Sequence record: NC_048748.1
Source: Escherichia phage vB_EcoS_HdH2
Reading direction: 5' to 3' (one strand)
DNA: 64,000 nucleotides
Within the stretch, counting starts at the first letter, position 1; the number at the start of each line of letters is the position of its first letter. The notes beneath the pieces were generated by a model. It saw only the letters and a program-made list of their open reading frames with translations, was not told where the DNA came from and did not search any database. The translations under genes were made by a program, and so were the position numbers. Below, piece after piece: positions 1 to 64,000 of the stretch.

Positions 1-71
1 TGTCCAGTGGCCCCCCAGATGAGAATGAGTCTCATTACCGCCCGTTACTATTACCATGCTAACTGTTTCAC

Positions 72-108
72 CCTGCAACCATTTTAATTGCAAGGTGAAA
101 CAATATCA
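72..108. repeat. Imperfect hairpin (gtttcaccctgcaa / ttgcaaggtgaaac) downstream of dmp; possible terminator
   Basis: Inverted repeat read directly; one G-T position. Confidence 0.4.
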
Positions 109-118
109 ACTTTAATTA

Positions 119-853
119 TTACGCAACTTTTAATTTCTCGATATATTGTTGCGGGCTGCAACTATATTCTGCGCGTTCTTCTTCTGTCATACTTTCCCAA
201 CATAATTGCAAGCGATCGGCTAGGAACTGATAATCATTATCATCCTCAAGAGATTCATCAATAAAGGTTTCACCTATCAATGTGACGCCGATTGATAGAA
301 TATCGTTAATAGCTTGCGCGTCCAGCGTTTTAAATCCATATGATGCCGCCGCTGATAGCACGCCTTTATGATCGTCGATCATCGTGAAATCAGCGTTCGG
401 GTATAGCTGTTTGAATAGCTCAAAATAATGGCTTTTATAAATAGCGTCCTTACTGTGGTATATTTCGCTAACTTTATCAGCCGTAAAATATTTGTGAAGT
501 GTATCGCGGGAAAATACACGGATATTACTATCCCCACGCCCTCGCAATCCTTGCTTGCGCAAATAATAATAGTCCGACTTGCTCATCAGTCGAGCGGTAC
601 AAATAATGTTTAACGTGTTGGCGTCATTCATGCACTGGCGCATATATGTAACAAGCGGCAATAAAGTATCCTGCATTATTAAATCATGTTTACATGCTTC
701 ATTTTTATACTTATTTAAATCTAAATTCCCATCGCTATCAAAGCAAGGCGCTACGCGATGAAATGAATTGATGATTGTTCCGTCCAGATCCCAAATCATG
801 ACGCGGGAAATATGCGGGAAATTACGGGTAATATTCGTTTTAACTTGATTCAT
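119..853 (-). CDS. dmp: 5'-deoxyribonucleotidase Dmp (HAD-type phosphatase)
   Basis: 244 aa; N-terminal DLDGT motif (HAD motif I); position and size match T5 dmp. Confidence 0.75.
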   Translation of the reverse strand: MNQVKTNITRNFPHISRVMIWDLDGTIINSFHRVAPCFDSDGNLDLNKYKNEACKHDLIMQDTLLPLVTYMRQCMNDANTLNIICTARLMSKSDYYYLRKQGLRGRGDSNIRVFSRDTLHKYFTADKVSEIYHSKDAIYKSHYFELFKQLYPNADFTMIDDHKGVLSAAASYGFKTLDAQAINDILSIGVTLIGETFIDESLEDDNDYQFLADRLQLCWESMTEEERAEYSCSPQQYIEKLKVA

Positions 854-927
854 TTTGTTACGTTCTCCGTTTAAGGGATTAAATTAAATTAATCCAGCCC
901 ACTGGATGGGCCGGACTATTCCAGCTA

Positions 928-1320
928 TTAAAGACCATAAGCCAACGCATCAGCGATAAAACTAATATCCTCACCTGATACATCGGAACGGATGCCCGCG
1001 CATGTAAATACCTTCGCGCTCATTAGCTGATCATCAAGGCAAGCGGGGCAAGGGGCAACTACTGCGAAAGCTAACCCCGATTTCACCGCGTCGATGATAG
1101 TCGTTTCTTGTTTCATCGTGTCAATATAAACGCCTTTCGCCTTGATGCGGCTGGATAGTTTGCCCGTGGTATAGGCAAAGGTAGTAACCTGCAAAGCGTC
1201 ATTAAAATCTAATAGGTCATCAACAACGTGCCCCGCCTCAACGTGATACCGCTCACCATTAGAATAAACTAGGACGATGGAAGAATGAGCGCGATCGAAT
1301 GGAATATTTTGCTTTTTCAT
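928..1320 (-). CDS. hypothetical protein
   Basis: 130-aa ORF, compact spacing with neighbours. Confidence 0.45.
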   Translation of the reverse strand: MKKQNIPFDRAHSSIVLVYSNGERYHVEAGHVVDDLLDFNDALQVTTFAYTTGKLSSRIKAKGVYIDTMKQETTIIDAVKSGLAFAVVAPCPACLDDQLMSAKVFTCAGIRSDVSGEDISFIADALAYGL

Positions 1321-1341
1321 ATTTATAAAACTCCAATTAGT

Positions 1342-1851
1342 TTAATAAGGGATATTAAATTCTTTACACTTTGATTTAACCCATTCTAAAAGAATAGATA
1401 AATCATAATTGCCTTTTGAAACATATTTATTTGTTATAGGGTTTTTAATTTTTGCCCTGTAATATTCTCCCGCTATGGGATCAACTTTATCAAGATAAAT
1501 ATATTTCGGTAGTTTATTACGCCTTTTATAATCACTCTTATTTGTCATATTAACCGCATGAGTAACTAGGCGTAAATTATTTATATCGTTGTTAACGGGG
1601 TAAGAAATTATTTTATGATCTATATCTAAATCAGGGTTAATTTCTTTATTAAATAAAACCCAAATTAAACGATGAGCTTTATATAATTCACCATTAATCA
1701 TTACATCATAATAGCCTGTCTGATTTAATGTTCCCGCTACACTTCCAGCTTTCACACCGGGCTTACTTATTTTCCATCGTAAAAATGATGGGCTAGATTC
1801 ATCATAATAAACATTCTCGTTAACTTCATTAAAATCTATTTCTTTTGCCAT
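1342..1851 (-). CDS. HNH homing endonuclease
   Basis: YYDESSPSFLRWK ... IDHKI...NNDINNLRLVTHAVN pattern typical of phage HNH_3 endonucleases. Confidence 0.65.
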   Translation of the reverse strand: MAKEIDFNEVNENVYYDESSPSFLRWKISKPGVKAGSVAGTLNQTGYYDVMINGELYKAHRLIWVLFNKEINPDLDIDHKIISYPVNNDINNLRLVTHAVNMTNKSDYKRRNKLPKYIYLDKVDPIAGEYYRAKIKNPITNKYVSKGNYDLSILLEWVKSKCKEFNIPY

Positions 1852-1921
1852 TTATATTCCTCCAATTAATATTATCTCATTAATTGGAGGATTTAGGCAA
1901 ATAAGGTTTTAATTTATCGGC

Positions 1922-3595
1922 TTACTGTACAAAGAATTTACCGTTCTTAAAGTCGATCAAAGTACGCTGGCCGTTCGCATAGGTAATAACATGCGTTTGC
2001 GTCCAGCTTGACGCGCCAACGTTGTAACCCATATCCAGACTACCAGACACGCCGGCAGTGTATACGCCGCCGTAAATGCTGGCGGTGTGAGTGTGCCCCG
2101 TGTTTAATTTGCCCAATTTCTTAAATTGCTTCGGATTGCCACGGCTCCCGTTAATGCCATTGTGACCGTGTACGCCGCATTCAATGCCTGCAATTTTAAA
2201 TGATTGGTCAGTGGTCAGGAAAATAGCGTTAAATTCACAACCTGCAACCTTGCGCAGCGCATAATCTAGCACGTTGAAAGTATCGTCTTTTTCTGCAATA
2301 GCTCCGTAAATCGCAGCATTAAGGCGGTGATATAGTTCCGCGTTGGCTGGATCGTCTTTAATGTTAGCATTACGATCATCAAGCCAACGGGATAACGCCA
2401 GATCATGGTTAGATTCAACAATGATCGTTTGAGCAAAATCGCGCTCCATTGATTCCAGTACGCGCCCGGTATCGATCAAATCATCAATAACCTTATCACG
2501 TCCGGCGGCGTATTGTTTTGCTAGGAATACACCAGACGCACGATTATGATGATTGCGTGATGTAAAATCATGCACGTCATGCACAAACTGATATTTTGGC
2601 TTCAGAATATCAACAAGCCCGTAGGTGTCACCATGCCCCCACGACGCAGCGGCGCACTCCTCATCTAATTTTTCAGCGTGAATATCGCCATATTGTAAAC
2701 CTAAAACGTGCCCCGTTGTTTCATAGCATCCGGCGGGAGTGGCGCAAATATTCAAATCGTAAAACATGCCGCTTTCGTCCATCGTTTCAAGCTGGCGAAC
2801 AAAAAATTCCCCGTCCTCGTCGAACTCAACGACAAGCGCACCAAAGTTATGTAGCGCCTCGGCCTTTTGCCCTGCTTTCTGCTGGATGTAGTTTTTAAGC
2901 GTTGCCGTGCCCGTTGAATACATGCGGCGCACTACTTCACCTTTTAAAGCTGGCACGCTTTCGGCGGTGATTTTAGCCGCCCCGATTGCCAGACCTTCCA
3001 GATTAAGCGCCGTTGCAGTTTCAGCGAATCCAGAAAGCGGATAATCTGCGGTAGGTAACACGTTAATCTCCGCCATGAAAGCAAAACGGCGATTATTTAA
3101 AAACACGTTTTTGCTGCAAATATATTTATCAAATGCAGAATCATATTTGATTCCGTCCGCGCCCTCACCATTTTGGAATCCGTTTTTATTATAAATATAC
3201 TTAGAAACAAGCAAATCAGCGCCGATAAACTGGGCATATTGTTCAAGCGAGGCTAAAAAGTTTTTATGCGGGAAAGTATTATTCTGAATCGAGGTAATAA
3301 TAAAGCGTTTGCCTTGTTTTACTTCCCAGCTTTCCACCGTGCTAGAAATAACTCCGGCGGCTTCAGGGCGGTCATCGTTTTTAATAGCTTTTACAGTTTT
3401 TGCCGCTTTTGGTTTCGCTGGTTTATTTGCTTCCAGCCAATCACAAATAGCGGTGGAATGCTTTGGAGTATCGTAAACCGCTTTCGAAATATCGTCGCAT
3501 ACTTCCAGTTTAGTAGCGCGCAGACGTTTACCATAGAAATTGAAGTCAGCGGCAAGGTTCAGGATAACGGTTTGTTTTTCTGCGGAAATAATCAT
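1922..3595 (-). CDS. A1: Pre-early protein A1 (metallophosphoesterase-like)
   Basis: 557 aa; GDIH and HGHNG...GHTH phosphoesterase-like motifs; size and position match T5 A1. Confidence 0.7.
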   Translation of the reverse strand: MIISAEKQTVILNLAADFNFYGKRLRATKLEVCDDISKAVYDTPKHSTAICDWLEANKPAKPKAAKTVKAIKNDDRPEAAGVISSTVESWEVKQGKRFIITSIQNNTFPHKNFLASLEQYAQFIGADLLVSKYIYNKNGFQNGEGADGIKYDSAFDKYICSKNVFLNNRRFAFMAEINVLPTADYPLSGFAETATALNLEGLAIGAAKITAESVPALKGEVVRRMYSTGTATLKNYIQQKAGQKAEALHNFGALVVEFDEDGEFFVRQLETMDESGMFYDLNICATPAGCYETTGHVLGLQYGDIHAEKLDEECAAASWGHGDTYGLVDILKPKYQFVHDVHDFTSRNHHNRASGVFLAKQYAAGRDKVIDDLIDTGRVLESMERDFAQTIIVESNHDLALSRWLDDRNANIKDDPANAELYHRLNAAIYGAIAEKDDTFNVLDYALRKVAGCEFNAIFLTTDQSFKIAGIECGVHGHNGINGSRGNPKQFKKLGKLNTGHTHTASIYGGVYTAGVSGSLDMGYNVGASSWTQTHVITYANGQRTLIDFKNGKFFVQ

Positions 3596-3692
3596 AGTAA
3601 TAAAGCTCCATTAAAGGGATTAAAAACGTTTGTTATTGGCAAATATTGCCAGATATAACGCCGCTTATTTACAGCGTTATAACTTGCAATAT

Positions 3693-3938
3693 TTAACTAA
3701 TCGGCATAAGGCTAGAACTAACACCACAAGCAACGGCGGCAATAAAGCAAAGTAAGCCCAACCGCTTTGCTAATTTAGATTTACGTTTAAAATAATATGA
3801 ATCTAAATCATTTTGAAAATAAGCGAACAATAATGAGGCCGCTACAATAAATAAGCCTAAAATTAGCGATTCAGTGGGGTAAAAGATCATTTTAATAACT
3901 CCAGTCAAAGGGAAATTATAGTGGGGAATATTCCCCAC
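3693..3938 (-). CDS. small membrane protein
   Basis: 81 aa with two hydrophobic segments. Confidence 0.4.
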   Translation of the reverse strand: MGNIPHYNFPLTGVIKMIFYPTESLILGLFIVAASLLFAYFQNDLDSYYFKRKSKLAKRLGLLCFIAAVACGVSSSLMPIS

Positions 3939-3947
3939 TAATTAAAT

Positions 3948-4355
3948 TTATTCGCCTGCGGCTTGTTTTACTTCATCGGCAACGCCTAACAGCTGCGCCA
4001 CGGCGTCCAACGTTTCTAATTTTGCGCTTTCCAGTGATGCCAGATCGTCAACGTCTTTGATAATGCCGGAATCAATGGCATGTTTAGCGATAACACGCAC
4101 ATAATGCGCTTTACGAATGGAACTGCCGCCGCCAACTTTACGCGGCTTATCGCTTTTCTGATACGCTTTCGCGCTGGTCAATTTTGAGCGAACGGACACG
4201 GGGGAGGCCGCACCTACTGCTTTCGCAATCTCTTTCAAGCCGTCGCTATTTGCGAAATCTAAACCGTTTTCATTGATTAGCTGCTGATACATGGAAACAG
4301 CCTGCTGGGTGTTTTCTTCATTCCAAGAAAATTTTGCGGTTTTAACGTTAGTCAT
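3948..4355 (-). CDS. pre-early protein, possible A2 homolog (DNA-binding)
   Basis: 135 aa, immediately downstream of A1 as in T5; identity inferred from position and size. Confidence 0.5.
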   Translation of the reverse strand: MTNVKTAKFSWNEENTQQAVSMYQQLINENGLDFANSDGLKEIAKAVGAASPVSVRSKLTSAKAYQKSDKPRKVGGGSSIRKAHYVRVIAKHAIDSGIIKDVDDLASLESAKLETLDAVAQLLGVADEVKQAAGE

Positions 4356-4456
4356 GATTATAACTCCTATTGAATTAATTTAAGGGATAAGATTAACATA
4401 ATGTTAATCGTTATATCCCCCGAACTACTGGGGGATATAAAAGTAACACTATAAAC

Positions 4457-4708
4457 TTATGCTACAGCTTCCCATTTTTCGTTACGCTGGATAACCTTTA
4501 CAGCGTCGCCGGATTTAACCCGAACGCTATAAATAGTTTTTCCGTTGTTACTCCGTTCCGTTTCAGCGTATACCGCATCAATTACATCAAACGGCATAAG
4601 CGCCGCGCCTTTGATGCGTTCGGTTTTTCCGGTTGCCTCATCCGTTTTAGTAACGAAAGGAATAAAAACGGATTGACCAATTTTAGGCGCATTAGTAACG
4701 TTTTGCAT
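4457..4708 (-). CDS. hypothetical protein
   Basis: 83-aa ORF. Confidence 0.4.
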   Translation of the reverse strand: MQNVTNAPKIGQSVFIPFVTKTDEATGKTERIKGAALMPFDVIDAVYAETERSNNGKTIYSVRVKSGDAVKVIQRNEKWEAVA

Positions 4709-4909
4709 AGTATAAACTCCAGTTTATTTAGTGGATTGTTCCGCATTACCTGCTGTAAAAGTAGTGGCAGGTAATAAGTAACAATCCGCTCGCCATTATA
4801 ATCAATTTAAGGAACTCCACTCAGGCCGCTATATCCCAGTTAGGGGGCGGGGCACATTATGGCAAGTACCGGCCGTCAAATTTTATCAAGTTATCGCTCT
4901 CATCGAACT

Positions 4910-4933
4910 GGGTACATCTTAAAGCCTATCGGC
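4910..4933. repeat. Left arm of 24-bp inverted repeat flanking ORF 4941-5144
   Basis: gggtacatcttaaagcctatcggc; reverse complement recurs at 5179-5202 with 1 mismatch. Confidence 0.6.
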
Positions 4934-4940
4934 TAGGGTG

Positions 4941-5144
4941 TCAAACAATTTTTTGCAGTTTTTTATGATTCTCTTTCAAGTCAATCATAATATTGCGCCA
5001 GATCATTTCCAACCCTTGCTGGCGGCCTTTCTTGTACTGCGTGAATCTATATTTTACGGATTGCTGAGCTATTGTCAACAATTTTTTAGTAGTACCATCC
5101 AATTTTTTGGCTGGTTTACCAGTTATTAAAAGCGTTTGTTTCAT
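4941..5144 (-). CDS. small basic protein (IR-flanked)
   Basis: 67 aa, Lys/Arg-rich; sits between the 24-bp inverted repeats. Confidence 0.4.
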   Translation of the reverse strand: MKQTLLITGKPAKKLDGTTKKLLTIAQQSVKYRFTQYKKGRQQGLEMIWRNIMIDLKENHKKLQKIV

Positions 5145-5178
5145 ATCTGCGATTCCTTATATAATTGATAAGTTTACC

Positions 5179-5202
5179 GCCGATAGACTTTAAGATGTAC
5201 CC
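5179..5202. repeat. Right arm of 24-bp inverted repeat
   Basis: gccgatagactttaagatgtaccc. Confidence 0.6.
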
Positions 5203-5639
5203 AATTTTTAAAGAGCGCGGCGGTAAACTTTCCCGCCGTGTAGTTCGTCATTGCCGCCCTACGAGATAAATAATAGGGGATACCCAAAAATGGCGCAACC
5301 TTATTTTTGTAAAGAAATGTAAAGAAGGCAACACGCCCGGCGCTCACATAAGTTTAAAGGAAACGGGCGCGCGGATACCACAAAACACAGCAGATAGGCA
5401 AGTAATTTTTTCATTTATATTTGCCTTGCCCTACTTGACAAAACTTAAAAAGCTCGTGGTAGCGATAAACGAGGGTAGGCAATGCAATGGCATACCTGAA
5501 AATTTTACCGCTTTCTAGGGCGTTTTAGGCGGCCTAAAATTGATTTAACAAATATTTAACAACTGCAAAATTGAAAAATAGTTGGAAAAGGTATTGACTT
5601 TTAAAAATCAAGACTAAATGAGTTATTTTATAAAATTAA

Positions 5640-5987
5640 TTAATTGACTTTCTTTTTATATTGTGAAGGCCGGTTTTTATTGTTTTCGGCCTGCGTTACT
5701 TGTCTAAGGTTATCCCCTTTATTATTTAGCTTGTTACGATCAATATGATCAATCATTAGATTACTATCTATTTCACCATGTAATAGTAACCATACGACAC
5801 GATGTACTAAATAACATTCTTTATTAAGTCGAACGATATAATAACCTTGTGAATAGTAAGTACCTGCAACTGTATCTTTCCTAACTCTTCCCTTATTGAC
5901 TTTCCAGCGTAGTGACGTTTTCGATGTTTCATCATAATAAAAGTAATGATTAAACAAGTCATAATCCATTTCTTTATATTTACCCAT
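5640..5987 (-). CDS. HNH homing endonuclease
   Basis: YYDETSKTSLRWK ... IDHIDRNKLNN...NLRQVT; paralogous in pattern to 1342-1851. Confidence 0.6.
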   Translation of the reverse strand: MGKYKEMDYDLFNHYFYYDETSKTSLRWKVNKGRVRKDTVAGTYYSQGYYIVRLNKECYLVHRVVWLLLHGEIDSNLMIDHIDRNKLNNKGDNLRQVTQAENNKNRPSQYKKKVN

Positions 5988-6042
5988 TGTTATAGTTTCC
6001 TTATGTTATTAATTTAATCTCTATTATATTATATCAAAACCA

Positions 6043-6115
6043 TTAGCAGACTACCTAATGAGTTTTTCAAGTTTAATTAGCAGACTACTAATCCCGGAAA
6101 ATCTCATTAGCCAAC
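6043..6115. repeat. Three direct repeats of attagc(a/c)(g/a)actac motif
   Basis: ttagcagactacc, ttagcagactact, ttagccaactaact read in tandem. Confidence 0.45.
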
Positions 6116-6251
6116 TAACTATTTCTTGAGTTATAATATAAATATAAATTAATGAGAAATAATCACTATAAAAATAATCACTACGATAATAATAACAACA
6201 AGAAACTATCGGCCTAAGTGAGAACCACTATCATTTAAGTTATTCACAAAG

Positions 6252-6321
6252 TTATCCACAGCACAAAATGATTTGACACGATAGGCGGCGATATACGGGC
6301 TTATCCACAGACTTATCCACA
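6252..6321 (+). promoter_or_regulatory. Three DnaA-box consensus sites (TTATCCACA)
   Basis: ttatccaca at 6252-6260, 6301-6309, 6313-6321. Confidence 0.6.
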
Positions 6322-6347
6322 GGTTATCCTACTGTATAAATATACAG
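6308..6347. repeat. Left 40-bp inverted repeat (includes palindrome ctgtataaatatacag) bracketing the 6.3-9.4 kb segment
   Basis: Reverse complement of 9374-9413 with about 3 mismatches. Confidence 0.65.
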
Positions 6348-6614
6348 GGTAGAAAGGTAGTGTTAACGACTGCAATCAATTTTATGCCGCCTAAAACGCT
6401 TTCTAACGAGCTAAATGCGGTGGGGTAATATTAAAGTAAAGCCGCAACGCGTCGCCCTGGTGGCTTCGCCGTGTTTTGCTCTTTACTATGCCGCTGCGCG
6501 GTTAGCATAAAACTAGGTGTTAGGCAAGGAAAATAAAAAGGTAAAATAATATTTGCCCCTAGAAAGAAAATACCTTTATCATTCACTCACCGATTAACGA
6601 GGGAGGCCGAACAA

Positions 6615-7592
6615 ATGAGGCTTTATAAACCAGATAACGCAACCGTCTTAAAAGGTGCATTGCGCAACCTGCTGGATGGTAGCAGAACAACCAGCATTAA
6701 ACACTTTGTTAACAAGGCCGAAGATATTCACCAAAATTTTTTTGATGATTTCGACGCCTATGATATGAGTAGCTTTTTGCAACTATATAAGCAAGGGGCA
6801 ACGATTATCTTATATAATCGAGATAATCACCTGCTTACTAGCAGGGGGCCGGACACTGATTTCATAATCGTAAAAGGTAACACAGTAAAAGCCTATGATA
6901 CTGGGGCGGGCTTAGAAGTTTTTTCAATAGAAAACTATGAAGCCAACCCCAATGATCTTTATGACGTTGAAAACTTTCTTGATTCATTTTGGCGTTATTT
7001 ATCCGTTGGCTGGAATCGGTCAATTGGTGACGGGTATCGTCTGGCGGCTGTAATGGCTTTTGATGATAACGGTAATTTTTTGTTACCGTCGGAAGTATAC
7101 CCATACGTATATGATGGGGATATAGAAAGCGCGGGCTTTTCTTTCTGGAAGGAGGAGGATCAGCCTATTGACAACACGGAAAAACATGCTGTAAATTCTA
7201 ACACTCAAACCATTGAAAACAAAGGAAAAAATGCCATGACCAAGATCGCTAATATCGTTGCCGCTAATAAGTCCGCCGTTGTAAATGCTGCAAAACTGGA
7301 AGCGGGTAAAATTGCACTGACTCAAATTACGAAAGTAGCGGCTAAAAAAGCACCGTTTATTATCAAGGGTTATATTGATACGCCGATTGGTCGGGTAGTG
7401 ATTGCCAACCTGCTGAGCGTAGCGGTTGACCAGTACTCCCCTAGCAACCAAAAGGCGAAAGCGGTAGCGGATGCAGCTATGGAAGCGGCTATGTTAGAAA
7501 TGGTACAAAGTTTTAACATCGCTGAAATGATTGACGAAATGGTGAAAGGTATTGATATTTCTACTTTTACCGTTAACACCGAAAACGAGTAA
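6615..7592 (+). CDS. hypothetical protein
   Basis: 325-aa ORF, RBS gagggagg upstream; Ala/Lys-rich C-terminal half. Confidence 0.55.
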   Translation: MRLYKPDNATVLKGALRNLLDGSRTTSIKHFVNKAEDIHQNFFDDFDAYDMSSFLQLYKQGATIILYNRDNHLLTSRGPDTDFIIVKGNTVKAYDTGAGLEVFSIENYEANPNDLYDVENFLDSFWRYLSVGWNRSIGDGYRLAAVMAFDDNGNFLLPSEVYPYVYDGDIESAGFSFWKEEDQPIDNTEKHAVNSNTQTIENKGKNAMTKIANIVAANKSAVVNAAKLEAGKIALTQITKVAAKKAPFIIKGYIDTPIGRVVIANLLSVAVDQYSPSNQKAKAVADAAMEAAMLEMVQSFNIAEMIDEMVKGIDISTFTVNTENE

Positions 7593-7630
7593 TAGTTAAC
7601 CTAGTGTAAAGTTTTGTAAAGGTCGCCATA

Positions 7631-7657
7631 ATCGGCGACCTTTTTTGTTATAATGCC
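7631..7657 (+). terminator. Rho-independent terminator
   Basis: ggtcgccataatcggcgacc hairpin followed by tttttt. Confidence 0.6.
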
Positions 7658-7710
7658 TTTACACCGTTCGAGGACGGTTGAAAATTTTCCCAAAAATTTG
7701 GAGGCTTAAA

Positions 7711-7941
7711 ATGGTTGCTTATTCTTCTTCTGACTCTCTTTTCACTGGAAAAGGTTGGGTGTCCAATCGCTGGATCATTCAAGAAATGGTGCAAGAATAC
7801 GGCATTGCTAAAACTTACACTACCATTCAGGCGCTTTATGATAATGATCAGATTGATCAGCAGACAGCTGGCTTTTTGCTGGATACCCTGAAGGCGGAAC
7901 ATTGTACTAAAAAACAAGCCGCCAAAATCGTTTTAATGTAA
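7711..7941 (+). CDS. hypothetical protein
   Basis: ORF 7678-7941 trimmed to the ATG preceded by ggagg. Confidence 0.45.
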   Translation: MVAYSSSDSLFTGKGWVSNRWIIQEMVQEYGIAKTYTTIQALYDNDQIDQQTAGFLLDTLKAEHCTKKQAAKIVLM

Positions 7942-7983
7942 TTAATAACGGGGCGTTATTTTCGCCCCACTAACTAGGAGAAT

Positions 7984-8139
7984 GAAAATGGTTATTTTTC
8001 GAGCTATTCTGGCGGGTATCTTGGGCGCTATTTTATCTTTGTTTGCAATAGCTTTCGACGTTCACGCGGTTATTATTGGCGCGGGTATCGCTGTTTTTTC
8101 TTATTTGCTGGGCTGCATGAATAAAGGAGAATAAAAATG
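7984..8139 (+). CDS. small hydrophobic peptide (about 51 aa)
   Basis: Below the 60-aa ORF-track cutoff; aggag RBS; hydrophobic. Confidence 0.35.
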
Positions 8140-8349
8140 ATCCGCAACGTTTCTCTTGCTCGTTCAAAAGGTTTTAAGCTGGTGGACGTTAACACGTTCG
8201 AACGGGAAGATTGTAAAATCGAATATATAGCACGGAATAAAAACGCCTTCCGTGTTACAGAAAAGAAATTCGATAAACGGGGTAACGTGATAGCTGAAAC
8301 GGTTAAATATTTTGCCACCTTTTACGCTGCGTTTCGTGGGGTACTATGA
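8137..8349 (+). CDS. hypothetical protein
   Basis: 70 aa; aaaggag RBS. Confidence 0.45.
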   Translation: MIRNVSLARSKGFKLVDVNTFEREDCKIEYIARNKNAFRVTEKKFDKRGNVIAETVKYFATFYAAFRGVL

Positions 8350-8472
8350 AAAGCGTTATTGTTATTCTCCTTGCAATGGTTGGCGGTTTTACCGCCACCT
8401 TATTTAAGAATGATCCCCTTTTACTGGGGATTTTTATGCTTTTATCTGGTTATCTGATCGGGAGGTTATAAA
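8346..8472 (+). CDS. small hydrophobic peptide (about 41 aa)
   Basis: Read from sequence; start overlaps previous stop (ATGA). Confidence 0.3.
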
Positions 8473-8817
8473 ATGGTAATTTATGAGGGCAACCGCTTTG
8501 TTACTAATTGCCGCCCGGCATTATTAGCAAACTACTTAAACCAGCTTTCACCTGAATATAAGGGCGTTGTTAATATTTACGAGGGAAAAGCGCATTATAA
8601 GATTAATGCGGTCGTTGCCCGTGAACTAGCATTTCAATTTTTGACCTTCGCATCGTGTGATATTCAGGTCATGGGTGAAGCATTAATAGCAGAAAATGAA
8701 GACGATTTTATTAATATTTTCCGCAAGGTATGCACCGAGCGCCTGATCATGAAAGGTGTATATATTCAATCAACGGCGGAAAGTATTGAAACGGCTTTTC
8801 GAAAGGTGGCACAATGA
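8473..8817 (+). CDS. hypothetical protein
   Basis: 114 aa; gggagg RBS. Confidence 0.5.
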   Translation: MVIYEGNRFVTNCRPALLANYLNQLSPEYKGVVNIYEGKAHYKINAVVARELAFQFLTFASCDIQVMGEALIAENEDDFINIFRKVCTERLIMKGVYIQSTAESIETAFRKVAQ

Positions 8818-8918
8818 GATTATATATTTTCGCGGGTAATGTTGAGGCTGCAAATGATTCCGCTGGTGGCGATAATGTTCGCCACTATTGGCAAAAATAT
8901 ATTTACTAGGAGCTATAT

Positions 8919-9114
8919 AATGGGCAAGAATATTATTGTGACCAAAATCAGTACAATGGTTGACGTTTTTTACGTGCCCGATACGCCAGAAAACCGGCAA
9001 GCGGTCGAGCGGGGCGATTATGGTAGCGTTATTTATGATCACGATGGCTATTATCGGCATTTGGTCGATTCCTATGGGGAGGAGGAGAAGATCACGCATC
9101 GACTACCAGACTAA
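8919..9114 (+). CDS. hypothetical protein
   Basis: ORF 8839-9114 trimmed to the ATG after taggag. Confidence 0.4.
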
Positions 9115-9191
9115 TAATCACGGGGCGCAACTATCAGGGAGTGCCCCAATTCCCAAATGAGAATCATTCTCATTTGACCGCGCCCGTGATG

Positions 9192-9251
9192 GTTAGCCCG
9201 CTAACGATTAGGGTGTTACGTGTTGCCTTGTGTGATCGTTAGCGGGCTAAC
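9192..9251. repeat. 17-bp inverted repeat hairpin (gttagcccgctaacgat / atcgttagcgggctaac), each arm internally palindromic
   Basis: Read directly. Confidence 0.6.
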
Positions 9252-9373
9252 TAATTTTTAAGCCTCCTCCAATTTTGCCCTTGTTTTAGTATCCCCACCA
9301 AAATTAAACGCGTTAGAATGCGATTCAGGACGTTTTAGCGGTATATTAGAATTATTCACTACATAGGAATACT

Positions 9374-9413
9374 GTATAAATATACAGTAGGATAAGCTGT
9401 GGATAAGTCTGTT
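9374..9413. repeat. Right 40-bp inverted repeat with DnaA boxes (TGTGGATAA at 9399-9407 and 9472-9480)
   Basis: Reverse complement of 6308-6347. Confidence 0.65.
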
Positions 9414-9675
9414 AATAACGCCTCAAAATGGCTAGGATTCTGTCAAGTCAAATCGTGCTGTTAATAAGTCTGTGGATAACTTAAATAACAGTGTTTCTCA
9501 CTTCCATTCTTAAACGAGAATGATTCTCATTTGCATTCCACTGTCTAACCGATAATCATTTCCTTTCTTAAATGAGAATCATTTCACTTTTTGAATAGTT
9601 CTCATTTCACTTCTTAAATGAGAATCATTATCATTCGCATTCCACTTCTTAAATGATAATGATTCTCATTCAAAG

Positions 9676-9695
9676 TCGCAGGGCAATTGCCCTGC
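9676..9695. repeat. Perfect 20-bp palindrome cgcagggcaattgccctgcg
   Basis: Read directly. Confidence 0.6.
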
Positions 9696-9700
9696 GCTTT

Positions 9701-10438
9701 TGTGCAAATCCGACATGTGCTCCAAGGGTTACGTGCTGGCGTGTATGTGCAAATCCGACAATTTTTGGTAGTGTGCAAATCCGACCCGAAAAATTTATAA
9801 ATTCGTGAGAGTGACGAATCTGTCTCCTAAAAACTCCAGCAATCACGAACTGCGTTCGAATCCTGTGGAATTAGCTAGAGTATGTGCAAATCCGACATGT
9901 GTTGAGCTGTGCGAATCCGATGAAATTTTTGTGACTTCGATGAGAGGGTGTGTGATTGTATAGGTTTGAGGAGAAGATGAGAGAGCGAGAAAAATTTGGG
10001 AGGCTAGAAGGATGTGGGTGCAGGATTGGTGCGGAGCACCTGATTTGCGGGGATTTTGGGGAAGAGTTGAGAAGATTTGGGAAGATTTGAGATAGGTGCA
10101 GAAAAAGCGAAATTTTATTAGCTAAATGGGGCAAAATAGCTTGACAAGTGAAAATTCTTGTGGCTCTAAAAACTCAGGCAATCATGGGCCTTCGGCCCGA
10201 AATAATGCTGCCATTTTCAAGAGATTATATGTTCCTAAAAACTTAGGCGTTTGTGCAAATCCGACCATAAATTTCTAGAAATGCAGTGTGCAAATCCGAC
10301 AGTAATTTCTGGAAATGTGTTTTCAAAAAATGTCTCCTAGAAATAACCGCCCTCCCTATAACCGCCCTGTATAGGAAAACCGGCCTAGGATATTTATAGT
10401 AGATGAGAAACTGCCCTAGAACATGTGCAAATCCGATT
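9701..10438 (+). repeat. Array of at least 7 copies of TGTGCAAATCCGA(C/T) in non-coding DNA
   Basis: Copies at 9701, 9746, 9772, 9883, 10252, 10287, 10425 (degenerate 9908); one extra copy inside a CDS at 12127. Confidence 0.65.
9960..10130 (+). repeat. Polypurine (G/A-rich) tract, almost C-free on the plus strand
   Basis: Strong strand composition asymmetry; ORF 9871-10134 here is low-complexity and probably spurious. Confidence 0.5.
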
Positions 10439-10811
10439 TAAAGTTTAGTGTAAACTCTAGAGTTAGTGCTCAACTATTCCTAGAAACTTAGGAGTCTAGA
10501 AGAAAGTGTTGTGCCATCCTAGCAGAAGAGCGGCAACAGGTGTATCATCTTGAACATAGATATTGCCTTTAAAAATATTTAAATAATATAAAGAAAAAGA
10601 GACCCCCAATTTCATGAGAGTCTCTCCTGGGGGCGCGTGATTAATTACGTGAGTACTCATGCCGTCATACCGCTGTTGCTAGGCCGCAAGCTATACGAGA
10701 CATTCGTGTAATAATCATCGCCCCTAGAGTTAATCAACTAGAGTAGTTGTTAATCTATGAGATTATTATAACATGTTTGGGTATGAGAATGCAAGAACTT
10801 TTTGTTAACTT

Positions 10812-11525
10812 TTATTCCTCCTTCTTGGATTTGAGTTTGATACCTAAGGATGCGAAGTAGATATAAGTTGCTAAATAGGAAGCAGTGGATCCTGTATCAC
10901 CGTAATCCATAGTTCCACGAGCTGCTCTAGTATACTCAGGAGCATAGTTTAATATCGTGTAACTTGGCATTCCTAGCGACTTACATAGCTCTTTAAATGT
11001 ATCCTCGTACTTATGGCACATGAAATGCACAGCGTTTTCTAGGGGCGTTAACTCTAGATCTTTATGGAGAGCTACAGTCAAACTCGCTAGCATTGTGCCA
11101 ATCCCACGATAAACTTCATCTTTAACTAGAGTAGGTTTCTCTTTTTCTAGTGGTGGAAGATGTGCATACTTACCATGTTTAAAAGGAATAAGATCTTCGC
11201 TAGCTAATGCTTCTTTAAATGATGCTTCCTTAAATCTTGGGAGATCTTCATCAATTAGAATATGAATAGCATTGGAAGAGAAACCTTTTGCTTCAGGATC
11301 TAAAGCCTTTAACGCTTTATTTACTTCCACATATGAACCTGACCAAACAACTTGTTTTGCATCCCGATCATACTTGATCTTTCCTTTATCCCACTTTGCA
11401 GGATAATGATCTCCTAAAAACATTACTGCATATTTTTCTTCATCAGTTAGCTGGGAAAGGCTCTTTTGTGTAGCACCACGTGCTAACTGGATAAGACGTT
11501 TTAATTTTTCAGCTTCTTTAATCAT
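10812..11525 (-). CDS. hypothetical protein
   Basis: 237-aa ORF; first gene after the repeat field. Confidence 0.5.
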   Translation of the reverse strand: MIKEAEKLKRLIQLARGATQKSLSQLTDEEKYAVMFLGDHYPAKWDKGKIKYDRDAKQVVWSGSYVEVNKALKALDPEAKGFSSNAIHILIDEDLPRFKEASFKEALASEDLIPFKHGKYAHLPPLEKEKPTLVKDEVYRGIGTMLASLTVALHKDLELTPLENAVHFMCHKYEDTFKELCKSLGMPSYTILNYAPEYTRAARGTMDYGDTGSTASYLATYIYFASLGIKLKSKKEE

Positions 11526-11869
11526 ATATCAGACGCTTGCTCCCCTGTTTCTTTCTTTTCTGGCTTAGGTTTTCTTGCAACCTCTGCAAAGGTTCCTTTA
11601 GTTCTTTCTTTAGCTGGAAGATCTACTTTATACCACAGGATTCCTAATTGTTGCGCTAAATGAGCTATATTCTTTGGTGTTATACTTGGAATATCTTCCC
11701 TATCAGAGATATTAGAGATTACACCAAGTAACTCTCCTATTTTAGGCTTATTAGTATTTATAAGAACATACTCTAATGTTTCTATTTCTACATTTTCATC
11801 CTTATAGTAGAGGCTAAGAGTAATTAAATTTTCCCCAGCAGGGGCTATTTTTGTTTTACCAAATATCAT
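11522..11869 (-). CDS. hypothetical protein
   Basis: 115 aa; overlapping stop/start with neighbours. Confidence 0.45.
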   Translation of the reverse strand: MIFGKTKIAPAGENLITLSLYYKDENVEIETLEYVLINTNKPKIGELLGVISNISDREDIPSITPKNIAHLAQQLGILWYKVDLPAKERTKGTFAEVARKPKPEKKETGEQASDI

Positions 11870-12474
11870 TAATTACCTCTTTTATCTTCATTAATAGCAG
11901 CTCCCAACGCCTCCATAATAGCATCCTCTAAACTTCCATGTTTACCAGGATTATTAAAATGAATAGTACAAACAGAACTCCTAGAAACTCCAGCATCCGC
12001 AGGTGCTACGCTTTTCATGTCAGATTCAAAAGCTTCTTGAGTATGTTTCAACTGTGCAGAAGGTCCATAATCTTCACCAACTCGATAGGACTGATTAGAC
12101 GACAGTGTACCACCACATGGAACATTGTGCAAATCCGACGTTATTTTAGGATTATTATTTAATAGTGCAATACCACTTTTTGACCATGGATCACTAACAG
12201 TGGTACTGGGGCGGTTCACCTCAGTCTTCACGAGTTTATAGCCAGCATCTATTAATGCGTTAATAAGGTTATCCGCTGGGATGCGAGCCGTGCCAAAAAT
12301 CTCACGAGCGTTGTTGAGCCTACCTTCAAAACCTTTACATGCTCTAATATTAGTGTGTGCAAAGGTTAGCTTCATAGATTTGAATTGTACAGTAGCAGTT
12401 AAATCTTTAAAGCTATAATCCCATGTATTCAGTTCATGGTCTGGTACTACTTGAATAGATTGTTGTGTAAACAT
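11869..12474 (-). CDS. hypothetical protein
   Basis: 201 aa; contains one TGTGCAAATCCGAC copy. Confidence 0.5.
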   Translation of the reverse strand: MFTQQSIQVVPDHELNTWDYSFKDLTATVQFKSMKLTFAHTNIRACKGFEGRLNNAREIFGTARIPADNLINALIDAGYKLVKTEVNRPSTTVSDPWSKSGIALLNNNPKITSDLHNVPCGGTLSSNQSYRVGEDYGPSAQLKHTQEAFESDMKSVAPADAGVSRSSVCTIHFNNPGKHGSLEDAIMEALGAAINEDKRGN

Positions 12475-12659
12475 TATTTATTCTCCAGTTTGTCTAACAG
12501 TTTATGGGCTGCTAGATTATATTGTTTGAGTTCACGATTAAGGATTTGGTTTTCACACTTTAGCTCTAGATTCTTATTATTAAGAATATTGCAGATCAGT
12601 AGAAGTGCTAATATAACTAGCAAGGAACCTACTAGCATTAAAAGAAAAAGAGTTTCCAT
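12474..12659 (-). CDS. small membrane protein
   Basis: 61 aa; N-terminal transmembrane segment then coiled-coil-like tail. Confidence 0.4.
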   Translation of the reverse strand: METLFLLMLVGSLLVILALLLICNILNNKNLELKCENQILNRELKQYNLAAHKLLDKLENK

Positions 12660-13201
12660 TATTTTATCTCCATTCTTAGCTTTGAAAACTTATTATACCA
12701 AACTATATGATTATCGTCAATTACAAATTTATGGTAACATGCTGGTACGGTATAAGTCCCATAATCCGTGACACGCTGCACAACCTTGTGTGCACACAGT
12801 CGACATCCATGACCTTCTAAATGAGATCTAGCAGTTTGCCAGTAATAACCATCGTGATCTGGGCAGTAGATCTCGACTTGCTGCTGCATTGTTTTATAAT
12901 TTACACGCTCATACCCAAAGAAAGCCCCGTGAGCTGCAATGGCTTTCTTGATAAATATAAGGTTTAGCGCTTCTTGCTGGAAGTCGGGATGTAGTTGCTT
13001 AATTTTAGTTCTATTAATAGACCCATCCGATTTTACGAATCTATTTATTGGAAAGTTGTTAGCTTCCTCGATTAATAATTCATTTACTTTTTCTCTCATA
13101 CTAAATAGTCTCACAGCTAAGGTGGAAACATTCGTAAGCATCTCCAGTAAACTCTTTATCTTGTAGTATACACTTAGCCTGGTCTTCCAGTACTCCAACA
13201 T
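12659..13201 (-). CDS. hypothetical protein with Cys/His cluster
   Basis: CPDHDGYYW...HGCRLCAHK; true start probably internal (MREKV) because of overlap with 13101-13304. Confidence 0.4.
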   Translation of the reverse strand: MLEYWKTRLSVYYKIKSLLEMLTNVSTLAVRLFSMREKVNELLIEEANNFPINRFVKSDGSINRTKIKQLHPDFQQEALNLIFIKKAIAAHGAFFGYERVNYKTMQQQVEIYCPDHDGYYWQTARSHLEGHGCRLCAHKVVQRVTDYGTYTVPACYHKFVIDDNHIVWYNKFSKLRMEIK

Positions 13202-13304
13202 CTAATAATTGTTGTTTACTTGGCTTTTCAGCGAATACTTTTACAAAATACTCGCCATCCTGATTATACTCATTTATATCTCTAGTAAGGACATATACTT
13301 GCAT
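13101..13304 (-). CDS. hypothetical protein
   Basis: 67 aa. Confidence 0.35.
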   Translation of the reverse strand: MQVYVLTRDINEYNQDGEYFVKVFAEKPSKQQLLDVGVLEDQAKCILQDKEFTGDAYECFHLSCETI

Positions 13305-13326
13305 TTGAAGTTCCTTGAAAACATAA

Positions 13327-13358
13327 AAGGCCAGAACAACTAAGTCCTGGCCTCCTAA
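13327..13358 (-). terminator. Rho-independent terminator (minus strand)
   Basis: ggccaggacttagttgttctggcc hairpin then T-run on the minus strand. Confidence 0.55.
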
Positions 13359-13360
13359 AA

Positions 13361-13798
13361 TTAATGAAGTTGTTTACCACTTCTTAACATAGTGGCCGTT
13401 TCCATAAGACCTAGCGTAGCATCACGCTTATTGATCTGTTTACCAAGTTCATCAGTACGTTTACTGATGTAAGCATTAATAGCCATATTCATAGCTGTAG
13501 CGAGATCTTCTTTGGTTATCTCTTCATCGTCTAAAGCTAATTTAGCCAAAGAATCAAATGTGCTAGAGAGTCCTATAAGATCTGAGGTTTCTCCAGCCAA
13601 AATAGGATTAATATTATCTACTGTTACTTCTAGCATGGAGTTGACAATATCTTCACCGTCTATTAGACCAGTTTCAATATTACTCTCCCACTCCTTCATC
13701 TGCTCCAATAATGGATTTTTCTTTTCTGTCATGGTAGAGGTTTCCTGTGTCAGTCGGTAAGAAGGATGATTGCGTTTTAGGTGGATGTTGTTTAGCAA
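13361..13798 (-). CDS. hypothetical acidic protein
   Basis: 145 aa; start probably at MTEKK. Confidence 0.4.
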   Translation of the reverse strand: MLNNIHLKRNHPSYRLTQETSTMTEKKNPLLEQMKEWESNIETGLIDGEDIVNSMLEVTVDNINPILAGETSDLIGLSSTFDSLAKLALDDEEITKEDLATAMNMAINAYISKRTDELGKQINKRDATLGLMETATMLRSGKQLH

Positions 13799-14141
13799 TC
13801 CAGTTAAGAATCAGCACGCGACTAGGAACAATATCGGTATTATACCAAAAATCGTGAACCCATTGACGAGCATCTTCAAACTTACCAAATTTATATGCTT
13901 TCTTAAACAATTCAAATCCAAAACAATCTGGTGTAAAGTCTACTTCGCGATATTGAATTACTTTAGAACCAGTTAGGTCTTGGATCGCTGCATTAATTTC
14001 TGTATGTGAGAATTTTGTTTCATGAAACTTATTAAAGAATCGGTAGTTGAAGCGTCCGTTCGTTTCGACAAACAACTGGATGAAAAGATCGTTAAATTGG
14101 TTATCAAACCAGTAATTCTGTAGTTGTTGTAGTGCTGTCAT
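13680..14141 (-). CDS. hypothetical protein
   Basis: 153 aa. Confidence 0.45.
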   Translation of the reverse strand: MTALQQLQNYWFDNQFNDLFIQLFVETNGRFNYRFFNKFHETKFSHTEINAAIQDLTGSKVIQYREVDFTPDCFGFELFKKAYKFGKFEDARQWVHDFWYNTDIVPSRVLILNWIAKQHPPKTQSSFLPTDTGNLYHDRKEKSIIGADEGVGE

Positions 14142-14338
14142 TTACGAACCCCGTTAATCGCCATAATGATGCCTTCATACATAAAAGGAAGTAACCCAGA
14201 AGTATAGAATATATTTTCTGTTATTCCTAGATGTCGAAAAAGTATATTAAATAATGCTGTTAGAAATACAATCTGAGGCAGTAATATAAAATACTCAGTT
14301 ACAATCTTTGGTGCCTGATAAACAAGACGTTTTACCAT
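14138..14338 (-). CDS. small membrane protein
   Basis: 66 aa hydrophobic. Confidence 0.4.
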   Translation of the reverse strand: MVKRLVYQAPKIVTEYFILLPQIVFLTALFNILFRHLGITENIFYTSGLLPFMYEGIIMAINGVRK

Positions 14339-14437
14339 TGTTTTTAAGTCTCCTTATTACTTTGGCCTGCTCCACAATAATGAAAACTGCGAGCACTAAT
14401 AGTGCTATTAGTCCCGCAGTAACTGGTACTAGATCAA

Positions 14438-14827
14438 TCATGGGAGACGCCATACATAATTAGCTGTCTGTAGAACTTCAGAAACATCATCATGTTGCAT
14501 CACTACAGACGTTGGAGAGTAACTATCCGCCAGTTCTGTACGAACCATCTCACGTTCTTCTCCGGTATTGATATTTTTAACAATCACTTTCATATTAAGG
14601 GGCGTTAATACAGAAAGTGGTTTCCAAGAGTCCTCAATTTCAATCCCTACCTTTTTCTCAATTAACAAGAGAACTTCTAGTGTGTCATCTGGAATACTAA
14701 TATTATTATTTACAAACTGTAACAACTCATGCAAAGTATTTAATTCGTTAAAATTAAGTTTCATCTTTAATAATATCCTCAACCATATCACAAGACTGTT
14801 GCAATTCGTCAGCAATGCGCTTAACAT
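14438..14827 (-). CDS. hypothetical protein
   Basis: 129 aa. Confidence 0.4.
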   Translation of the reverse strand: MLSALLTNCNSLVIWLRILLKMKLNFNELNTLHELLQFVNNNISIPDDTLEVLLLIEKKVGIEIEDSWKPLSVLTPLNMKVIVKNINTGEEREMVRTELADSYSPTSVVMQHDDVSEVLQTANYVWRLP

Positions 14828-14999
14828 CGGTCTTCGTCACTTTACCGATTAACATCACCAGTAGCATAGAAAGTATAATAAGTGGGACTGGAATAACAAA
14901 TAATGCTACCTTAGCTATATTCTTTGGTGCCCATGTATGGTACTTAGTAACTAGAACTCCCACCACGATTAGATAAAATGCTAGAATAAACATCATCAT
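14754..14999 (-). CDS. membrane protein
   Basis: 81 aa, two hydrophobic helices. Confidence 0.4.
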   Translation of the reverse strand: MMMFILAFYLIVVGVLVTKYHTWAPKNIAKVALFVIPVPLIILSMLLVMLIGKVTKTDVKRIADELQQSCDMVEDIIKDET

Positions 15000-15277
15000 T
15001 TTTTAATCTCCGTGATTATCTGTGTACGCATTACTTTAGCAGGTAATTTATTATTCCCAGCTATTGCTTCAATATTGTTTAGTTTTTCTTTTAGAATATC
15101 TGAGCGTCTTTGTGCTAGTTCAATATCTTGTTCTTGTTCTATTAAGCGGCAGTGAAGTCCACTATTAGTAGTAAGCATACTCTCTATATTTTTTCGCATG
15201 CTTACAATACCAATAACCCCACCAATCGCTACTAATGTAGTAAGAACTAGTAACCCAATAAGAATTTCAATTAACAT
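14996..15277 (-). CDS. membrane protein with coiled-coil
   Basis: 93 aa. Confidence 0.4.
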   Translation of the reverse strand: MLIEILIGLLVLTTLVAIGGVIGIVSMRKNIESMLTTNSGLHCRLIEQEQDIELAQRRSDILKEKLNNIEAIAGNNKLPAKVMRTQIITEIKK

Positions 15278-15440
15278 TAAATGTCCTTACATTTTTCATT
15301 GTTTGGAACTAGTTTACACATCTCCACATTTAACTCGTGGATAGAGTTGCCTAATTCTGCTAAACGTGTGTGAAGAGAAGCTATACTATATATTAACACT
15401 CCTAAAAGGAGTGATAGCATAAAAATGGATAGTCTTTCCA

Positions 15441-15737
15441 TTATTTCTTACCTTTCAGTTGCTTAACTTCACGTTCAAAAGATGCTGCACGACGTTCTGC
15501 CACTGCTTGATGCTCCTTAGCAAAGCGTGCCTCTTGTTTTGCTAAGTTAAAGGCCATGGCGTTCTTGTTAAGAGAATCATACATCTTCTTCATCGCCGGA
15601 ATAGACATTTTCATCAGTTGCCCCTCAAATCCTTGCATGTCGAGGAGAATTGCTAATACATTGGCCATTTCAGTCTTGGTAAGGTTAGAGGCGTCGAAGT
15701 CTTTAGTCATGTTTTCCATTAGAATTTCCTCTCTCAT
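15441..15737 (-). CDS. hypothetical protein
   Basis: 98 aa. Confidence 0.4.
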   Translation of the reverse strand: MREEILMENMTKDFDASNLTKTEMANVLAILLDMQGFEGQLMKMSIPAMKKMYDSLNKNAMAFNLAKQEARFAKEHQAVAERRAASFEREVKQLKGKK

Positions 15738-15797
15738 TAATTTATGAACTTATTATACAGAATTTTAAGGCTTAAAGCAACTGAATTTTTTAATTAC

Positions 15798-16229
15798 TTA
15801 CCAATCGTTAACAACGCCGGAGAACTCAGAAGCAAAAACTTTTTCAAATTTTTCTGCAATTTCAGGATGATCTTTGCAGATCAGTTCAATACATGCTTCT
15901 GGAGTCATTCCTTCGTCTTCAGGATCACCATAATACTTGTCCCAAAGATCATCAGGGATGATGTGCTCTGCCAAATCTTGGAAAGAGATTAGCTGATAAC
16001 GTTCTGCTTCCTCGGGGATAAGGATTTCACAAAGATCTTTATCTATATCACTACGGTAATCAGCAATTAGCAGGGCATTGCAAGCATGGCACTCCCAGAC
16101 CATCAATCGTTCAGAAATAGGATTAGACTTATCCTGAACGTAGGACTGAAATAGGGTTTGGAAAGTAGCTTTAACTTGTTCAAACTTATCTGCTGCTGCG
16201 AAAACTAGAGCTTTATCAACTTTGTTCAT
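15798..16229 (-). CDS. hypothetical protein
   Basis: 143 aa. Confidence 0.45.
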   Translation of the reverse strand: MNKVDKALVFAAADKFEQVKATFQTLFQSYVQDKSNPISERLMVWECHACNALLIADYRSDIDKDLCEILIPEEAERYQLISFQDLAEHIIPDDLWDKYYGDPEDEGMTPEACIELICKDHPEIAEKFEKVFASEFSGVVNDW

Positions 16230-16269
16230 TTTGTTTCCTTCTCATCAATTTATAAAGTAATTATACAGA

Positions 16270-16298
16270 AACTTAGGCATTTTAGCAAATAAAACTTT
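16270..16298 (-). promoter_or_regulatory. Early promoter (minus strand; -35 TTGCTA, 17-bp spacer, -10 TATAAT)
   Basis: Reverse complement of attata ... tagcaa; one member of a reiterated family. Confidence 0.55.
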
Positions 16299-16387
16299 TA
16301 ATTAAATGCCTAGTCCTGTACCAATAGCAATACAAATGATTATAAGTATTGCTACTGCTTGTATGATTCGTTTAATAATAGCAATGA

Positions 16388-16909
16388 TTAGACATTTAAC
16401 ATCCAGCTAGTTTTATCGTGGGAAGTATACCTACCACTCATGATGTCTTCCAGTCGTACTGGTGATTTTGCATACTCTACACAAACGTTAATATAACGAG
16501 GGTCTCCCATTAACTCAAAGTGAGTATGCCCATGTAAGTTCTTCTTGCCCCTTAACTCTTCTGGATGTACTGGAGCATGGGAAAGCCAAAAGTTTTTATA
16601 TTTAACTAGTGATTGTACGTTATCTACAACTCCTACTAAGTCTTTGAAAGATAACCCTTCTCGTTCTAAGTCGTGGTTTCCCAAAACTAATGTAGTTCTA
16701 ACATTGCTGAAGAGTTTCCCAAACTTCTCCAAACCATTTCTAGATACAAATGCATCTCCTAAAATATAAAATACTGTACGCTTATCTTTCATGGATGTAA
16801 TAGTATCCATAATAAATTCATCATGCTCTTCCATAGTAGAGAAGATTGGTCTGAATTTAGTAATATTTGCATGTCCTAAGTGGAGATCGCTCCAAAAGCA
16901 AACTTTCAT
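16388..16909 (-). CDS. metallophosphoesterase (calcineurin-like)
   Basis: SDLHLGH, GNHD and GHTH motifs. Confidence 0.65.
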   Translation of the reverse strand: MKVCFWSDLHLGHANITKFRPIFSTMEEHDEFIMDTITSMKDKRTVFYILGDAFVSRNGLEKFGKLFSNVRTTLVLGNHDLEREGLSFKDLVGVVDNVQSLVKYKNFWLSHAPVHPEELRGKKNLHGHTHFELMGDPRYINVCVEYAKSPVRLEDIMSGRYTSHDKTSWMLNV

Positions 16910-17772
16910 TAAAGAATCCTCTGTACACCGCAGCTATTATTTTTGTCTGTGGTAAATGTGGTGATTTTGCCAGTTTCATCATTAACCTGCGCAATCGTCA
17001 ACTGCCCGTTGAAAACACCGCCAGTATCAAGATAGACACGGTTCTTATGTAATATTGGGTAAGGAACTCCAGTATGCCCGTGAAATACGAATTCTACTCC
17101 TTCTACCTTAGGAATGGGATTAATTAAGTTTTCTGGAAGTCCAGCATATCTTTGAAAATATGGGTGGTCAGCATCCTCAGACATATGGGAAAATACATCT
17201 TGGATCACATCCCTATCCCATAGAGCATCGTCTATAATATCTGCTAAATTAATCCCTTTGGCCTGCTCTGCCTCCAGAATAAGAGTGTCCCAATTTGGGA
17301 TTTTAGATACGTTATTATCCCCTTTATGCCTGTAGGGAACCGCACCATGAACAACACCATACTTTTTACCACGATGCAATACAGTTAGGAATACTGGCAT
17401 TTTTTCAGCCATATCTTCGGCAATATTTTTAATGGTATCAGCGTCTAGCTCATTCATAGCCCACATACCGCCATTATACATCCAGTTAGCCCAATCTCCT
17501 ACAATCATAAATTGGTCATGATTACCACGAACGCTACAGAAACGTGGATTATACAGGAATTTGGCTAGAACTTGTAGGTTCTGCGTGCCCCGATCAATTA
17601 AATCCCCCACGCATACAACGCAATCTTTCTTGCTGTTATAGCCAGCTAATTGTAGTGCATCTTCTAGCAAATCATTGCACCCATGAATATCGCCAACAAA
17701 GAATAAGTTAACATCATCAGGCACTACTATTGTTTTATGCACATTAAATTCTTTTTTCATAATTATTCCCAA
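16909..17772 (-). CDS. Ser/Thr protein phosphatase (PPP family)
   Basis: GDIHG, GDLIDRG and GNHD motifs. Confidence 0.7.
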   Translation of the reverse strand: MGIIMKKEFNVHKTIVVPDDVNLFFVGDIHGCNDLLEDALQLAGYNSKKDCVVCVGDLIDRGTQNLQVLAKFLYNPRFCSVRGNHDQFMIVGDWANWMYNGGMWAMNELDADTIKNIAEDMAEKMPVFLTVLHRGKKYGVVHGAVPYRHKGDNNVSKIPNWDTLILEAEQAKGINLADIIDDALWDRDVIQDVFSHMSEDADHPYFQRYAGLPENLINPIPKVEGVEFVFHGHTGVPYPILHKNRVYLDTGGVFNGQLTIAQVNDETGKITTFTTDKNNSCGVQRIL

Positions 17773-18008
17773 ATAACAGTTAAAATAGTTGTGCCATACT
17801 CATTAGATAATTGGAGAGTATAACCCTCTTTATTGAGGGCTTTTATAGCTTCATAACTAATTTCGTCACGATTAAGCTGTACAAAAGAACCTCCAATCTC
17901 GACAGAAGATACTATCCTCCGCTTAACCCATCTATACGTTTTCTTTCGGCTCTTGAGGGACGCGGCTCTATTTATCCTAGCTAAACGTTTTGCTTGCTCT
18001 GCTAACAT
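17763..18008 (-). CDS. hypothetical protein
   Basis: 81 aa. Confidence 0.35.
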   Translation of the reverse strand: MLAEQAKRLARINRAASLKSRKKTYRWVKRRIVSSVEIGGSFVQLNRDEISYEAIKALNKEGYTLQLSNEYGTTILTVIWE

Positions 18009-18066
18009 TTAATCCTCCTATCAATCTATATAAATATTATACCAAAATTTTTAGCAAAAAGCAAGT

Positions 18067-18097
18067 AAAATAAAAGCCTGATCAGCTAAGATCAGGC
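18067..18097 (-). terminator. Rho-independent terminator (minus strand)
   Basis: agcctgatc...gatcaggct hairpin plus T-run. Confidence 0.55.
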
Positions 18098-18105
18098 TTT
18101 GTTTA

Positions 18106-18402
18106 TTAGTCTTCTGGATTATCATCCAGGAAATTTTTAATAGCTTCGTGCATAGTTTCTTTACGAAGCTGACGTCCAATCAAAATATGGTTAGCTTCTA
18201 CTCGACCATTAGGTAAGCGATCTGCCAGAACTACTACAGGAACTTGGCGCACACCAAATTTCTGCATTAATTCTGTATTATCAGTCTCTTTGTGGACTTC
18301 CAAATTATAGTCATTGACTACTTTATCAAATACTGGCTCGAAAAGAGCACAAGGACGACACGTGGAACCTTTTAATAAATAAATAACTTTGCTCATATAC
18401 AC
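18106..18402 (-). CDS. thioredoxin/glutaredoxin-like protein
   Basis: 98 aa with CRPC (CxxC) redox motif near the N-terminus. Confidence 0.5.
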   Translation of the reverse strand: MYMSKVIYLLKGSTCRPCALFEPVFDKVVNDYNLEVHKETDNTELMQKFGVRQVPVVVLADRLPNGRVEANHILIGRQLRKETMHEAIKNFLDDNPED

Positions 18403-18409
18403 TCCTATT

Positions 18410-18949
18410 TTACTTGTTAAGCTCTTCTAAATCTGGTATATATCCAAGAAACTCCTCAATTAAAGCGTACTCCCCAGCAATCTCCTGTCTAGACTTATTC
18501 GCTAAGTCTACTGCCAGAGCTAAGTCTTCATAATTGAAGGTTCCTTTCATACGTTTTCGGCCTGTTTCATCCGTAATTTGAACTCTCCATTTCTGCCTAT
18601 CTTTAGCCCACATAACATTTGCATATCCGGATTTGGACTTTTTATGCTTTTTATTACGACAATTTTGTGGTTTAGATGCAGAACGTAAATTTTTCCATCG
18701 GTTATTTTGTGGATTTCTATCTATATGATCCACAAATTCAGGTATATATCCTTCCATATATAGGAAGGCCCATCTATGGGCTCCCTGCCTCTCCCCTTCC
18801 ACCATTATCATTATGTAATCATTGTTGTACAGGGTTCCAGCTTCCATTCCCCTCTTTACATACTGATTATTACCATCTATCTTCCAGGTAAATATCCCGG
18901 TTTCTGGATTATAGTCCAGAAATTCCTTTAATCTTTCTTGTGTTATCAC
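18410..18949 (-). CDS. HNH homing endonuclease with AP2-like domain
   Basis: HIDRNPQNNRWKNLR HNH motif plus C-terminal AP2-like segment. Confidence 0.65.
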   Translation of the reverse strand: MITQERLKEFLDYNPETGIFTWKIDGNNQYVKRGMEAGTLYNNDYIMIMVEGERQGAHRWAFLYMEGYIPEFVDHIDRNPQNNRWKNLRSASKPQNCRNKKHKKSKSGYANVMWAKDRQKWRVQITDETGRKRMKGTFNYEDLALAVDLANKSRQEIAGEYALIEEFLGYIPDLEELNK

Positions 18950-19374
18950 AATTTATTAATGGCCTCTAAGAAGTTTTTCATAGTTTTTACGGTTGCGGTG
19001 CTCAGATCAAGATTTACACCCAAACACTCGGTTAATGCTTCCTGATAAGGAGCCTTTAATCTGCCTTCTGGGACTTCTACCTTTTTATATTCTTTATTTT
19101 TGACCTTTTTAATCATAGTCTCTAGTACAAGAAGTGGTAATTTAGCACCTTCAATATCAGTACCCAAAAGTTCAGTTAAAATTTTATTAAGATCAAGACG
19201 AGTTAACTTTTTGCCCTTAGACATAGATGCACCTACCTTTGTATCAATAGATTTTTCCGCTTTCTTTTCGAGCTTTTTGTACTCAGGAGAGTCATGATCA
19301 CGGAGTGCAATGTTTAGCTCGTAATGTGGTATACGAAAATGTTCCGCCATTTGAGTATAGAAACGATCAGACAT
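18946..19374 (-). CDS. hypothetical protein
   Basis: 142 aa. Confidence 0.45.
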   Translation of the reverse strand: MSDRFYTQMAEHFRIPHYELNIALRDHDSPEYKKLEKKAEKSIDTKVGASMSKGKKLTRLDLNKILTELLGTDIEGAKLPLLVLETMIKKVKNKEYKKVEVPEGRLKAPYQEALTECLGVNLDLSTATVKTMKNFLEAINKL

Positions 19375-19449
19375 AATATATACCTCTCTTAACTAATTTA
19401 TGTATATATTATATAATAACTAGGGCTAAAAGTCAACTACTTTTTTATC

Positions 19450-19866
19450 TTAATCTACTGCATGGATAAATCTTTTCCTAACTAGATACATAGTTATTGG
19501 GTAAATTGAGTACATAAGTATCGGGGAGAAAAGGGTGAAATATGCTGTAACTCCCCCAGCTAACATCAAAGGTATTAATGCTAGAGTAAGGGCCATAAGA
19601 ATCATGCCGAATGAAACAGCCAAAGCTATGGATATAGGATTCTCTAGTTCCATCCATAACCAACAATATTTCGTATCTCTATGGCAATTGCATTTACAAA
19701 CGCCGAATGAACCCATAATTATATACTCTAGTCCGTGAATAACCTTTATTAATAAGCTATTTCGGGTAGTTAATGCAAGGATAGTAAAGACTATCATTAA
19801 AACGAATACTACTAGACTTATTTTCCAGATACCTAGCAGCATCATAGTGAATAGTTCTGCAAACAT
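19450..19866 (-). CDS. integral membrane protein
   Basis: 138 aa, multiple hydrophobic helices. Confidence 0.45.
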   Translation of the reverse strand: MFAELFTMMLLGIWKISLVVFVLMIVFTILALTTRNSLLIKVIHGLEYIIMGSFGVCKCNCHRDTKYCWLWMELENPISIALAVSFGMILMALTLALIPLMLAGGVTAYFTLFSPILMYSIYPITMYLVRKRFIHAVD

Positions 19867-19943
19867 GGCTTTCTCCTATCTTCAAAAATTATTAAAGCCC
19901 CCTTTGCCTAAAAAGGCGGGAATATTCCCGCCTCAGTTATTAA

Positions 19944-20357
19944 TTAAACTAGTTCGACATGACCGCCATCATAGGTACCACGTTTTATTTCATCGTGATA
20001 GTCTCCCGAAGCATTCCAATCAGCACCAAAACGAAGTTTAATGCCTAGTTCTTTACCTGCTTGTTCAAAAGCCTTTTTAACTACCCAAAATGCTTCTAAG
20101 TCATTCCAATCAATTTTGCCATTAATAAATGGAGCAAAATCAATAGCATCCCCAGTAATATGTTTGCTTTTACTAGGATCTTTTAGAAATGAAGTACCAT
20201 TAGCAATATTCTGGGCACTTTGTGCTACTGTACGAATACCCTGTACGATCGTGAAATCATATGGAGATAATTCTAAAGCTCTACGAGCTACTTTTTGTAA
20301 CTCTGGCTTAACGGTAGCTAATTGTTTTTCGCTATTTTTACCAAATTTAAAACTCAT
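19944..20357 (-). CDS. lys: Endolysin, L-alanyl-D-glutamate peptidase (M15-like)
   Basis: 137 aa; HITGDAIDF ... DGGHVEL zinc-ligand pattern; same size as T5 endolysin. Confidence 0.75.
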   Translation of the reverse strand: MSFKFGKNSEKQLATVKPELQKVARRALELSPYDFTIVQGIRTVAQSAQNIANGTSFLKDPSKSKHITGDAIDFAPFINGKIDWNDLEAFWVVKKAFEQAGKELGIKLRFGADWNASGDYHDEIKRGTYDGGHVELV

Positions 20358-21010
20358 ATTGATCTACCTAAAGATCTCTGTTGTGGGGAACAGAGCTTCG
20401 TTAAATACTCGTTAAATTTCTCAGAATCGGCTGTATCTACAGGATTATCTTTCCAAGCAATACCAATATATCCAGCATAGATATTGTTTAGATTGAAATA
20501 CGGACAAGTGTATATGTAATTAAAAGTAACGTTCTTAAACGCAGGTATATTTAACCCCATATATTTATTTACTTTTACACTTAAATCCGATGCGTAGTTA
20601 AAGCCGTCTAAGTGACGTCTATATAGCTCAGACGTCTTATTTACCGCTTTATCGGCCAAGTCAGCCCTATCTAATTGCGCATTGCTTTCCCATGCAATAA
20701 TGTTAGAATAATCATTAATGGCATCGGGTTTATACTTGACTACAAAAACAGCATCCGCACCCGTTTGGGAAAAAAGCACCATGCTCTTTTCTCTAGCTAC
20801 GTTAGGAAAATTACTTATCCTTTGAGTTTGAACATCCTGTAGAACCGCAGACGTGGAGAAAATCTTTAAGAACGACATCACCTCACTAGTATTACTAACA
20901 AATAAGAAAATAATGACAGCAACTAAGATAGTTAGCAGACGTTTAAGAAGCGATGCTGGATCTTTCGCTTCTTGGAGCAGTACCGTTAATAATTGTAAGA
21001 ACTTTTCCAA
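20354..21010 (-). CDS. hol: Holin (T5-type, single TMD)
   Basis: 218 aa, N-terminal transmembrane segment, directly upstream of and overlapping the endolysin. Confidence 0.6.
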   Translation of the reverse strand: MEKFLQLLTVLLQEAKDPASLLKRLLTILVAVIIFLFVSNTSEVMSFLKIFSTSAVLQDVQTQRISNFPNVAREKSMVLFSQTGADAVFVVKYKPDAINDYSNIIAWESNAQLDRADLADKAVNKTSELYRRHLDGFNYASDLSVKVNKYMGLNIPAFKNVTFNYIYTCPYFNLNNIYAGYIGIAWKDNPVDTADSEKFNEYLTKLCSPQQRSLGRSI

Positions 21011-21130
21011 TTGTAACCTCCTCTAACCAGTACCATTATACTAATTTTGGAGGAAAATTACAATGTGTTTTTAAAGATCACTTCTGGAGCATAAAATTTT
21101 GTCGTTGTCAAGAAGAATTTTAGATAAAAG

Positions 21131-21163
21131 AAAAGCCAGAGTCGTTAAACCCTGGCTTAAAAT
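21131..21163 (-). terminator. Rho-independent terminator (minus strand)
   Basis: gccagggtttaacgactctggc hairpin then ttttctttt. Confidence 0.55.
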
Positions 21164-21166
21164 TAC

Positions 21167-21766
21167 TTACTCTTCGTTATGCTCCTCGGATTGAGGTAAC
21201 TGGGCTTTATTATATTGCTCAGATCGATATTTTGCCAAGATTTCAATACGCTTATGGATTTCTTTGCTATCTAGATAGATATTTTTGTTGTCTTTTACCA
21301 TCTCGTCGATTTCGTCTATTGAGAAGAACGGATAGTAGACATCTAGCATCATATCTTCTACGAACTTGTTGTAAGATTCATAGGCCTTCTTGATTTCTTG
21401 ACCCTTCTCACAGAATCCGCCAGAGAACGTGTGTCCCATTAGCGTAGCATGTGGATGTACTACCCATCCATGACAGGATAGGAAAATTGTGCAGTAAGCA
21501 GAAGCACTAGGACCAATTAGATGCCCTATAACTGTTCCACGGCAATTAGCAATTAAGTTAGATAACTGTGCAGCGGTATCAACATAGCCACCAGGGCCAT
21601 TAATCATCAGATTAATTTCGTCATCCTCATTTGCCTGCATAAGTACCATTGATAAATCACGGTATTCATCCGGCGGACCAAGTTCTTCATCAAAGAAAAA
21701 GGTATACTCGTTAGATTGGCGAATGGAGTGAAACAGGTTAGTCTTTTCTTCTTTTTTATTAGTCAT
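21167..21766 (-). CDS. ClpP-like serine protease
   Basis: INGPGGYVDTA and GPSASAY resemble ClpP INSPGG / catalytic-Ser motifs. Confidence 0.55.
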   Translation of the reverse strand: MTNKKEEKTNLFHSIRQSNEYTFFFDEELGPPDEYRDLSMVLMQANEDDEINLMINGPGGYVDTAAQLSNLIANCRGTVIGHLIGPSASAYCTIFLSCHGWVVHPHATLMGHTFSGGFCEKGQEIKKAYESYNKFVEDMMLDVYYPFFSIDEIDEMVKDNKNIYLDSKEIHKRIEILAKYRSEQYNKAQLPQSEEHNEE

Positions 21767-21778
21767 AGCGATCCTTGA

Positions 21779-22531
21779 TTATCCAACTAGTGGTTCTAGC
21801 TCTAAGTCACAGAAGTTATACACTTCTAGTTTAAGGTTATTGATACCATCGAATTTATTAACTAATTCGTGAGTGATATATTTTGCAGGAATACCACTTT
21901 CAGATGGATGATCTGATTTAATAGTGAACTTCTGCTCAGCGGGCACTACATTTACTAGTAAAGAATCCATATCTAAATGGTTCGTTTCTCTGAGTAACTC
22001 TCCTTCATTGGGGAATCTCACATCTGTTATTACGGCGACATCTGGGTCGTCTTTAGCGATGGATTGCTCCAGAATTATGAGCCAAATGCGTTCATGCACC
22101 AGCTGCCTTCCTAGCTCTGTTCCTACGAGCTGTAACATTTTTCTCGGAGAAATAAATAAACTATAAAGTCCGTCTTCTTTATTCTCTGAGATAAGTTGTT
22201 GAGGATTAAGATATTTTTCCTCAAAAATAGGCCAAACGTACGAGAAGTCTTCAAACTTATCGATACCGTACTTAAACCACACATCTCTGGCTCGCTCCAG
22301 TTGAGATTGTGTGACCGTAAACCATTGGTCAATCTCTTTTCCCCTGCGCTCTCCTAGAAACTCTGGAGTTACACCGAGGATTACGGATGCAAGTTCATAA
22401 ACGGGCTTAGCAAAACTGTAACGACGGGATAAACACGTTGGATACGTGTTATTACACCAATCGATAATTAATTTTGCAACGGTATCTTTTCCCGAACCAG
22501 CTTCACCATGTAAACCGACTAATACTGACAT
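21779..22531 (-). CDS. deoxynucleoside monophosphate kinase
   Basis: P-loop GEAGSGKDT at the N-terminus, about 250 aa as for T4/T5 dNMP kinases. Confidence 0.65.
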   Translation of the reverse strand: MSVLVGLHGEAGSGKDTVAKLIIDWCNNTYPTCLSRRYSFAKPVYELASVILGVTPEFLGERRGKEIDQWFTVTQSQLERARDVWFKYGIDKFEDFSYVWPIFEEKYLNPQQLISENKEDGLYSLFISPRKMLQLVGTELGRQLVHERIWLIILEQSIAKDDPDVAVITDVRFPNEGELLRETNHLDMDSLLVNVVPAEQKFTIKSDHPSESGIPAKYITHELVNKFDGINNLKLEVYNFCDLELEPLVG

Positions 22532-22884
22532 TAATCTTTCCTATTGTTAATTGGTGGATAGTAAACTAAGCAACGTTTTTCTTGTAAATCTTGGCGATAG
22601 AAGCAAACCATACTTGTCAGTCGTGAAATGTAAGAGTAAACTGCTTCCTCACATTTTGCTTTTGCATTCCAATCTTTATATGGTACAACAACTACTACGC
22701 CATCTTCTCCATTTGTAGCTAGTTTCTTTTCAAACTTAAAGTCAAAGCTACAAGGTTGAAGTCCTTTAGGCCAGTCTACATGAGCTTGCTTTAACTCATG
22801 AGATGGCTCTGGTTTTATTTCTTCTGCACAGCCTGTGATTGTGATTGCGGCTGCGAGCAGTATTCCAAGTTTCCAGTTAAACAT
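22531..22884 (-). CDS. lipoprotein (possible o-spanin)
   Basis: Signal peptide with lipobox ITGC; overlaps upstream gene by 70 nt. Confidence 0.45.
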   Translation of the reverse strand: MFNWKLGILLAAAITITGCAEEIKPEPSHELKQAHVDWPKGLQPCSFDFKFEKKLATNGEDGVVVVVPYKDWNAKAKCEEAVYSYISRLTSMVCFYRQDLQEKRCLVYYPPINNRKD

Positions 22885-23264
22885 GCTAATCTTTCCTCGA
22901 ACTCTTTACTCTGCTTTTTAGCAATTAATGTTACCAATCCAGGCTTTGCAGCTATAATATCTTGGCGACTAAGAGCTTTGTCTAACTGCTTAATCTTTTT
23001 GTCTAGATCTGCTTGCGAAATATTATTCATTGTGAAATACTGATTCATTCTAGTCTCACGAAGTTCGCTTTCAGCTTTCACCTTATTGAGGGAAGTCTCT
23101 AGAGAAGAAATCTTTTTAGTAGCTACCGCAAGATCTCCTGCTAAAGTCTCCACTTTATCTACTAAGTGATAAGCACCGAACCCGATGCCTATCGCTAGAC
23201 CTGCTCCCAGGATATACCACTTACCTTGCCATATTCCTGAAAGAAGTTTTTGTATCAAATCCAT
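22815..23264 (-). CDS. type II membrane coiled-coil protein (possible i-spanin)
   Basis: N-terminal transmembrane segment then long coiled coil; overlaps lipoprotein gene. Confidence 0.4.
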   Translation of the reverse strand: MDLIQKLLSGIWQGKWYILGAGLAIGIGFGAYHLVDKVETLAGDLAVATKKISSLETSLNKVKAESELRETRMNQYFTMNNISQADLDKKIKQLDKALSRQDIIAAKPGLVTLIAKKQSKEFEERLACLTGNLEYCSQPQSQSQAVQKK

Positions 23265-23919
23265 GCGCTGCTAACCTATCTTTATCTGATACTTTAATCA
23301 TATCAGGCTCACCAGTTCCTAATACACCAAAGATATACTGTTCGAGAACTTGGTGTAAACGGTATAAGTTACTTTCAATTTCCTGCCACGGAATACCTGA
23401 CTGATGGAAACGAATGTTAGTCTGAATTACGAAGTTACGAACATCATCGTTATCGTTCTTTTTAATACCTTTCACATATGCAATCGGTACACGCAGTTCG
23501 GATAAGATACGTTCTGCTTTAGGTTTTGCTTCAGCGAGCAGATCACGCATTGTTTCACGAACATCTCCACGACTCTTATCCATTAAGTAAGAGCGAGCAT
23601 GCAATCCCATCTCTTCCATTTTATCGAACATAGTGTCGAGGTCGAACGTTTTGAAGCTAAATGCTGGATGCCAGCAGTACAGCTCGTGTAACCAGTAAAC
23701 TTCACCTGCAACAAATAGCGGGTTTACAAAATATTCGAAATCACCACGGAAAGATAGCGAACCATCACGAAATACCTGGCGACTATGCACGATGTTCTTT
23801 TCTGCATCATCAGTTACTTTAACCAGTAGCTCTTCAGTTTTACGCTCCCAAACACGATCTGCATCAAATAAACTGTTCTGCAAATCATATACATCGGCGA
23901 ATTTAGAAATGATCCTCAT
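23221..23919 (-). CDS. hypothetical protein
   Basis: 232 aa. Confidence 0.5.
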   Translation of the reverse strand: MRIISKFADVYDLQNSLFDADRVWERKTEELLVKVTDDAEKNIVHSRQVFRDGSLSFRGDFEYFVNPLFVAGEVYWLHELYCWHPAFSFKTFDLDTMFDKMEEMGLHARSYLMDKSRGDVRETMRDLLAEAKPKAERILSELRVPIAYVKGIKKNDNDDVRNFVIQTNIRFHQSGIPWQEIESNLYRLHQVLEQYIFGVLGTGEPDMIKVSDKDRLAAHGFDTKTSFRNMAR

Positions 23920-24002
23920 ATTTAATCCTCTTGCCTCAATCTATAAACATATTATACAAAAGTTTGGGCATCTAAGCAACTAAAATTTTATTATAAAAAT
24001 AG

Positions 24003-24037
24003 CCCAGTCGCAAAAGTGCAGGCTGGGCTTTGTCATT
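24003..24037 (-). terminator. Rho-independent terminator (minus strand)
   Basis: agcccagcctgcacttttgcgactgggct hairpin then T-run. Confidence 0.55.
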
Positions 24038-24073
24038 ATTTGCTTTTGCTAGTAAGTTGACTTAGTGTCAATC

Positions 24074-24454
24074 TCATGTAATATTAGTTTCTCTAGCTTT
24101 GCGTAGTACCCCTGCATTTCTCCATAACTTAATATCGTCTACTGTTTCTTTATAAGGAGCTATGGTAAAACCTAGTGGGCCAGCACTAAATAGCCCTAAG
24201 AATCCTATTGCACGCATATAGAATAAGCATTCTTCGCCTGTCATTTCTTCAACTGCTTTTCTTTGTTTTTCGTTTTCAAACTCGTGCTCCTTGTTGTCTA
24301 TACGAAGGTGTTTAATGAACCATTCAGCAGAATATTCATCTAAGTGTCTAAGTATAGCTACTGCATACCCAGTGCCAATTAAAAACCAAGTGGTAACAAG
24401 AATTAGTACTATAGTCATATAATCTCCGGTTAAGGTCAGCGACCAACTCACCAC
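24074..24454 (-). CDS. membrane protein
   Basis: 126 aa with hydrophobic segments. Confidence 0.4.
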   Translation of the reverse strand: MVSWSLTLTGDYMTIVLILVTTWFLIGTGYAVAILRHLDEYSAEWFIKHLRIDNKEHEFENEKQRKAVEEMTGEECLFYMRAIGFLGLFSAGPLGFTIAPYKETVDDIKLWRNAGVLRKARETNIT

Positions 24455-24528
24455 TTACCGCACTAAGGGGCACGACTCCCTTATCCGTAACAGTTGCAGG
24501 TGACGCAACTCGGTCCTACGCGAGTTCT

Positions 24529-24813
24529 TTACTTCCCAAAGTATTTAGCTTTGAGTTGTTTCATCTTGCGGGTTTTACGATAGAATCCGTAGAGAGCTAC
24601 TGGCCCTAATAATGTGTCAATTATAATAAACATCACTAGGGCGATCTTGTATCCCTTTTCCACACCAAAGAAGGTTAAGATATCTGGGGAAGTTCGCCAC
24701 AGATGCTTTAATAATACAGCCTTGTTTTTCGAGAAGAACACATCATCAACACAGCTGTAAATAGCAACCACAGAACCAATGACAAACCAAAGAGCAAATG
24801 GAGAGATAATCAT
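24529..24813 (-). CDS. membrane protein
   Basis: 94 aa. Confidence 0.4.
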   Translation of the reverse strand: MIISPFALWFVIGSVVAIYSCVDDVFFSKNKAVLLKHLWRTSPDILTFFGVEKGYKIALVMFIIIDTLLGPVALYGFYRKTRKMKQLKAKYFGK

Positions 24814-25106
24814 TTCAGATCCTTTTCATTAATTAGAATATTAGTAAACAGCGGAGTAAACCCTAGACTCATAGTGGGTCCAAAGGTTTTCATAGCTATC
24901 CATAACTGCATGGTAATCATCCCATCTTTAATCTCTGGATCTTTATATTCACCAATACGTTTCTTGGCAAAAGCAACTATGTCTGGATTATTTTTATTTT
25001 CCTGAATATAGTCATGCCAAAACTGGGTATTCTCACTACGTAGGAATGTTAAAACATCCTTAGTTGCTGGAATCTGCACTGTGCTGTTGATGTTTAGTCT
25101 TTTCAC
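24810..25106 (-). CDS. hypothetical protein
   Basis: 98 aa. Confidence 0.4.
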   Translation of the reverse strand: MKRLNINSTVQIPATKDVLTFLRSENTQFWHDYIQENKNNPDIVAFAKKRIGEYKDPEIKDGMITMQLWIAMKTFGPTMSLGFTPLFTNILINEKDLK

Positions 25107-25503
25107 GTTCTTCTCTCTGACGTTTGCGTTCTTTCATCATATGAGCTGCTACAACTTCATGGTAGTAGTCATTAATGTTACCTTCTGGCAAGAAATGCTT
25201 AATAGTCACTAGCTGACAAATAACTCGATGAAGATGGTTATTTGGTAGACACAATTTTATACCTGCAACAAATCCAGAGAAGCCTGGAACACTGAACATG
25301 GGTTGGGCTTCTACTCTACCTTCAGAGTTGATATTAAGCTCAATTGAGATACCCATTTTCATGCTATAAAGCTGGCAATATTCTCCATTACCAGACCTTG
25401 ACCAAACAGTGAAGTCCTCATCAATTTGATCTTGGATTTCTGTAATAGCAAATTTAATTCTAGGATCTAAATTATTCATCTTCACCTTCAAAGTCGCAAT
25501 CAT
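25060..25503 (-). CDS. hypothetical protein
   Basis: 147 aa. Confidence 0.4.
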   Translation of the reverse strand: MIATLKVKMNNLDPRIKFAITEIQDQIDEDFTVWSRSGNGEYCQLYSMKMGISIELNINSEGRVEAQPMFSVPGFSGFVAGIKLCLPNNHLHRVICQLVTIKHFLPEGNINDYYHEVVAAHMMKERKRQREEREKTKHQQHSADSSN

Positions 25504-25837
25504 AACGACAAGTAAAAGAATCAGAATTATTAGTACGTTGAGTGGTTATTTCACCGCGTTTGCTAATAGTAACGGCTGGAGTAGAGAAGTTTTTATTAGT
25601 ATATATTTCTACTTTACCATTACGTTCCTTAACATCACGAACTTTACCATACTCGGTAATAATGCCGTTCTGTTGTATTCTAACATTCCCATTTTTCATA
25701 AAAACTTTGGTAGATGCTAGAGAACCGAAACTAACCGTGGAGATCATCAGTGCAATAATAAACTTATCCATCTTCATCCTCCCCACTACAATCACGACAT
25801 ACATCATAATCGTTGAAAGAACGTTCGTGAGCTTCAC
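25472..25837 (-). CDS. secreted/membrane-anchored protein
   Basis: 121 aa with N-terminal hydrophobic signal-like segment. Confidence 0.4.
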   Translation of the reverse strand: MKLTNVLSTIMMYVVIVVGRMKMDKFIIALMISTVSFGSLASTKVFMKNGNVRIQQNGIITEYGKVRDVKERNGKVEIYTNKNFSTPAVTISKRGEITTQRTNNSDSFTCRYDCDFEGEDE

Positions 25838-26045
25838 ACCACCAAGAACAAGAATCGCAGAGAAACATTTCGGTTTTCTCTAGTGCTTGACCTAAAAGAT
25901 CATCAGCTTCCTCAGCAGTAATCTTCAATCCGCACACATCTGCCACACGTTCTTTAATTAAACGACCTGCCTCATGGTAAGACATACAGGTTCCAACAAC
26001 ACTATGCTCGACAACGTGAATAGCACAGTCTAGACGAGTTTTCAT
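25764..26045 (-). CDS. Cys-rich protein (zinc-ribbon-like)
   Basis: CDSCSWWC ... CRDC motifs. Confidence 0.4.
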   Translation of the reverse strand: MKTRLDCAIHVVEHSVVGTCMSYHEAGRLIKERVADVCGLKITAEEADDLLGQALEKTEMFLCDSCSWWCEAHERSFNDYDVCRDCSGEDEDG

Positions 26046-26121
26046 TTCAAACCTCTCTCATCAATTTATAAATATATTATAGCAAGAAAAGAGAGGTTTA
26101 GCAAATGAATTATTTCAGAAT

Positions 26122-26469
26122 TTAGTCATAGCACCACCATAACCCACGCTTACGCATGTCATGATCGCGATTATAGTCGTAATTTTCTGGGTCTTTCATC
26201 ACGCGGTGGAGTTCTTGACGATTCCCTTGACGAACCATTTTATTAGAATGCCACTTAACATTCTTACTAACAGAATTCCAGCTATAACCATCCTTTTTCT
26301 CATTACGAATGGTTGCTTCTTCCATTTCCTGTTCTACCTCATCCCAGGATTTAGCATAAGTAACACGAATCCAGTAGCCACTTGCTTTGAGGAAAGTATA
26401 TCCCTGGGTGTAATTAGCTTTAGACTTCCACCACTGATCACCAGATTGTTTACGATAAGTACGGCTCAT
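26122..26469 (-). CDS. hypothetical protein
   Basis: 115 aa, Trp-rich. Confidence 0.4.
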   Translation of the reverse strand: MSRTYRKQSGDQWWKSKANYTQGYTFLKASGYWIRVTYAKSWDEVEQEMEEATIRNEKKDGYSWNSVSKNVKWHSNKMVRQGNRQELHRVMKDPENYDYNRDHDMRKRGLWWCYD

Positions 26470-26548
26470 ATTACCTCCATTAAGTCTTTTAAATTAACCT
26501 AATGTGGATGAATTTTATTATACATAAATTATTTACCTGTATATAGAA

Positions 26549-26582
26549 AAACCCCAGACTACTTATTCAATAGCTGGGGTTT
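26549..26582 (-). terminator. Rho-independent terminator (minus strand)
   Basis: aaaccccagctattgaataagtagtctggggttt hairpin. Confidence 0.5.
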
Positions 26583-26590
26583 GTTATTAA

Positions 26591-26905
26591 TCACAGATCG
26601 GGGCGTTCATCTTCGAAACAGCCTGAGCTAATTCCTTCTCCGAATCCTACAAAGCCATCAAATTCATCATTTGAAATATCCGTAATCATTGCTTCCATTT
26701 TCCTAATTTCCGAGGTTTTCATCCCTGCTTTACTATTCTTAAAGTGTTTGCGAGGATTCCCACACATCCAACAAGAACAGATACAAGGAGTAGTAGTGAT
26801 AATACCTAACCGTTTAGGGCTTTCTTCATGTGGGAAGACTGTCCAGTATTTCTTGCGGTTGTTCTTCACACGTTGCCGGTGATGACGTCTTAATGCTCGA
26901 TCCAC
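26591..26905 (-). CDS. Cys-rich hypothetical protein
   Basis: 104 aa; CICSCWMC motif. Confidence 0.4.
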   Translation of the reverse strand: MDRALRRHHRQRVKNNRKKYWTVFPHEESPKRLGIITTTPCICSCWMCGNPRKHFKNSKAGMKTSEIRKMEAMITDISNDEFDGFVGFGEGISSGCFEDERPDL

Positions 26906-26986
26906 ACATTTCTCCTAAAACTTGGGAGATAAATGGAGTTTGCTCGACTACCTTACGTAGTTCGTAGAAACCGTATCCAAGCCCCA

Positions 26987-27355
26987 TTACATCGCCTGAG
27001 TAAATGTACGACTAATAACATCGTTCTGTTGTTCACGCGTCAGTGCATTAAAACGTACAGCGTACCCTGAAACACGGATAGTTAATTGAGGGTATTTTTC
27101 AGGATGTTTCTGTGCATCCAAAAGCTGATCACGACTTAACACATTGACGTTTAGGTGTTGACCACCTTCAATTTGAGGGGCGACTTCCACCTTGACTTCA
27201 CGAAAGGACTCTGGGTCAAAGTGAGGTGTGATACCTTCTAGATCCTCAACTAGAACTTTTTGTTTAAGTTCACCATCTTTAGAGTATAATTGAATAATCT
27301 GATTATTATGAACAATATTAATTACGCCAGATTTAAGATTTTGGTACGCTTTCAT
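26987..27355 (-). CDS. grcA: Autonomous glycyl radical cofactor GrcA/YfiD-like
   Basis: C-terminus [10 protein letters not shown]...[20 protein letters not shown] closely matches E. coli GrcA (as recalled) including RVSGY; start trimmed to MKAYQ (about 123 aa). Confidence 0.7.
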
Positions 27356-27540
27356 TAGATCTCCTGTTTGGTAGTTAGTAGTGGATTTGAACCACTGTAG
27401 TCGCTCCGTATGAAGGAGGTGCATAACCACTCTGCCAACTAACTATTATGTTTTACTAGACTAAGTAAGTATTCTTTATACTCTTTAGACCAATTAGCTT
27501 TTTTAAACTTTCCTGGACGCATAGTCTTAATTCCTAAATT

Positions 27541-27617
27541 TGGTACTCCGGGAGGGATTTAAACCCCCGATCTCTCGGTTATCAGCTGAGTGCTTTAGAT
27601 CGCTAAGCTACCGAAGC
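27541..27617 (-). tRNA. tRNA, anticodon GAT (Ile) by manual fold
   Basis: Encoded CCA; acceptor with 2 G-U; T arm GGGGG/TTTAAAT/CCCTC. Confidence 0.45.
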
Positions 27618-27632
27618 ATTAAAATATTTACA

Positions 27633-27938
27633 TCACACACTGTCTAAGTAAGAAGTATAATGGAATTTAGTTTCTCCAGTCTTATCTACTTCTACCTCAG
27701 TTCGTGGTACTTGACGCACTATACCATGAATCATCTTATAGCGAATGCCTTTAGCTGGTTCATGATCTTTTGGAAATACTTGTTTAACCGTTACTACTTT
27801 ATACTCTTCACGCGGGGTTAGCACAACTACTTGATCACCTTCTTTGATTTTCCAAGAAGATGGAAATTCATAGGTATATCTTTGGCCACTAGTTTGGAAT
27901 ACTACAGAAAGATAACGTTTCATTTGGTTTCCTCTCAT
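27633..27938 (-). CDS. hypothetical protein
   Basis: 101 aa. Confidence 0.45.
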   Translation of the reverse strand: MRGNQMKRYLSVVFQTSGQRYTYEFPSSWKIKEGDQVVVLTPREEYKVVTVKQVFPKDHEPAKGIRYKMIHGIVRQVPRTEVEVDKTGETKFHYTSYLDSV

Positions 27939-27996
27939 TAATTTATATAAATATTATAGCAATAAATAAGAGAGAAAGCAAATGAATTTTTAAATT

Positions 27997-28071
27997 TGGT
28001 GCTCCCACCAGGAATCGAACCCGGTTCCACGGTTTACAAGACCGTTGCATCGCCAGCAATGCTTTAAGAGC
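27997..28071 (-). tRNA. tRNA-Thr (anticodon TGT)
   Basis: GGTTCGATTCC T-loop, CCA encoded, loop CTTGTAA. Confidence 0.55.
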
Positions 28072-28463
28072 TATCGTTGTCTTGTTGAAACTCTATTTCT
28101 GGCCCTATGCGTAGGGGTCATAGAGTGACAGTTAGGGCAGAGAATCTTTAGATTTTCTGGAGAACAGTTAGTTGCATCTCCATCTATATGATCTACCTCA
28201 GTTAAAACTGCTCCGTCAATTGGATGTTTCCCATCCCAACCACATACTTCACAAGCAGTACCACGAGTATCCCACAGCCACTTCCTAACAAAAGGTTTTA
28301 ATTGTGCAGCTTTACCAGTATAACCAGGTTCTTCACCTGCCAACCACTTTAATACTTTTTGCTTTGTCTGGTACTCCTGCTGACAAGCAGGACCACAATA
28401 CTTACCTGCGGAGCCCCTACTTTTAGGTTTTGTGATTCCGCAATTTAAACAAGTAAACTCCAT
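28071..28463 (-). CDS. HNH endonuclease
   Basis: EVDHIDGDATNCSPENLKILCPNCH HNH core plus N-terminal Cys-rich region. Confidence 0.65.
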   Translation of the reverse strand: MEFTCLNCGITKPKSRGSAGKYCGPACQQEYQTKQKVLKWLAGEEPGYTGKAAQLKPFVRKWLWDTRGTACEVCGWDGKHPIDGAVLTEVDHIDGDATNCSPENLKILCPNCHSMTPTHRARNRVSTRQR

Positions 28464-28628
28464 GTTGCTTCCTATTTCAACGGGATTTCTTTTTCAATAA
28501 CGGGAGACTTATCAGTCATAACTGCCATAGCCAACTGCTGAAGAAACTCGAAAGTTAGCTTTAAGCGTTCTTCGCCTAATTCAACCTCAACGTATTTCTT
28601 TTGTTTGTCAACCTTTAATTTTAGGTTA

Positions 28629-28850
28629 TCAGCCATCTTCGGATTCTCGTTGCTCGGCTACTGCTAGCCAGTCTGGTAAAAGAAACTTAGTACGAAACTC
28701 TTCATAAGATTCTTCTGGATAAAAGCTAAAACCTCCTTTCTCATCATTCAAGATAACAGAGCCGTCAGTTTGTTCATATGCTCGATATGTTTCTCCAATA
28801 ATGATAACTCGCTTATCAGTACTTTTATTACGAAACTCAAAAACGTGCAT
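28629..28850 (-). CDS. hypothetical protein
   Basis: 73 aa. Confidence 0.4.
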   Translation of the reverse strand: MHVFEFRNKSTDKRVIIIGETYRAYEQTDGSVILNDEKGGFSFYPEESYEEFRTKFLLPDWLAVAEQRESEDG

Positions 28851-28867
28851 AGAGATTCCTTAAAGAT

Positions 28868-28943
28868 TGGTGCGGGATACGAGAGTCGAACTCGTGTCTA
28901 CTGGTTGGAAGCCAGTTATTCTAGCCACTGAACTAATCACGCA
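28868..28943 (-). tRNA. tRNA-Gly (anticodon TCC)
   Basis: TTCGACT T-loop, CCA encoded, anticodon loop CTTCCAA; one acceptor mismatch. Confidence 0.5.
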
Positions 28944-28948
28944 TAAAT

Positions 28949-29023
28949 TGGCAGGAAAGTAGGGATTCGAACCCTAACTAAGAGATTCAAAATCTCCAGT
29001 GCTAACCGTTACACTACTCTCCA
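28949..29023 (-). tRNA. tRNA-Gln-like (anticodon TTG); acceptor/T-stem register ambiguous
   Basis: TTCGAAT T-loop, anticodon loop TTTTGAA. Confidence 0.4.
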
Positions 29024-29029
29024 ATTGTT

Positions 29030-29105
29030 TGGCTGGGATGCCACGGATCGAACGTGGAACCTTCGGAGTCAGAGGCCGACGATCTGCCAATTGATCTACA
29101 TCCCA
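29030..29105 (-). tRNA. tRNA, probable anticodon CTG (Gln)
   Basis: CCACG/TTCGATC/CGTGG T arm, perfect acceptor TGGGATG/CATCCCA. Confidence 0.45.
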
Positions 29106-29118
29106 ATAATTCTTTACT

Positions 29119-29313
29119 CTACGGAAATAGAGTAACTGGCTCAGGGTCTTCAAGACGCTTACCTTCATGATCTACTCGAATGACTCCACATCCTTCGCAA
29201 ACCACAACTGCACCATAACCTTCTTTGACTTCGGCTTCTGTAATCAAACCAGAAAGATCACCAGTATCTCTGCCCCACATATCAATGGAGCATTGTTTGC
29301 AGAAATCAGCCAT
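29119..29313 (-). CDS. small Cys-rich protein (zinc ribbon)
   Basis: CKQC ... CEGC pairs. Confidence 0.35.
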   Translation of the reverse strand: MADFCKQCSIDMWGRDTGDLSGLITEAEVKEGYGAVVVCEGCGVIRVDHEGKRLEDPEPVTLFP

Positions 29314-29338
29314 ATTTTATTTCCTATTTAAGTTAACT

Positions 29339-29415
29339 TGGGGTGGCTAGTGGAATTCGAATCCACATAGGCCTGATTCACAATCAGGATCATTAACCAA
29401 TTATGATATAGCCAC
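29339..29415 (-). tRNA. tRNA-His (anticodon GTG)
   Basis: Anticodon arm CCTGA/TTGTGAA/TCAGG, extra 5' G typical of tRNA-His. Confidence 0.55.
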
Positions 29416-29782
29416 AATTGAAAACTCGCAGGGTTAGCGAAACCTTCCTCAATTAGCATGTTCTAGAATACTAATCAAGTTATCTCCTATTGCACGCAGC
29501 TCAAGACGAGTACGAATTTTCAATTGTGGTGGCTCTCAGAAACTCTTCTATTCTAGCCTCAGAAGCTTACCCCCGAACGCCTGTCGGGAAAGTCTTTCCA
29601 AGAGCATCAAATAGCACCGTTACACTTTGAGCCATTGATGTATCGAGGAATAGAAGGACTTGAACCTTCATGAGTTAGACCATTTAACTCAACCGCTTTT
29701 AAGGTATATTTCTAGGAGTGGATGTTCCTAGTAAACCTATTGGGCAGTCCCATCTACCAATTCCGGCATATTCCAAGAACTT

Positions 29783-29965
29783 TTATAAACCAGCAGAAGC
29801 CTCATTTAAAGCATCAACAATAGCCTGTTGTTGAGTCCATCCTCTACCAGTAGAATTAACGTGTGGAAGATATACTTCCCAATAACCGTCTTCTAGTAAA
29901 GTTATTTGTGCACTAAACTCTGTGCCATCAGTTAGTGTAACCTTCACAGTTTTCGTTAAAGACAT
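29783..29965 (-). CDS. hypothetical protein
   Basis: 60 aa. Confidence 0.35.
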   Translation of the reverse strand: MSLTKTVKVTLTDGTEFSAQITLLEDGYWEVYLPHVNSTGRGWTQQQAIVDALNEASAGL

Positions 29966-29980
29966 ATATTACCCTATAAG

Positions 29981-30070
29981 TTGGCAGAAGGTAATGGAGT
30001 CGAACCATCACCGTATCACTACAGCGGGCTAGTTTTCAAGACTAGTTGCGTACCACTACGCCCTACCTTC
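29981..30070 (-). tRNA. tRNA-Ser (anticodon TGA), type II
   Basis: 90 nt with long variable arm; anticodon arm CTAGT/CTTGAAA/ACTAG. Confidence 0.55.
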
Positions 30071-30077
30071 TATTTGT

Positions 30078-30168
30078 TTGGCGGAAGAGGAGAGATTTGA
30101 ACTCTCAAGCCGTTTTACCAGTCAGCCACTTTCCAAGCGGTTTTCGTCGCCAATTCGATTTGCTCTTC
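30078..30168 (-). tRNA. type II tRNA (Ser/Leu class; anticodon possibly GGA)
   Basis: 91 nt, TTCAAAT T-loop, perfect 7-bp acceptor. Confidence 0.45.
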
Positions 30169-30280
30169 CAATAATAAGATGATGCCTCTATCACACCAGG
30201 CAGTTACGCCCCACTGGGATTCGAACCCATTAAAACAGCTCAACCGAGATAGTAGGTTTAATTTACTCTGAACATCAAAT

Positions 30281-30357
30281 TTGGTGCGTGACAAGGGATT
30301 CGAACCCTCAAAACCCGACTTCTAAGGACGGTATGTATGCCCATTCCATCAATCACG
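30281..30357 (-). tRNA. tRNA (anticodon unresolved, possibly TAG)
   Basis: GAGGG/TTCGAAT/CCCTT T arm and acceptor GCGTGAT/GTCACGC. Confidence 0.4.
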
Positions 30358-30362
30358 CGTAT

Positions 30363-30441
30363 TTGGTGGAGAATAACGGAATCGAACCGTTCTGATGTCC
30401 TCGGTGCAAGCGAGGTGTCCACTCCATGCAGACCCATTCCC
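30363..30441 (-). tRNA. tRNA-Ala (anticodon TGC)
   Basis: Anticodon arm CCTCG/CTTGCAC/CGAGG, T-loop TTCGATT. Confidence 0.5.
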
Positions 30442-30700
30442 CAAATTCTTTAGTTTACTAAGGCTATTAGCTCGGCGTAACTACAGCACCTTCGCTTCGA
30501 GCGGAAGGAACCGCGTCATCTCGCAAACCCGATACACTATTCAGTTGCCATGAATCTAGTGGACTAATCTAGAACTTCTCCCAAATCGTAGGGATCGTGC
30601 TTTTTGGCAGCCAGTCCTAGGTCGAGCTAATACCTTAGTGAACTATGATGAGGATTTCTCCCCATCAATTTATATAAATATTATAACAAGAAATTAAGCA

Positions 30701-31060
30701 TTAAGCAAGTACATTTTTGCAGATTTCTTGTAGTTCCTTTACATCACGAACGTAAAGATAGTCTGAACTTCCAGAGTGCATACTTTGCATAAACACACCC
30801 TCATCTGGCGCAGTATCCTTCAAAGTAATTCCTAACCAGAACTCGGCAAAACTAGGTGTTATCTCACCTTGACTTGCCTTGAATACATCGGCTTCTGTGA
30901 TCTCCTGACCAGTAGAAAGTCCCATATACGGTACGTTCAGATCAATATCTTTGTAGAATTCAGCTAGGTCTTGTTCGAAGTCCCAACCTTTAGAGATAGC
31001 GAACTCTATTGTTACATGACCGAAATAGCCTTGAACCTTGCTTGATAATTGCATTTGCAA
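30701..31060 (-). CDS. hypothetical protein
   Basis: 119 aa. Confidence 0.45.
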   Translation of the reverse strand: MQMQLSSKVQGYFGHVTIEFAISKGWDFEQDLAEFYKDIDLNVPYMGLSTGQEITEADVFKASQGEITPSFAEFWLGITLKDTAPDEGVFMQSMHSGSSDYLYVRDVKELQEICKNVLA

Positions 31061-31079
31061 TTCCTTATTTTGAGTTAAT

Positions 31080-31152
31080 TGGTACTCGGTGATAGAATCG
31101 AACTATCGCAACCGCCGTGTAAAGACGGGGTTCTCCCATTAAACTAACCGAG
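31080..31152 (-). tRNA. tRNA-Val (anticodon TAC)
   Basis: Loop TTTACAC, T arm GATAG/TTCGATT/CTATC. Confidence 0.5.
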
Positions 31153-31286
31153 CAAAAGATTTGCTACTAAAAATGCTTCGAACAGAAATTCACAAAATCC
31201 CGCTAAAAACATACCTATTGTAAAATCGGCAGAAAATACATAGGAATCTTTTATTTTCTGCTTCATTAAGTAAAACCAGATAGTCA

Positions 31287-31604
31287 TTAAAATCTCTCCA
31301 TTCTAAAGCCAATGAAGTAAGGTGCATTACACGGAACATGCTTAAGATCTTTGAGAGTAATTTTACGTCCTAAGCGTCGTTCCATACAAGTGAAACATAG
31401 AACAATATCTTTGGGCTGCTCTTTTCTTATCTGATCCCAGACCCAATCTTCAACCATACACATTTCATGGTATTGTTCACAGTCTCGACAATAATGACAC
31501 TGATGTTCTGGTACTTTTTGATTTTTAATACACAGTTCGGTAAAGCGTTTTCCGGCTCTGCCAGACATTTCTGATATTGTTTCTAGAACTTTGTTAATAT
31601 TCAT
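31287..31604 (-). CDS. Cys-rich hypothetical protein
   Basis: 105 aa; CHYCRDC ... CFTC. Confidence 0.45.
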   Translation of the reverse strand: MNINKVLETISEMSGRAGKRFTELCIKNQKVPEHQCHYCRDCEQYHEMCMVEDWVWDQIRKEQPKDIVLCFTCMERRLGRKITLKDLKHVPCNAPYFIGFRMERF

Positions 31605-31621
31605 AACAAATTCCTTTAAAT

Positions 31622-31700
31622 TGGTAGATCGCCTGGGACTCGAACCCAGAACCTTCCGATTAAAAGTCGGATGCTGCTAAACCTATTGCGCTAGCGACCT
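31622..31700 (-). tRNA. tRNA-Lys (anticodon TTT)
   Basis: Anticodon arm TCCGA/CTTTTAA/TCGGA, T arm CTGGG/TTCGAGT/CCCAG. Confidence 0.55.
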
Positions 31701-31889
31701 ATTAGTAGCCATTATATACTTCTTTAATAGAATGGACTTTTAAGTAAGAATGATTAATCCCAAACTCCGCCATTACTTCTTTTTCATCTTTTCCATAATG
31801 TGCAAGTAAGGATCTTGAGGTATTATTACCTAAACGTTTGTCACTTACTACTAATCGAAATACTTTCATTTCGAAATCCTCTATTAAAA

Positions 31890-31967
31890 TGGAAGCGGGT
31901 GCAGGAATCGAACCTACCTCTTTCTAGCTTATGAGACTAGCGATCTCTACCAGAGATCTAACCCGCA
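31890..31967 (-). tRNA. tRNA with CAT anticodon (Met/fMet/Ile2)
   Basis: Anticodon loop CTCATAA; U-U at acceptor 1:72. Confidence 0.45.
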
Positions 31968-31973
31968 ATTGTT

Positions 31974-32049
31974 TGGTCAGTGCGGCAGGACTCGAACCTG
32001 CGACCCGAAGCATCCAAGGCTCCCACGCTACCAACTGCGCTACGCACTG
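31974..32049 (-). tRNA. tRNA-Pro (anticodon TGG)
   Basis: Perfect acceptor CAGTGCG/CGCACTG, anticodon arm GGAGC/CTTGGAT/GCTTC. Confidence 0.55.
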
Positions 32050-32258
32050 TTAATTTTTGTTAACTCACTTTATAAAATATATTATACAGATAATTAAGCA
32101 TAATAGCAAATGAATTTTTAATAAATTTACTTATTGTGTAGGCCACCTGGAGGCTACCAACCCCACGGCTGACAAAGAAGTTTGCGAGACTTCTCTTAAA
32201 AGCCAGAATAGACCCGCCGATCTATCGGAACCTACATAATAAGTAAACTTTATAGTGT

Positions 32259-32379
32259 CATTCTAGACAGGATTCGAACCTGTTATCCCTTGTGCGGACT
32301 TACGAGAACCCTTCTTTCACTCGAATCGAACGAGCTTCTGCCCTCGCCAAGTTGGTTTCCCCATCAACCACGCTAGAAT
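32259..32379 (-). ncRNA. tRNA-like element about 121 nt with two T-arm-like hairpins and a matched acceptor-like stem
   Basis: ATTCTAG/CTAGAAT ends, D-arm-like TGGT...ACCA, hairpins GCTCG-TTCGATT-CGAGT and ACAGG-TTCGAAT-CCTGT. Confidence 0.35.
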
Positions 32380-32501
32380 GTTTGGTTGTTTTCAGTGCAA
32401 GAGTCCGAGTCTTGGACACGACCGCTTCGCAAGTACATAGGCAGCTTATCATGAGTCAGCACTTCCGAATTGCTAGCTCCGTGTTCTGCACTGAAATTTT
32501 A

Positions 32502-32849
32502 TTAGTTTAACCGTAAAGTATTATCTACTTCAACATTAATTGTTCGGCATTCCTCTGGGATTGCTGGGGTGGCCTTGTATTCCCACCACTCAGCACCGTC
32601 ATACTCCCCACGTTCTAGCCAAGTTCCATCGGCAAACCATACATTACCATAAAGTAATTGTCCACCGTATCCAGAATCATATTCAAAGTCTAGGTTATTA
32701 AGAAAATCCTCAATATCTTCTTCTGTATAGCCTAAAGGTAGTACCCAAATTTTTTTATCCCCATAATACCCGAATTCTATTTTAATACACTTAACTTTAG
32801 AATTGGTATTTTTTAAGGCGAGTAACAGCTCTTCTTTAGCATTACGCAT
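32502..32849 (-). CDS. hypothetical protein
   Basis: 115 aa. Confidence 0.45.
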   Translation of the reverse strand: MRNAKEELLLALKNTNSKVKCIKIEFGYYGDKKIWVLPLGYTEEDIEDFLNNLDFEYDSGYGGQLLYGNVWFADGTWLERGEYDGAEWWEYKATPAIPEECRTINVEVDNTLRLN

Positions 32850-32874
32850 AGTATATTCTCATACTGAATTAATT

Positions 32875-32951
32875 TGGCGCGACCGATGGGATTTGAACCC
32901 ACATTCCCTCCCGTGACAGGGGAGTACCATTACCAAGCCAGCCCCGGTCGC
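32875..32951 (-). tRNA. tRNA-Asp (anticodon GTC)
   Basis: Perfect acceptor GCGACCG/CGGTCGC, anticodon arm CTCCC/CTGTCAC/GGGAG. Confidence 0.55.
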
Positions 32952-32960
32952 ATAATTTAT

Positions 32961-33146
32961 TTACTCAGCTTTGAGTTTTTCAATAGCTGCATTAAGTTCT
33001 TTAAGAAACTCTTTTCGTACATTAAGACGATTGAGACTTACTAGTATATCATGTTTAAGTTCTTCGATGTATTTCTTCTCAACTTCAATATTGTTGATAG
33101 TGCTATCACGATGAACTTCTAGCTGCGCAATCACATTCTTGGACAT
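32961..33146 (-). CDS. hypothetical coiled-coil protein
   Basis: 61 aa. Confidence 0.35.
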   Translation of the reverse strand: MSKNVIAQLEVHRDSTINNIEVEKKYIEELKHDILVSLNRLNVRKEFLKELNAAIEKLKAE

Positions 33147-33247
33147 GCTTGTTTCCTCAGTTATTAATGAAAATGGTATCTGTGGCTGAATTCGATGTCA
33201 GCAATGATAGCTGGTTGGCTACCGGTTTACTTAACTCTACACAGAAT

Positions 33248-33330
33248 TTGGCGGGCCGTGTAGGATTCGAACCTACGTTGTCTTTCGACATGGATTAACA
33301 GTCCACCGCCAAACCGCTTGGCTAACGACC
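33248..33330 (-). tRNA. tRNA, anticodon GTT (Asn) by manual fold, unusually long variable region
   Basis: 83 nt; D arm GCCA...TGGC, loop CTGTTAA. Confidence 0.4.
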
Positions 33331-33483
33331 CTAAATTTATATTGCTGACTAGGATTTTCACCTAGACGGAGTTAGCACCGTAGCGTGTAGCGGCATACCT
33401 CTCCAAACCGTGCCTCATCTTTCAATTACGGAGACAGTGTTCCTACGCGTGCCTGAATTGATTTAACAATTCTTTCAGCAAAT

Positions 33484-33559
33484 TGGACGACCGCATGAGA
33501 TTTGAACTCACATAAAAAGGATTTGCAATCCTTCGCCTAAGCCATTCAGCCAACGGTCG
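33484..33559 (-). tRNA. tRNA-Cys (anticodon GCA)
   Basis: Anticodon arm AAGGA/TTGCAAA/TCCTT, T-loop TTCAAAT. Confidence 0.5.
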
Positions 33560-33628
33560 GTTTATCTTGTTCTGTTATGTTGCTTCTCCAGTTCAATTTA
33601 TGTAATTATTATACAGAACTTTCGGAAA

Positions 33629-33901
33629 CTAAGCAACTACATTTTTTAAGAATTTGATGCCTTTCTTTTTCTTCTTATATTTCCACGTTAATGGATTCTG
33701 TCGATTATGAACGCTTGAGATCTTCGTCTCGTCAAAGTTCTTCAATATCATGTAATCACAAGATAATTGTTCTAGTGGAATGTGATCACCGTCAAAAGCA
33801 TATACATAAGGCTGTTGACTAGCACGATAATGATAGACTTTATTAATTCTACGTTTCAGCGACTTATCCGCGCAGTAAATAAAGAAGTTTTCAGGATGCA
33901 T
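33629..33901 (-). CDS. hypothetical protein
   Basis: 90 aa. Confidence 0.4.
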   Translation of the reverse strand: MHPENFFIYCADKSLKRRINKVYHYRASQQPYVYAFDGDHIPLEQLSCDYMILKNFDETKISSVHNRQNPLTWKYKKKKKGIKFLKNVVA

Positions 33902-33918
33902 CAGCAGCTCCTTTAATT

Positions 33919-33993
33919 TGGTGCACCCTGTTCGTATCGAACGAACCTCTCAAGCTCTTCAGGCAAGCGCTAATCCATCTCAGCTAAAGGTGC
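33919..33993 (-). tRNA. tRNA (anticodon unresolved)
   Basis: T arm GTTCG/TTCGATA/CGAAC, CCA encoded, 7-bp acceptor with G-U. Confidence 0.4.
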
Positions 33994-33999
33994 AAATTT

Positions 34000-34076
34000 T
34001 GGCAAACCTACTAGGACTCGAACCTAGACCGTACGGTTTTGGAGACCGACATGCTGTCCAGTAACACTCTAGGAAT
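34000..34076 (-). tRNA. tRNA-like, possible anticodon CCA (Trp); acceptor pairing poor
   Basis: T arm CTAGG/TTCGAGT/CCTAG, loop CTCCAAA. Confidence 0.3.
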
Positions 34077-34083
34077 GCAGAAA

Positions 34084-34161
34084 TTGGCGTCCTGTGCGGG
34101 GATCGAACCCGCAAATCCTACCTTGAAAGGGTAGTGACTTTACCAGTTTGTCTAACAGGAC
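34084..34161 (-). tRNA. tRNA-Glu (anticodon TTC)
   Basis: Perfect acceptor, anticodon arm CTACC/CTTTCAA/GGTAG. Confidence 0.55.
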
Positions 34162-34168
34162 TTAAATT

Positions 34169-34259
34169 TGGTGTTGGATGATGGAGTCGAACCACCCGAG
34201 ACCCTTCCGAGTCGGCAGATTTACAGTCTGCTTCGCTACCTCTACGATACTAATCCAAC
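34169..34259 (-). tRNA. tRNA-Tyr (anticodon GTA), type II
   Basis: 91 nt, anticodon arm GCAGA/CTGTAAA/TCTGC, long variable arm. Confidence 0.55.
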
Positions 34260-34387
34260 ATATTTAAAAGTATTCAAATACTAGTTTAAACACTTTTAAA
34301 TATGTTTCCGAATTAGATAACTATTATACCAAGTTTTAAGGCACTGAGCAAGTCAAATTTTAAAGAACTTGCTCAGTGCTGTATTAG

Positions 34388-34663
34388 TTAGTCGAACTTA
34401 GGAGTGACAGTTAAGGAGAACGGAAGTTCGAAAACTTCTTCGCCCTCATTACTAACGGTAACTACACGACCTTTAAGTTCAGACATTAAAATATCAATAT
34501 CAGCTTTTGCATCTGGAGCCATGCCAGCTTCAATACATTTAGCTTTAACTTCCGGTAAAAGCTCTACGTTATAGAGATAGAGCCACTCAATCTCACCTTC
34601 CCAGTCTTCCCAGGATTTGCAGATTGCACTTTCAATACCAGTTGCTACAACACGATTTTGCAT
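34388..34663 (-). CDS. hypothetical protein
   Basis: 91 aa. Confidence 0.4.
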   Translation of the reverse strand: MQNRVVATGIESAICKSWEDWEGEIEWLYLYNVELLPEVKAKCIEAGMAPDAKADIDILMSELKGRVVTVSNEGEEVFELPFSLTVTPKFD

Positions 34664-34753
34664 TCGTTAACTCCTTCATCAATTTATACAACTATTATAT
34701 CAGAAATTTAAAGCAAAAGGCAAGTACATTTTTAAAAATTCTGTTTGGAGGAG

Positions 34754-34960
34754 CTAAACTCCAGATTCTTCAGCTAAGTCTAGACTAATAAGAGTTATAG
34801 CCATAATTGCTGCACCGTGTTCTTTTTCTCCGGTGTTTTTAGCAGAGTCTATAATATCCTTAATCTGTTCGTAATAACTTTTTACTTCTTGTTCAATGCC
34901 TGCCTCGGCTATCATGCCTTTAGCCATGAATCGTTGCATGGTAATTTCAGGATTAGCCAT
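34754..34960 (-). CDS. hypothetical protein
   Basis: 68 aa. Confidence 0.35.
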   Translation of the reverse strand: MANPEITMQRFMAKGMIAEAGIEQEVKSYYEQIKDIIDSAKNTGEKEHGAAIMAITLISLDLAEESGV

Positions 34961-35134
34961 GTTGTTTCTCCAGTTTCATTTTTAATAGTTTACAGAGGAA
35001 ATCAACGTCTTCATCTGTGCCTAAGTCTCTATCCTCAAGGGTCGCCTTGAAGTTTTTCGTCAATTCCATGAGGATGACTTCCCTAGAACGACGTGTTAGC
35101 GGAGGTGGATGTCTATACATCTTATTTCCTTAAT

Positions 35135-35211
35135 TTGGTAGGGGTGGTGGGATTCGAACCCACAAAACCTGAATTTTAAGTCCAGTACCTATGCCAATTC
35201 GATTACACCCC
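35135..35211 (-). tRNA. tRNA (type I length; apparent anticodon TAA, assignment uncertain)
   Basis: T arm GTGGG/TTCGAAT/CCCAC, acceptor GGGGGTG/CACCCCT. Confidence 0.4.
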
Positions 35212-35428
35212 CGTGTAATTTAGTCAATTACTTTTGAAGCTTCAAGGTAGTCGATATAGTGTACGTTTTCTACCGTAATCATATAATCTGCCACTTTATC
35301 CATAGCTTGGGCTTCAGAGGTAGCTCTGGCTAACCTATATCCTTTTTTATATTCATCAGGGTATTCTCTATCTTGAATAAACACAACATAAACTATGTAT
35401 AATTCCACTTGTAATCCCCTAATTAAGT

Positions 35429-35506
35429 TGGTGGCTCCCCGAGGATTCGAACCTACGTACCTTCCGGTTATGAGCCGGGTGCTCATACCATATGAGCTTG
35501 AGAACC
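35429..35506 (-). tRNA. tRNA-like with CAT anticodon; T stem has a bulge
   Basis: Acceptor GGTTCTC/GGGAGCC pairs with G-U; loop CTCATAA. Confidence 0.35.
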
Positions 35507-35512
35507 AGAATT

Positions 35513-35601
35513 TGGCGGAAGAAGTGGGAATCGAACCCACAAGGCTATATTTCAAACCGACAGATTAGCAATCTGCTGCAATACCGTTATGCTATTCTTC
35601 C
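35513..35601 (-). tRNA. tRNA-Ser (anticodon GCT), type II
   Basis: 89 nt, perfect acceptor GGAAGAA/TTCTTCC, loop TTGCTAA. Confidence 0.5.
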
Positions 35602-35621
35602 GAATTTATAAATATATTATA

Positions 35622-36191
35622 TTAGAAATTTAACTTCATAGCAAGAAAATTTTTCAAGTTTTCGGTAGACATCTCATCCACATCTATAGGAGAAACAAAC
35701 CCATTTAATTGTCTAGCAAACTTTTCGCCAGCAGGATCATTATCCCCAACAGCTACCAATTTAAAAGGTAGTAATTTCAATTGCTTTAACAACGCTTTTC
35801 CGGGGGAAGAACCCAACATTGCTAGGGCAGGATAACCAGCGTTATGTAACGCAACTGCCTTAAATACAGATTCAGCAATCAATACTACTTTTTCATCTCC
35901 ATTGAGAGTTTCTAGTCCCCATACACACTGTGTAGTAGAATAAGTAAAATATTTAGCCTCAAAGGGACACTTACCATGACCTTTTGGAGCAGAAGGATTA
36001 TAAGTCTGATAGCCTCTCAACATCCCAGAGAAGTCATACAATGGGACTGTTAGCCAGCCTTCTGGGCTTAACCAGCAATGATATTTATCTGTATCAAACC
36101 CTCTAGATAAGAGATGTTCTGTTAGTTCATCAACAGTCATATTAGATTCCTCTCTCAAATTTATAAATATATTATACAGAGAATTTAGCAT
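35622..36191 (-). CDS. hypothetical protein, possible Toprim-like fold
   Basis: LIAESVFKAVAL ... VAVGDNDPAGEKFA resembles E...DxD Toprim signature; weak. Confidence 0.4.
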   Translation of the reverse strand: MLNSLYNIFINLREESNMTVDELTEHLLSRGFDTDKYHCWLSPEGWLTVPLYDFSGMLRGYQTYNPSAPKGHGKCPFEAKYFTYSTTQCVWGLETLNGDEKVVLIAESVFKAVALHNAGYPALAMLGSSPGKALLKQLKLLPFKLVAVGDNDPAGEKFARQLNGFVSPIDVDEMSTENLKNFLAMKLNF

Positions 36192-36315
36192 TCAAGCAAT
36201 TGAATTTTTTAACTTTTTAGAGGAAAATCATAGGATGCTTAAGGGTAGCAGATAAGTGGTGAGTACCGAAATTTGTGACCCCACTAAAAATCTGGGGGCA
36301 ATTTTTAAAGACCCC

Positions 36316-36344
36316 TTGACATTTTCGCCGGGGTAGTGTAAAGT
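36316..36344 (+). promoter_or_regulatory. sigma70-type promoter (TTGACA-17-TAAAGT, TG-extended)
   Basis: Consensus -35; precedes the plus-strand three-gene cassette. Confidence 0.5.
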
Positions 36345-36406
36345 ATATGTTATGGATGAGTGATCAAAGAGACACACATTTTCTATATACTAGGAGGTGT
36401 CAAAAA

Positions 36407-37396
36407 ATGACAGAAGAAGTAGCTAAGAGTCCTGAAACCGTCGCTAGCGTAGCAGCAGAACTGCATCGTCACGAGGAATCAGATAAGAAAAAGTGGGAGA
36501 AAGTCAAAGCCTACGAAGAAGAACATCGTGAACACGATGATAAAGATGAAGAAGATGACGATGATGAACATTGTCATAAATATGGAAAACATAAAATGCA
36601 AGAACCAGTAAACGTATTTACTAACGGCTTCCCTGGCATGGGTGCATTCCCAGCTAACGCAAGTGCTTTCGGTGGAGAAGGTATGGGCCTATTCGGAGCT
36701 ATCCTAATCGGTGCTCTATTAACAGGCGGATTTGGTGGTTTCGGTGGATTCGGTGGACGTGGTGTAGTTAGTGATGGTACCGCAGTTGATGCAGTACTTC
36801 AGAACCAAGATACCGCTAGTATTCTAGCAGCTATTAACACTACTCGTACAGAAGCTAATCAGGGTACTGGAGCTGTTTTAAGCGCAGTTAACAATGGTTT
36901 TAGCCAGACATCCCAAAACCAGAGCCGTGATACTCAGTCTGTACTAACTACGATCTATGGTACAGGTGCTAATCTGTCTAATCAGATCTGCCAGGAAACT
37001 CGCAACGTTATTCAGGGTCAGTTCGATCTTTCTCGCCAGATTGATCAATCTTTCGCAGCTAACCAGATAGCTCGTGCACAAGATAAGTTTGATTCTGCAC
37101 AGATCGCTTTCCAGCAGACTTTACAAACTAATAACCAGTTTGCCGCTGTTCAGGCTCAGATGTGTGCTAACCAGAACTCTCTGGAACGTCAGATCGCTGA
37201 ATGTTGCTGTGAACTTCAGACTGCGATCGCTGGTGTAACTACTGCGCGTATCCAGGATGAGTTAGACGCATGTCGCCTACGTGAAGCAATCGCTGCGGGT
37301 AGCGGTGCTAACGGTCAGGTAATTAATCAAATCGCTTTAAGTCTTGGTGCTATCACTCAGACTCTGGCTGGTCTGCAGGCTAAACTGCCGGCTTAA
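36407..37396 (+). CDS. membrane protein: acidic His-rich N-terminus, Gly-zipper TM segment, Q/N/T/A-rich C-terminal domain
   Basis: ORF 36347-37396 trimmed to MTEEV after aggagg RBS; GLFGAILIGALLTGGFGGFGGFGG segment. Confidence 0.5.
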   Translation: MTEEVAKSPETVASVAAELHRHEESDKKKWEKVKAYEEEHREHDDKDEEDDDDEHCHKYGKHKMQEPVNVFTNGFPGMGAFPANASAFGGEGMGLFGAILIGALLTGGFGGFGGFGGRGVVSDGTAVDAVLQNQDTASILAAINTTRTEANQGTGAVLSAVNNGFSQTSQNQSRDTQSVLTTIYGTGANLSNQICQETRNVIQGQFDLSRQIDQSFAANQIARAQDKFDSAQIAFQQTLQTNNQFAAVQAQMCANQNSLERQIAECCCELQTAIAGVTTARIQDELDACRLREAIAAGSGANGQVINQIALSLGAITQTLAGLQAKLPA

Positions 37397-37417
37397 TATT
37401 AAGGGGAGGAGCCCATT

Positions 37418-46684: not shown

Positions 46685-47524
46685 TTAGGAAGACATTTTA
46701 GCTTTAAGAGCTGGGTGAGGATCATACCCTTCCAAATGGAATGACCAAGCTGCCGTATTATTTTCTAGCAAGTCGTAAAGATCTACAAACTCTGGCATTA
46801 CTAGAGTTGGCAGAGGGCGTGGCTTGCGTTTTACCTGTTCTTCTACCTGTTCCATGTGGTCATTATAGATATGAGTATCCCCGCCACTAAAGATAAGATA
46901 ACGAGGTTTTAATCCTGTCAGTTTTGCTAATATATGCGTTAATAAAGCATAACTAGCAATATTGAAAGGTAAACCGAGGAAACAATCCACAGAGCGTTGT
47001 GTCCATTTAAGATCTAGGTATCCATCGTTACTTACATAGCACTGGAAGCCGTAGTGACAAGGTGGTAATGCCATTTTATCAAGTTCAGCTACGTTCCACG
47101 CAGAAACTAGATGTCTGCGGCCATGAGGATTATTCTTGAGTCCTTCAATAAGTTCTAGAATCTGATCTCGCCCACCAAAGTTACGCCACTGTTTACCATA
47201 TACTGGTCCTAGATTACCCTTATCATACCCCATACTTATAGCTTGGTCTTCATAATTTGGAGTCCAGATGGTCCACTGTCCTTCGTCACGACCAAATGTG
47301 AATACACGTAGATCATGAAGATTTGTGGAACCAGACAAGAACCATAAGAGTTCTCCTACTACGGATTTCCAAGCTAGACGTTTGGTAGTGACGGCAGGAA
47401 ACCCATCACGTAGATCGAATTTAGCGTAAGAATCAAAAATTGAAACTGTGCCTGTTCCTGTACGGTCATTACGGGGTTCACCTAGTAAAATTACATCTGT
47501 CAAAATTTTTAAGTATTGTTGCAT
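46685..47524 (-). CDS. thyA: Thymidylate synthase
   Basis: RNDRTGTGT, FPAVTTKR, ELLWFLSG, PPCH signatures. Confidence 0.85.
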   Translation of the reverse strand: MQQYLKILTDVILLGEPRNDRTGTGTVSIFDSYAKFDLRDGFPAVTTKRLAWKSVVGELLWFLSGSTNLHDLRVFTFGRDEGQWTIWTPNYEDQAISMGYDKGNLGPVYGKQWRNFGGRDQILELIEGLKNNPHGRRHLVSAWNVAELDKMALPPCHYGFQCYVSNDGYLDLKWTQRSVDCFLGLPFNIASYALLTHILAKLTGLKPRYLIFSGGDTHIYNDHMEQVEEQVKRKPRPLPTLVMPEFVDLYDLLENNTAAWSFHLEGYDPHPALKAKMSS

Positions 47525-48057
47525 TAATAAGTAACCAATTCCTGTACAAATCGCAGGCTGTTATCACTGTTTGCGCCAACTGCATAGACTAATCGAGTGG
47601 ATTCATAGTTATAATCCAGTATCATACTATCTAGGTGTACATCTGACTCTAGCTTCTGCTCACTAAAGATTGTAGATACAAAAGCACTTTCTATATGCCC
47701 ATGCTGATACATTTCTAGGAGAAGATTAGCTCCGCCTAGAACTACTGTCTGTTGATCTTTTAAGAATGTAGGTAATGTATCCCCAATCTTTGAAATTGGG
47801 GTATAGATACCCTGTTTAATATCATCAGGCAGAGGACGATCCGCACGAATAAAGAGGTCGGATTCTCCAATCATACGTTGCCGAACAACTTCTGGAAGTG
47901 CTAAATAAGTACCCGCACCAATGATGATGTTATCTGGATTCAACACGTCCAGTTGAGAATAGAAAGCATCTAGCTCTTCTTTGAAGGAACCCCAGGGAAG
48001 TTTACCTCGGAGGCCGAACTCTCCATTCGGCCCAACTGCATACATTGCTGTAATCAT
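47524..48057 (-). CDS. Dihydrofolate reductase
   Basis: 177 aa, N-terminal MITAMYAVGPNGEFG...LPW DHFR pattern; immediately downstream of thyA. Confidence 0.65.
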   Translation of the reverse strand: MITAMYAVGPNGEFGLRGKLPWGSFKEELDAFYSQLDVLNPDNIIIGAGTYLALPEVVRQRMIGESDLFIRADRPLPDDIKQGIYTPISKIGDTLPTFLKDQQTVVLGGANLLLEMYQHGHIESAFVSTIFSEQKLESDVHLDSMILDYNYESTRLVYAVGANSDNSLRFVQELVTY

Positions 48058-49199
48058 AAGAAATCTCCAAATTCATTACCCAGATCTTTCAGAGTATCAG
48101 TAGAGGTCTCAGTTACCTGACCTACACGGTAGGCTGCACCAATCTGGATTTCTTGCGGAGCAGGCTGTAGAGAAGTAGTATCCAACCAGTTCATGATCCA
48201 CGGAATAGGGTTTTTGGTGATTACCGGCAGATTACTTGGCCATTCTACACCGATGTGCATAAATGCATTACGCCCCACAAAGTACAAGTATTCTTCTAGA
48301 AGTTCTGCATTCAAACCGATTAGACTACGACCTTTGAAGATGAAATGACCCCATTCAATTTCAGTTTTCAGAGTTTTCAGGAGCTGTGCTGGTGCTTTAG
48401 CCACTGCTTCATCTACCAGATCTTTGTCAAACTGCTGGAACATAATCTGGATGATTGCTTTAGACATCTGGGTGTGCAGAGCCTCATCTTTAGCGATTAA
48501 TTGCAGGTTCTTAGCAATACCTTGCAGAATATCGTTCTCTGCTAGAGCAAAAGTACATGCAAAGGATGCGTAGAACTGCATTGCTTCCAGACCGTAGATT
48601 GCAAAATAAGCATCTAACAGTTTAGCCTGAGTTTCACGCTTAACTTCAGGGAACTCAGTTTCTGGATATGTATTGTCACCACGATGATCACGTACTGCGA
48701 TGAAATACTGACCTAACTGGTACAGTTCATCGAACAGTTCAACAGAATCTGCGATACGTGCAAATGCTTCTTGGTTTTTAGTTACAGAATCAATAAATTC
48801 TGCTGGATCAGTCAGCACATTACGAATAATATTGCTATAGGCACGACTATGCAGGTCTTCGAAGTAGCTCCACTGCTTTAGCATACCTTCCAATTCTGGA
48901 CGACTTACAAGTGGCATAATAGCTGCTTCAGGCGCTCGACTGATAAAGGAATCAGTTTGAGTCTGCCATGCTAAATTCAGAAGTGTAATTTCCTGAATTT
49001 CACGTGGGAGGTTAGGCCATTGTTTCTTATCGGCTTCTAAACTGATTTCTGTCTCAGTCCAAAATTGAGAGCGTTGCAGAAGTGCCAGACGTTCTAGTTC
49101 TGGATGTGCTACACGTACATAATCTGCGATACCTAGAGAATCGCCCAGGAAAAGATCAGCGTTAGTATGATCCCAATTCAGGTTTAGTAAAGTAGTCAT
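48054..49199 (-). CDS. nrdB: Ribonucleotide reductase small subunit (class Ia beta)
   Basis: 381 aa ferritin-like; adjacent to nrdA. Confidence 0.8.
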   Translation of the reverse strand: MTTLLNLNWDHTNADLFLGDSLGIADYVRVAHPELERLALLQRSQFWTETEISLEADKKQWPNLPREIQEITLLNLAWQTQTDSFISRAPEAAIMPLVSRPELEGMLKQWSYFEDLHSRAYSNIIRNVLTDPAEFIDSVTKNQEAFARIADSVELFDELYQLGQYFIAVRDHRGDNTYPETEFPEVKRETQAKLLDAYFAIYGLEAMQFYASFACTFALAENDILQGIAKNLQLIAKDEALHTQMSKAIIQIMFQQFDKDLVDEAVAKAPAQLLKTLKTEIEWGHFIFKGRSLIGLNAELLEEYLYFVGRNAFMHIGVEWPSNLPVITKNPIPWIMNWLDTTSLQPAPQEIQIGAAYRVGQVTETSTDTLKDLGNEFGDFL

Positions 49200-49306
49200 T
49201 GATTTTCCTCTTTCTCACTATTTCAGGAATATTATAGCAAATCAGGTAGCGATTAGCAAGTAAAATTTCAAAGAAAAAGGAGACCCGAAGATCTCCTTGT
49301 CTTTTA

Positions 49307-51637
49307 TTACAACTGGCAACCACCAGAAGCACAACCCGCTGCTTCTTCACCCGCTCCTCCACCATTCGCAGTGTTGAAGTTTGCGTAGTACCAAGTCTTC
49401 CAACCATATTTAACAGCAGTCATGAAATCACGAACTACTACTGGGCCAGGAATGATTTCATTCTCAAACTTGGTGTAGTCGTAGTACATATTAGTACTGA
49501 TAGACTGGCTGAAGAATTTCTGCATAGTTGCTACCCATTTGATCCATTCAATACGATCCACATCATAAGCCAGTTTATAGCTCATTAAAGTTTCCCAATC
49601 AGTTGCACCTGGGGCAATTGCAATTACTTTATTCACTGCACTACCCTTGATAGATACAATCTTACGAGGTGGTTCAATAGAGTTAGTAACGCCTAACAGA
49701 ACAGAAGAACTTTCTCCCGGCATCTGCGCAGTCAGAACAGAGTTACGCATACCGTACTTCAGAATATCTGCACGCAGAGACTCCCAATCCATTTCTAGAC
49801 CTACTGATACCAGTTCATCAACAGTTTTCTTGTACGTGTCGATTACTAGTATTCCTTTAGATGGTTTAGTACGATCGAACCACTCACATGCACCTTGCTC
49901 TTTGGCTAGACGTACAGAGGCTTTATGCAGGAAGTAAGACAGTTTTTCAGCTTCACGATGGATCCAGTTACGTGCTTCAACGCCTTCATAAGCCAGACCT
50001 TCTGCTGCCATTGCACCTGCTGCGTTCATAAGGCCAATACCAACGTTACGACGTTTCTTAGCTGTATATTCCATAGTTGGGAACGGATAGTCCTGAATTT
50101 CAATGATGGTATCAACGAATTTCAGAAGAATATAGCAAGTCTTTTCCCACTCAGCCAGAGATTCCATGCGTCCTAGTACAACACCACCTAAGTTACACAG
50201 AGATACTTCACCAATATCCTCCGGCTTCATTTGATCAAGTTGTTCTTTTGTTTTATACAGTTCCGTGATATGATGGAACGGACGTGTAGGCTGAGTAATT
50301 TCAACACAAAGGTTTGTCATACGGATCGGATCAAGGAAGTTACCGTGACGATTAGATTCCCCGATGTGGTGAGCATACATACGTCCTGTTTCCATTCGGA
50401 TACGTAGCCAAGTATCTAGGATTTCTTTTGCAGAGACTTTAGGAGCTGCTGGAACTGTTTTTCCTTCGTGGTCGATCTTTGTAAGAGATGCCACACGTTT
50501 CTCCGCTGCCACATAGATTTTTTCAAATTTAGCCTCGTCATCACTATAAAACGCTTCATGAACTTCTGGGGCATAGAAGTATGACATTAGCGTAATATCT
50601 TCATTTTTCAGATAACGTTTTAACAAAAGATTGTTGAAGCTCAGAGAATAATCCATCTTATCGATTTTATTCTCATCTGTAGCACGTTGTTGCTTAACCT
50701 GCATCAACTGAATGATTTCAGGGTCAAAGTAAGGATAAGACACTGTAGCAGAACCACCACGAGTTTGCTGAGTATTGGCCTTTACTGAGCGGTCAATGTG
50801 TCGATAATATGGCAGTTTTCCGGAATGCGGGAATGCCCCATTTCGCACCGGATCAGCAATTGATCGGCTTTCAAGATGATACCCGATTCCCGCTCTGGCT
50901 GCGACCATTTTGAAGACGATGTGCTCGGCTGTGTCGATTGAATCCAATGTGTCAGTGGAATCAACGAGGCAACAACTAGCAAATCCACGGTCACTAGAGC
51001 GCAAGCCAACCAATGGCGGCGTAGGAACGTTGATTTTGTGGAGCGACATTGCATTGTAGAGATCGATTGCATCTAGAATTGTCCAGTTAGGTTGAGATAG
51101 CATCGCCATTGCCATACCCATGTAGGCAAACTGCGGGGTTTCGTAAATTTCGCCAGTTGCGATATTACGACGGGAATACTTATCAAAGAATTGTTTCAAT
51201 CCTCCGCTAGTGAAAAGACGGTCGCGATCATGGTCGATAACCTGATTCAGAGCTTCAAATTGCTCATCGGTAATCCATGCACTCATGTCTTCCCATGCAC
51301 CTACACTAACCATATGATCGTGGAAAAAGCGTAGAGAAGGTGGTTCGAAGGAATCATAAAGGCGTTTACGCATCTGCGCAAGACGTAATTCCTTTGCTGG
51401 CACGTCGTATGCTGGATTATCTTTGATAAGACTTTCAGCAGCTTTAATTAAAGCATCCATCAGAGTGTCGGAATCTACAACCCCTTTAGGCAGAGTTTTT
51501 TGAGCAGCCATAGTAATGGCTGACCAACTTACATCAACTGTTTTGCAACCATACTCTGCCCAACCATTGAGTTTTTCAGGAGCAAAGTCTTCTACAGTAC
51601 CGTCACGTTTAATTACTTTTTCGATGCGATGGCTCAT
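49307..51637 (-). CDS. nrdA: Ribonucleotide reductase large subunit (class Ia alpha)
   Basis: ATP-cone VIKRDGTVEDF at N-terminus; C-terminal Cys pair; ORF trimmed to MSHRIEK start. Confidence 0.85.
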   Translation of the reverse strand: MSHRIEKVIKRDGTVEDFAPEKLNGWAEYGCKTVDVSWSAITMAAQKTLPKGVVDSDTLMDALIKAAESLIKDNPAYDVPAKELRLAQMRKRLYDSFEPPSLRFFHDHMVSVGAWEDMSAWITDEQFEALNQVIDHDRDRLFTSGGLKQFFDKYSRRNIATGEIYETPQFAYMGMAMAMLSQPNWTILDAIDLYNAMSLHKINVPTPPLVGLRSSDRGFASCCLVDSTDTLDSIDTAEHIVFKMVAARAGIGYHLESRSIADPVRNGAFPHSGKLPYYRHIDRSVKANTQQTRGGSATVSYPYFDPEIIQLMQVKQQRATDENKIDKMDYSLSFNNLLLKRYLKNEDITLMSYFYAPEVHEAFYSDDEAKFEKIYVAAEKRVASLTKIDHEGKTVPAAPKVSAKEILDTWLRIRMETGRMYAHHIGESNRHGNFLDPIRMTNLCVEITQPTRPFHHITELYKTKEQLDQMKPEDIGEVSLCNLGGVVLGRMESLAEWEKTCYILLKFVDTIIEIQDYPFPTMEYTAKKRRNVGIGLMNAAGAMAAEGLAYEGVEARNWIHREAEKLSYFLHKASVRLAKEQGACEWFDRTKPSKGILVIDTYKKTVDELVSVGLEMDWESLRADILKYGMRNSVLTAQMPGESSSVLLGVTNSIEPPRKIVSIKGSAVNKVIAIAPGATDWETLMSYKLAYDVDRIEWIKWVATMQKFFSQSISTNMYYDYTKFENEIIPGPVVVRDFMTAVKYGWKTWYYANFNTANGGGAGEEAAGCASGGCQL

Positions 51638-51779
51638 TTGGCTTTCCTTTTTATAGTTATCAGGATTTAAGGAATATTCTACTTTATTATTGGTCATTAG
51701 GCAAATAAAATTTTCTGATAGAAAAGGCCCGAGTATTTTCATACCCAGGCCCTGTATATTACCAGTCTAGCTTTTTAGC

Positions 51780-52070
51780 TTATTCAATTACTTTAGCTCT
51801 AGCTACTTCTTTTAATAGAATATCTATGGAGGTGCTCAGCTCGTTATAATTGAATGGTTTATTTGGATTTGAGGTTACAATTTTCCACGCTAGGGTTGTC
51901 TTAGGACTTTCTTCCCCTTCCTTACGTGTAATCATATTAGCAGCACTCAGTGAAGTACGATGTATTTTAGTTTTACGGCTCAGATGAACGACGTTTTCCA
52001 TATTACACCTTCCCCATGTCTTTAAAAATATCATAGAATGCTTTAGACTCAACAGAACGAACGTTATCAA
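51780..52070 (-). CDS. hypothetical protein
   Basis: 96-aa ORF; start probably internal (MENVV). Confidence 0.35.
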   Translation of the reverse strand: MITFVLLSLKHSMIFLKTWGRCNMENVVHLSRKTKIHRTSLSAANMITRKEGEESPKTTLAWKIVTSNPNKPFNYNELSTSIDILLKEVARAKVIE

Positions 52071-52764
52071 TCAATTCGATCATTGAGAATGGAGCATTTT
52101 CATATTTCTCATAAACTTCCATAAGAAGTGCTAGACCTGAGTCACCTTTAATGTCTTTCTGAGCTATATCCCCGCAGATAATTAAACGGCAGTCTTGTCC
52201 TACACGAGTTAGGAGACAAACCATTGCCTCAACGGAAATATTCTGAGCTTCATCGACAATTACATAGGAGTTGTTGAAAGTTCTGCCACGAGCATGTTCT
52301 ATAGCCAAAAATTTAATTTTCTGACGTTCGACATATCCCTTATAGGCATGATCACCGATGGCCCATTTCATACCATCAGCTATTGGCTCTAACCAAGGCT
52401 CTAGCTTTTCTGCTAGATCACCAGGAAGCATACCAAGAGACTTACCTAGAGGTTCATTAGGACGTACGAGGATCACTTGCTCAATATCTGAGTGAATGTC
52501 TATGAGTTCCTGAGCTGCAAGAACAGACGGGATAAAGGTTTTACCAGTACCTGGCTCACCAATACCCACAGTCACTGTGTTGTTCTTGATCATATTGATA
52601 TATGATTTTTGCTCGCGGTTTTTACCTACTAGGGATTTAGCAACTGGGTTAGCGTAATCATTAGAAAAATCAGCCTGAATTACGTTATTCTCATATTTGT
52701 TGCCACGCTTTCTTGAACCATTGCGGTTCTCTCTTTTTTGACGTGCTTTTCCCATAAATAACAC
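52003..52764 (-). CDS. phoH: PhoH-like ATPase
   Basis: Walker A GEPGTGKTF and PhoH-family core. Confidence 0.8.
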   Translation of the reverse strand: MLFMGKARQKRENRNGSRKRGNKYENNVIQADFSNDYANPVAKSLVGKNREQKSYINMIKNNTVTVGIGEPGTGKTFIPSVLAAQELIDIHSDIEQVILVRPNEPLGKSLGMLPGDLAEKLEPWLEPIADGMKWAIGDHAYKGYVERQKIKFLAIEHARGRTFNNSYVIVDEAQNISVEAMVCLLTRVGQDCRLIICGDIAQKDIKGDSGLALLMEVYEKYENAPFSMIELIDNVRSVESKAFYDIFKDMGKV

Positions 52765-52828
52765 TCCTATAGTGTACTTCGCTAACAGAGGATCAACAAA
52801 AAGATCTTGTTTATCAACTTACAAATAT

Positions 52829-52857
52829 ATTATACCAATATGTACAGTAAAAAGCAA
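52829..52857 (-). promoter_or_regulatory. Early promoter (minus strand) upstream of phoH
   Basis: Reverse complement of attata-17-aagcaa gives TTGCTT-17-TATAAT. Confidence 0.55.
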
Positions 52858-53049
52858 CTACAATTTTAAATAAGCCTATGATATTGCATTTAAATAAAAA
52901 ATTTGCTTGCTTTTAACGTGAGATGTGTGATACTAGATAATCATTTTATATCGCGTGCACGAGTGCGTGATTATACAATTTTTAATAGAGATTGGCAAAT
53001 AAAATTTTTTGACTCAGATCATGTTACAGAACTTTATAGTAAAATATTG

Positions 53050-53078
53050 TTGACATCCGCCCTCGAATGAGTTATAAT
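53050..53078 (+). promoter_or_regulatory. Consensus sigma70 promoter TTGACA-17-TATAAT upstream of nrdD
   Basis: Perfect consensus hexamers with 17-bp spacer. Confidence 0.65.
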
Positions 53079-53107
53079 AGTAGTCTTAGTTAGAGAAGGA
53101 GAGTATA

Positions 53108-55079
53108 ATGAATCGCAATGAAGAACTAAAGTATAAAGAAATGCAGGCGTTAATTAGAAACTGCAAAGAGATTATCGAAGGGTCAGCAGATGAAGAGCTG
53201 CTGTTTAATAATGCCAATAAACCCTCAGAACGTTTCCCTACACAAAGGGATATGCTTGCAGGTGAATTGAGTAAGTATCTGATTCTAGAAGAAATGCCAA
53301 TTCAGATTCGAAATGCTCATATGATTGGGGATATTCATTTCCATGATGCTGATTATGCTGCATTAGGCATGACTAACTGTTGCCTGGTAGCTCTGGAAGA
53401 TATGTTGAAGAATGGTATGAAGGTTGGTAATGCTGAAATTAGCACTCCAAACTCTATCACTACTGCGGCGGCTATCACTGCTCAGATTATCACTCAAGTT
53501 AGCTCCCATCAGTATGGTGGTACTTCTGTAGACCGATTAGATGAAGTATTGGCTCCTTATGTTCGTAAGTCTTATGATAAGAATCATGCGTTTGCAAAAC
53601 GTTGGACTAAGGATGAAGCCAAAGCATCCGTAATGGCTACGGAGATGACTGAAAAAGAAGTCTATGATGCTTGTCAAGGTTTAGAATATGAAATCAATAC
53701 CATGTTCAACTCTAATGGTCAGAGCCCATTTATTACCTTTGGTTTTGGTCTAGGGACTTCTTGGGAAGCTCGTCTAGTACAGAAAGCAATACTGAAAGTA
53801 CGTATGGATGGTTTAGGTATCAATAAACGTACAGCTATCTTTCCGAAACTGGTGTTTGTTCTGCGTGATGGCGTAAATATGAAGCCAGGAGATGTTAATT
53901 ATGACATCAAGAAGTTAGCTATGAAATGTACTGCTGAACGTATGTATCCCGACTATATCAGCTACGATAAGGTTGTGGAAGTTACTGGTGACTATAAAGT
54001 TTCTATGGGCTGCCGTTCATTCCTAGCTGCTACAGAAGATGGTGAAACTGCAGGTCGTAATAACTTAGGTGTTGTTTCTGTAAACTTGCCTAGAATTGCT
54101 ATCGAAGCTGAAGGGAATATTGATCTATTCTTTGATTTGCTTGAGCTACGTGTGGATACAGCGTTAAAAGCATTGGAGTGGAGAGTTGATCGCTTAAAAT
54201 ACATTCAAGCTAAAGCCGCGCCCATCCTCTATATGTCAGGAGCCTTTGGGTTACGCTTGGGGCCTGATGAATATGTATTCGATCATTTCTATAACCGTGC
54301 TTTTATGCAGGTCTCGGACATTGTGTCTACATCTTTGCCAAACATGAACTGTAGCATTTCATGGCAACCAATATACCCTAGAGATACAGAAGCACCGTTC
54401 TGTATCTCTAGGGTATATTGGTTGCCATGAAATGCTACAGTTCATGTTTGGCAAAGATGTAGACACAATGTCCGAGACCTGCATAAAGTTTGTTCAGCGT
54501 GTATTGCAGTACATGCGAGATAGAGTCGATCAGAAGAAGGAAGAAACTAAGTTAGGTTATAGCCTGTATGCTACACCATCAGAATCCCTATGTGACCGTT
54601 TTTGTCGTCTAGACCGGGAATATTTCCCGGAGCATGAAGATATTCTGTCCAAAGGATACTACACTAACTCTCACCACCTTGATGTGGAACGTAAAGTTGC
54701 TCCTAACGTGAAATTTGATTATGAATCTAACTTTACTCCTATTGCTTCTGGTGGGTGTATTTCCTATGTAGAACTACCGGATATGAAACGATTCCCAGAT
54801 GCACTGGAATGGGTTATTAATTATGCTGCTAGTAAAGTTCATTACTTCGGTATTAATACTCCAGTGGATTCTTGTGGTAAATGTGGATTCTTAGGTGAAA
54901 CAATAGCATCCGAAGATGGGTTTAAGTGCCCTATCTGTGGTAATCATGACCCAGAAACTCTTGAAGTAACTCGTCGAGTTTGTGGATATCTTGGAAATCC
55001 AGGTGCTCGTCCATTTAACCCTGGCAAACAGCACGAGGTTATGGGCAGGGTGAAACACCAGGATATTCGAGCTAAATAA
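53108..55079 (+). pseudogene. nrdD: Anaerobic ribonucleotide reductase NrdD, reading frame split at 54302-54398 by an inverted duplication
   Basis: ORFs 53108-54430 and 54432-55079 match the N- and C-terminal parts of NrdD (C-terminal CPICG/RVCGYLG glycyl-radical region); removing 97 nt restores one frame. Confidence 0.7.
54302..54487. repeat. Perfect palindrome: 88-bp arms (54302-54389 and 54400-54487) around a 10-bp spacer
   Basis: Right arm is the exact reverse complement of the left arm, verified base by base. Confidence 0.85.
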
Positions 55080-55084
55080 GATAA

Positions 55085-55120
55085 TCAGCCGGGTTGCTAG
55101 TCGACCTGGCTTTTATTTTA
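55085..55120 (+). terminator. Terminator-like hairpin after nrdD
   Basis: agccgggttgctagtcgacctggct then ttttatttt. Confidence 0.45.
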
Positions 55121-55121
55121 T

Positions 55122-55150
55122 TTGCTTTCAGCCAAAAATTTATATATAAT
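55122..55150 (+). promoter_or_regulatory. PN25-like early promoter (TTGCTT-17-TATAAT)
   Basis: Nearly identical to the promoter at 61877-61905, including the downstream agatt(t/c)ataaatttgagag box. Confidence 0.65.
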
Positions 55151-55177
55151 AGATTTATAAATTTGAGAGGAGAGTAT

Positions 55178-55537
55178 ATGGAACTAAAGCCATTTATTGT
55201 TGTATCTAAGTTAGGACATTATCACTTAGGAGTAGATACTATTCAGGAAGCTATTTTTGCTGCTACAGGTGATTACTCATTACTAGAAGGTATTGGATAT
55301 CCTACATTACTAGGTGACTTTGTAGAGCAAGAATTAGATATTACTGTTTATAATCCTATATATGAAGAACCTGAAGACTTAAAAGAGACCCTAGAATTTG
55401 TATATTGGAACCACCTGCAAGTGTTTAATGTTACCTCTAATGGCACAGAGGATTTCTCTTCTGTTATTAAACATCATATTAAGCAGGTTTACTACGATTA
55501 TTTCTATGAGGATATTGGAACGGAGCTAAAAGTATGA
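55178..55537 (+). CDS. hypothetical acidic protein
   Basis: ORF 55094-55537 trimmed to MELKP after gagaggagag RBS. Confidence 0.45.
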   Translation: MELKPFIVVSKLGHYHLGVDTIQEAIFAATGDYSLLEGIGYPTLLGDFVEQELDITVYNPIYEEPEDLKETLEFVYWNHLQVFNVTSNGTEDFSSVIKHHIKQVYYDYFYEDIGTELKV

Positions 55538-55737
55538 AAAACGTAAAACATCTTAAATATCGCTTAATTTACAACGGACGTATGGAAACAGAAGACCTGG
55601 CCCAGTTAGCTATTAATTCTAATGAGGTTATAGTGCGTGCGCTGGCAATTGAAAAGTTGCGTGCTTCTTATGAAAATCGTGTTATGGAACTAGAGGAGAA
55701 ACTTTATGGCATTCTCGAAGCCGATGCTACCAGATAA
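55534..55737 (+). CDS. hypothetical protein
   Basis: 67 aa. Confidence 0.4.
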   Translation: MKNVKHLKYRLIYNGRMETEDLAQLAINSNEVIVRALAIEKLRASYENRVMELEEKLYGILEADATR

Positions 55738-55927
55738 GGGTTTAAACTCCGTTTTGGAAAACGCATTAATGCAGCACTGGGAAACTGGCTATAAGGATGG
55801 TGTTGAATCCTGCGCTACTATGCTAGAAGTTATTGCTAATACCTTAATGGAGAAAGACAATAAAGAATTAGCTGAGCTATTAGACAGTATTGGGCAAAAC
55901 TTCAGAGAACAGGTGAAAAATGCGTAG
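55706..55927 (+). CDS. hypothetical protein
   Basis: 73 aa. Confidence 0.4.
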   Translation: MAFSKPMLPDKGLNSVLENALMQHWETGYKDGVESCATMLEVIANTLMEKDNKELAELLDSIGQNFREQVKNA

Positions 55928-56744
55928 ATTAATTATTATTAGCGGTGCAGGTTTGAGTGTTGAAAGTGGCGTACGAGCTTTTCGTACTGATACTGCTAGT
56001 GGTAAAGCACTGTGGGATGATTATGATCTAGAAGAAGTATGTAATATTCATGCCTTTCGTGGTAATTTTTATCATAAAACCCATATGTTTTACAACAAGC
56101 GTCGTGAAGAGTTAGAAACTGTTGAACCTAATCTTGCACACTTGCGTATTGGTGAATGGTATAAGAAATATCCGGGTCAAGTAGTAAATTTGACTACTAA
56201 CGTTGATGACCTTATTGAGCGTGCTGGTGTTCCGCATAGTGACATTTTGCATATTCATGGATATTTAAAAGAGGTTGTTGTAGCTGACAGCTACAATAGT
56301 AGCAATAAACGAGTTATTGATGTTGGGTATAGCTCTATTGACCCAGATGATTATAAATGGGCTAAACCTAATGTAATCTTCTTTGGTGAGCATGCTCCAG
56401 CGTACGCAGAAATGTACAATATTTTTGATGGTATTACCAGTCAAGATATGATCGTTGTGGTTGGTTGCTCTAACCAAGTAATTAACTTCTACTGGGAATT
56501 ATTTCCTGTTCTTAATTTGACTGCTGCCAAATTAATGGTAGTTAACTACTATGATAGTGCCCTAGCGACAGAGCCAGGCTATCAAGGTATGACTCGTAGT
56601 GAGATGTACCAGCTGGAAGAACGCGGTATCCCTTACTGGAGTAAAGGGGCTGTAGATGCCTTCAGTGACCCTGATTTTATTGCTCGTGTAGAAGCTCATC
56701 TAGAGGGTAGACCTTATATGCCGGGGAAACAAATATGTCCATAA
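55920..56744 (+). CDS. Sir2-family (sirtuin-like) NAD-dependent enzyme
   Basis: GAGLSVESGVRAFR, TTNVDDLIERAG, HIHGYL, PNVIFFGE, VVGCS mirror the sirtuin motifs GAGIS..SGIP.FR, TQN.D.LH.RAG, HG, P.VV.FGE, VVGTS. Confidence 0.65.
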   Translation: MRRLIIISGAGLSVESGVRAFRTDTASGKALWDDYDLEEVCNIHAFRGNFYHKTHMFYNKRREELETVEPNLAHLRIGEWYKKYPGQVVNLTTNVDDLIERAGVPHSDILHIHGYLKEVVVADSYNSSNKRVIDVGYSSIDPDDYKWAKPNVIFFGEHAPAYAEMYNIFDGITSQDMIVVVGCSNQVINFYWELFPVLNLTAAKLMVVNYYDSALATEPGYQGMTRSEMYQLEERGIPYWSKGAVDAFSDPDFIARVEAHLEGRPYMPGKQICP

Positions 56745-56917
56745 TTAAATCTGTGTATACACACCCTGATGATATATTTGTATGGGCGGACGGTAGTTGG
56801 TGCTATCGCTGTGAGTTGTGGGAAATGGACTATAAATCCGATGACTATGGTGTTATATATGTGGATACGGTTGAGTATGATACGTTCTTAGAAAGGAACA
56901 AAAATGGAAATAAGTAA
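56735..56917 (+). CDS. hypothetical protein
   Basis: 60 aa. Confidence 0.35.
   Translation: MSIIKSVYTHPDDIFVWADGSWCYRCELWEMDYKSDDYGVIYVDTVEYDTFLERNKNGNK

Positions 56918-64000: not shown

What the first reader, a model, noticed from the sequence alone, without database searches (positions are those of the whole stretch)
32259..32379. About 121-nt tRNA-like element with two T arms
Reading the minus strand, a 7-nt acceptor-like 5' end (ATTCTAG) pairs with the 3' end (CTAGAAT). Between them are a D-arm-like hairpin (TGGT...ACCA) and two separate TTCGA(A/T)T T-arm hairpins. It is too long for a canonical tRNA and has no clear anticodon arm. It could be a tRNA with an insertion, a fused or processed precursor, or a tRNA-mimic RNA.
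Basis: seen in the sequence. Interest (0 to 1): 0.5.

Follow-up and report, generated by a model that had tools for sequence, protein, structure and literature searches.

The report
Phage T5 tRNA-like stable RNA2
This is the window's copy of "RNA2", a stable tRNA-shaped RNA of unknown function already annotated in phages T5 and BF23, and it turns out to belong to a widespread phage RNA family in which a tRNA body carries a conserved second T-arm module where the anticodon loop should be.

Summary
On the minus strand, 32379-32259 folds into a 7-bp acceptor stem, a D arm, a T arm and a second, internal T-arm hairpin.

The window is a T5-like phage (Tequintavirus). The element is about 95-97% identical to "rna2/RNA2, tRNA-like stable RNA with unknown functions", annotated in T5 (NC_005859) and BF23 (AJ604530). 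The feature itself is therefore already known.

ARAGORN and Rfam do not call the window copy, because there is no anticodon loop. A 4-bp stem in the anticodon-stem position closes a 56-nt insertion instead.

Comparative analysis adds three points:
- **Covariation.** Every helix covaries. In Demerecviridae, 25 of 35 pairs show compensatory changes. Across 69 distinct aligned rows from many phage lineages, 29 of 35 do.
- **Distribution.** The same RNA occurs in T4-like Acinetobacter phages and in uncultivated phage contigs up to 570 kb, usually inside tRNA clusters. It is essentially absent from cellular genomes.
- **Division of labour.** The tRNA body varies freely, while the insertion is the conserved part. 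The insertion is a three-way junction carrying a perfect T arm and a mini-hairpin with a YGG loop, which I read as a second tRNA "elbow".

My best reading is a non-decoding RNA matured like a tRNA, whose body displays that conserved module. The module's partner and function remain unknown.

The parts
32373..32379 (-). Acceptor-stem 5' strand ATTCTAG. C32380 may add an eighth pair with G32259.
   Evidence: Sequence read. All 7 pairs of this helix covary: ATTCTAG/CTAGAAT in T5-likes, TACGGGG/TCCCGTA in Klebsiella phages, GGTCAT/GTGACC in Proteus phages.
32353..32370 (-). D arm: 5-bp stem TGGTT/AACCA with loop GATGGGGA, which supplies the GG. It is preceded by C8-G9 rather than U8.
   Evidence: Three of 5 pairs covary within Demerecviridae and 5 of 5 across the family. 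Jumbo-phage members keep the canonical U8, A14, GG and A21.
32348..32351 (-). 5' strand (CTTG) of the stem that occupies the anticodon-stem position.
   Evidence: Pairs with CAAG at 32292-32289. Variants are CTGT/GCAG, CCAT/GTGG, CCTG/CAGG, GTAGG/CCTAC and CTGGC/GTCAG. Cells are 100% paired and all 5 pairs covary.
32293..32347 (-). Conserved inserted module that replaces the anticodon loop. Its pieces, 5' to 3': internal loop GCGA (32347-32344); P2 GGGC (32343-32340) pairing with GTCC (32299-32296); P3 AGA (32339-32337) pairing with TCG (32305-32303); linker GAAA (32318-32315); mini-hairpin GAA-GGG-TTC (32314-32306); bulge TAA (32302-32300); and GCA (32295-32293).
   Evidence: The core is the same in all Demerecviridae genera found by BLAST. 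P2's fourth pair covaries C-G with U-A. P3's third pair is 86% paired against 43% in shuffles. The mini-hairpin's second pair is 77% paired against 40%, with AU, UA and CG all seen.
32319..32335 (-). Internal (second) T arm: GCTCG-TTCGATT-CGAGT. It has the G53:C61-like closing pair and a UUCGAUU T-loop.
   Evidence: Four of 5 stem pairs covary, with CTTG/CAAG, TACGG/CCGTA, CTGGG/CCCAG and CGGAG/CTCCG seen. The closing G-C is invariant.
32284..32288 (-). Variable loop GGATA (5 nt, class-I length).
   Evidence: Position between the anticodon-like stem and the T stem.
32267..32283 (-). Canonical-position T arm: ACAGG-TTCGAAT-CCTGT.
   Evidence: Covaries as GCAGG/CCTGC, GTAGG/CCTAC, GGAGG/CCTCC and TAGGG/CCCTA.
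32256..32266 (-). Acceptor-stem 3' strand CTAGAAT (32266-32260), G73 (32259) and the 3' tail ACA (32258-32256) in place of CCA.
   Evidence: The T5 annotation ends RNA2 at this ACA. All 24 tRNA genes in the window encode CCA. Homologs in OSY-STA, INF11, Klebsiella, Proteus and Providencia phages encode CCA here.
32135..32237 (-). Context only: homolog of T5 'rnaIV', the stable RNA immediately downstream and probably co-transcribed. It is not part of RNA2.
   Evidence: Mapped from T5 record coordinates 32838-32940. Fold z = -2.35.

Best explanation
**Shown.** This is the window's ortholog of phage T5/BF23 RNA2, a structured non-coding RNA of about 121-125 nt. It has a tRNA body: acceptor stem, D arm, a stem in the anticodon-stem position, a 5-nt variable loop and a T arm. 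The anticodon loop is replaced by a conserved 56-nt module. That module is an internal loop, a 4-bp helix GGGY/RUCC, a UAA bulge and a 3-bp helix. The 3-bp helix opens into a three-way junction carrying a perfect second T arm and a mini-hairpin with a YGG loop. The RNA belongs to a phage family found far beyond T5-like phages.

**Inferred.**
- It is transcribed with the neighbouring early tRNA genes and cut out by the host tRNA-processing enzymes (RNase P at the 5' end, 3' trimming), because it keeps the acceptor, T and D features those enzymes read. This would account for its stability.
- It cannot decode, since it has no anticodon loop.
- The tRNA body works as a natural 'tRNA scaffold': its shape is conserved while its sequence is free.
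- The functional part is the conserved module. I read the module as a second tRNA-like elbow, with the T-loop capped by the GG of the mini-hairpin, as G18/G19 cap the T-loop in a tRNA.
- It most likely acts by binding a highly conserved partner that reads tRNA T arms or elbows, or a tRNA-targeting host factor, as a mimic or decoy. The partner is not identified.
For: **Identity**
- The 701-bp region is 97-98% identical to BF23 and other Tequintavirus genomes.
- The element aligns base for base with BF23 rna2 and T5 rna2 T5s06, annotated 'tRNA-like stable RNA with unknown functions'.

**Structure**
- Within Demerecviridae, 92.4% of cells are paired and 25 of 35 pairs have compensatory changes. 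Zero of 500 shuffles reach the observed pairing, and slid controls reach at most 46%.
- Across 69 distinct rows, 91.4% are paired, the covariation score is 0.684 against 0.149, and 29 of 35 pairs covary.
- RNAalifold independently recovers the acceptor, D, anticodon-like, P2 and both T-arm helices.
- The junction helices covary.

**tRNA origin**
- The Rfam tRNA model scores 48-51 bits on members with canonical bodies, with a 51-56 nt insert at the anticodon loop.

**Breadth and phage specificity**
- 423 phage records carry it.
- It occurs in T4-like Acinetobacter phage 133.
- There are 21 loci on non-T5 IMG/VR contigs of 15-363 kb.
- 63 of 67 metagenome pattern hits are family members (62 full-length, one cut by a contig end).
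- Only 1 of 120 pattern hits in bacterial and archaeal genomes is a member, and complete E. coli genomes have none.

**Context**
- It lies in the minus-strand tRNA cluster.
- tRNA genes are found in 43 of 50 family loci.
- No conserved protein gene lies within +/-4 kb.
Against: - No experiment here shows processing, stability or binding. 'Stable RNA' rests on the GenBank annotation of T5/BF23.
- The window copy ends in ACA rather than CCA, and its core departs from a tRNA (C8, 5-bp D stem). Recognition by tRNA enzymes is therefore assumed, not shown.
- The GG to T-loop docking, the 'second elbow', is inferred from motif logic and from covariation flanking the YGG loop. No 3D evidence supports it.
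- The distant members were fetched with patterns that fix GTTCRAWTC and GTAANTCC(GCA), so the apparent invariance of those bases outside Demerecviridae is partly built in. A relaxed scan did find ACA, ATA, GTA and GCG in place of GCA.
- Both alignments used for the counts were fitted to the proposed structure: A4 by hand and A8 by the covariance model.
- The decoy or binding function is a guess among several.
Confidence: 0.72

Rival explanations
1. It is a decoding tRNA gene interrupted by an intron. The 56-nt insert would be removed to give a normal tRNA.
For: Generic tRNA models treat the insert as an intron-like insertion in canonical-body relatives. The insert sits in the anticodon-loop position.
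Against: - The insert is far too small for a bacterial group I tRNA intron and gave no Rfam intron hit.
- Both 3-nt bulges (GCA and UAA) lie on the same strand, so it is not an archaeal bulge-helix-bulge.
- Removing the P2-closed element leaves 3-4 variable nucleotides plus GCA, with no conserved U33 or purine 37 and no consistent anticodon.
- The insert is the most conserved part of the RNA, which is the opposite of an intron.
- The window already has tRNAs for all 20 amino acids.
Confidence: 0.04
2. It is a chargeable tRNA-like RNA that enters the ribosome, for example a mini tmRNA-like rescue or tagging RNA.
For: It has a tRNA-like acceptor and T domain. Several lineages encode a 3' CCA. 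There is an invariant UAA. Some phages carrying the family also carry tmRNA.
Against: - The window, T5 and BF23 copies have ACA or ACT, not CCA.
- There is no G3:U70. The discriminator varies (G, U, A, C) and the first acceptor pairs are often mismatched.
- The distance from the inner T arm to UAA varies by non-multiples of 3, with no conserved reading frame.
- ARAGORN and the Rfam tmRNA models are negative.
Confidence: 0.05
3. It is a decayed tRNA pseudogene or an accidental fusion of tRNA pieces with no function of its own.
For: Phage tRNA clusters are full of indels, homing endonucleases and tRNA remnants. ARAGORN calls the 5' two-thirds of one homolog a tRNA.
Against: - Compensatory changes occur in all helices.
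- The architecture is conserved across Demerecviridae, T4-like Acinetobacter phages and many uncultivated phages.
- Length is tightly kept at 115-136 nt.
- T5 and BF23 annotate it as a stable RNA.
Confidence: 0.02
4. It is a cis-acting or processing element. The extra elbow would recruit or organise RNase P and other processing enzymes on the long polycistronic tRNA transcripts, rather than acting in trans as a mimic or decoy.
For: It is usually embedded in tRNA clusters on the same strand, often abutting tRNAs. Tools here found no promoter directly upstream and no terminator between it and RNAIV.
Against: - It is annotated as accumulating as a discrete stable RNA.
- Seven of 50 loci show no tRNA in the sequence fetched.
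- Strict conservation of single-stranded bases (UAA, GCA, YGG) suggests a specific ligand rather than a generic processing aid.
Confidence: 0.1
5. The region is protein-coding. Several GenBank records place a 'hypothetical protein' CDS over it, and ORFs of 50 and 72 aa overlap it in the window.
For: ORFs at 32300-32452 (-) and 32292-32510 (+). CDS features lie over the homolog in chee130_1, IrmaTschudi and other records.
Against: - Length differences between homologs are not multiples of 3: 121, 122, 123, 124 and 126 nt.
- Substitutions are paired compensatory changes in stems.
- The annotated CDSs lie on different strands in different records.
Confidence: 0.01

Closest known systems
RNA2 (rna2, T5s06) of bacteriophage T5 and rna2 of BF23
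   Same: It is the same gene. The sequence is about 95-97% identical. The position is the same: downstream of ORF trn2.10/T5.067 and upstream of RNAIV, promoter P13a and tRNA-Pro. Strand and length also match.
   Different: There are a few substitutions, including a compensatory A-U to G-C change in the T stem relative to BF23. BF23 has tRNA-Gly(GCC) plus about 210 bp inserted between RNA2 and RNAIV.
T4 species 1 and 2 RNAs (rnaC, rnaD)
   Same: They are small stable RNAs of unknown function encoded in a phage tRNA cluster, and rnaC has a tRNA-like T arm and paired termini.
   Different: They are not homologous. The family model gives at most 17 bits on T4, from the T arm only. They lack the conserved GGGY / inner T-arm / YGG / UAA / GCA module.
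Engineered 'tRNA scaffold' for expressing recombinant RNAs, in which an RNA of interest is inserted in place of the anticodon loop (Ponchon and Dardel; from my own knowledge, not checked here)
   Same: The architecture is the same: a tRNA body gives processing and nuclease resistance, and the payload is grafted onto the anticodon stem.
   Different: This one is natural and evolutionarily conserved, and its payload is itself a tRNA-elbow-like module.
Canonical tRNA (Rfam RF00005)
   Same: It has an acceptor stem, a D arm with GG, a class-I variable loop and a T arm with GTTCRAWTC. Canonical-body relatives pass the tRNA model at 48-51 bits.
   Different: There is no 7-nt anticodon loop and no anticodon. 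The window copy has C8, a 5-bp D stem and ACA in place of CCA. Neither ARAGORN nor Rfam calls it.
tmRNA tRNA-like domain, bacterial Y-RNA-like YrlA, and viral or cellular tRNA mimics such as plant-virus TLS and mascRNA
   Same: These are non-decoding RNAs that borrow tRNA shape, with T-loop to D-loop type contacts, to engage tRNA-binding machinery.
   Different: There were no Rfam hits to tmRNA, YrlA or TLS models over the element. In YrlA the RNA ends lie in the Ro-binding stem, whereas here they form the acceptor stem. None of these carries two T arms in this arrangement.

Membership tests
T5/BF23 RNA2 (annotated misc_RNA rna2) | Sequence homology over the full length to the annotated rna2 | tested here: met
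   The alignment to BF23 rna2 (AJ604530 5701-5825) shows only a few substitutions. Identity to T5 NC_005859 32958-33085 is 96.9%.
T5/BF23 RNA2 (annotated misc_RNA rna2) | Synteny: between ORF trn2.10/T5.067 and rnaIV / promoter P13a / tRNA-Pro, on the same strand as the tRNA cluster | tested here: met
   The 115-aa ORF is at 32502-32849 (-). The RNAIV homolog is at 32237-32135. tRNA-Pro is at 31974-32049. The layout matches T5 and BF23.
T5/BF23 RNA2 (annotated misc_RNA rna2) | Accumulates as a stable RNA in infected cells | not testable with these tools
   This is known only from the wording of the T5 and BF23 records. No primary paper was found in the searchable library.
Canonical tRNA (RF00005 / ARAGORN) | 7-bp acceptor stem, D arm with GG, T arm with the GTTCRANYC signature | tested here: met
   
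Canonical tRNA (RF00005 / ARAGORN) | 5-bp anticodon stem closing a 7-nt loop with U33, an anticodon and purine 37 | tested here: not met
   A 4-bp stem closes a 56-nt structured insertion, and no conserved U33 or anticodon is present.
Canonical tRNA (RF00005 / ARAGORN) | Passes the covariance-model or ARAGORN thresholds | tested here: not met
   The window copy is not reported by ARAGORN or by Rfam at gathering scores or at E < 10. Some relatives do pass at 48-51 bits with a 51-56 nt insert.
Canonical tRNA (RF00005 / ARAGORN) | 3'-terminal CCA (encoded in all tRNA genes of this phage) | tested here: not met
   All 24 tRNA genes in the window encode CCA. This element has G-ACA.
tmRNA | tRNA-like domain with G3:U70, a tag reading frame ending in a stop codon, pseudoknots, about 300-400 nt | tested here: not met
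   The element is 121 nt with U3:A70. No conserved frame leads to the UAA. ARAGORN and Rfam tmRNA models are negative.
Intron-containing tRNA (group I or bulge-helix-bulge) | Recognisable intron core, and an exon junction that restores a 7-nt anticodon loop | tested here: not met
   No intron family was hit. Both bulges lie on the 3' strand. The residual loop lacks U33, purine 37 and a consistent anticodon.
T4 rnaC / rnaD | Homology to the T4 species 1 or species 2 RNAs | tested here: not met
   The family model scores at most 17.2 bits on the T4 tRNA region, and only through the T arm of rnaC.
YrlA (bacterial and phage Y-RNA-like, RF02553) | tRNA-like module plus a Ro-binding stem formed by the RNA's 5' and 3' ends; passes the Rfam model | tested here: not met
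   There is no YrlA hit over the element. Sub-threshold YrlA hits either lie mainly on a neighbouring tRNA, clipping the element's 3' end by about 30 nt (L216), or fall elsewhere (L082). Here the ends form an acceptor stem.

The most novel reading that the evidence does not exclude
RNA2 would be the long-known but unrecognised founding member of a widespread, uncurated class of phage RNAs. The class is found in Demerecviridae, T4-like Acinetobacter phages and jumbo or environmental phages. It uses a tRNA body as a natural scaffold to display a conserved second tRNA elbow: a T arm plus YGG mini-hairpin three-way junction with UAA and GCA bulges. Its target would be a universally conserved reader of tRNA elbows or T arms (RNase P, ribosomal elbow contacts, TruB or TrmA) or tRNA-directed host immunity. 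That would make it a new kind of phage counter-measure or translation-takeover RNA.
Probability: 0.3. Interest if true: 0.8.

Novelty: already known. Interest (0 to 1): 0.55.

Why it matters
T5's tRNA region has recently become important, because individual T5 tRNAs have been reported to rescue infection from tRNA-cleaving defences such as PARIS and retron Eco7 (cited in PMC10644984, read; PMC11464382 seen by title and abstract only). RNA2 sits in the middle of that region and has carried the label 'unknown function' for decades.

This analysis shows that RNA2 is not a T5 oddity. It is one member of a strongly conserved, phage-specific RNA family, and its invariant part is a second tRNA-elbow-like module. 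That turns a vague annotation into testable questions:
- What binds the module?
- Are both T-loops modified?
- Does deleting the gene change host range or sensitivity to defence systems?

There are practical consequences too. Annotation pipelines either miss this RNA, mis-call it as a tRNA, or lay a hypothetical protein over it. A covariance model would fix that.

Tried and rejected
- **Standard detectors.** ARAGORN and Rfam, at gathering scores and at E < 10, found nothing at the locus. The one hit was junk (ZFAT-AS1_3, E 0.48).
- **Single-sequence folding.** The z-score was not significant (-1.09), and the predicted interior structure was partly wrong compared with the covariation.
- **Plain MAFFT alignment.** It mis-registers the inner T arm between lineages. 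I replaced it with a hand-made structural alignment, padded with N so the tools would accept it, and with covariance-model alignments.
- **My first P3 helix.** I drew it as 4 pairs. Only the central pairs held. I revised it to 3 pairs plus a separate mini-hairpin around YGG.
- **Mini-tmRNA or small ORF ending at the invariant UAA.** Rejected, because spacer lengths differ by non-multiples of 3 and no frame is conserved.
- **Intron readings.** Bulge-helix-bulge and group I introns were both rejected on geometry and size.
- **Homology to T4 rnaC/rnaD.** Rejected.
- **Conserved neighbouring protein.** None was found within +/-4 kb by all-against-all BLASTP of ORFs.
- **Host origin or mimicry of a host RNA.** There was no blastn match in 5,426 E. 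coli genomes. Resemblances I recalled to the SRP Alu domain and to the 23S GTPase-centre RNA were not testable here and are not claimed.
- **Literature.** Four keyword searches and one sequence-string search found no paper describing RNA2 or the module. Older T5 papers from subscription journals are not in the library.
Full report
**1. Where we are**

ARAGORN finds 24 tRNA genes on the minus strand between 27.3 and 39.2 kb of the window. Rfam adds two more. A 701-bp query around the finding is 97-98% identical to Tequintavirus genomes such as BF23 and Kenya-K37, and 503 phage records match it. The window is therefore the early tRNA region of a T5-like phage.

**2. The observation**

On the minus strand:

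| Feature | Sequence | Coordinates |
|---|---|---|
| Acceptor 5' strand | ATTCTAG | 32379-32373 |
| Acceptor 3' strand | CTAGAAT | 32266-32260 |
| D stem | TGGTT / AACCA, loop GATGGGGA | 32370-32353 |
| Internal T arm | GCTCG-TTCGATT-CGAGT | 32335-32319 |
| Canonical-position T arm | ACAGG-TTCGAAT-CCTGT | 32283-32267 |

- The T-arm signature GTTCRAWTC occurs 20 times in the window against 2.4 expected. Two of those lie in this element.
- ARAGORN and Rfam do not report the element, even at E < 10.
- Its single-sequence folding energy is not unusual (z = -1.09).
A 4-bp stem, CTTG/CAAG (32351-32348 with 32292-32289), sits exactly where an anticodon stem should. It lies 1 nt after the D stem and 5 nt before the T stem.

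**3. It is an annotated RNA**

The BF23 tRNA-region record (AJ604530) annotates the homologous 125 nt as 'rna2, RNA2, tRNA-like RNA with unknown functions'. The T5 RefSeq record annotates 'rna2, T5s06, tRNA-like stable RNA with unknown functions' at 32959-33083.

The alignment to BF23 shows a handful of substitutions, including a compensatory A-U to G-C change in the T stem. It also shows that BF23 carries tRNA-Gly(GCC) plus about 210 bp between RNA2 and the next stable RNA, RNAIV, which the window lacks. The T5 annotation starts one base upstream (C, which can pair with G73) and ends with the three bases ACA.

Most other T5-like records leave the element unannotated, or place a hypothetical-protein CDS over it.

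**4. Structure from comparison within Demerecviridae**

BLAST finds the element in 423 phage records at 75-99% identity. Queries with divergent copies reach Klebsiella (Sugarlandvirus), Pectobacterium, Proteus (Novosibvirus) and Providencia (Priunavirus) phages.

I extracted 29 distinct sequences and aligned them by structure, with gaps written as N so the tools would accept them. Counting the pairs gave:
- 92.4% of cells paired, against 75.3 +/- 0.7% in shuffles (0 of 500 reach the observed value).
- 25 of 35 pairs with changes on both sides.
- A covariation score of 0.436 against 0.116.
- At most 46% paired when partners are slid by 1-3 columns.

By helix, the acceptor stem covaries at all 7 pairs. 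For example it is ATTCTAG/CTAGAAT in T5-likes, TACGGGG/TCCCGTA in Klebsiella phages and GGTCAT/GTGACC in Proteus phages. The D stem covaries at 3 of 5 pairs, the anticodon-position stem at 5 of 5, the inner T stem at 4 of 5 and the outer T stem at 3 of 5.

RNAalifold on the same alignment independently predicts the same helices, apart from the short junction helix.

Caveat: I built the alignment with the structure in mind, so the counts lean towards it. The sequence changes themselves are unambiguous.

**5. The family is much larger than T5-like phages**

A pattern built from the conserved core (GTTCRAWTC, then 14-30 nt, then GTAANTCCGCA) hit 58 IMG/VR stretches. A covariance model built from the Demerecviridae alignment (R1) then gave full-length matches (E from 1e-6 to 1e-18) in 21 loci on contigs that are not T5-like, ranging from 15 to 363 kb.

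- One of these is Acinetobacter phage 133, a T4-like Straboviridae. There the element lies unannotated between tRNA-Gly and tRNA-Cys. Fourteen Acinetobacter phage records appear among the BLAST matches, ZZ1 among them.
- A stricter pattern on metagenomes returned 67 stretches. Sixty-three of them contain a family member, 62 full-length and one cut by a contig end. They come from contigs up to 570 kb and one of 882 kb.
- The looser pattern gave 120 hits in 185,579 bacterial and archaeal genomes, which is about what chance predicts. Only one passes the model, on a 330-kb contig binned into a MAG.
- There is no match in 5,426 complete E. coli genomes.

On a model-based alignment of 69 distinct rows, one of them a co-aligned tRNA, 91.4% of cells are paired against 58.6% in shuffles. 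The covariation score is 0.684 against 0.149, and 29 of 35 pairs covary.

Caveat: the distant members were found through patterns that fix the T-loop and GTAANTCC(GCA), so the invariance of those bases is partly built in. A scan that freed GCA found eight more members with ACA, ATA, GTA or GCG.

**6. What is conserved and what is not**

The tRNA body changes sequence freely while keeping its pairs. In many environmental members it is a textbook tRNA body, with U8, A14, G18G19, A21 and an AGGUC-type variable loop. The Rfam tRNA model scores those members at 48-51 bits, with the whole anticodon loop replaced by a 51-56 nt insertion. The window copy has drifted (C8, 5-bp D stem), which explains why it falls below threshold.

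The insertion is the conserved part. Its layout, refined, is as follows (window coordinates):

| Piece | Window sequence | Coordinates | Behaviour across the family |
|---|---|---|---|
| Internal loop, 5' strand | GCGA | 32347-32344 | 3-4 variable nt |
| Internal loop, 3' strand | GCA | 32295-32293 | near-invariant |
| P2 | GGGC / GTCC | 32343-32340 / 32299-32296 | GGGY/RUCC; fourth pair C-G or U-A, or U.U |
| Bulge | UAA | 32302-32300 | 3 nt |
| P3 | AGA / TCG | 32339-32337 / 32305-32303 | pair 1 is A.G, U.G or C-G; pair 2 is G-C in 53 of 65; pair 3 is 86% paired against 43% in shuffles, with UA, GC and AU all common |
| Inner T arm | GCTCG-TTCGATT-CGAGT | 32335-32319 | closing G-C invariant |
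| Linker | GAAA | 32318-32315 | A-rich |
| Mini-hairpin | GAA-GGG-TTC | 32314-32306 | xyz-YGG-z'y'x'; middle pair 77% paired against 40% in shuffles, with UA, AU and CG |

A T-loop next to a presented GG is what makes the elbow of a tRNA, where G18 and G19 contact Ψ55 and C56 (established tRNA structure, from my own knowledge). I therefore read the module as a second, miniature elbow. That step is inference.

**7. Context and ends**

- tRNA genes, usually on the same strand and often abutting, are present in 43 of 50 family loci examined. Some of these phages also carry tmRNA and suppressor tRNAs.
- No protein family recurs within +/-4 kb across lineages.
- In the window, no consensus promoter lies directly upstream and no terminator follows. 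The nearest strong promoter-like site is downstream of RNAIV, corresponding to T5 P13a. Co-transcription with the cluster is therefore likely.
- All 24 tRNA genes in the window encode CCA followed by an A/T-rich trailer. RNA2 here has G-ACA-CTAT.
- The homologs in OSY-STA, INF11, SIY1lw, Klebsiella, Proteus PL1 and Providencia PSTCR5 phages have N-CCA-A(A/T)T, like real tRNA genes. An encoded CCA is thus not needed in the T5 lineage, which argues against an obligatory aminoacylation role.

**8. Mechanism, with its status**

- **Shown:** a conserved, structured, phage-specific RNA with a tRNA body and a conserved module in place of the anticodon loop.
- **Known from annotation:** it accumulates as a stable RNA.
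- **Inferred:** maturation by the tRNA-processing enzymes, no decoding, and the tRNA body acting as a scaffold. This is the same design as the engineered tRNA scaffold used to express recombinant RNAs (from my own knowledge).
- **Inferred further:** the module acts by binding a partner. The module is kept in phages of very different hosts, and no partner gene travels with it. The partner is therefore probably a highly conserved cellular component that reads T arms or elbows, or a tRNA-directed host factor. I cannot tell which.

**9. Rivals**

- An intron-containing decoding tRNA, a chargeable tmRNA-like RNA, a dead pseudogene and a protein-coding reading are each contradicted by specific tests. 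These are listed under rival explanations and the membership tests.
- A cis-acting role in processing the tRNA transcripts remains possible.

**10. Verdict**

The finding is correct and well described, but the element is already annotated in T5 and BF23, so the feature itself is not new. What may be new is the family-level picture:
- Wide distribution across unrelated phages.
- A covariation-supported architecture.
- The recognition that the conserved, presumably functional part is a second elbow-like module.

I found no Rfam family for this architecture and no paper in the searchable library. The older T5 literature is not covered there, so I cannot rule out an earlier description.

Noticed in passing
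window 32135-32237 (-): Homolog of T5 'rnaIV', a stable RNA of unknown function, 19 nt downstream of RNA2. It has a terminal stem UGUAGG/CCUACA and, like RNA2, ends in ACA. Fold z = -2.35. No Rfam hit.
   Followed up: partly
window 30079-30170 (-) and about 30214-30230 (-): A class-II tRNA-Ser(GGA)-like gene ending in GCCA, corresponding to BF23 tRNAS2. It is missed by ARAGORN and by Rfam at gathering score, and gives only a weak hit to my model (16.8 bits). Just upstream is an orphan T arm (GGGTTCGAATCCC) with no recognisable tRNA around it.
   Followed up: partly
window 35432-35506 (-) and 39722-39793 (-): Two Rfam tRNA hits (40.3 and 35.5 bits) that ARAGORN does not call. They may correspond to other 'tRNA-like RNAs' annotated in T5 and BF23, such as RNA3.
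   Followed up: no
window 32238-32255 versus L001 (BF23) 1739-1965: The junction between RNA2 and RNAIV is an indel hot-spot. BF23 and most Epseptimavirus genomes carry tRNA-Gly(GCC) plus about 210 bp here, while the window and T5 do not. Homing or HNH endonuclease genes flank the element in IrmaTschudi, S113 and OSY-STA.
   Followed up: partly
L043 (Klebsiella phage vB_Kpn_3, MZ079855) about 325-450: A chimeric RNA2. The acceptor ends and 5' D strand are of the Klebsiella type, but the middle is T5-like, which breaks the D stem and one T-stem pair. It is either a real recombinant or an assembly artefact.
   Followed up: no
L007 542-694, L010 512-682, L005 1203-1271: Likely mis-annotations of the RNA in public records and tools. 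'Hypothetical protein' CDSs lie over it, on different strands in different phages, and ARAGORN calls the 5' two-thirds of the INF11 copy a 69-nt tRNA-Arg(ccg).
   Followed up: partly
window 27369-39219 (-), all tRNA genes: Every one of the 24 tRNA genes encodes its 3' CCA, followed by an A/T-rich trailer (usually AAT or ATT). The two stable RNAs, RNA2 and RNAIV, end in ACA instead.
   Followed up: yes
window 32381-32501 (-): A spacer of about 120 nt between the 115-aa ORF (32502-32849) and RNA2. It is nearly identical in BF23, unannotated, and absent in Epseptimavirus, where tRNA-Lys(CTT) precedes RNA2. I did not examine it for structure or promoters beyond the consensus scan.
   Followed up: no
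L206 7557-7931, L211 6368-6718, L214 9870-9944, L243 1300-1373 and 2473-2546: Several uncultivated phages that carry the RNA2-family element also encode tmRNA and suppressor-type tRNAs (anticodons TTA and CTA). This points to phages with heavy investment in translation.
   Followed up: no
L212 (contig RCUK01000002.1, 882 kb) 807-929; L205 (570 kb); L094 (330-kb contig in a Pseudobdellovibrionaceae MAG): Family members sit on very large contigs. These may be megaphages, or phage contigs binned into bacterial MAGs.
   Followed up: no

What the first reader, a model, noticed from the sequence alone, without database searches (positions are those of the whole stretch)
54293..54497. Perfect 186-bp palindrome (88-bp arms) splits the anaerobic ribonucleotide reductase gene nrdD
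Positions 54302-54389 are the exact reverse complement of 54400-54487, with a 10-nt spacer whose complement nearly repeats the native left flank aaccgtgctt. The inserted 97 nt (54302-54398) is therefore an inverted copy of the adjacent downstream nrdD codons. Deleting it joins frame 53108-54301 to frame 54399-55079 and yields ...FYNRA-SVSLGYIGCHE...FGKD..., which follows the E. coli NrdD sequence as I recall it. This is either a real fold-back duplication that inactivates nrdD or creates a cruciform site, or a fold-back chimera from amplification or assembly.
Basis: seen in the sequence. Interest (0 to 1): 0.8.

Follow-up and report, generated by a model that had tools for sequence, protein, structure and literature searches.

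The report
Inverted-duplication scar splitting phage nrdD
In one database record of a T5-like E. coli phage, 97 bases of the anaerobic ribonucleotide reductase gene are repeated backwards next to themselves. This makes a perfect hairpin-capable palindrome that breaks the gene; it is seen in no related genome and is more likely a leftover of genome assembly than biology.

Summary
The net change is a 97-nt insertion (54302-54398). It is the reverse complement of the 8 nt before it plus the 89 nt after it, with one mismatch at 54396.

Removing it restores a 624-aa NrdD identical to that of phage slur09. The two broken ORFs are exactly QBQ81197.1 and QBQ81198.1 of Escherichia phage vB_EcoS_HdH2 (MK373796, Korf et al. 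2019).

None of 390 related phage records carries the insert, and neither do three large contig collections. A SNP found in no relative sits in both arms, so the copy was made from this genome itself.

The source paper closed and re-linearised a single contig per phage. A sibling record (KAW1A4500) carries an obvious unpolished contig-end scar inside essential genes.

My leading reading (about 0.6) is a fold-back stub left at a contig closure point. The rival (about 0.33) is a genuine private template-switch mutation that knocks out a dispensable gene. Either way it is a one-off, non-functional inverted duplication. Interest is low, and only raw reads or PCR can decide between the two.

The parts
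53108..54301 (+). nrdD codons 1-398 (native 5' part, ends ...FYNRA)
   Evidence: Pfam NRDD profile positions 2-354. Collinear with VSe12 NrdD and with solved NrdD structures.
54294..54301 (+). 8-nt native segment ACCGTGCT. Its inverted copy, with one mismatch, forms the last 8 nt of the insert.
   Evidence: The reverse complement of the insert aligns to the restored gene from this position with 1 mismatch in 97. CGT is conserved in all five relatives aligned.
54302..54398 (.). The 97-nt insertion: the reverse complement of native 54294-54301 plus 54399-54487. It shifts the frame because 97 mod 3 = 1.
   Evidence: It is absent from all 390 related phage records. In those records the same 98 nt matches only on the opposite strand of nrdD.
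54302..54391 (.). Left arm of the palindrome (the inverted copy)
   Evidence: 90 nt, 100% complementary to 54398-54487.
54392..54397 (.). 6-nt loop GCACCG. Position 54396 (C) is the single mismatch; a faithful copy would have G.
54398..54487 (+). Right arm: native nrdD sequence, the source of the copy
   Evidence: Contiguous with the left flank in all relatives.
54485..54485 (+). Synonymous SNP not found in any relative searched (ATA where relatives have ATC), mirrored at 54304 in the inverted copy
   Evidence: All 5 aligned relatives have C. The 28-mers carrying A are absent from the phage collection and from three contig collections.
54399..55079 (+). nrdD codons 399-624 plus stop (native 3' part, includes the glycyl-radical domain)
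   Evidence: Pfam NRDD profile positions 367-562 and Gly_radical; restored ORF.
53108..54430 (+). ORF as deposited, 440 aa (QBQ81197.1). The last 42 aa are out-of-frame read-through of the insert.
54432..55079 (+). ORF as deposited, 215 aa (QBQ81198.1). It starts at native Met410, one base after the stop of the first ORF (TGAaATG).

Best explanation
The palindrome is a one-off, non-functional inverted duplication that exists only in the deposited genome of Escherichia phage vB_EcoS_HdH2 (MK373796). Most likely it is a technical scar.

Inferred sequence of events:
1. A fold-back (copy-back) molecule or read turned round at nrdD position about 54294-54399. It formed a 97-nt stub, in reverse orientation, at one end of the original assembly contig.
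2. The authors closed their single contig and re-cut it at the physical genome ends. They trimmed the redundant other end at the point where self-alignment began.
3. This left the non-aligning stub in place, giving exactly 'native base n | 97-nt inverted copy | native base n+1'.

Because the stub is a true sequence in reverse, it is nearly error-free. The one error sits at the turn.

Shown: the structure, its uniqueness, its origin from this genome's own allele, the closing and re-linearising procedure, and a comparable uncorrected contig-end scar in a sibling record.

Inferred: that the closure point of HdH2 lay here, and that the phage itself has an intact nrdD.
For: (1) Singleton. None of 390 related records has the insert: in the 40 best-matching records listed, 1001 nt of query span 904 nt of record in two pieces, and no record covers at least 80% of a junction query. 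The centre junction is absent from viral, metagenome and genome contig collections.

(2) Clean insertion. No native base is lost or gained. Junction microhomologies are only 1 nt and 2 nt, about what chance gives. This is what trimming by alignment coordinates would produce.

(3) Source identified as HdH2. Original contig ends therefore lie inside the deposited genomes.

(4) A sibling record from the same study, KAW1A4500 (MK373773), has 76 deleted bases relative to phage K1E. They ramp up over 7.75-9.25 kb (4, 0, 3, 12, 15, 42 per 250 nt), with only 23 mismatches over those six bins (none between 8.5 and 9.0 kb, 5 in the densest bin), and stop abruptly. They break the primase/helicase gene into three CDS; a separate 2-nt deletion at 4733 splits the RNA polymerase gene in two. 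I read this as an unpolished long-read contig end kept inside a final genome. It suggests this pipeline leaves closure scars and did not re-polish.

(5) The only discrepancy between copy and source is at the turn (54396). The arms carry the genome's own SNP, absent from relatives.

(6) Artificial palindromes from fold-back or copy-back molecules are a documented product of library preparation and amplification.

(7) The insert cuts the conserved RA(S/T)VSLGYIG motif of a gene that is intact in all relatives.
Against: - I have no reads, so nothing shows directly that the phage lacks the insert.
- The record reports 393.6x coverage. A consensus normally reflects the majority of molecules.
- The flanks of the palindrome are flawless, with no indel ramp like the one in KAW1A4500. 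The restored protein is identical to slur09 NrdD.
- No other palindrome was found in about 375 kb of six sibling genomes, so this is not a systematic artefact.
- No SMRTbell, Nextera or TruSeq adapter lies at the centre, so it is not a simple missed-adapter read.
- If HdH2 was sequenced by MiSeq/SPAdes with k = 55, graph geometry predicts an inverted stub of about 55 nt, not 94-98 (my derivation). An artefact would then be unlikely. The paper does not say which platform was used for HdH2.
- PacBio HiFi data show almost no fold-back reads, although RSII continuous long reads were not examined there.
Confidence: 0.6

Rival explanations
1. The insertion is a genuine private mutation.

During replication of an ancestor of the sequenced stock, the polymerase left its template after 54301. 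It jumped 89 nt ahead onto the complementary strand and copied it backwards for 97 nt, to 8 nt beyond its departure point. It then returned to the next native base.

This is a template-switch mutation of type 3-1-4-2 in the four-point model. It created a 186-bp palindrome and frameshifted nrdD, a gene not needed in aerobic laboratory culture. Plaque purification then fixed it.
For: - The structure fits the four-point template-switch model exactly (coordinates).
- The copy was templated on this genome's own allele.
- The consensus rests on 393.6x coverage, and the flanks are flawless.
- The phage has class Ia nrdAB upstream (ORFs 48054-51742), so loss of nrdD should be tolerated aerobically. 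That tolerance is an inference from T4 biology (my own knowledge).
- An interrupted palindrome of 246 bp (111-bp arms, 24-bp spacer) is tolerated by recombination-proficient E. coli.
- nrdD fragments occur in at least one other T5-like record, vB_Kpn_3, at 171 aa.
- With SPAdes at k = 55 and 300-nt reads, a real palindrome would assemble correctly, whereas an artefact of this length is hard to generate (my derivation).
Against: - Junction microhomologies of 1 and 2 nt are at chance level, which is weak guidance for a polymerase return.
- An extra substitution is needed 3 nt from the return point.
- Long near-perfect palindromes form hairpins that SbcCD cleaves, and T5-like phages encode their own SbcD/SbcC-like nuclease, so persistence is not a given.
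- No second example was found among 390 relatives or in about 375 kb of sibling genomes.
- The source pipeline appears to leave contig-end scars.
Confidence: 0.33
2. The palindrome is a functional or selfish element: a cruciform or hairpin site for replication, packaging or transcription termination, or the footprint of a mobile element.
For: The only support is its extreme hairpin potential.
Against: - It is absent from every relative.
- It lies inside the most conserved motif of a conserved gene and frameshifts it.
- It contains no foreign DNA. All 97 nt are a copy of adjacent gene sequence.
- There is no target-site duplication and no coding capacity.
- The perfect arm identity points to an event too recent for selection to have acted.
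Confidence: 0.02
3. If the insertion is real, the two ORFs might still yield a working two-piece NrdD, with translational restart at TGAaATG, as in 'genes in pieces' ribonucleotide reductases.
For: - The stop of ORF1 and the ATG of ORF2 are one base apart.
- ORF2 keeps the whole glycyl-radical domain.
Against: - Eleven residues, SVSLGYIGCHE, are encoded by neither ORF. They include the motif conserved from T4 to bacterial NrdD.
- ORF1 ends in 42 junk residues.
- The split falls in the middle of the NRDD Pfam domain: profile positions 355-366 are lost.
- There is no obvious Shine-Dalgarno sequence before 54432.
Confidence: 0.03

Closest known systems
Fold-back (palindromic) chimeric molecules and reads from library preparation or amplification, and unpolished contig-end scars in finished long-read assemblies
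   Same: A sequence is followed directly by its own reverse complement with a very short loop and near-zero microhomology. It occurs at a single site in one data set. Such palindromes are documented after whole-genome amplification, enzymatic fragmentation and in long reads. A contig-end scar is present in a sibling record of the same study.
   Different: Those artefacts are normally rare reads (under 5% allele fraction) and do not reach a consensus. This one is in a deposited 'complete genome'. The stub is short (97 nt), has no adapter and has clean flanks. It needs a finishing step, contig closure, to become internal.
Template-switch mutations, four-point model of Loytynoja and Goldman 2017, type 3-1-4-2 (classic precursor: Ripley's quasi-palindrome model)
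   Same: The new sequence is the reverse complement of adjacent sequence. Switch points are ordered 3 (54294), 1 (54301), 4 (54399 = next native base), 2 (54487). It creates a perfect hairpin de novo (coordinates).
   Different: In that study the copied fragments were short (events under 14 bp were filtered out) and type 3-1-4-2 made up about 1% of events. Here 97 nt are copied, points 1 and 4 are adjacent (a pure insertion), no pre-existing quasi-palindrome exists, and one mismatch lies near point 3.
Long DNA palindromes in E. coli and lambda studied by Leach and colleagues (SbcCD-cleaved hairpins)
   Same: The size class is comparable: 186 bp here, 246 bp interrupted and 460 bp perfect in that work. 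A short spacer favours hairpin formation on single-stranded templates.
   Different: Those palindromes were engineered. Here nothing is known about cleavage or stability, and the phage brings its own SbcCD-like genes.
'Genes in pieces' ribonucleotide reductase of Aeromonas phage Aeh1 (nrdA split by the mobE homing endonuclease gene; recalled from memory, not checked here)
   Same: A phage RNR gene is present as two adjacent ORFs.
   Different: There a mobile gene separates two complete halves that reassemble. Here a self-copy frameshifts the gene and removes a conserved motif.

Membership tests
Class III (anaerobic) ribonucleotide reductase NrdD | NRDD catalytic domain (PF13597) plus C-terminal glycyl-radical domain (PF01228) | tested here: met
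   ORF1 matches PF13597 profile positions 2-354 (E = 1e-99). ORF2 matches positions 367-562 and PF01228. The restored protein aligns end to end with solved NrdD structures 9d3x and T4 1h78.
Class III (anaerobic) ribonucleotide reductase NrdD | One uninterrupted reading frame of about 605-735 aa | tested here: not met
   The gene is split into 440-aa and 215-aa ORFs by the 97-nt insert. It is intact (624 aa) only after removal in silico.
Template-switch (four-point model) mutation | The novel segment is the reverse complement of nearby sequence in the inferred ancestor | tested here: met
   96 of 97 nt equal the reverse complement of restored positions 54294-54301 plus 54399-54487. The ancestral state is shown by the relatives: the 40 best-matching records and the five aligned.
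Template-switch (four-point model) mutation | It arose in vivo during replication and is present in the organism's DNA | not testable with these tools
   No reads are available and no independent assembly of this phage exists (the record itself is not in the phage collection).
Fold-back chimera or contig-closure artefact | Inverted copy directly abutting its source, private to one assembly | tested here: met
Fold-back chimera or contig-closure artefact | The assembly procedure placed original contig ends inside the final sequence | tested here: met
   Methods of Korf et al. [quoted passage not shown] An internal contig-end scar is seen in sibling record MK373773.
Fold-back chimera or contig-closure artefact | The closure point of this particular genome lies at 54301/54302, and most reads lack the insert | not testable with these tools
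   This needs the raw reads or the original contig.
Fold-back chimera or contig-closure artefact | Missed hairpin-adapter read (adapter sequence at the palindrome centre) | tested here: not met
   The loop is GCACCG. No SMRTbell, Nextera or TruSeq sequence lies near it.
Fold-back chimera or contig-closure artefact | Recurrent in other genomes from the same pipeline | tested here: not met
   No perfect inverted repeat of at least 18 nt was found in HASG4 1-100 kb, EASG3 1-100 kb, PTXU06, KAW1A4500, R4596 or MM01. Only 6 of 50 genomes were sampled.
Mobile element (IS, MITE or homing-endonuclease insertion) | Foreign DNA with terminal inverted repeats and/or target-site duplication or a coding gene | tested here: not met
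   The insert is entirely a copy of adjacent nrdD sequence, with no duplication of the target and no ORF of its own.
Conserved functional hairpin (origin, terminator, packaging site) | Conservation in related genomes | tested here: not met
   Absent from all 390 related records.

The most novel reading that the evidence does not exclude
The palindrome is real. On this reading a 186-bp near-perfect palindrome was born in one step by a replication template switch in a T5-like phage. It survived plaque purification and propagation even though the phage and its host both encode SbcCD-type hairpin nucleases, and it created a natural nrdD knock-out. That would be an unusually large, cleanly documented de novo template-switch event. 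It would also be a natural test case for palindrome tolerance during T5 replication.
Probability: 0.33. Interest if true: 0.3.

Novelty: not a real feature. Interest (0 to 1): 0.12.

Why it matters
The main value is curation. MK373796 and its RefSeq copy (proteins YP_009843418.1 and YP_009843419.1) present nrdD as two genes, probably because of a finishing scar. The 440-aa product, with its 42 junk residues, has propagated into UniRef.

The case is also a useful pattern. An exact 'n | inverted copy | n+1' insertion in a genome that was closed and re-linearised should prompt a check of the reads.

If the insertion turns out to be real, it would be a modestly interesting example of a large de novo template-switch palindrome and of the dispensability of nrdD in T5-like phages. 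It would not reveal a new kind of system.

Tried and rejected
- **Copy from a co-infecting or contaminating relative:** rejected. Both arms carry the genome's own A at 54485, a SNP absent from every relative searched.
- **Independent copy of this phage:** the centre junction and the SNP-bearing allele are absent from viral, metagenome and genome contigs. Exact-protein look-ups of ORF1, ORF2, the SIR2-like protein and PhoH found nothing. MK373796 is not in the phage collection.
- **Noisy long-read assembly in general:** rejected for this region. There are only a few, mostly paired, indels against Elw over 24 kb. The comparison with HASG4 is too divergent to be informative.
- **Missed SMRTbell adapter:** rejected.
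- **SPAdes k = 55 graph artefact:** the chimeric edge would start 55 nt before the first non-native base, at 54341, not at 54302. Rejected by derivation.
- **Systematic pipeline palindromes:** none found in six sibling genomes.
- **Contig break at the genome midpoint:** the palindrome centre is 583 bp from the midpoint of the non-redundant genome. The KAW1A4500 scar is not at its own midpoint, so I treat this as coincidence.
- **T5 nick-site link:** there is only one GCGC within 600 nt, 80 nt upstream. Not significant.
- **EASG3 against HASG4, to find further scars and infer the platform:** no scars found. Differences in 50-100 kb are only a 4-nt deletion and 4 SNPs, and a divergent patch lies in the terminal repeat.
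- **A guessed RefSeq accession (NC_047872):** it was an unrelated Listeria phage. Locus L006 is irrelevant.

Full report
**What is in the sequence**

Window 54302-54391 is the exact reverse complement of 54398-54487: 90-nt arms with a 6-nt loop GCACCG.

It is the only long inverted repeat in the window; the next best is 42 nt at 81%. As single-stranded DNA it would fold at -112.5 kcal/mol, against -20.4 +/- 3.4 for shuffles.

Relative to the native gene, the net change is a 97-nt insertion, 54302-54398. Its reverse complement, ACGGTGCT + CTGTATC...TGCATAAA, equals the 8 nt before the insertion point (ACCGTGCT, 54294-54301) plus the 89 nt after it (54399-54487). There is one mismatch: 54396 is C where a faithful copy would have G.

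No native base is lost or duplicated in direct orientation. Microhomology is 1 nt at the left junction and 2 nt at the right (read).

**The gene**

The flanking ORFs are the two halves of a class III ribonucleotide reductase. ORF 53108-54430 (440 aa) matches Pfam NRDD profile positions 2-354. ORF 54432-55079 (215 aa) matches positions 367-562 and the glycyl-radical domain.

Removing the 97 nt gives an 1875-nt ORF of 624 aa. It aligns end to end with solved NrdD structures. The insertion falls inside the conserved RA(S/T)VSLGYIG motif.

As deposited, ORF1 ends in 42 out-of-frame residues. ORF2 restarts at native Met410, one base after the ORF1 stop (TGAaATG). The 11 residues SVSLGYIGCHE are encoded by neither ORF. 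A working two-piece enzyme is therefore unlikely.

**Where the window comes from**

The two odd ORF products are exactly QBQ81197.1 and QBQ81198.1 (YP_009843418.1 and YP_009843419.1) of Escherichia phage vB_EcoS_HdH2, a 120,120-bp contig. The restored 624-aa protein is identical to NrdD of phage slur09 and occurs on 46 contigs.

HdH2 is MK373796, from Korf et al. 2019 (Viruses 11:454). It was isolated from chicken faeces, has a terminal repeat of 10,165 bp and a reported coverage of 393.6x. The record is not in the phage collection I could search.

The window starts at or within a few bases of the genome's left end. Its first ORF is at 119-853, against 125-859 in the sibling HASG4. The paper does not mention nrdD, a palindrome or a frameshift.

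**Is it conserved?**

No. 390 phage records contain this part of nrdD. In each of the 40 best-matching records listed, 1001 nt of query correspond to 904 nt of record in two pieces, that is, without the 97 nt.

With a query spanning the left junction and the centre, no record covers 80% of it. The records match only query positions 41-138, on the strand opposite to their nrdD. The centre junction is absent from the viral, metagenome and genome contig collections.

The two sibling T5-like phages from the same study that I checked, EASG3 and HASG4, have a single 1875-nt nrdD.

**Where the copy came from**

In five aligned relatives the left flank AACCGTGCT is invariant. The window differs from all five at only one position within the arms: A at 54485 (ATA for ATC, both Ile). 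That variant is mirrored in the inverted copy at 54304.

The allele was found nowhere else. Variants differing from all five relatives occur about once per 113 nt in this gene, 14 in 1583 nt, so one inside a 90-nt arm is expected. The inverted copy was therefore made from this genome itself, very recently or in vitro, and not from a contaminating relative.

**Two explanations remain**

*(a) A genuine replication template switch.* The geometry is a 3-1-4-2 event in the four-point model. The polymerase leaves after 54301, copies the opposite strand from 54487 back to 54294, and returns to the next native base. nrdD should be dispensable aerobically because the phage also carries class Ia nrdAB (dispensability inferred from T4). 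Palindromes of this size class can be tolerated in recombination-proficient cells, although SbcCD cleaves them. T5-like phages encode their own SbcD/SbcC-like proteins.

*(b) A technical scar.* The source paper used either PacBio RSII with HGAP.3 or Nextera-MiSeq with SPAdes at k = 55. The original contig ends therefore now lie somewhere inside each genome.

Suppose one contig end carried a short fold-back stub, and the redundant other end was trimmed where the self-alignment began. The result would be exactly 'n | inverted stub | n+1', with chance-level microhomology. The stub would have near-perfect sequence, because it is real sequence in reverse, and any residual error would sit at the turn. 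That is what is seen.

**A sibling record shows that such scars exist in this data set**

In KAW1A4500 (MK373773) the T7-like RNA polymerase is annotated as two 'frameshift' CDS and the primase/helicase as three. The sibling R4596 and phage K1E have single genes.

Against K1E (97.7% identity), KAW1A4500 has 76 deleted bases between 7.75 and 9.25 kb. They rise as 4, 0, 3, 12, 15, 42 per 250 nt. The six bins hold 23 mismatches in all (7, 6, 5, 0, 0, 5), so the three densest bins have almost none. The deletions stop abruptly. This ramp breaks the primase/helicase; the RNA polymerase is split by a separate 2-nt deletion at 4733. I read the ramp as an unpolished long-read contig end kept inside the final genome. 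It implies that the final sequences were not re-polished.

**What weighs against the artefact reading**

- The flanks of the HdH2 palindrome are flawless, with no ramp.
- Six sibling genomes (about 375 kb) contain no perfect inverted repeat of at least 18 nt, so this is not a recurrent artefact.
- No adapter lies at the centre.
- If HdH2 was a MiSeq/SPAdes genome, the k = 55 graph would give a stub starting at 54341, not 54302 (my derivation). A real palindrome would then be the simpler reading.
- Library fold-back artefacts are normally rare reads, under 5%. They were almost absent from modern PacBio HiFi data. They are common after whole-genome amplification.

**Weighing**

Real de novo palindromes of about 100-nt arms in phage isolates are, to my knowledge, very rare. 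This pipeline appears to deposit closure scars. The observed structure is what a retained fold-back stub would look like.

I put the technical scar at about 0.6 and the genuine private mutation at about 0.33. Functional or mobile-element readings are at about 0.02. They are excluded by the lack of conservation and by the insert being pure self-copy. A functional split NrdD, conditional on the insert being real, is at about 0.03.

Nothing here is a new kind of system. Under either reading it is a single copy-back event with no function, and the finding deserves a low score. Reads or a PCR across 54200-54600 (304 bp against 401 bp) would settle the matter.

Noticed in passing
L009 (MK373773, phage vB_EcoP_KAW1A4500) 4733 and 7750-9250: A sibling record from the same study has a 2-nt deletion that splits the T7-like RNA polymerase. 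It also has a ramp of 76 deleted bases relative to phage K1E, with only 23 mismatches over the ramp and almost none in its densest 750 nt. The ramp ends abruptly near 9.25 kb and breaks the primase/helicase into three CDS. It looks like an unpolished long-read contig end left inside the finished genome.
   Followed up: yes
L014 (MK373799, EASG3) record position about 78635: EASG3 differs from its 99.98%-identical sibling HASG4 by a 4-nt deletion (TTGC). The deletion splits the SbcC/Rad50-like gene into two CDS. It is unknown whether this is real or a sequencing error.
   Followed up: partly
window 4895-6415: Two imperfect inverted-repeat pairs (39 nt at 82%, 245 nt apart; 42 nt at 81%, 828 nt apart) lie in an ORF-poor part of the left terminal repeat. 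This may be the non-coding 'injection stop' region known from T5 (recalled from memory).
   Followed up: no
window 27369-39219: A cluster of 24 tRNA genes, all on the minus strand, matches the 24 tRNAs reported for HdH2. This is typical of Tequintavirus.
   Followed up: no
window 54428-54434: The stop of the first nrdD fragment and the ATG of the second are one base apart (TGAaATG). Gene callers and RefSeq therefore present two tidy adjacent genes, and the 440-aa product with its 42 junk residues has entered UniRef.
   Followed up: partly
window 54394 (palindrome centre): The centre lies 583 bp from the midpoint (54,978) of the non-redundant genome (120,120 minus the 10,165-bp repeat). I found no mechanism for this. 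The KAW1A4500 scar is not at its own midpoint, so I treat it as coincidence.
   Followed up: partly
protein cluster (QXN67584.1, Klebsiella phage vB_Kpn_3): Another T5-like record annotates a 171-aa 'anaerobic ribonucleoside triphosphate reductase 2' fragment, so nrdD is also split in at least one other deposited genome. The cause was not examined.
   Followed up: no
window 56904-57410: This 168-aa ORF matches the HAD domain of 'Swiss Army Knife' RNA repair proteins (PF18143, E = 4e-20). No nrdG-like activase was recognised among the ORFs just downstream of nrdD that I scanned.
   Followed up: no
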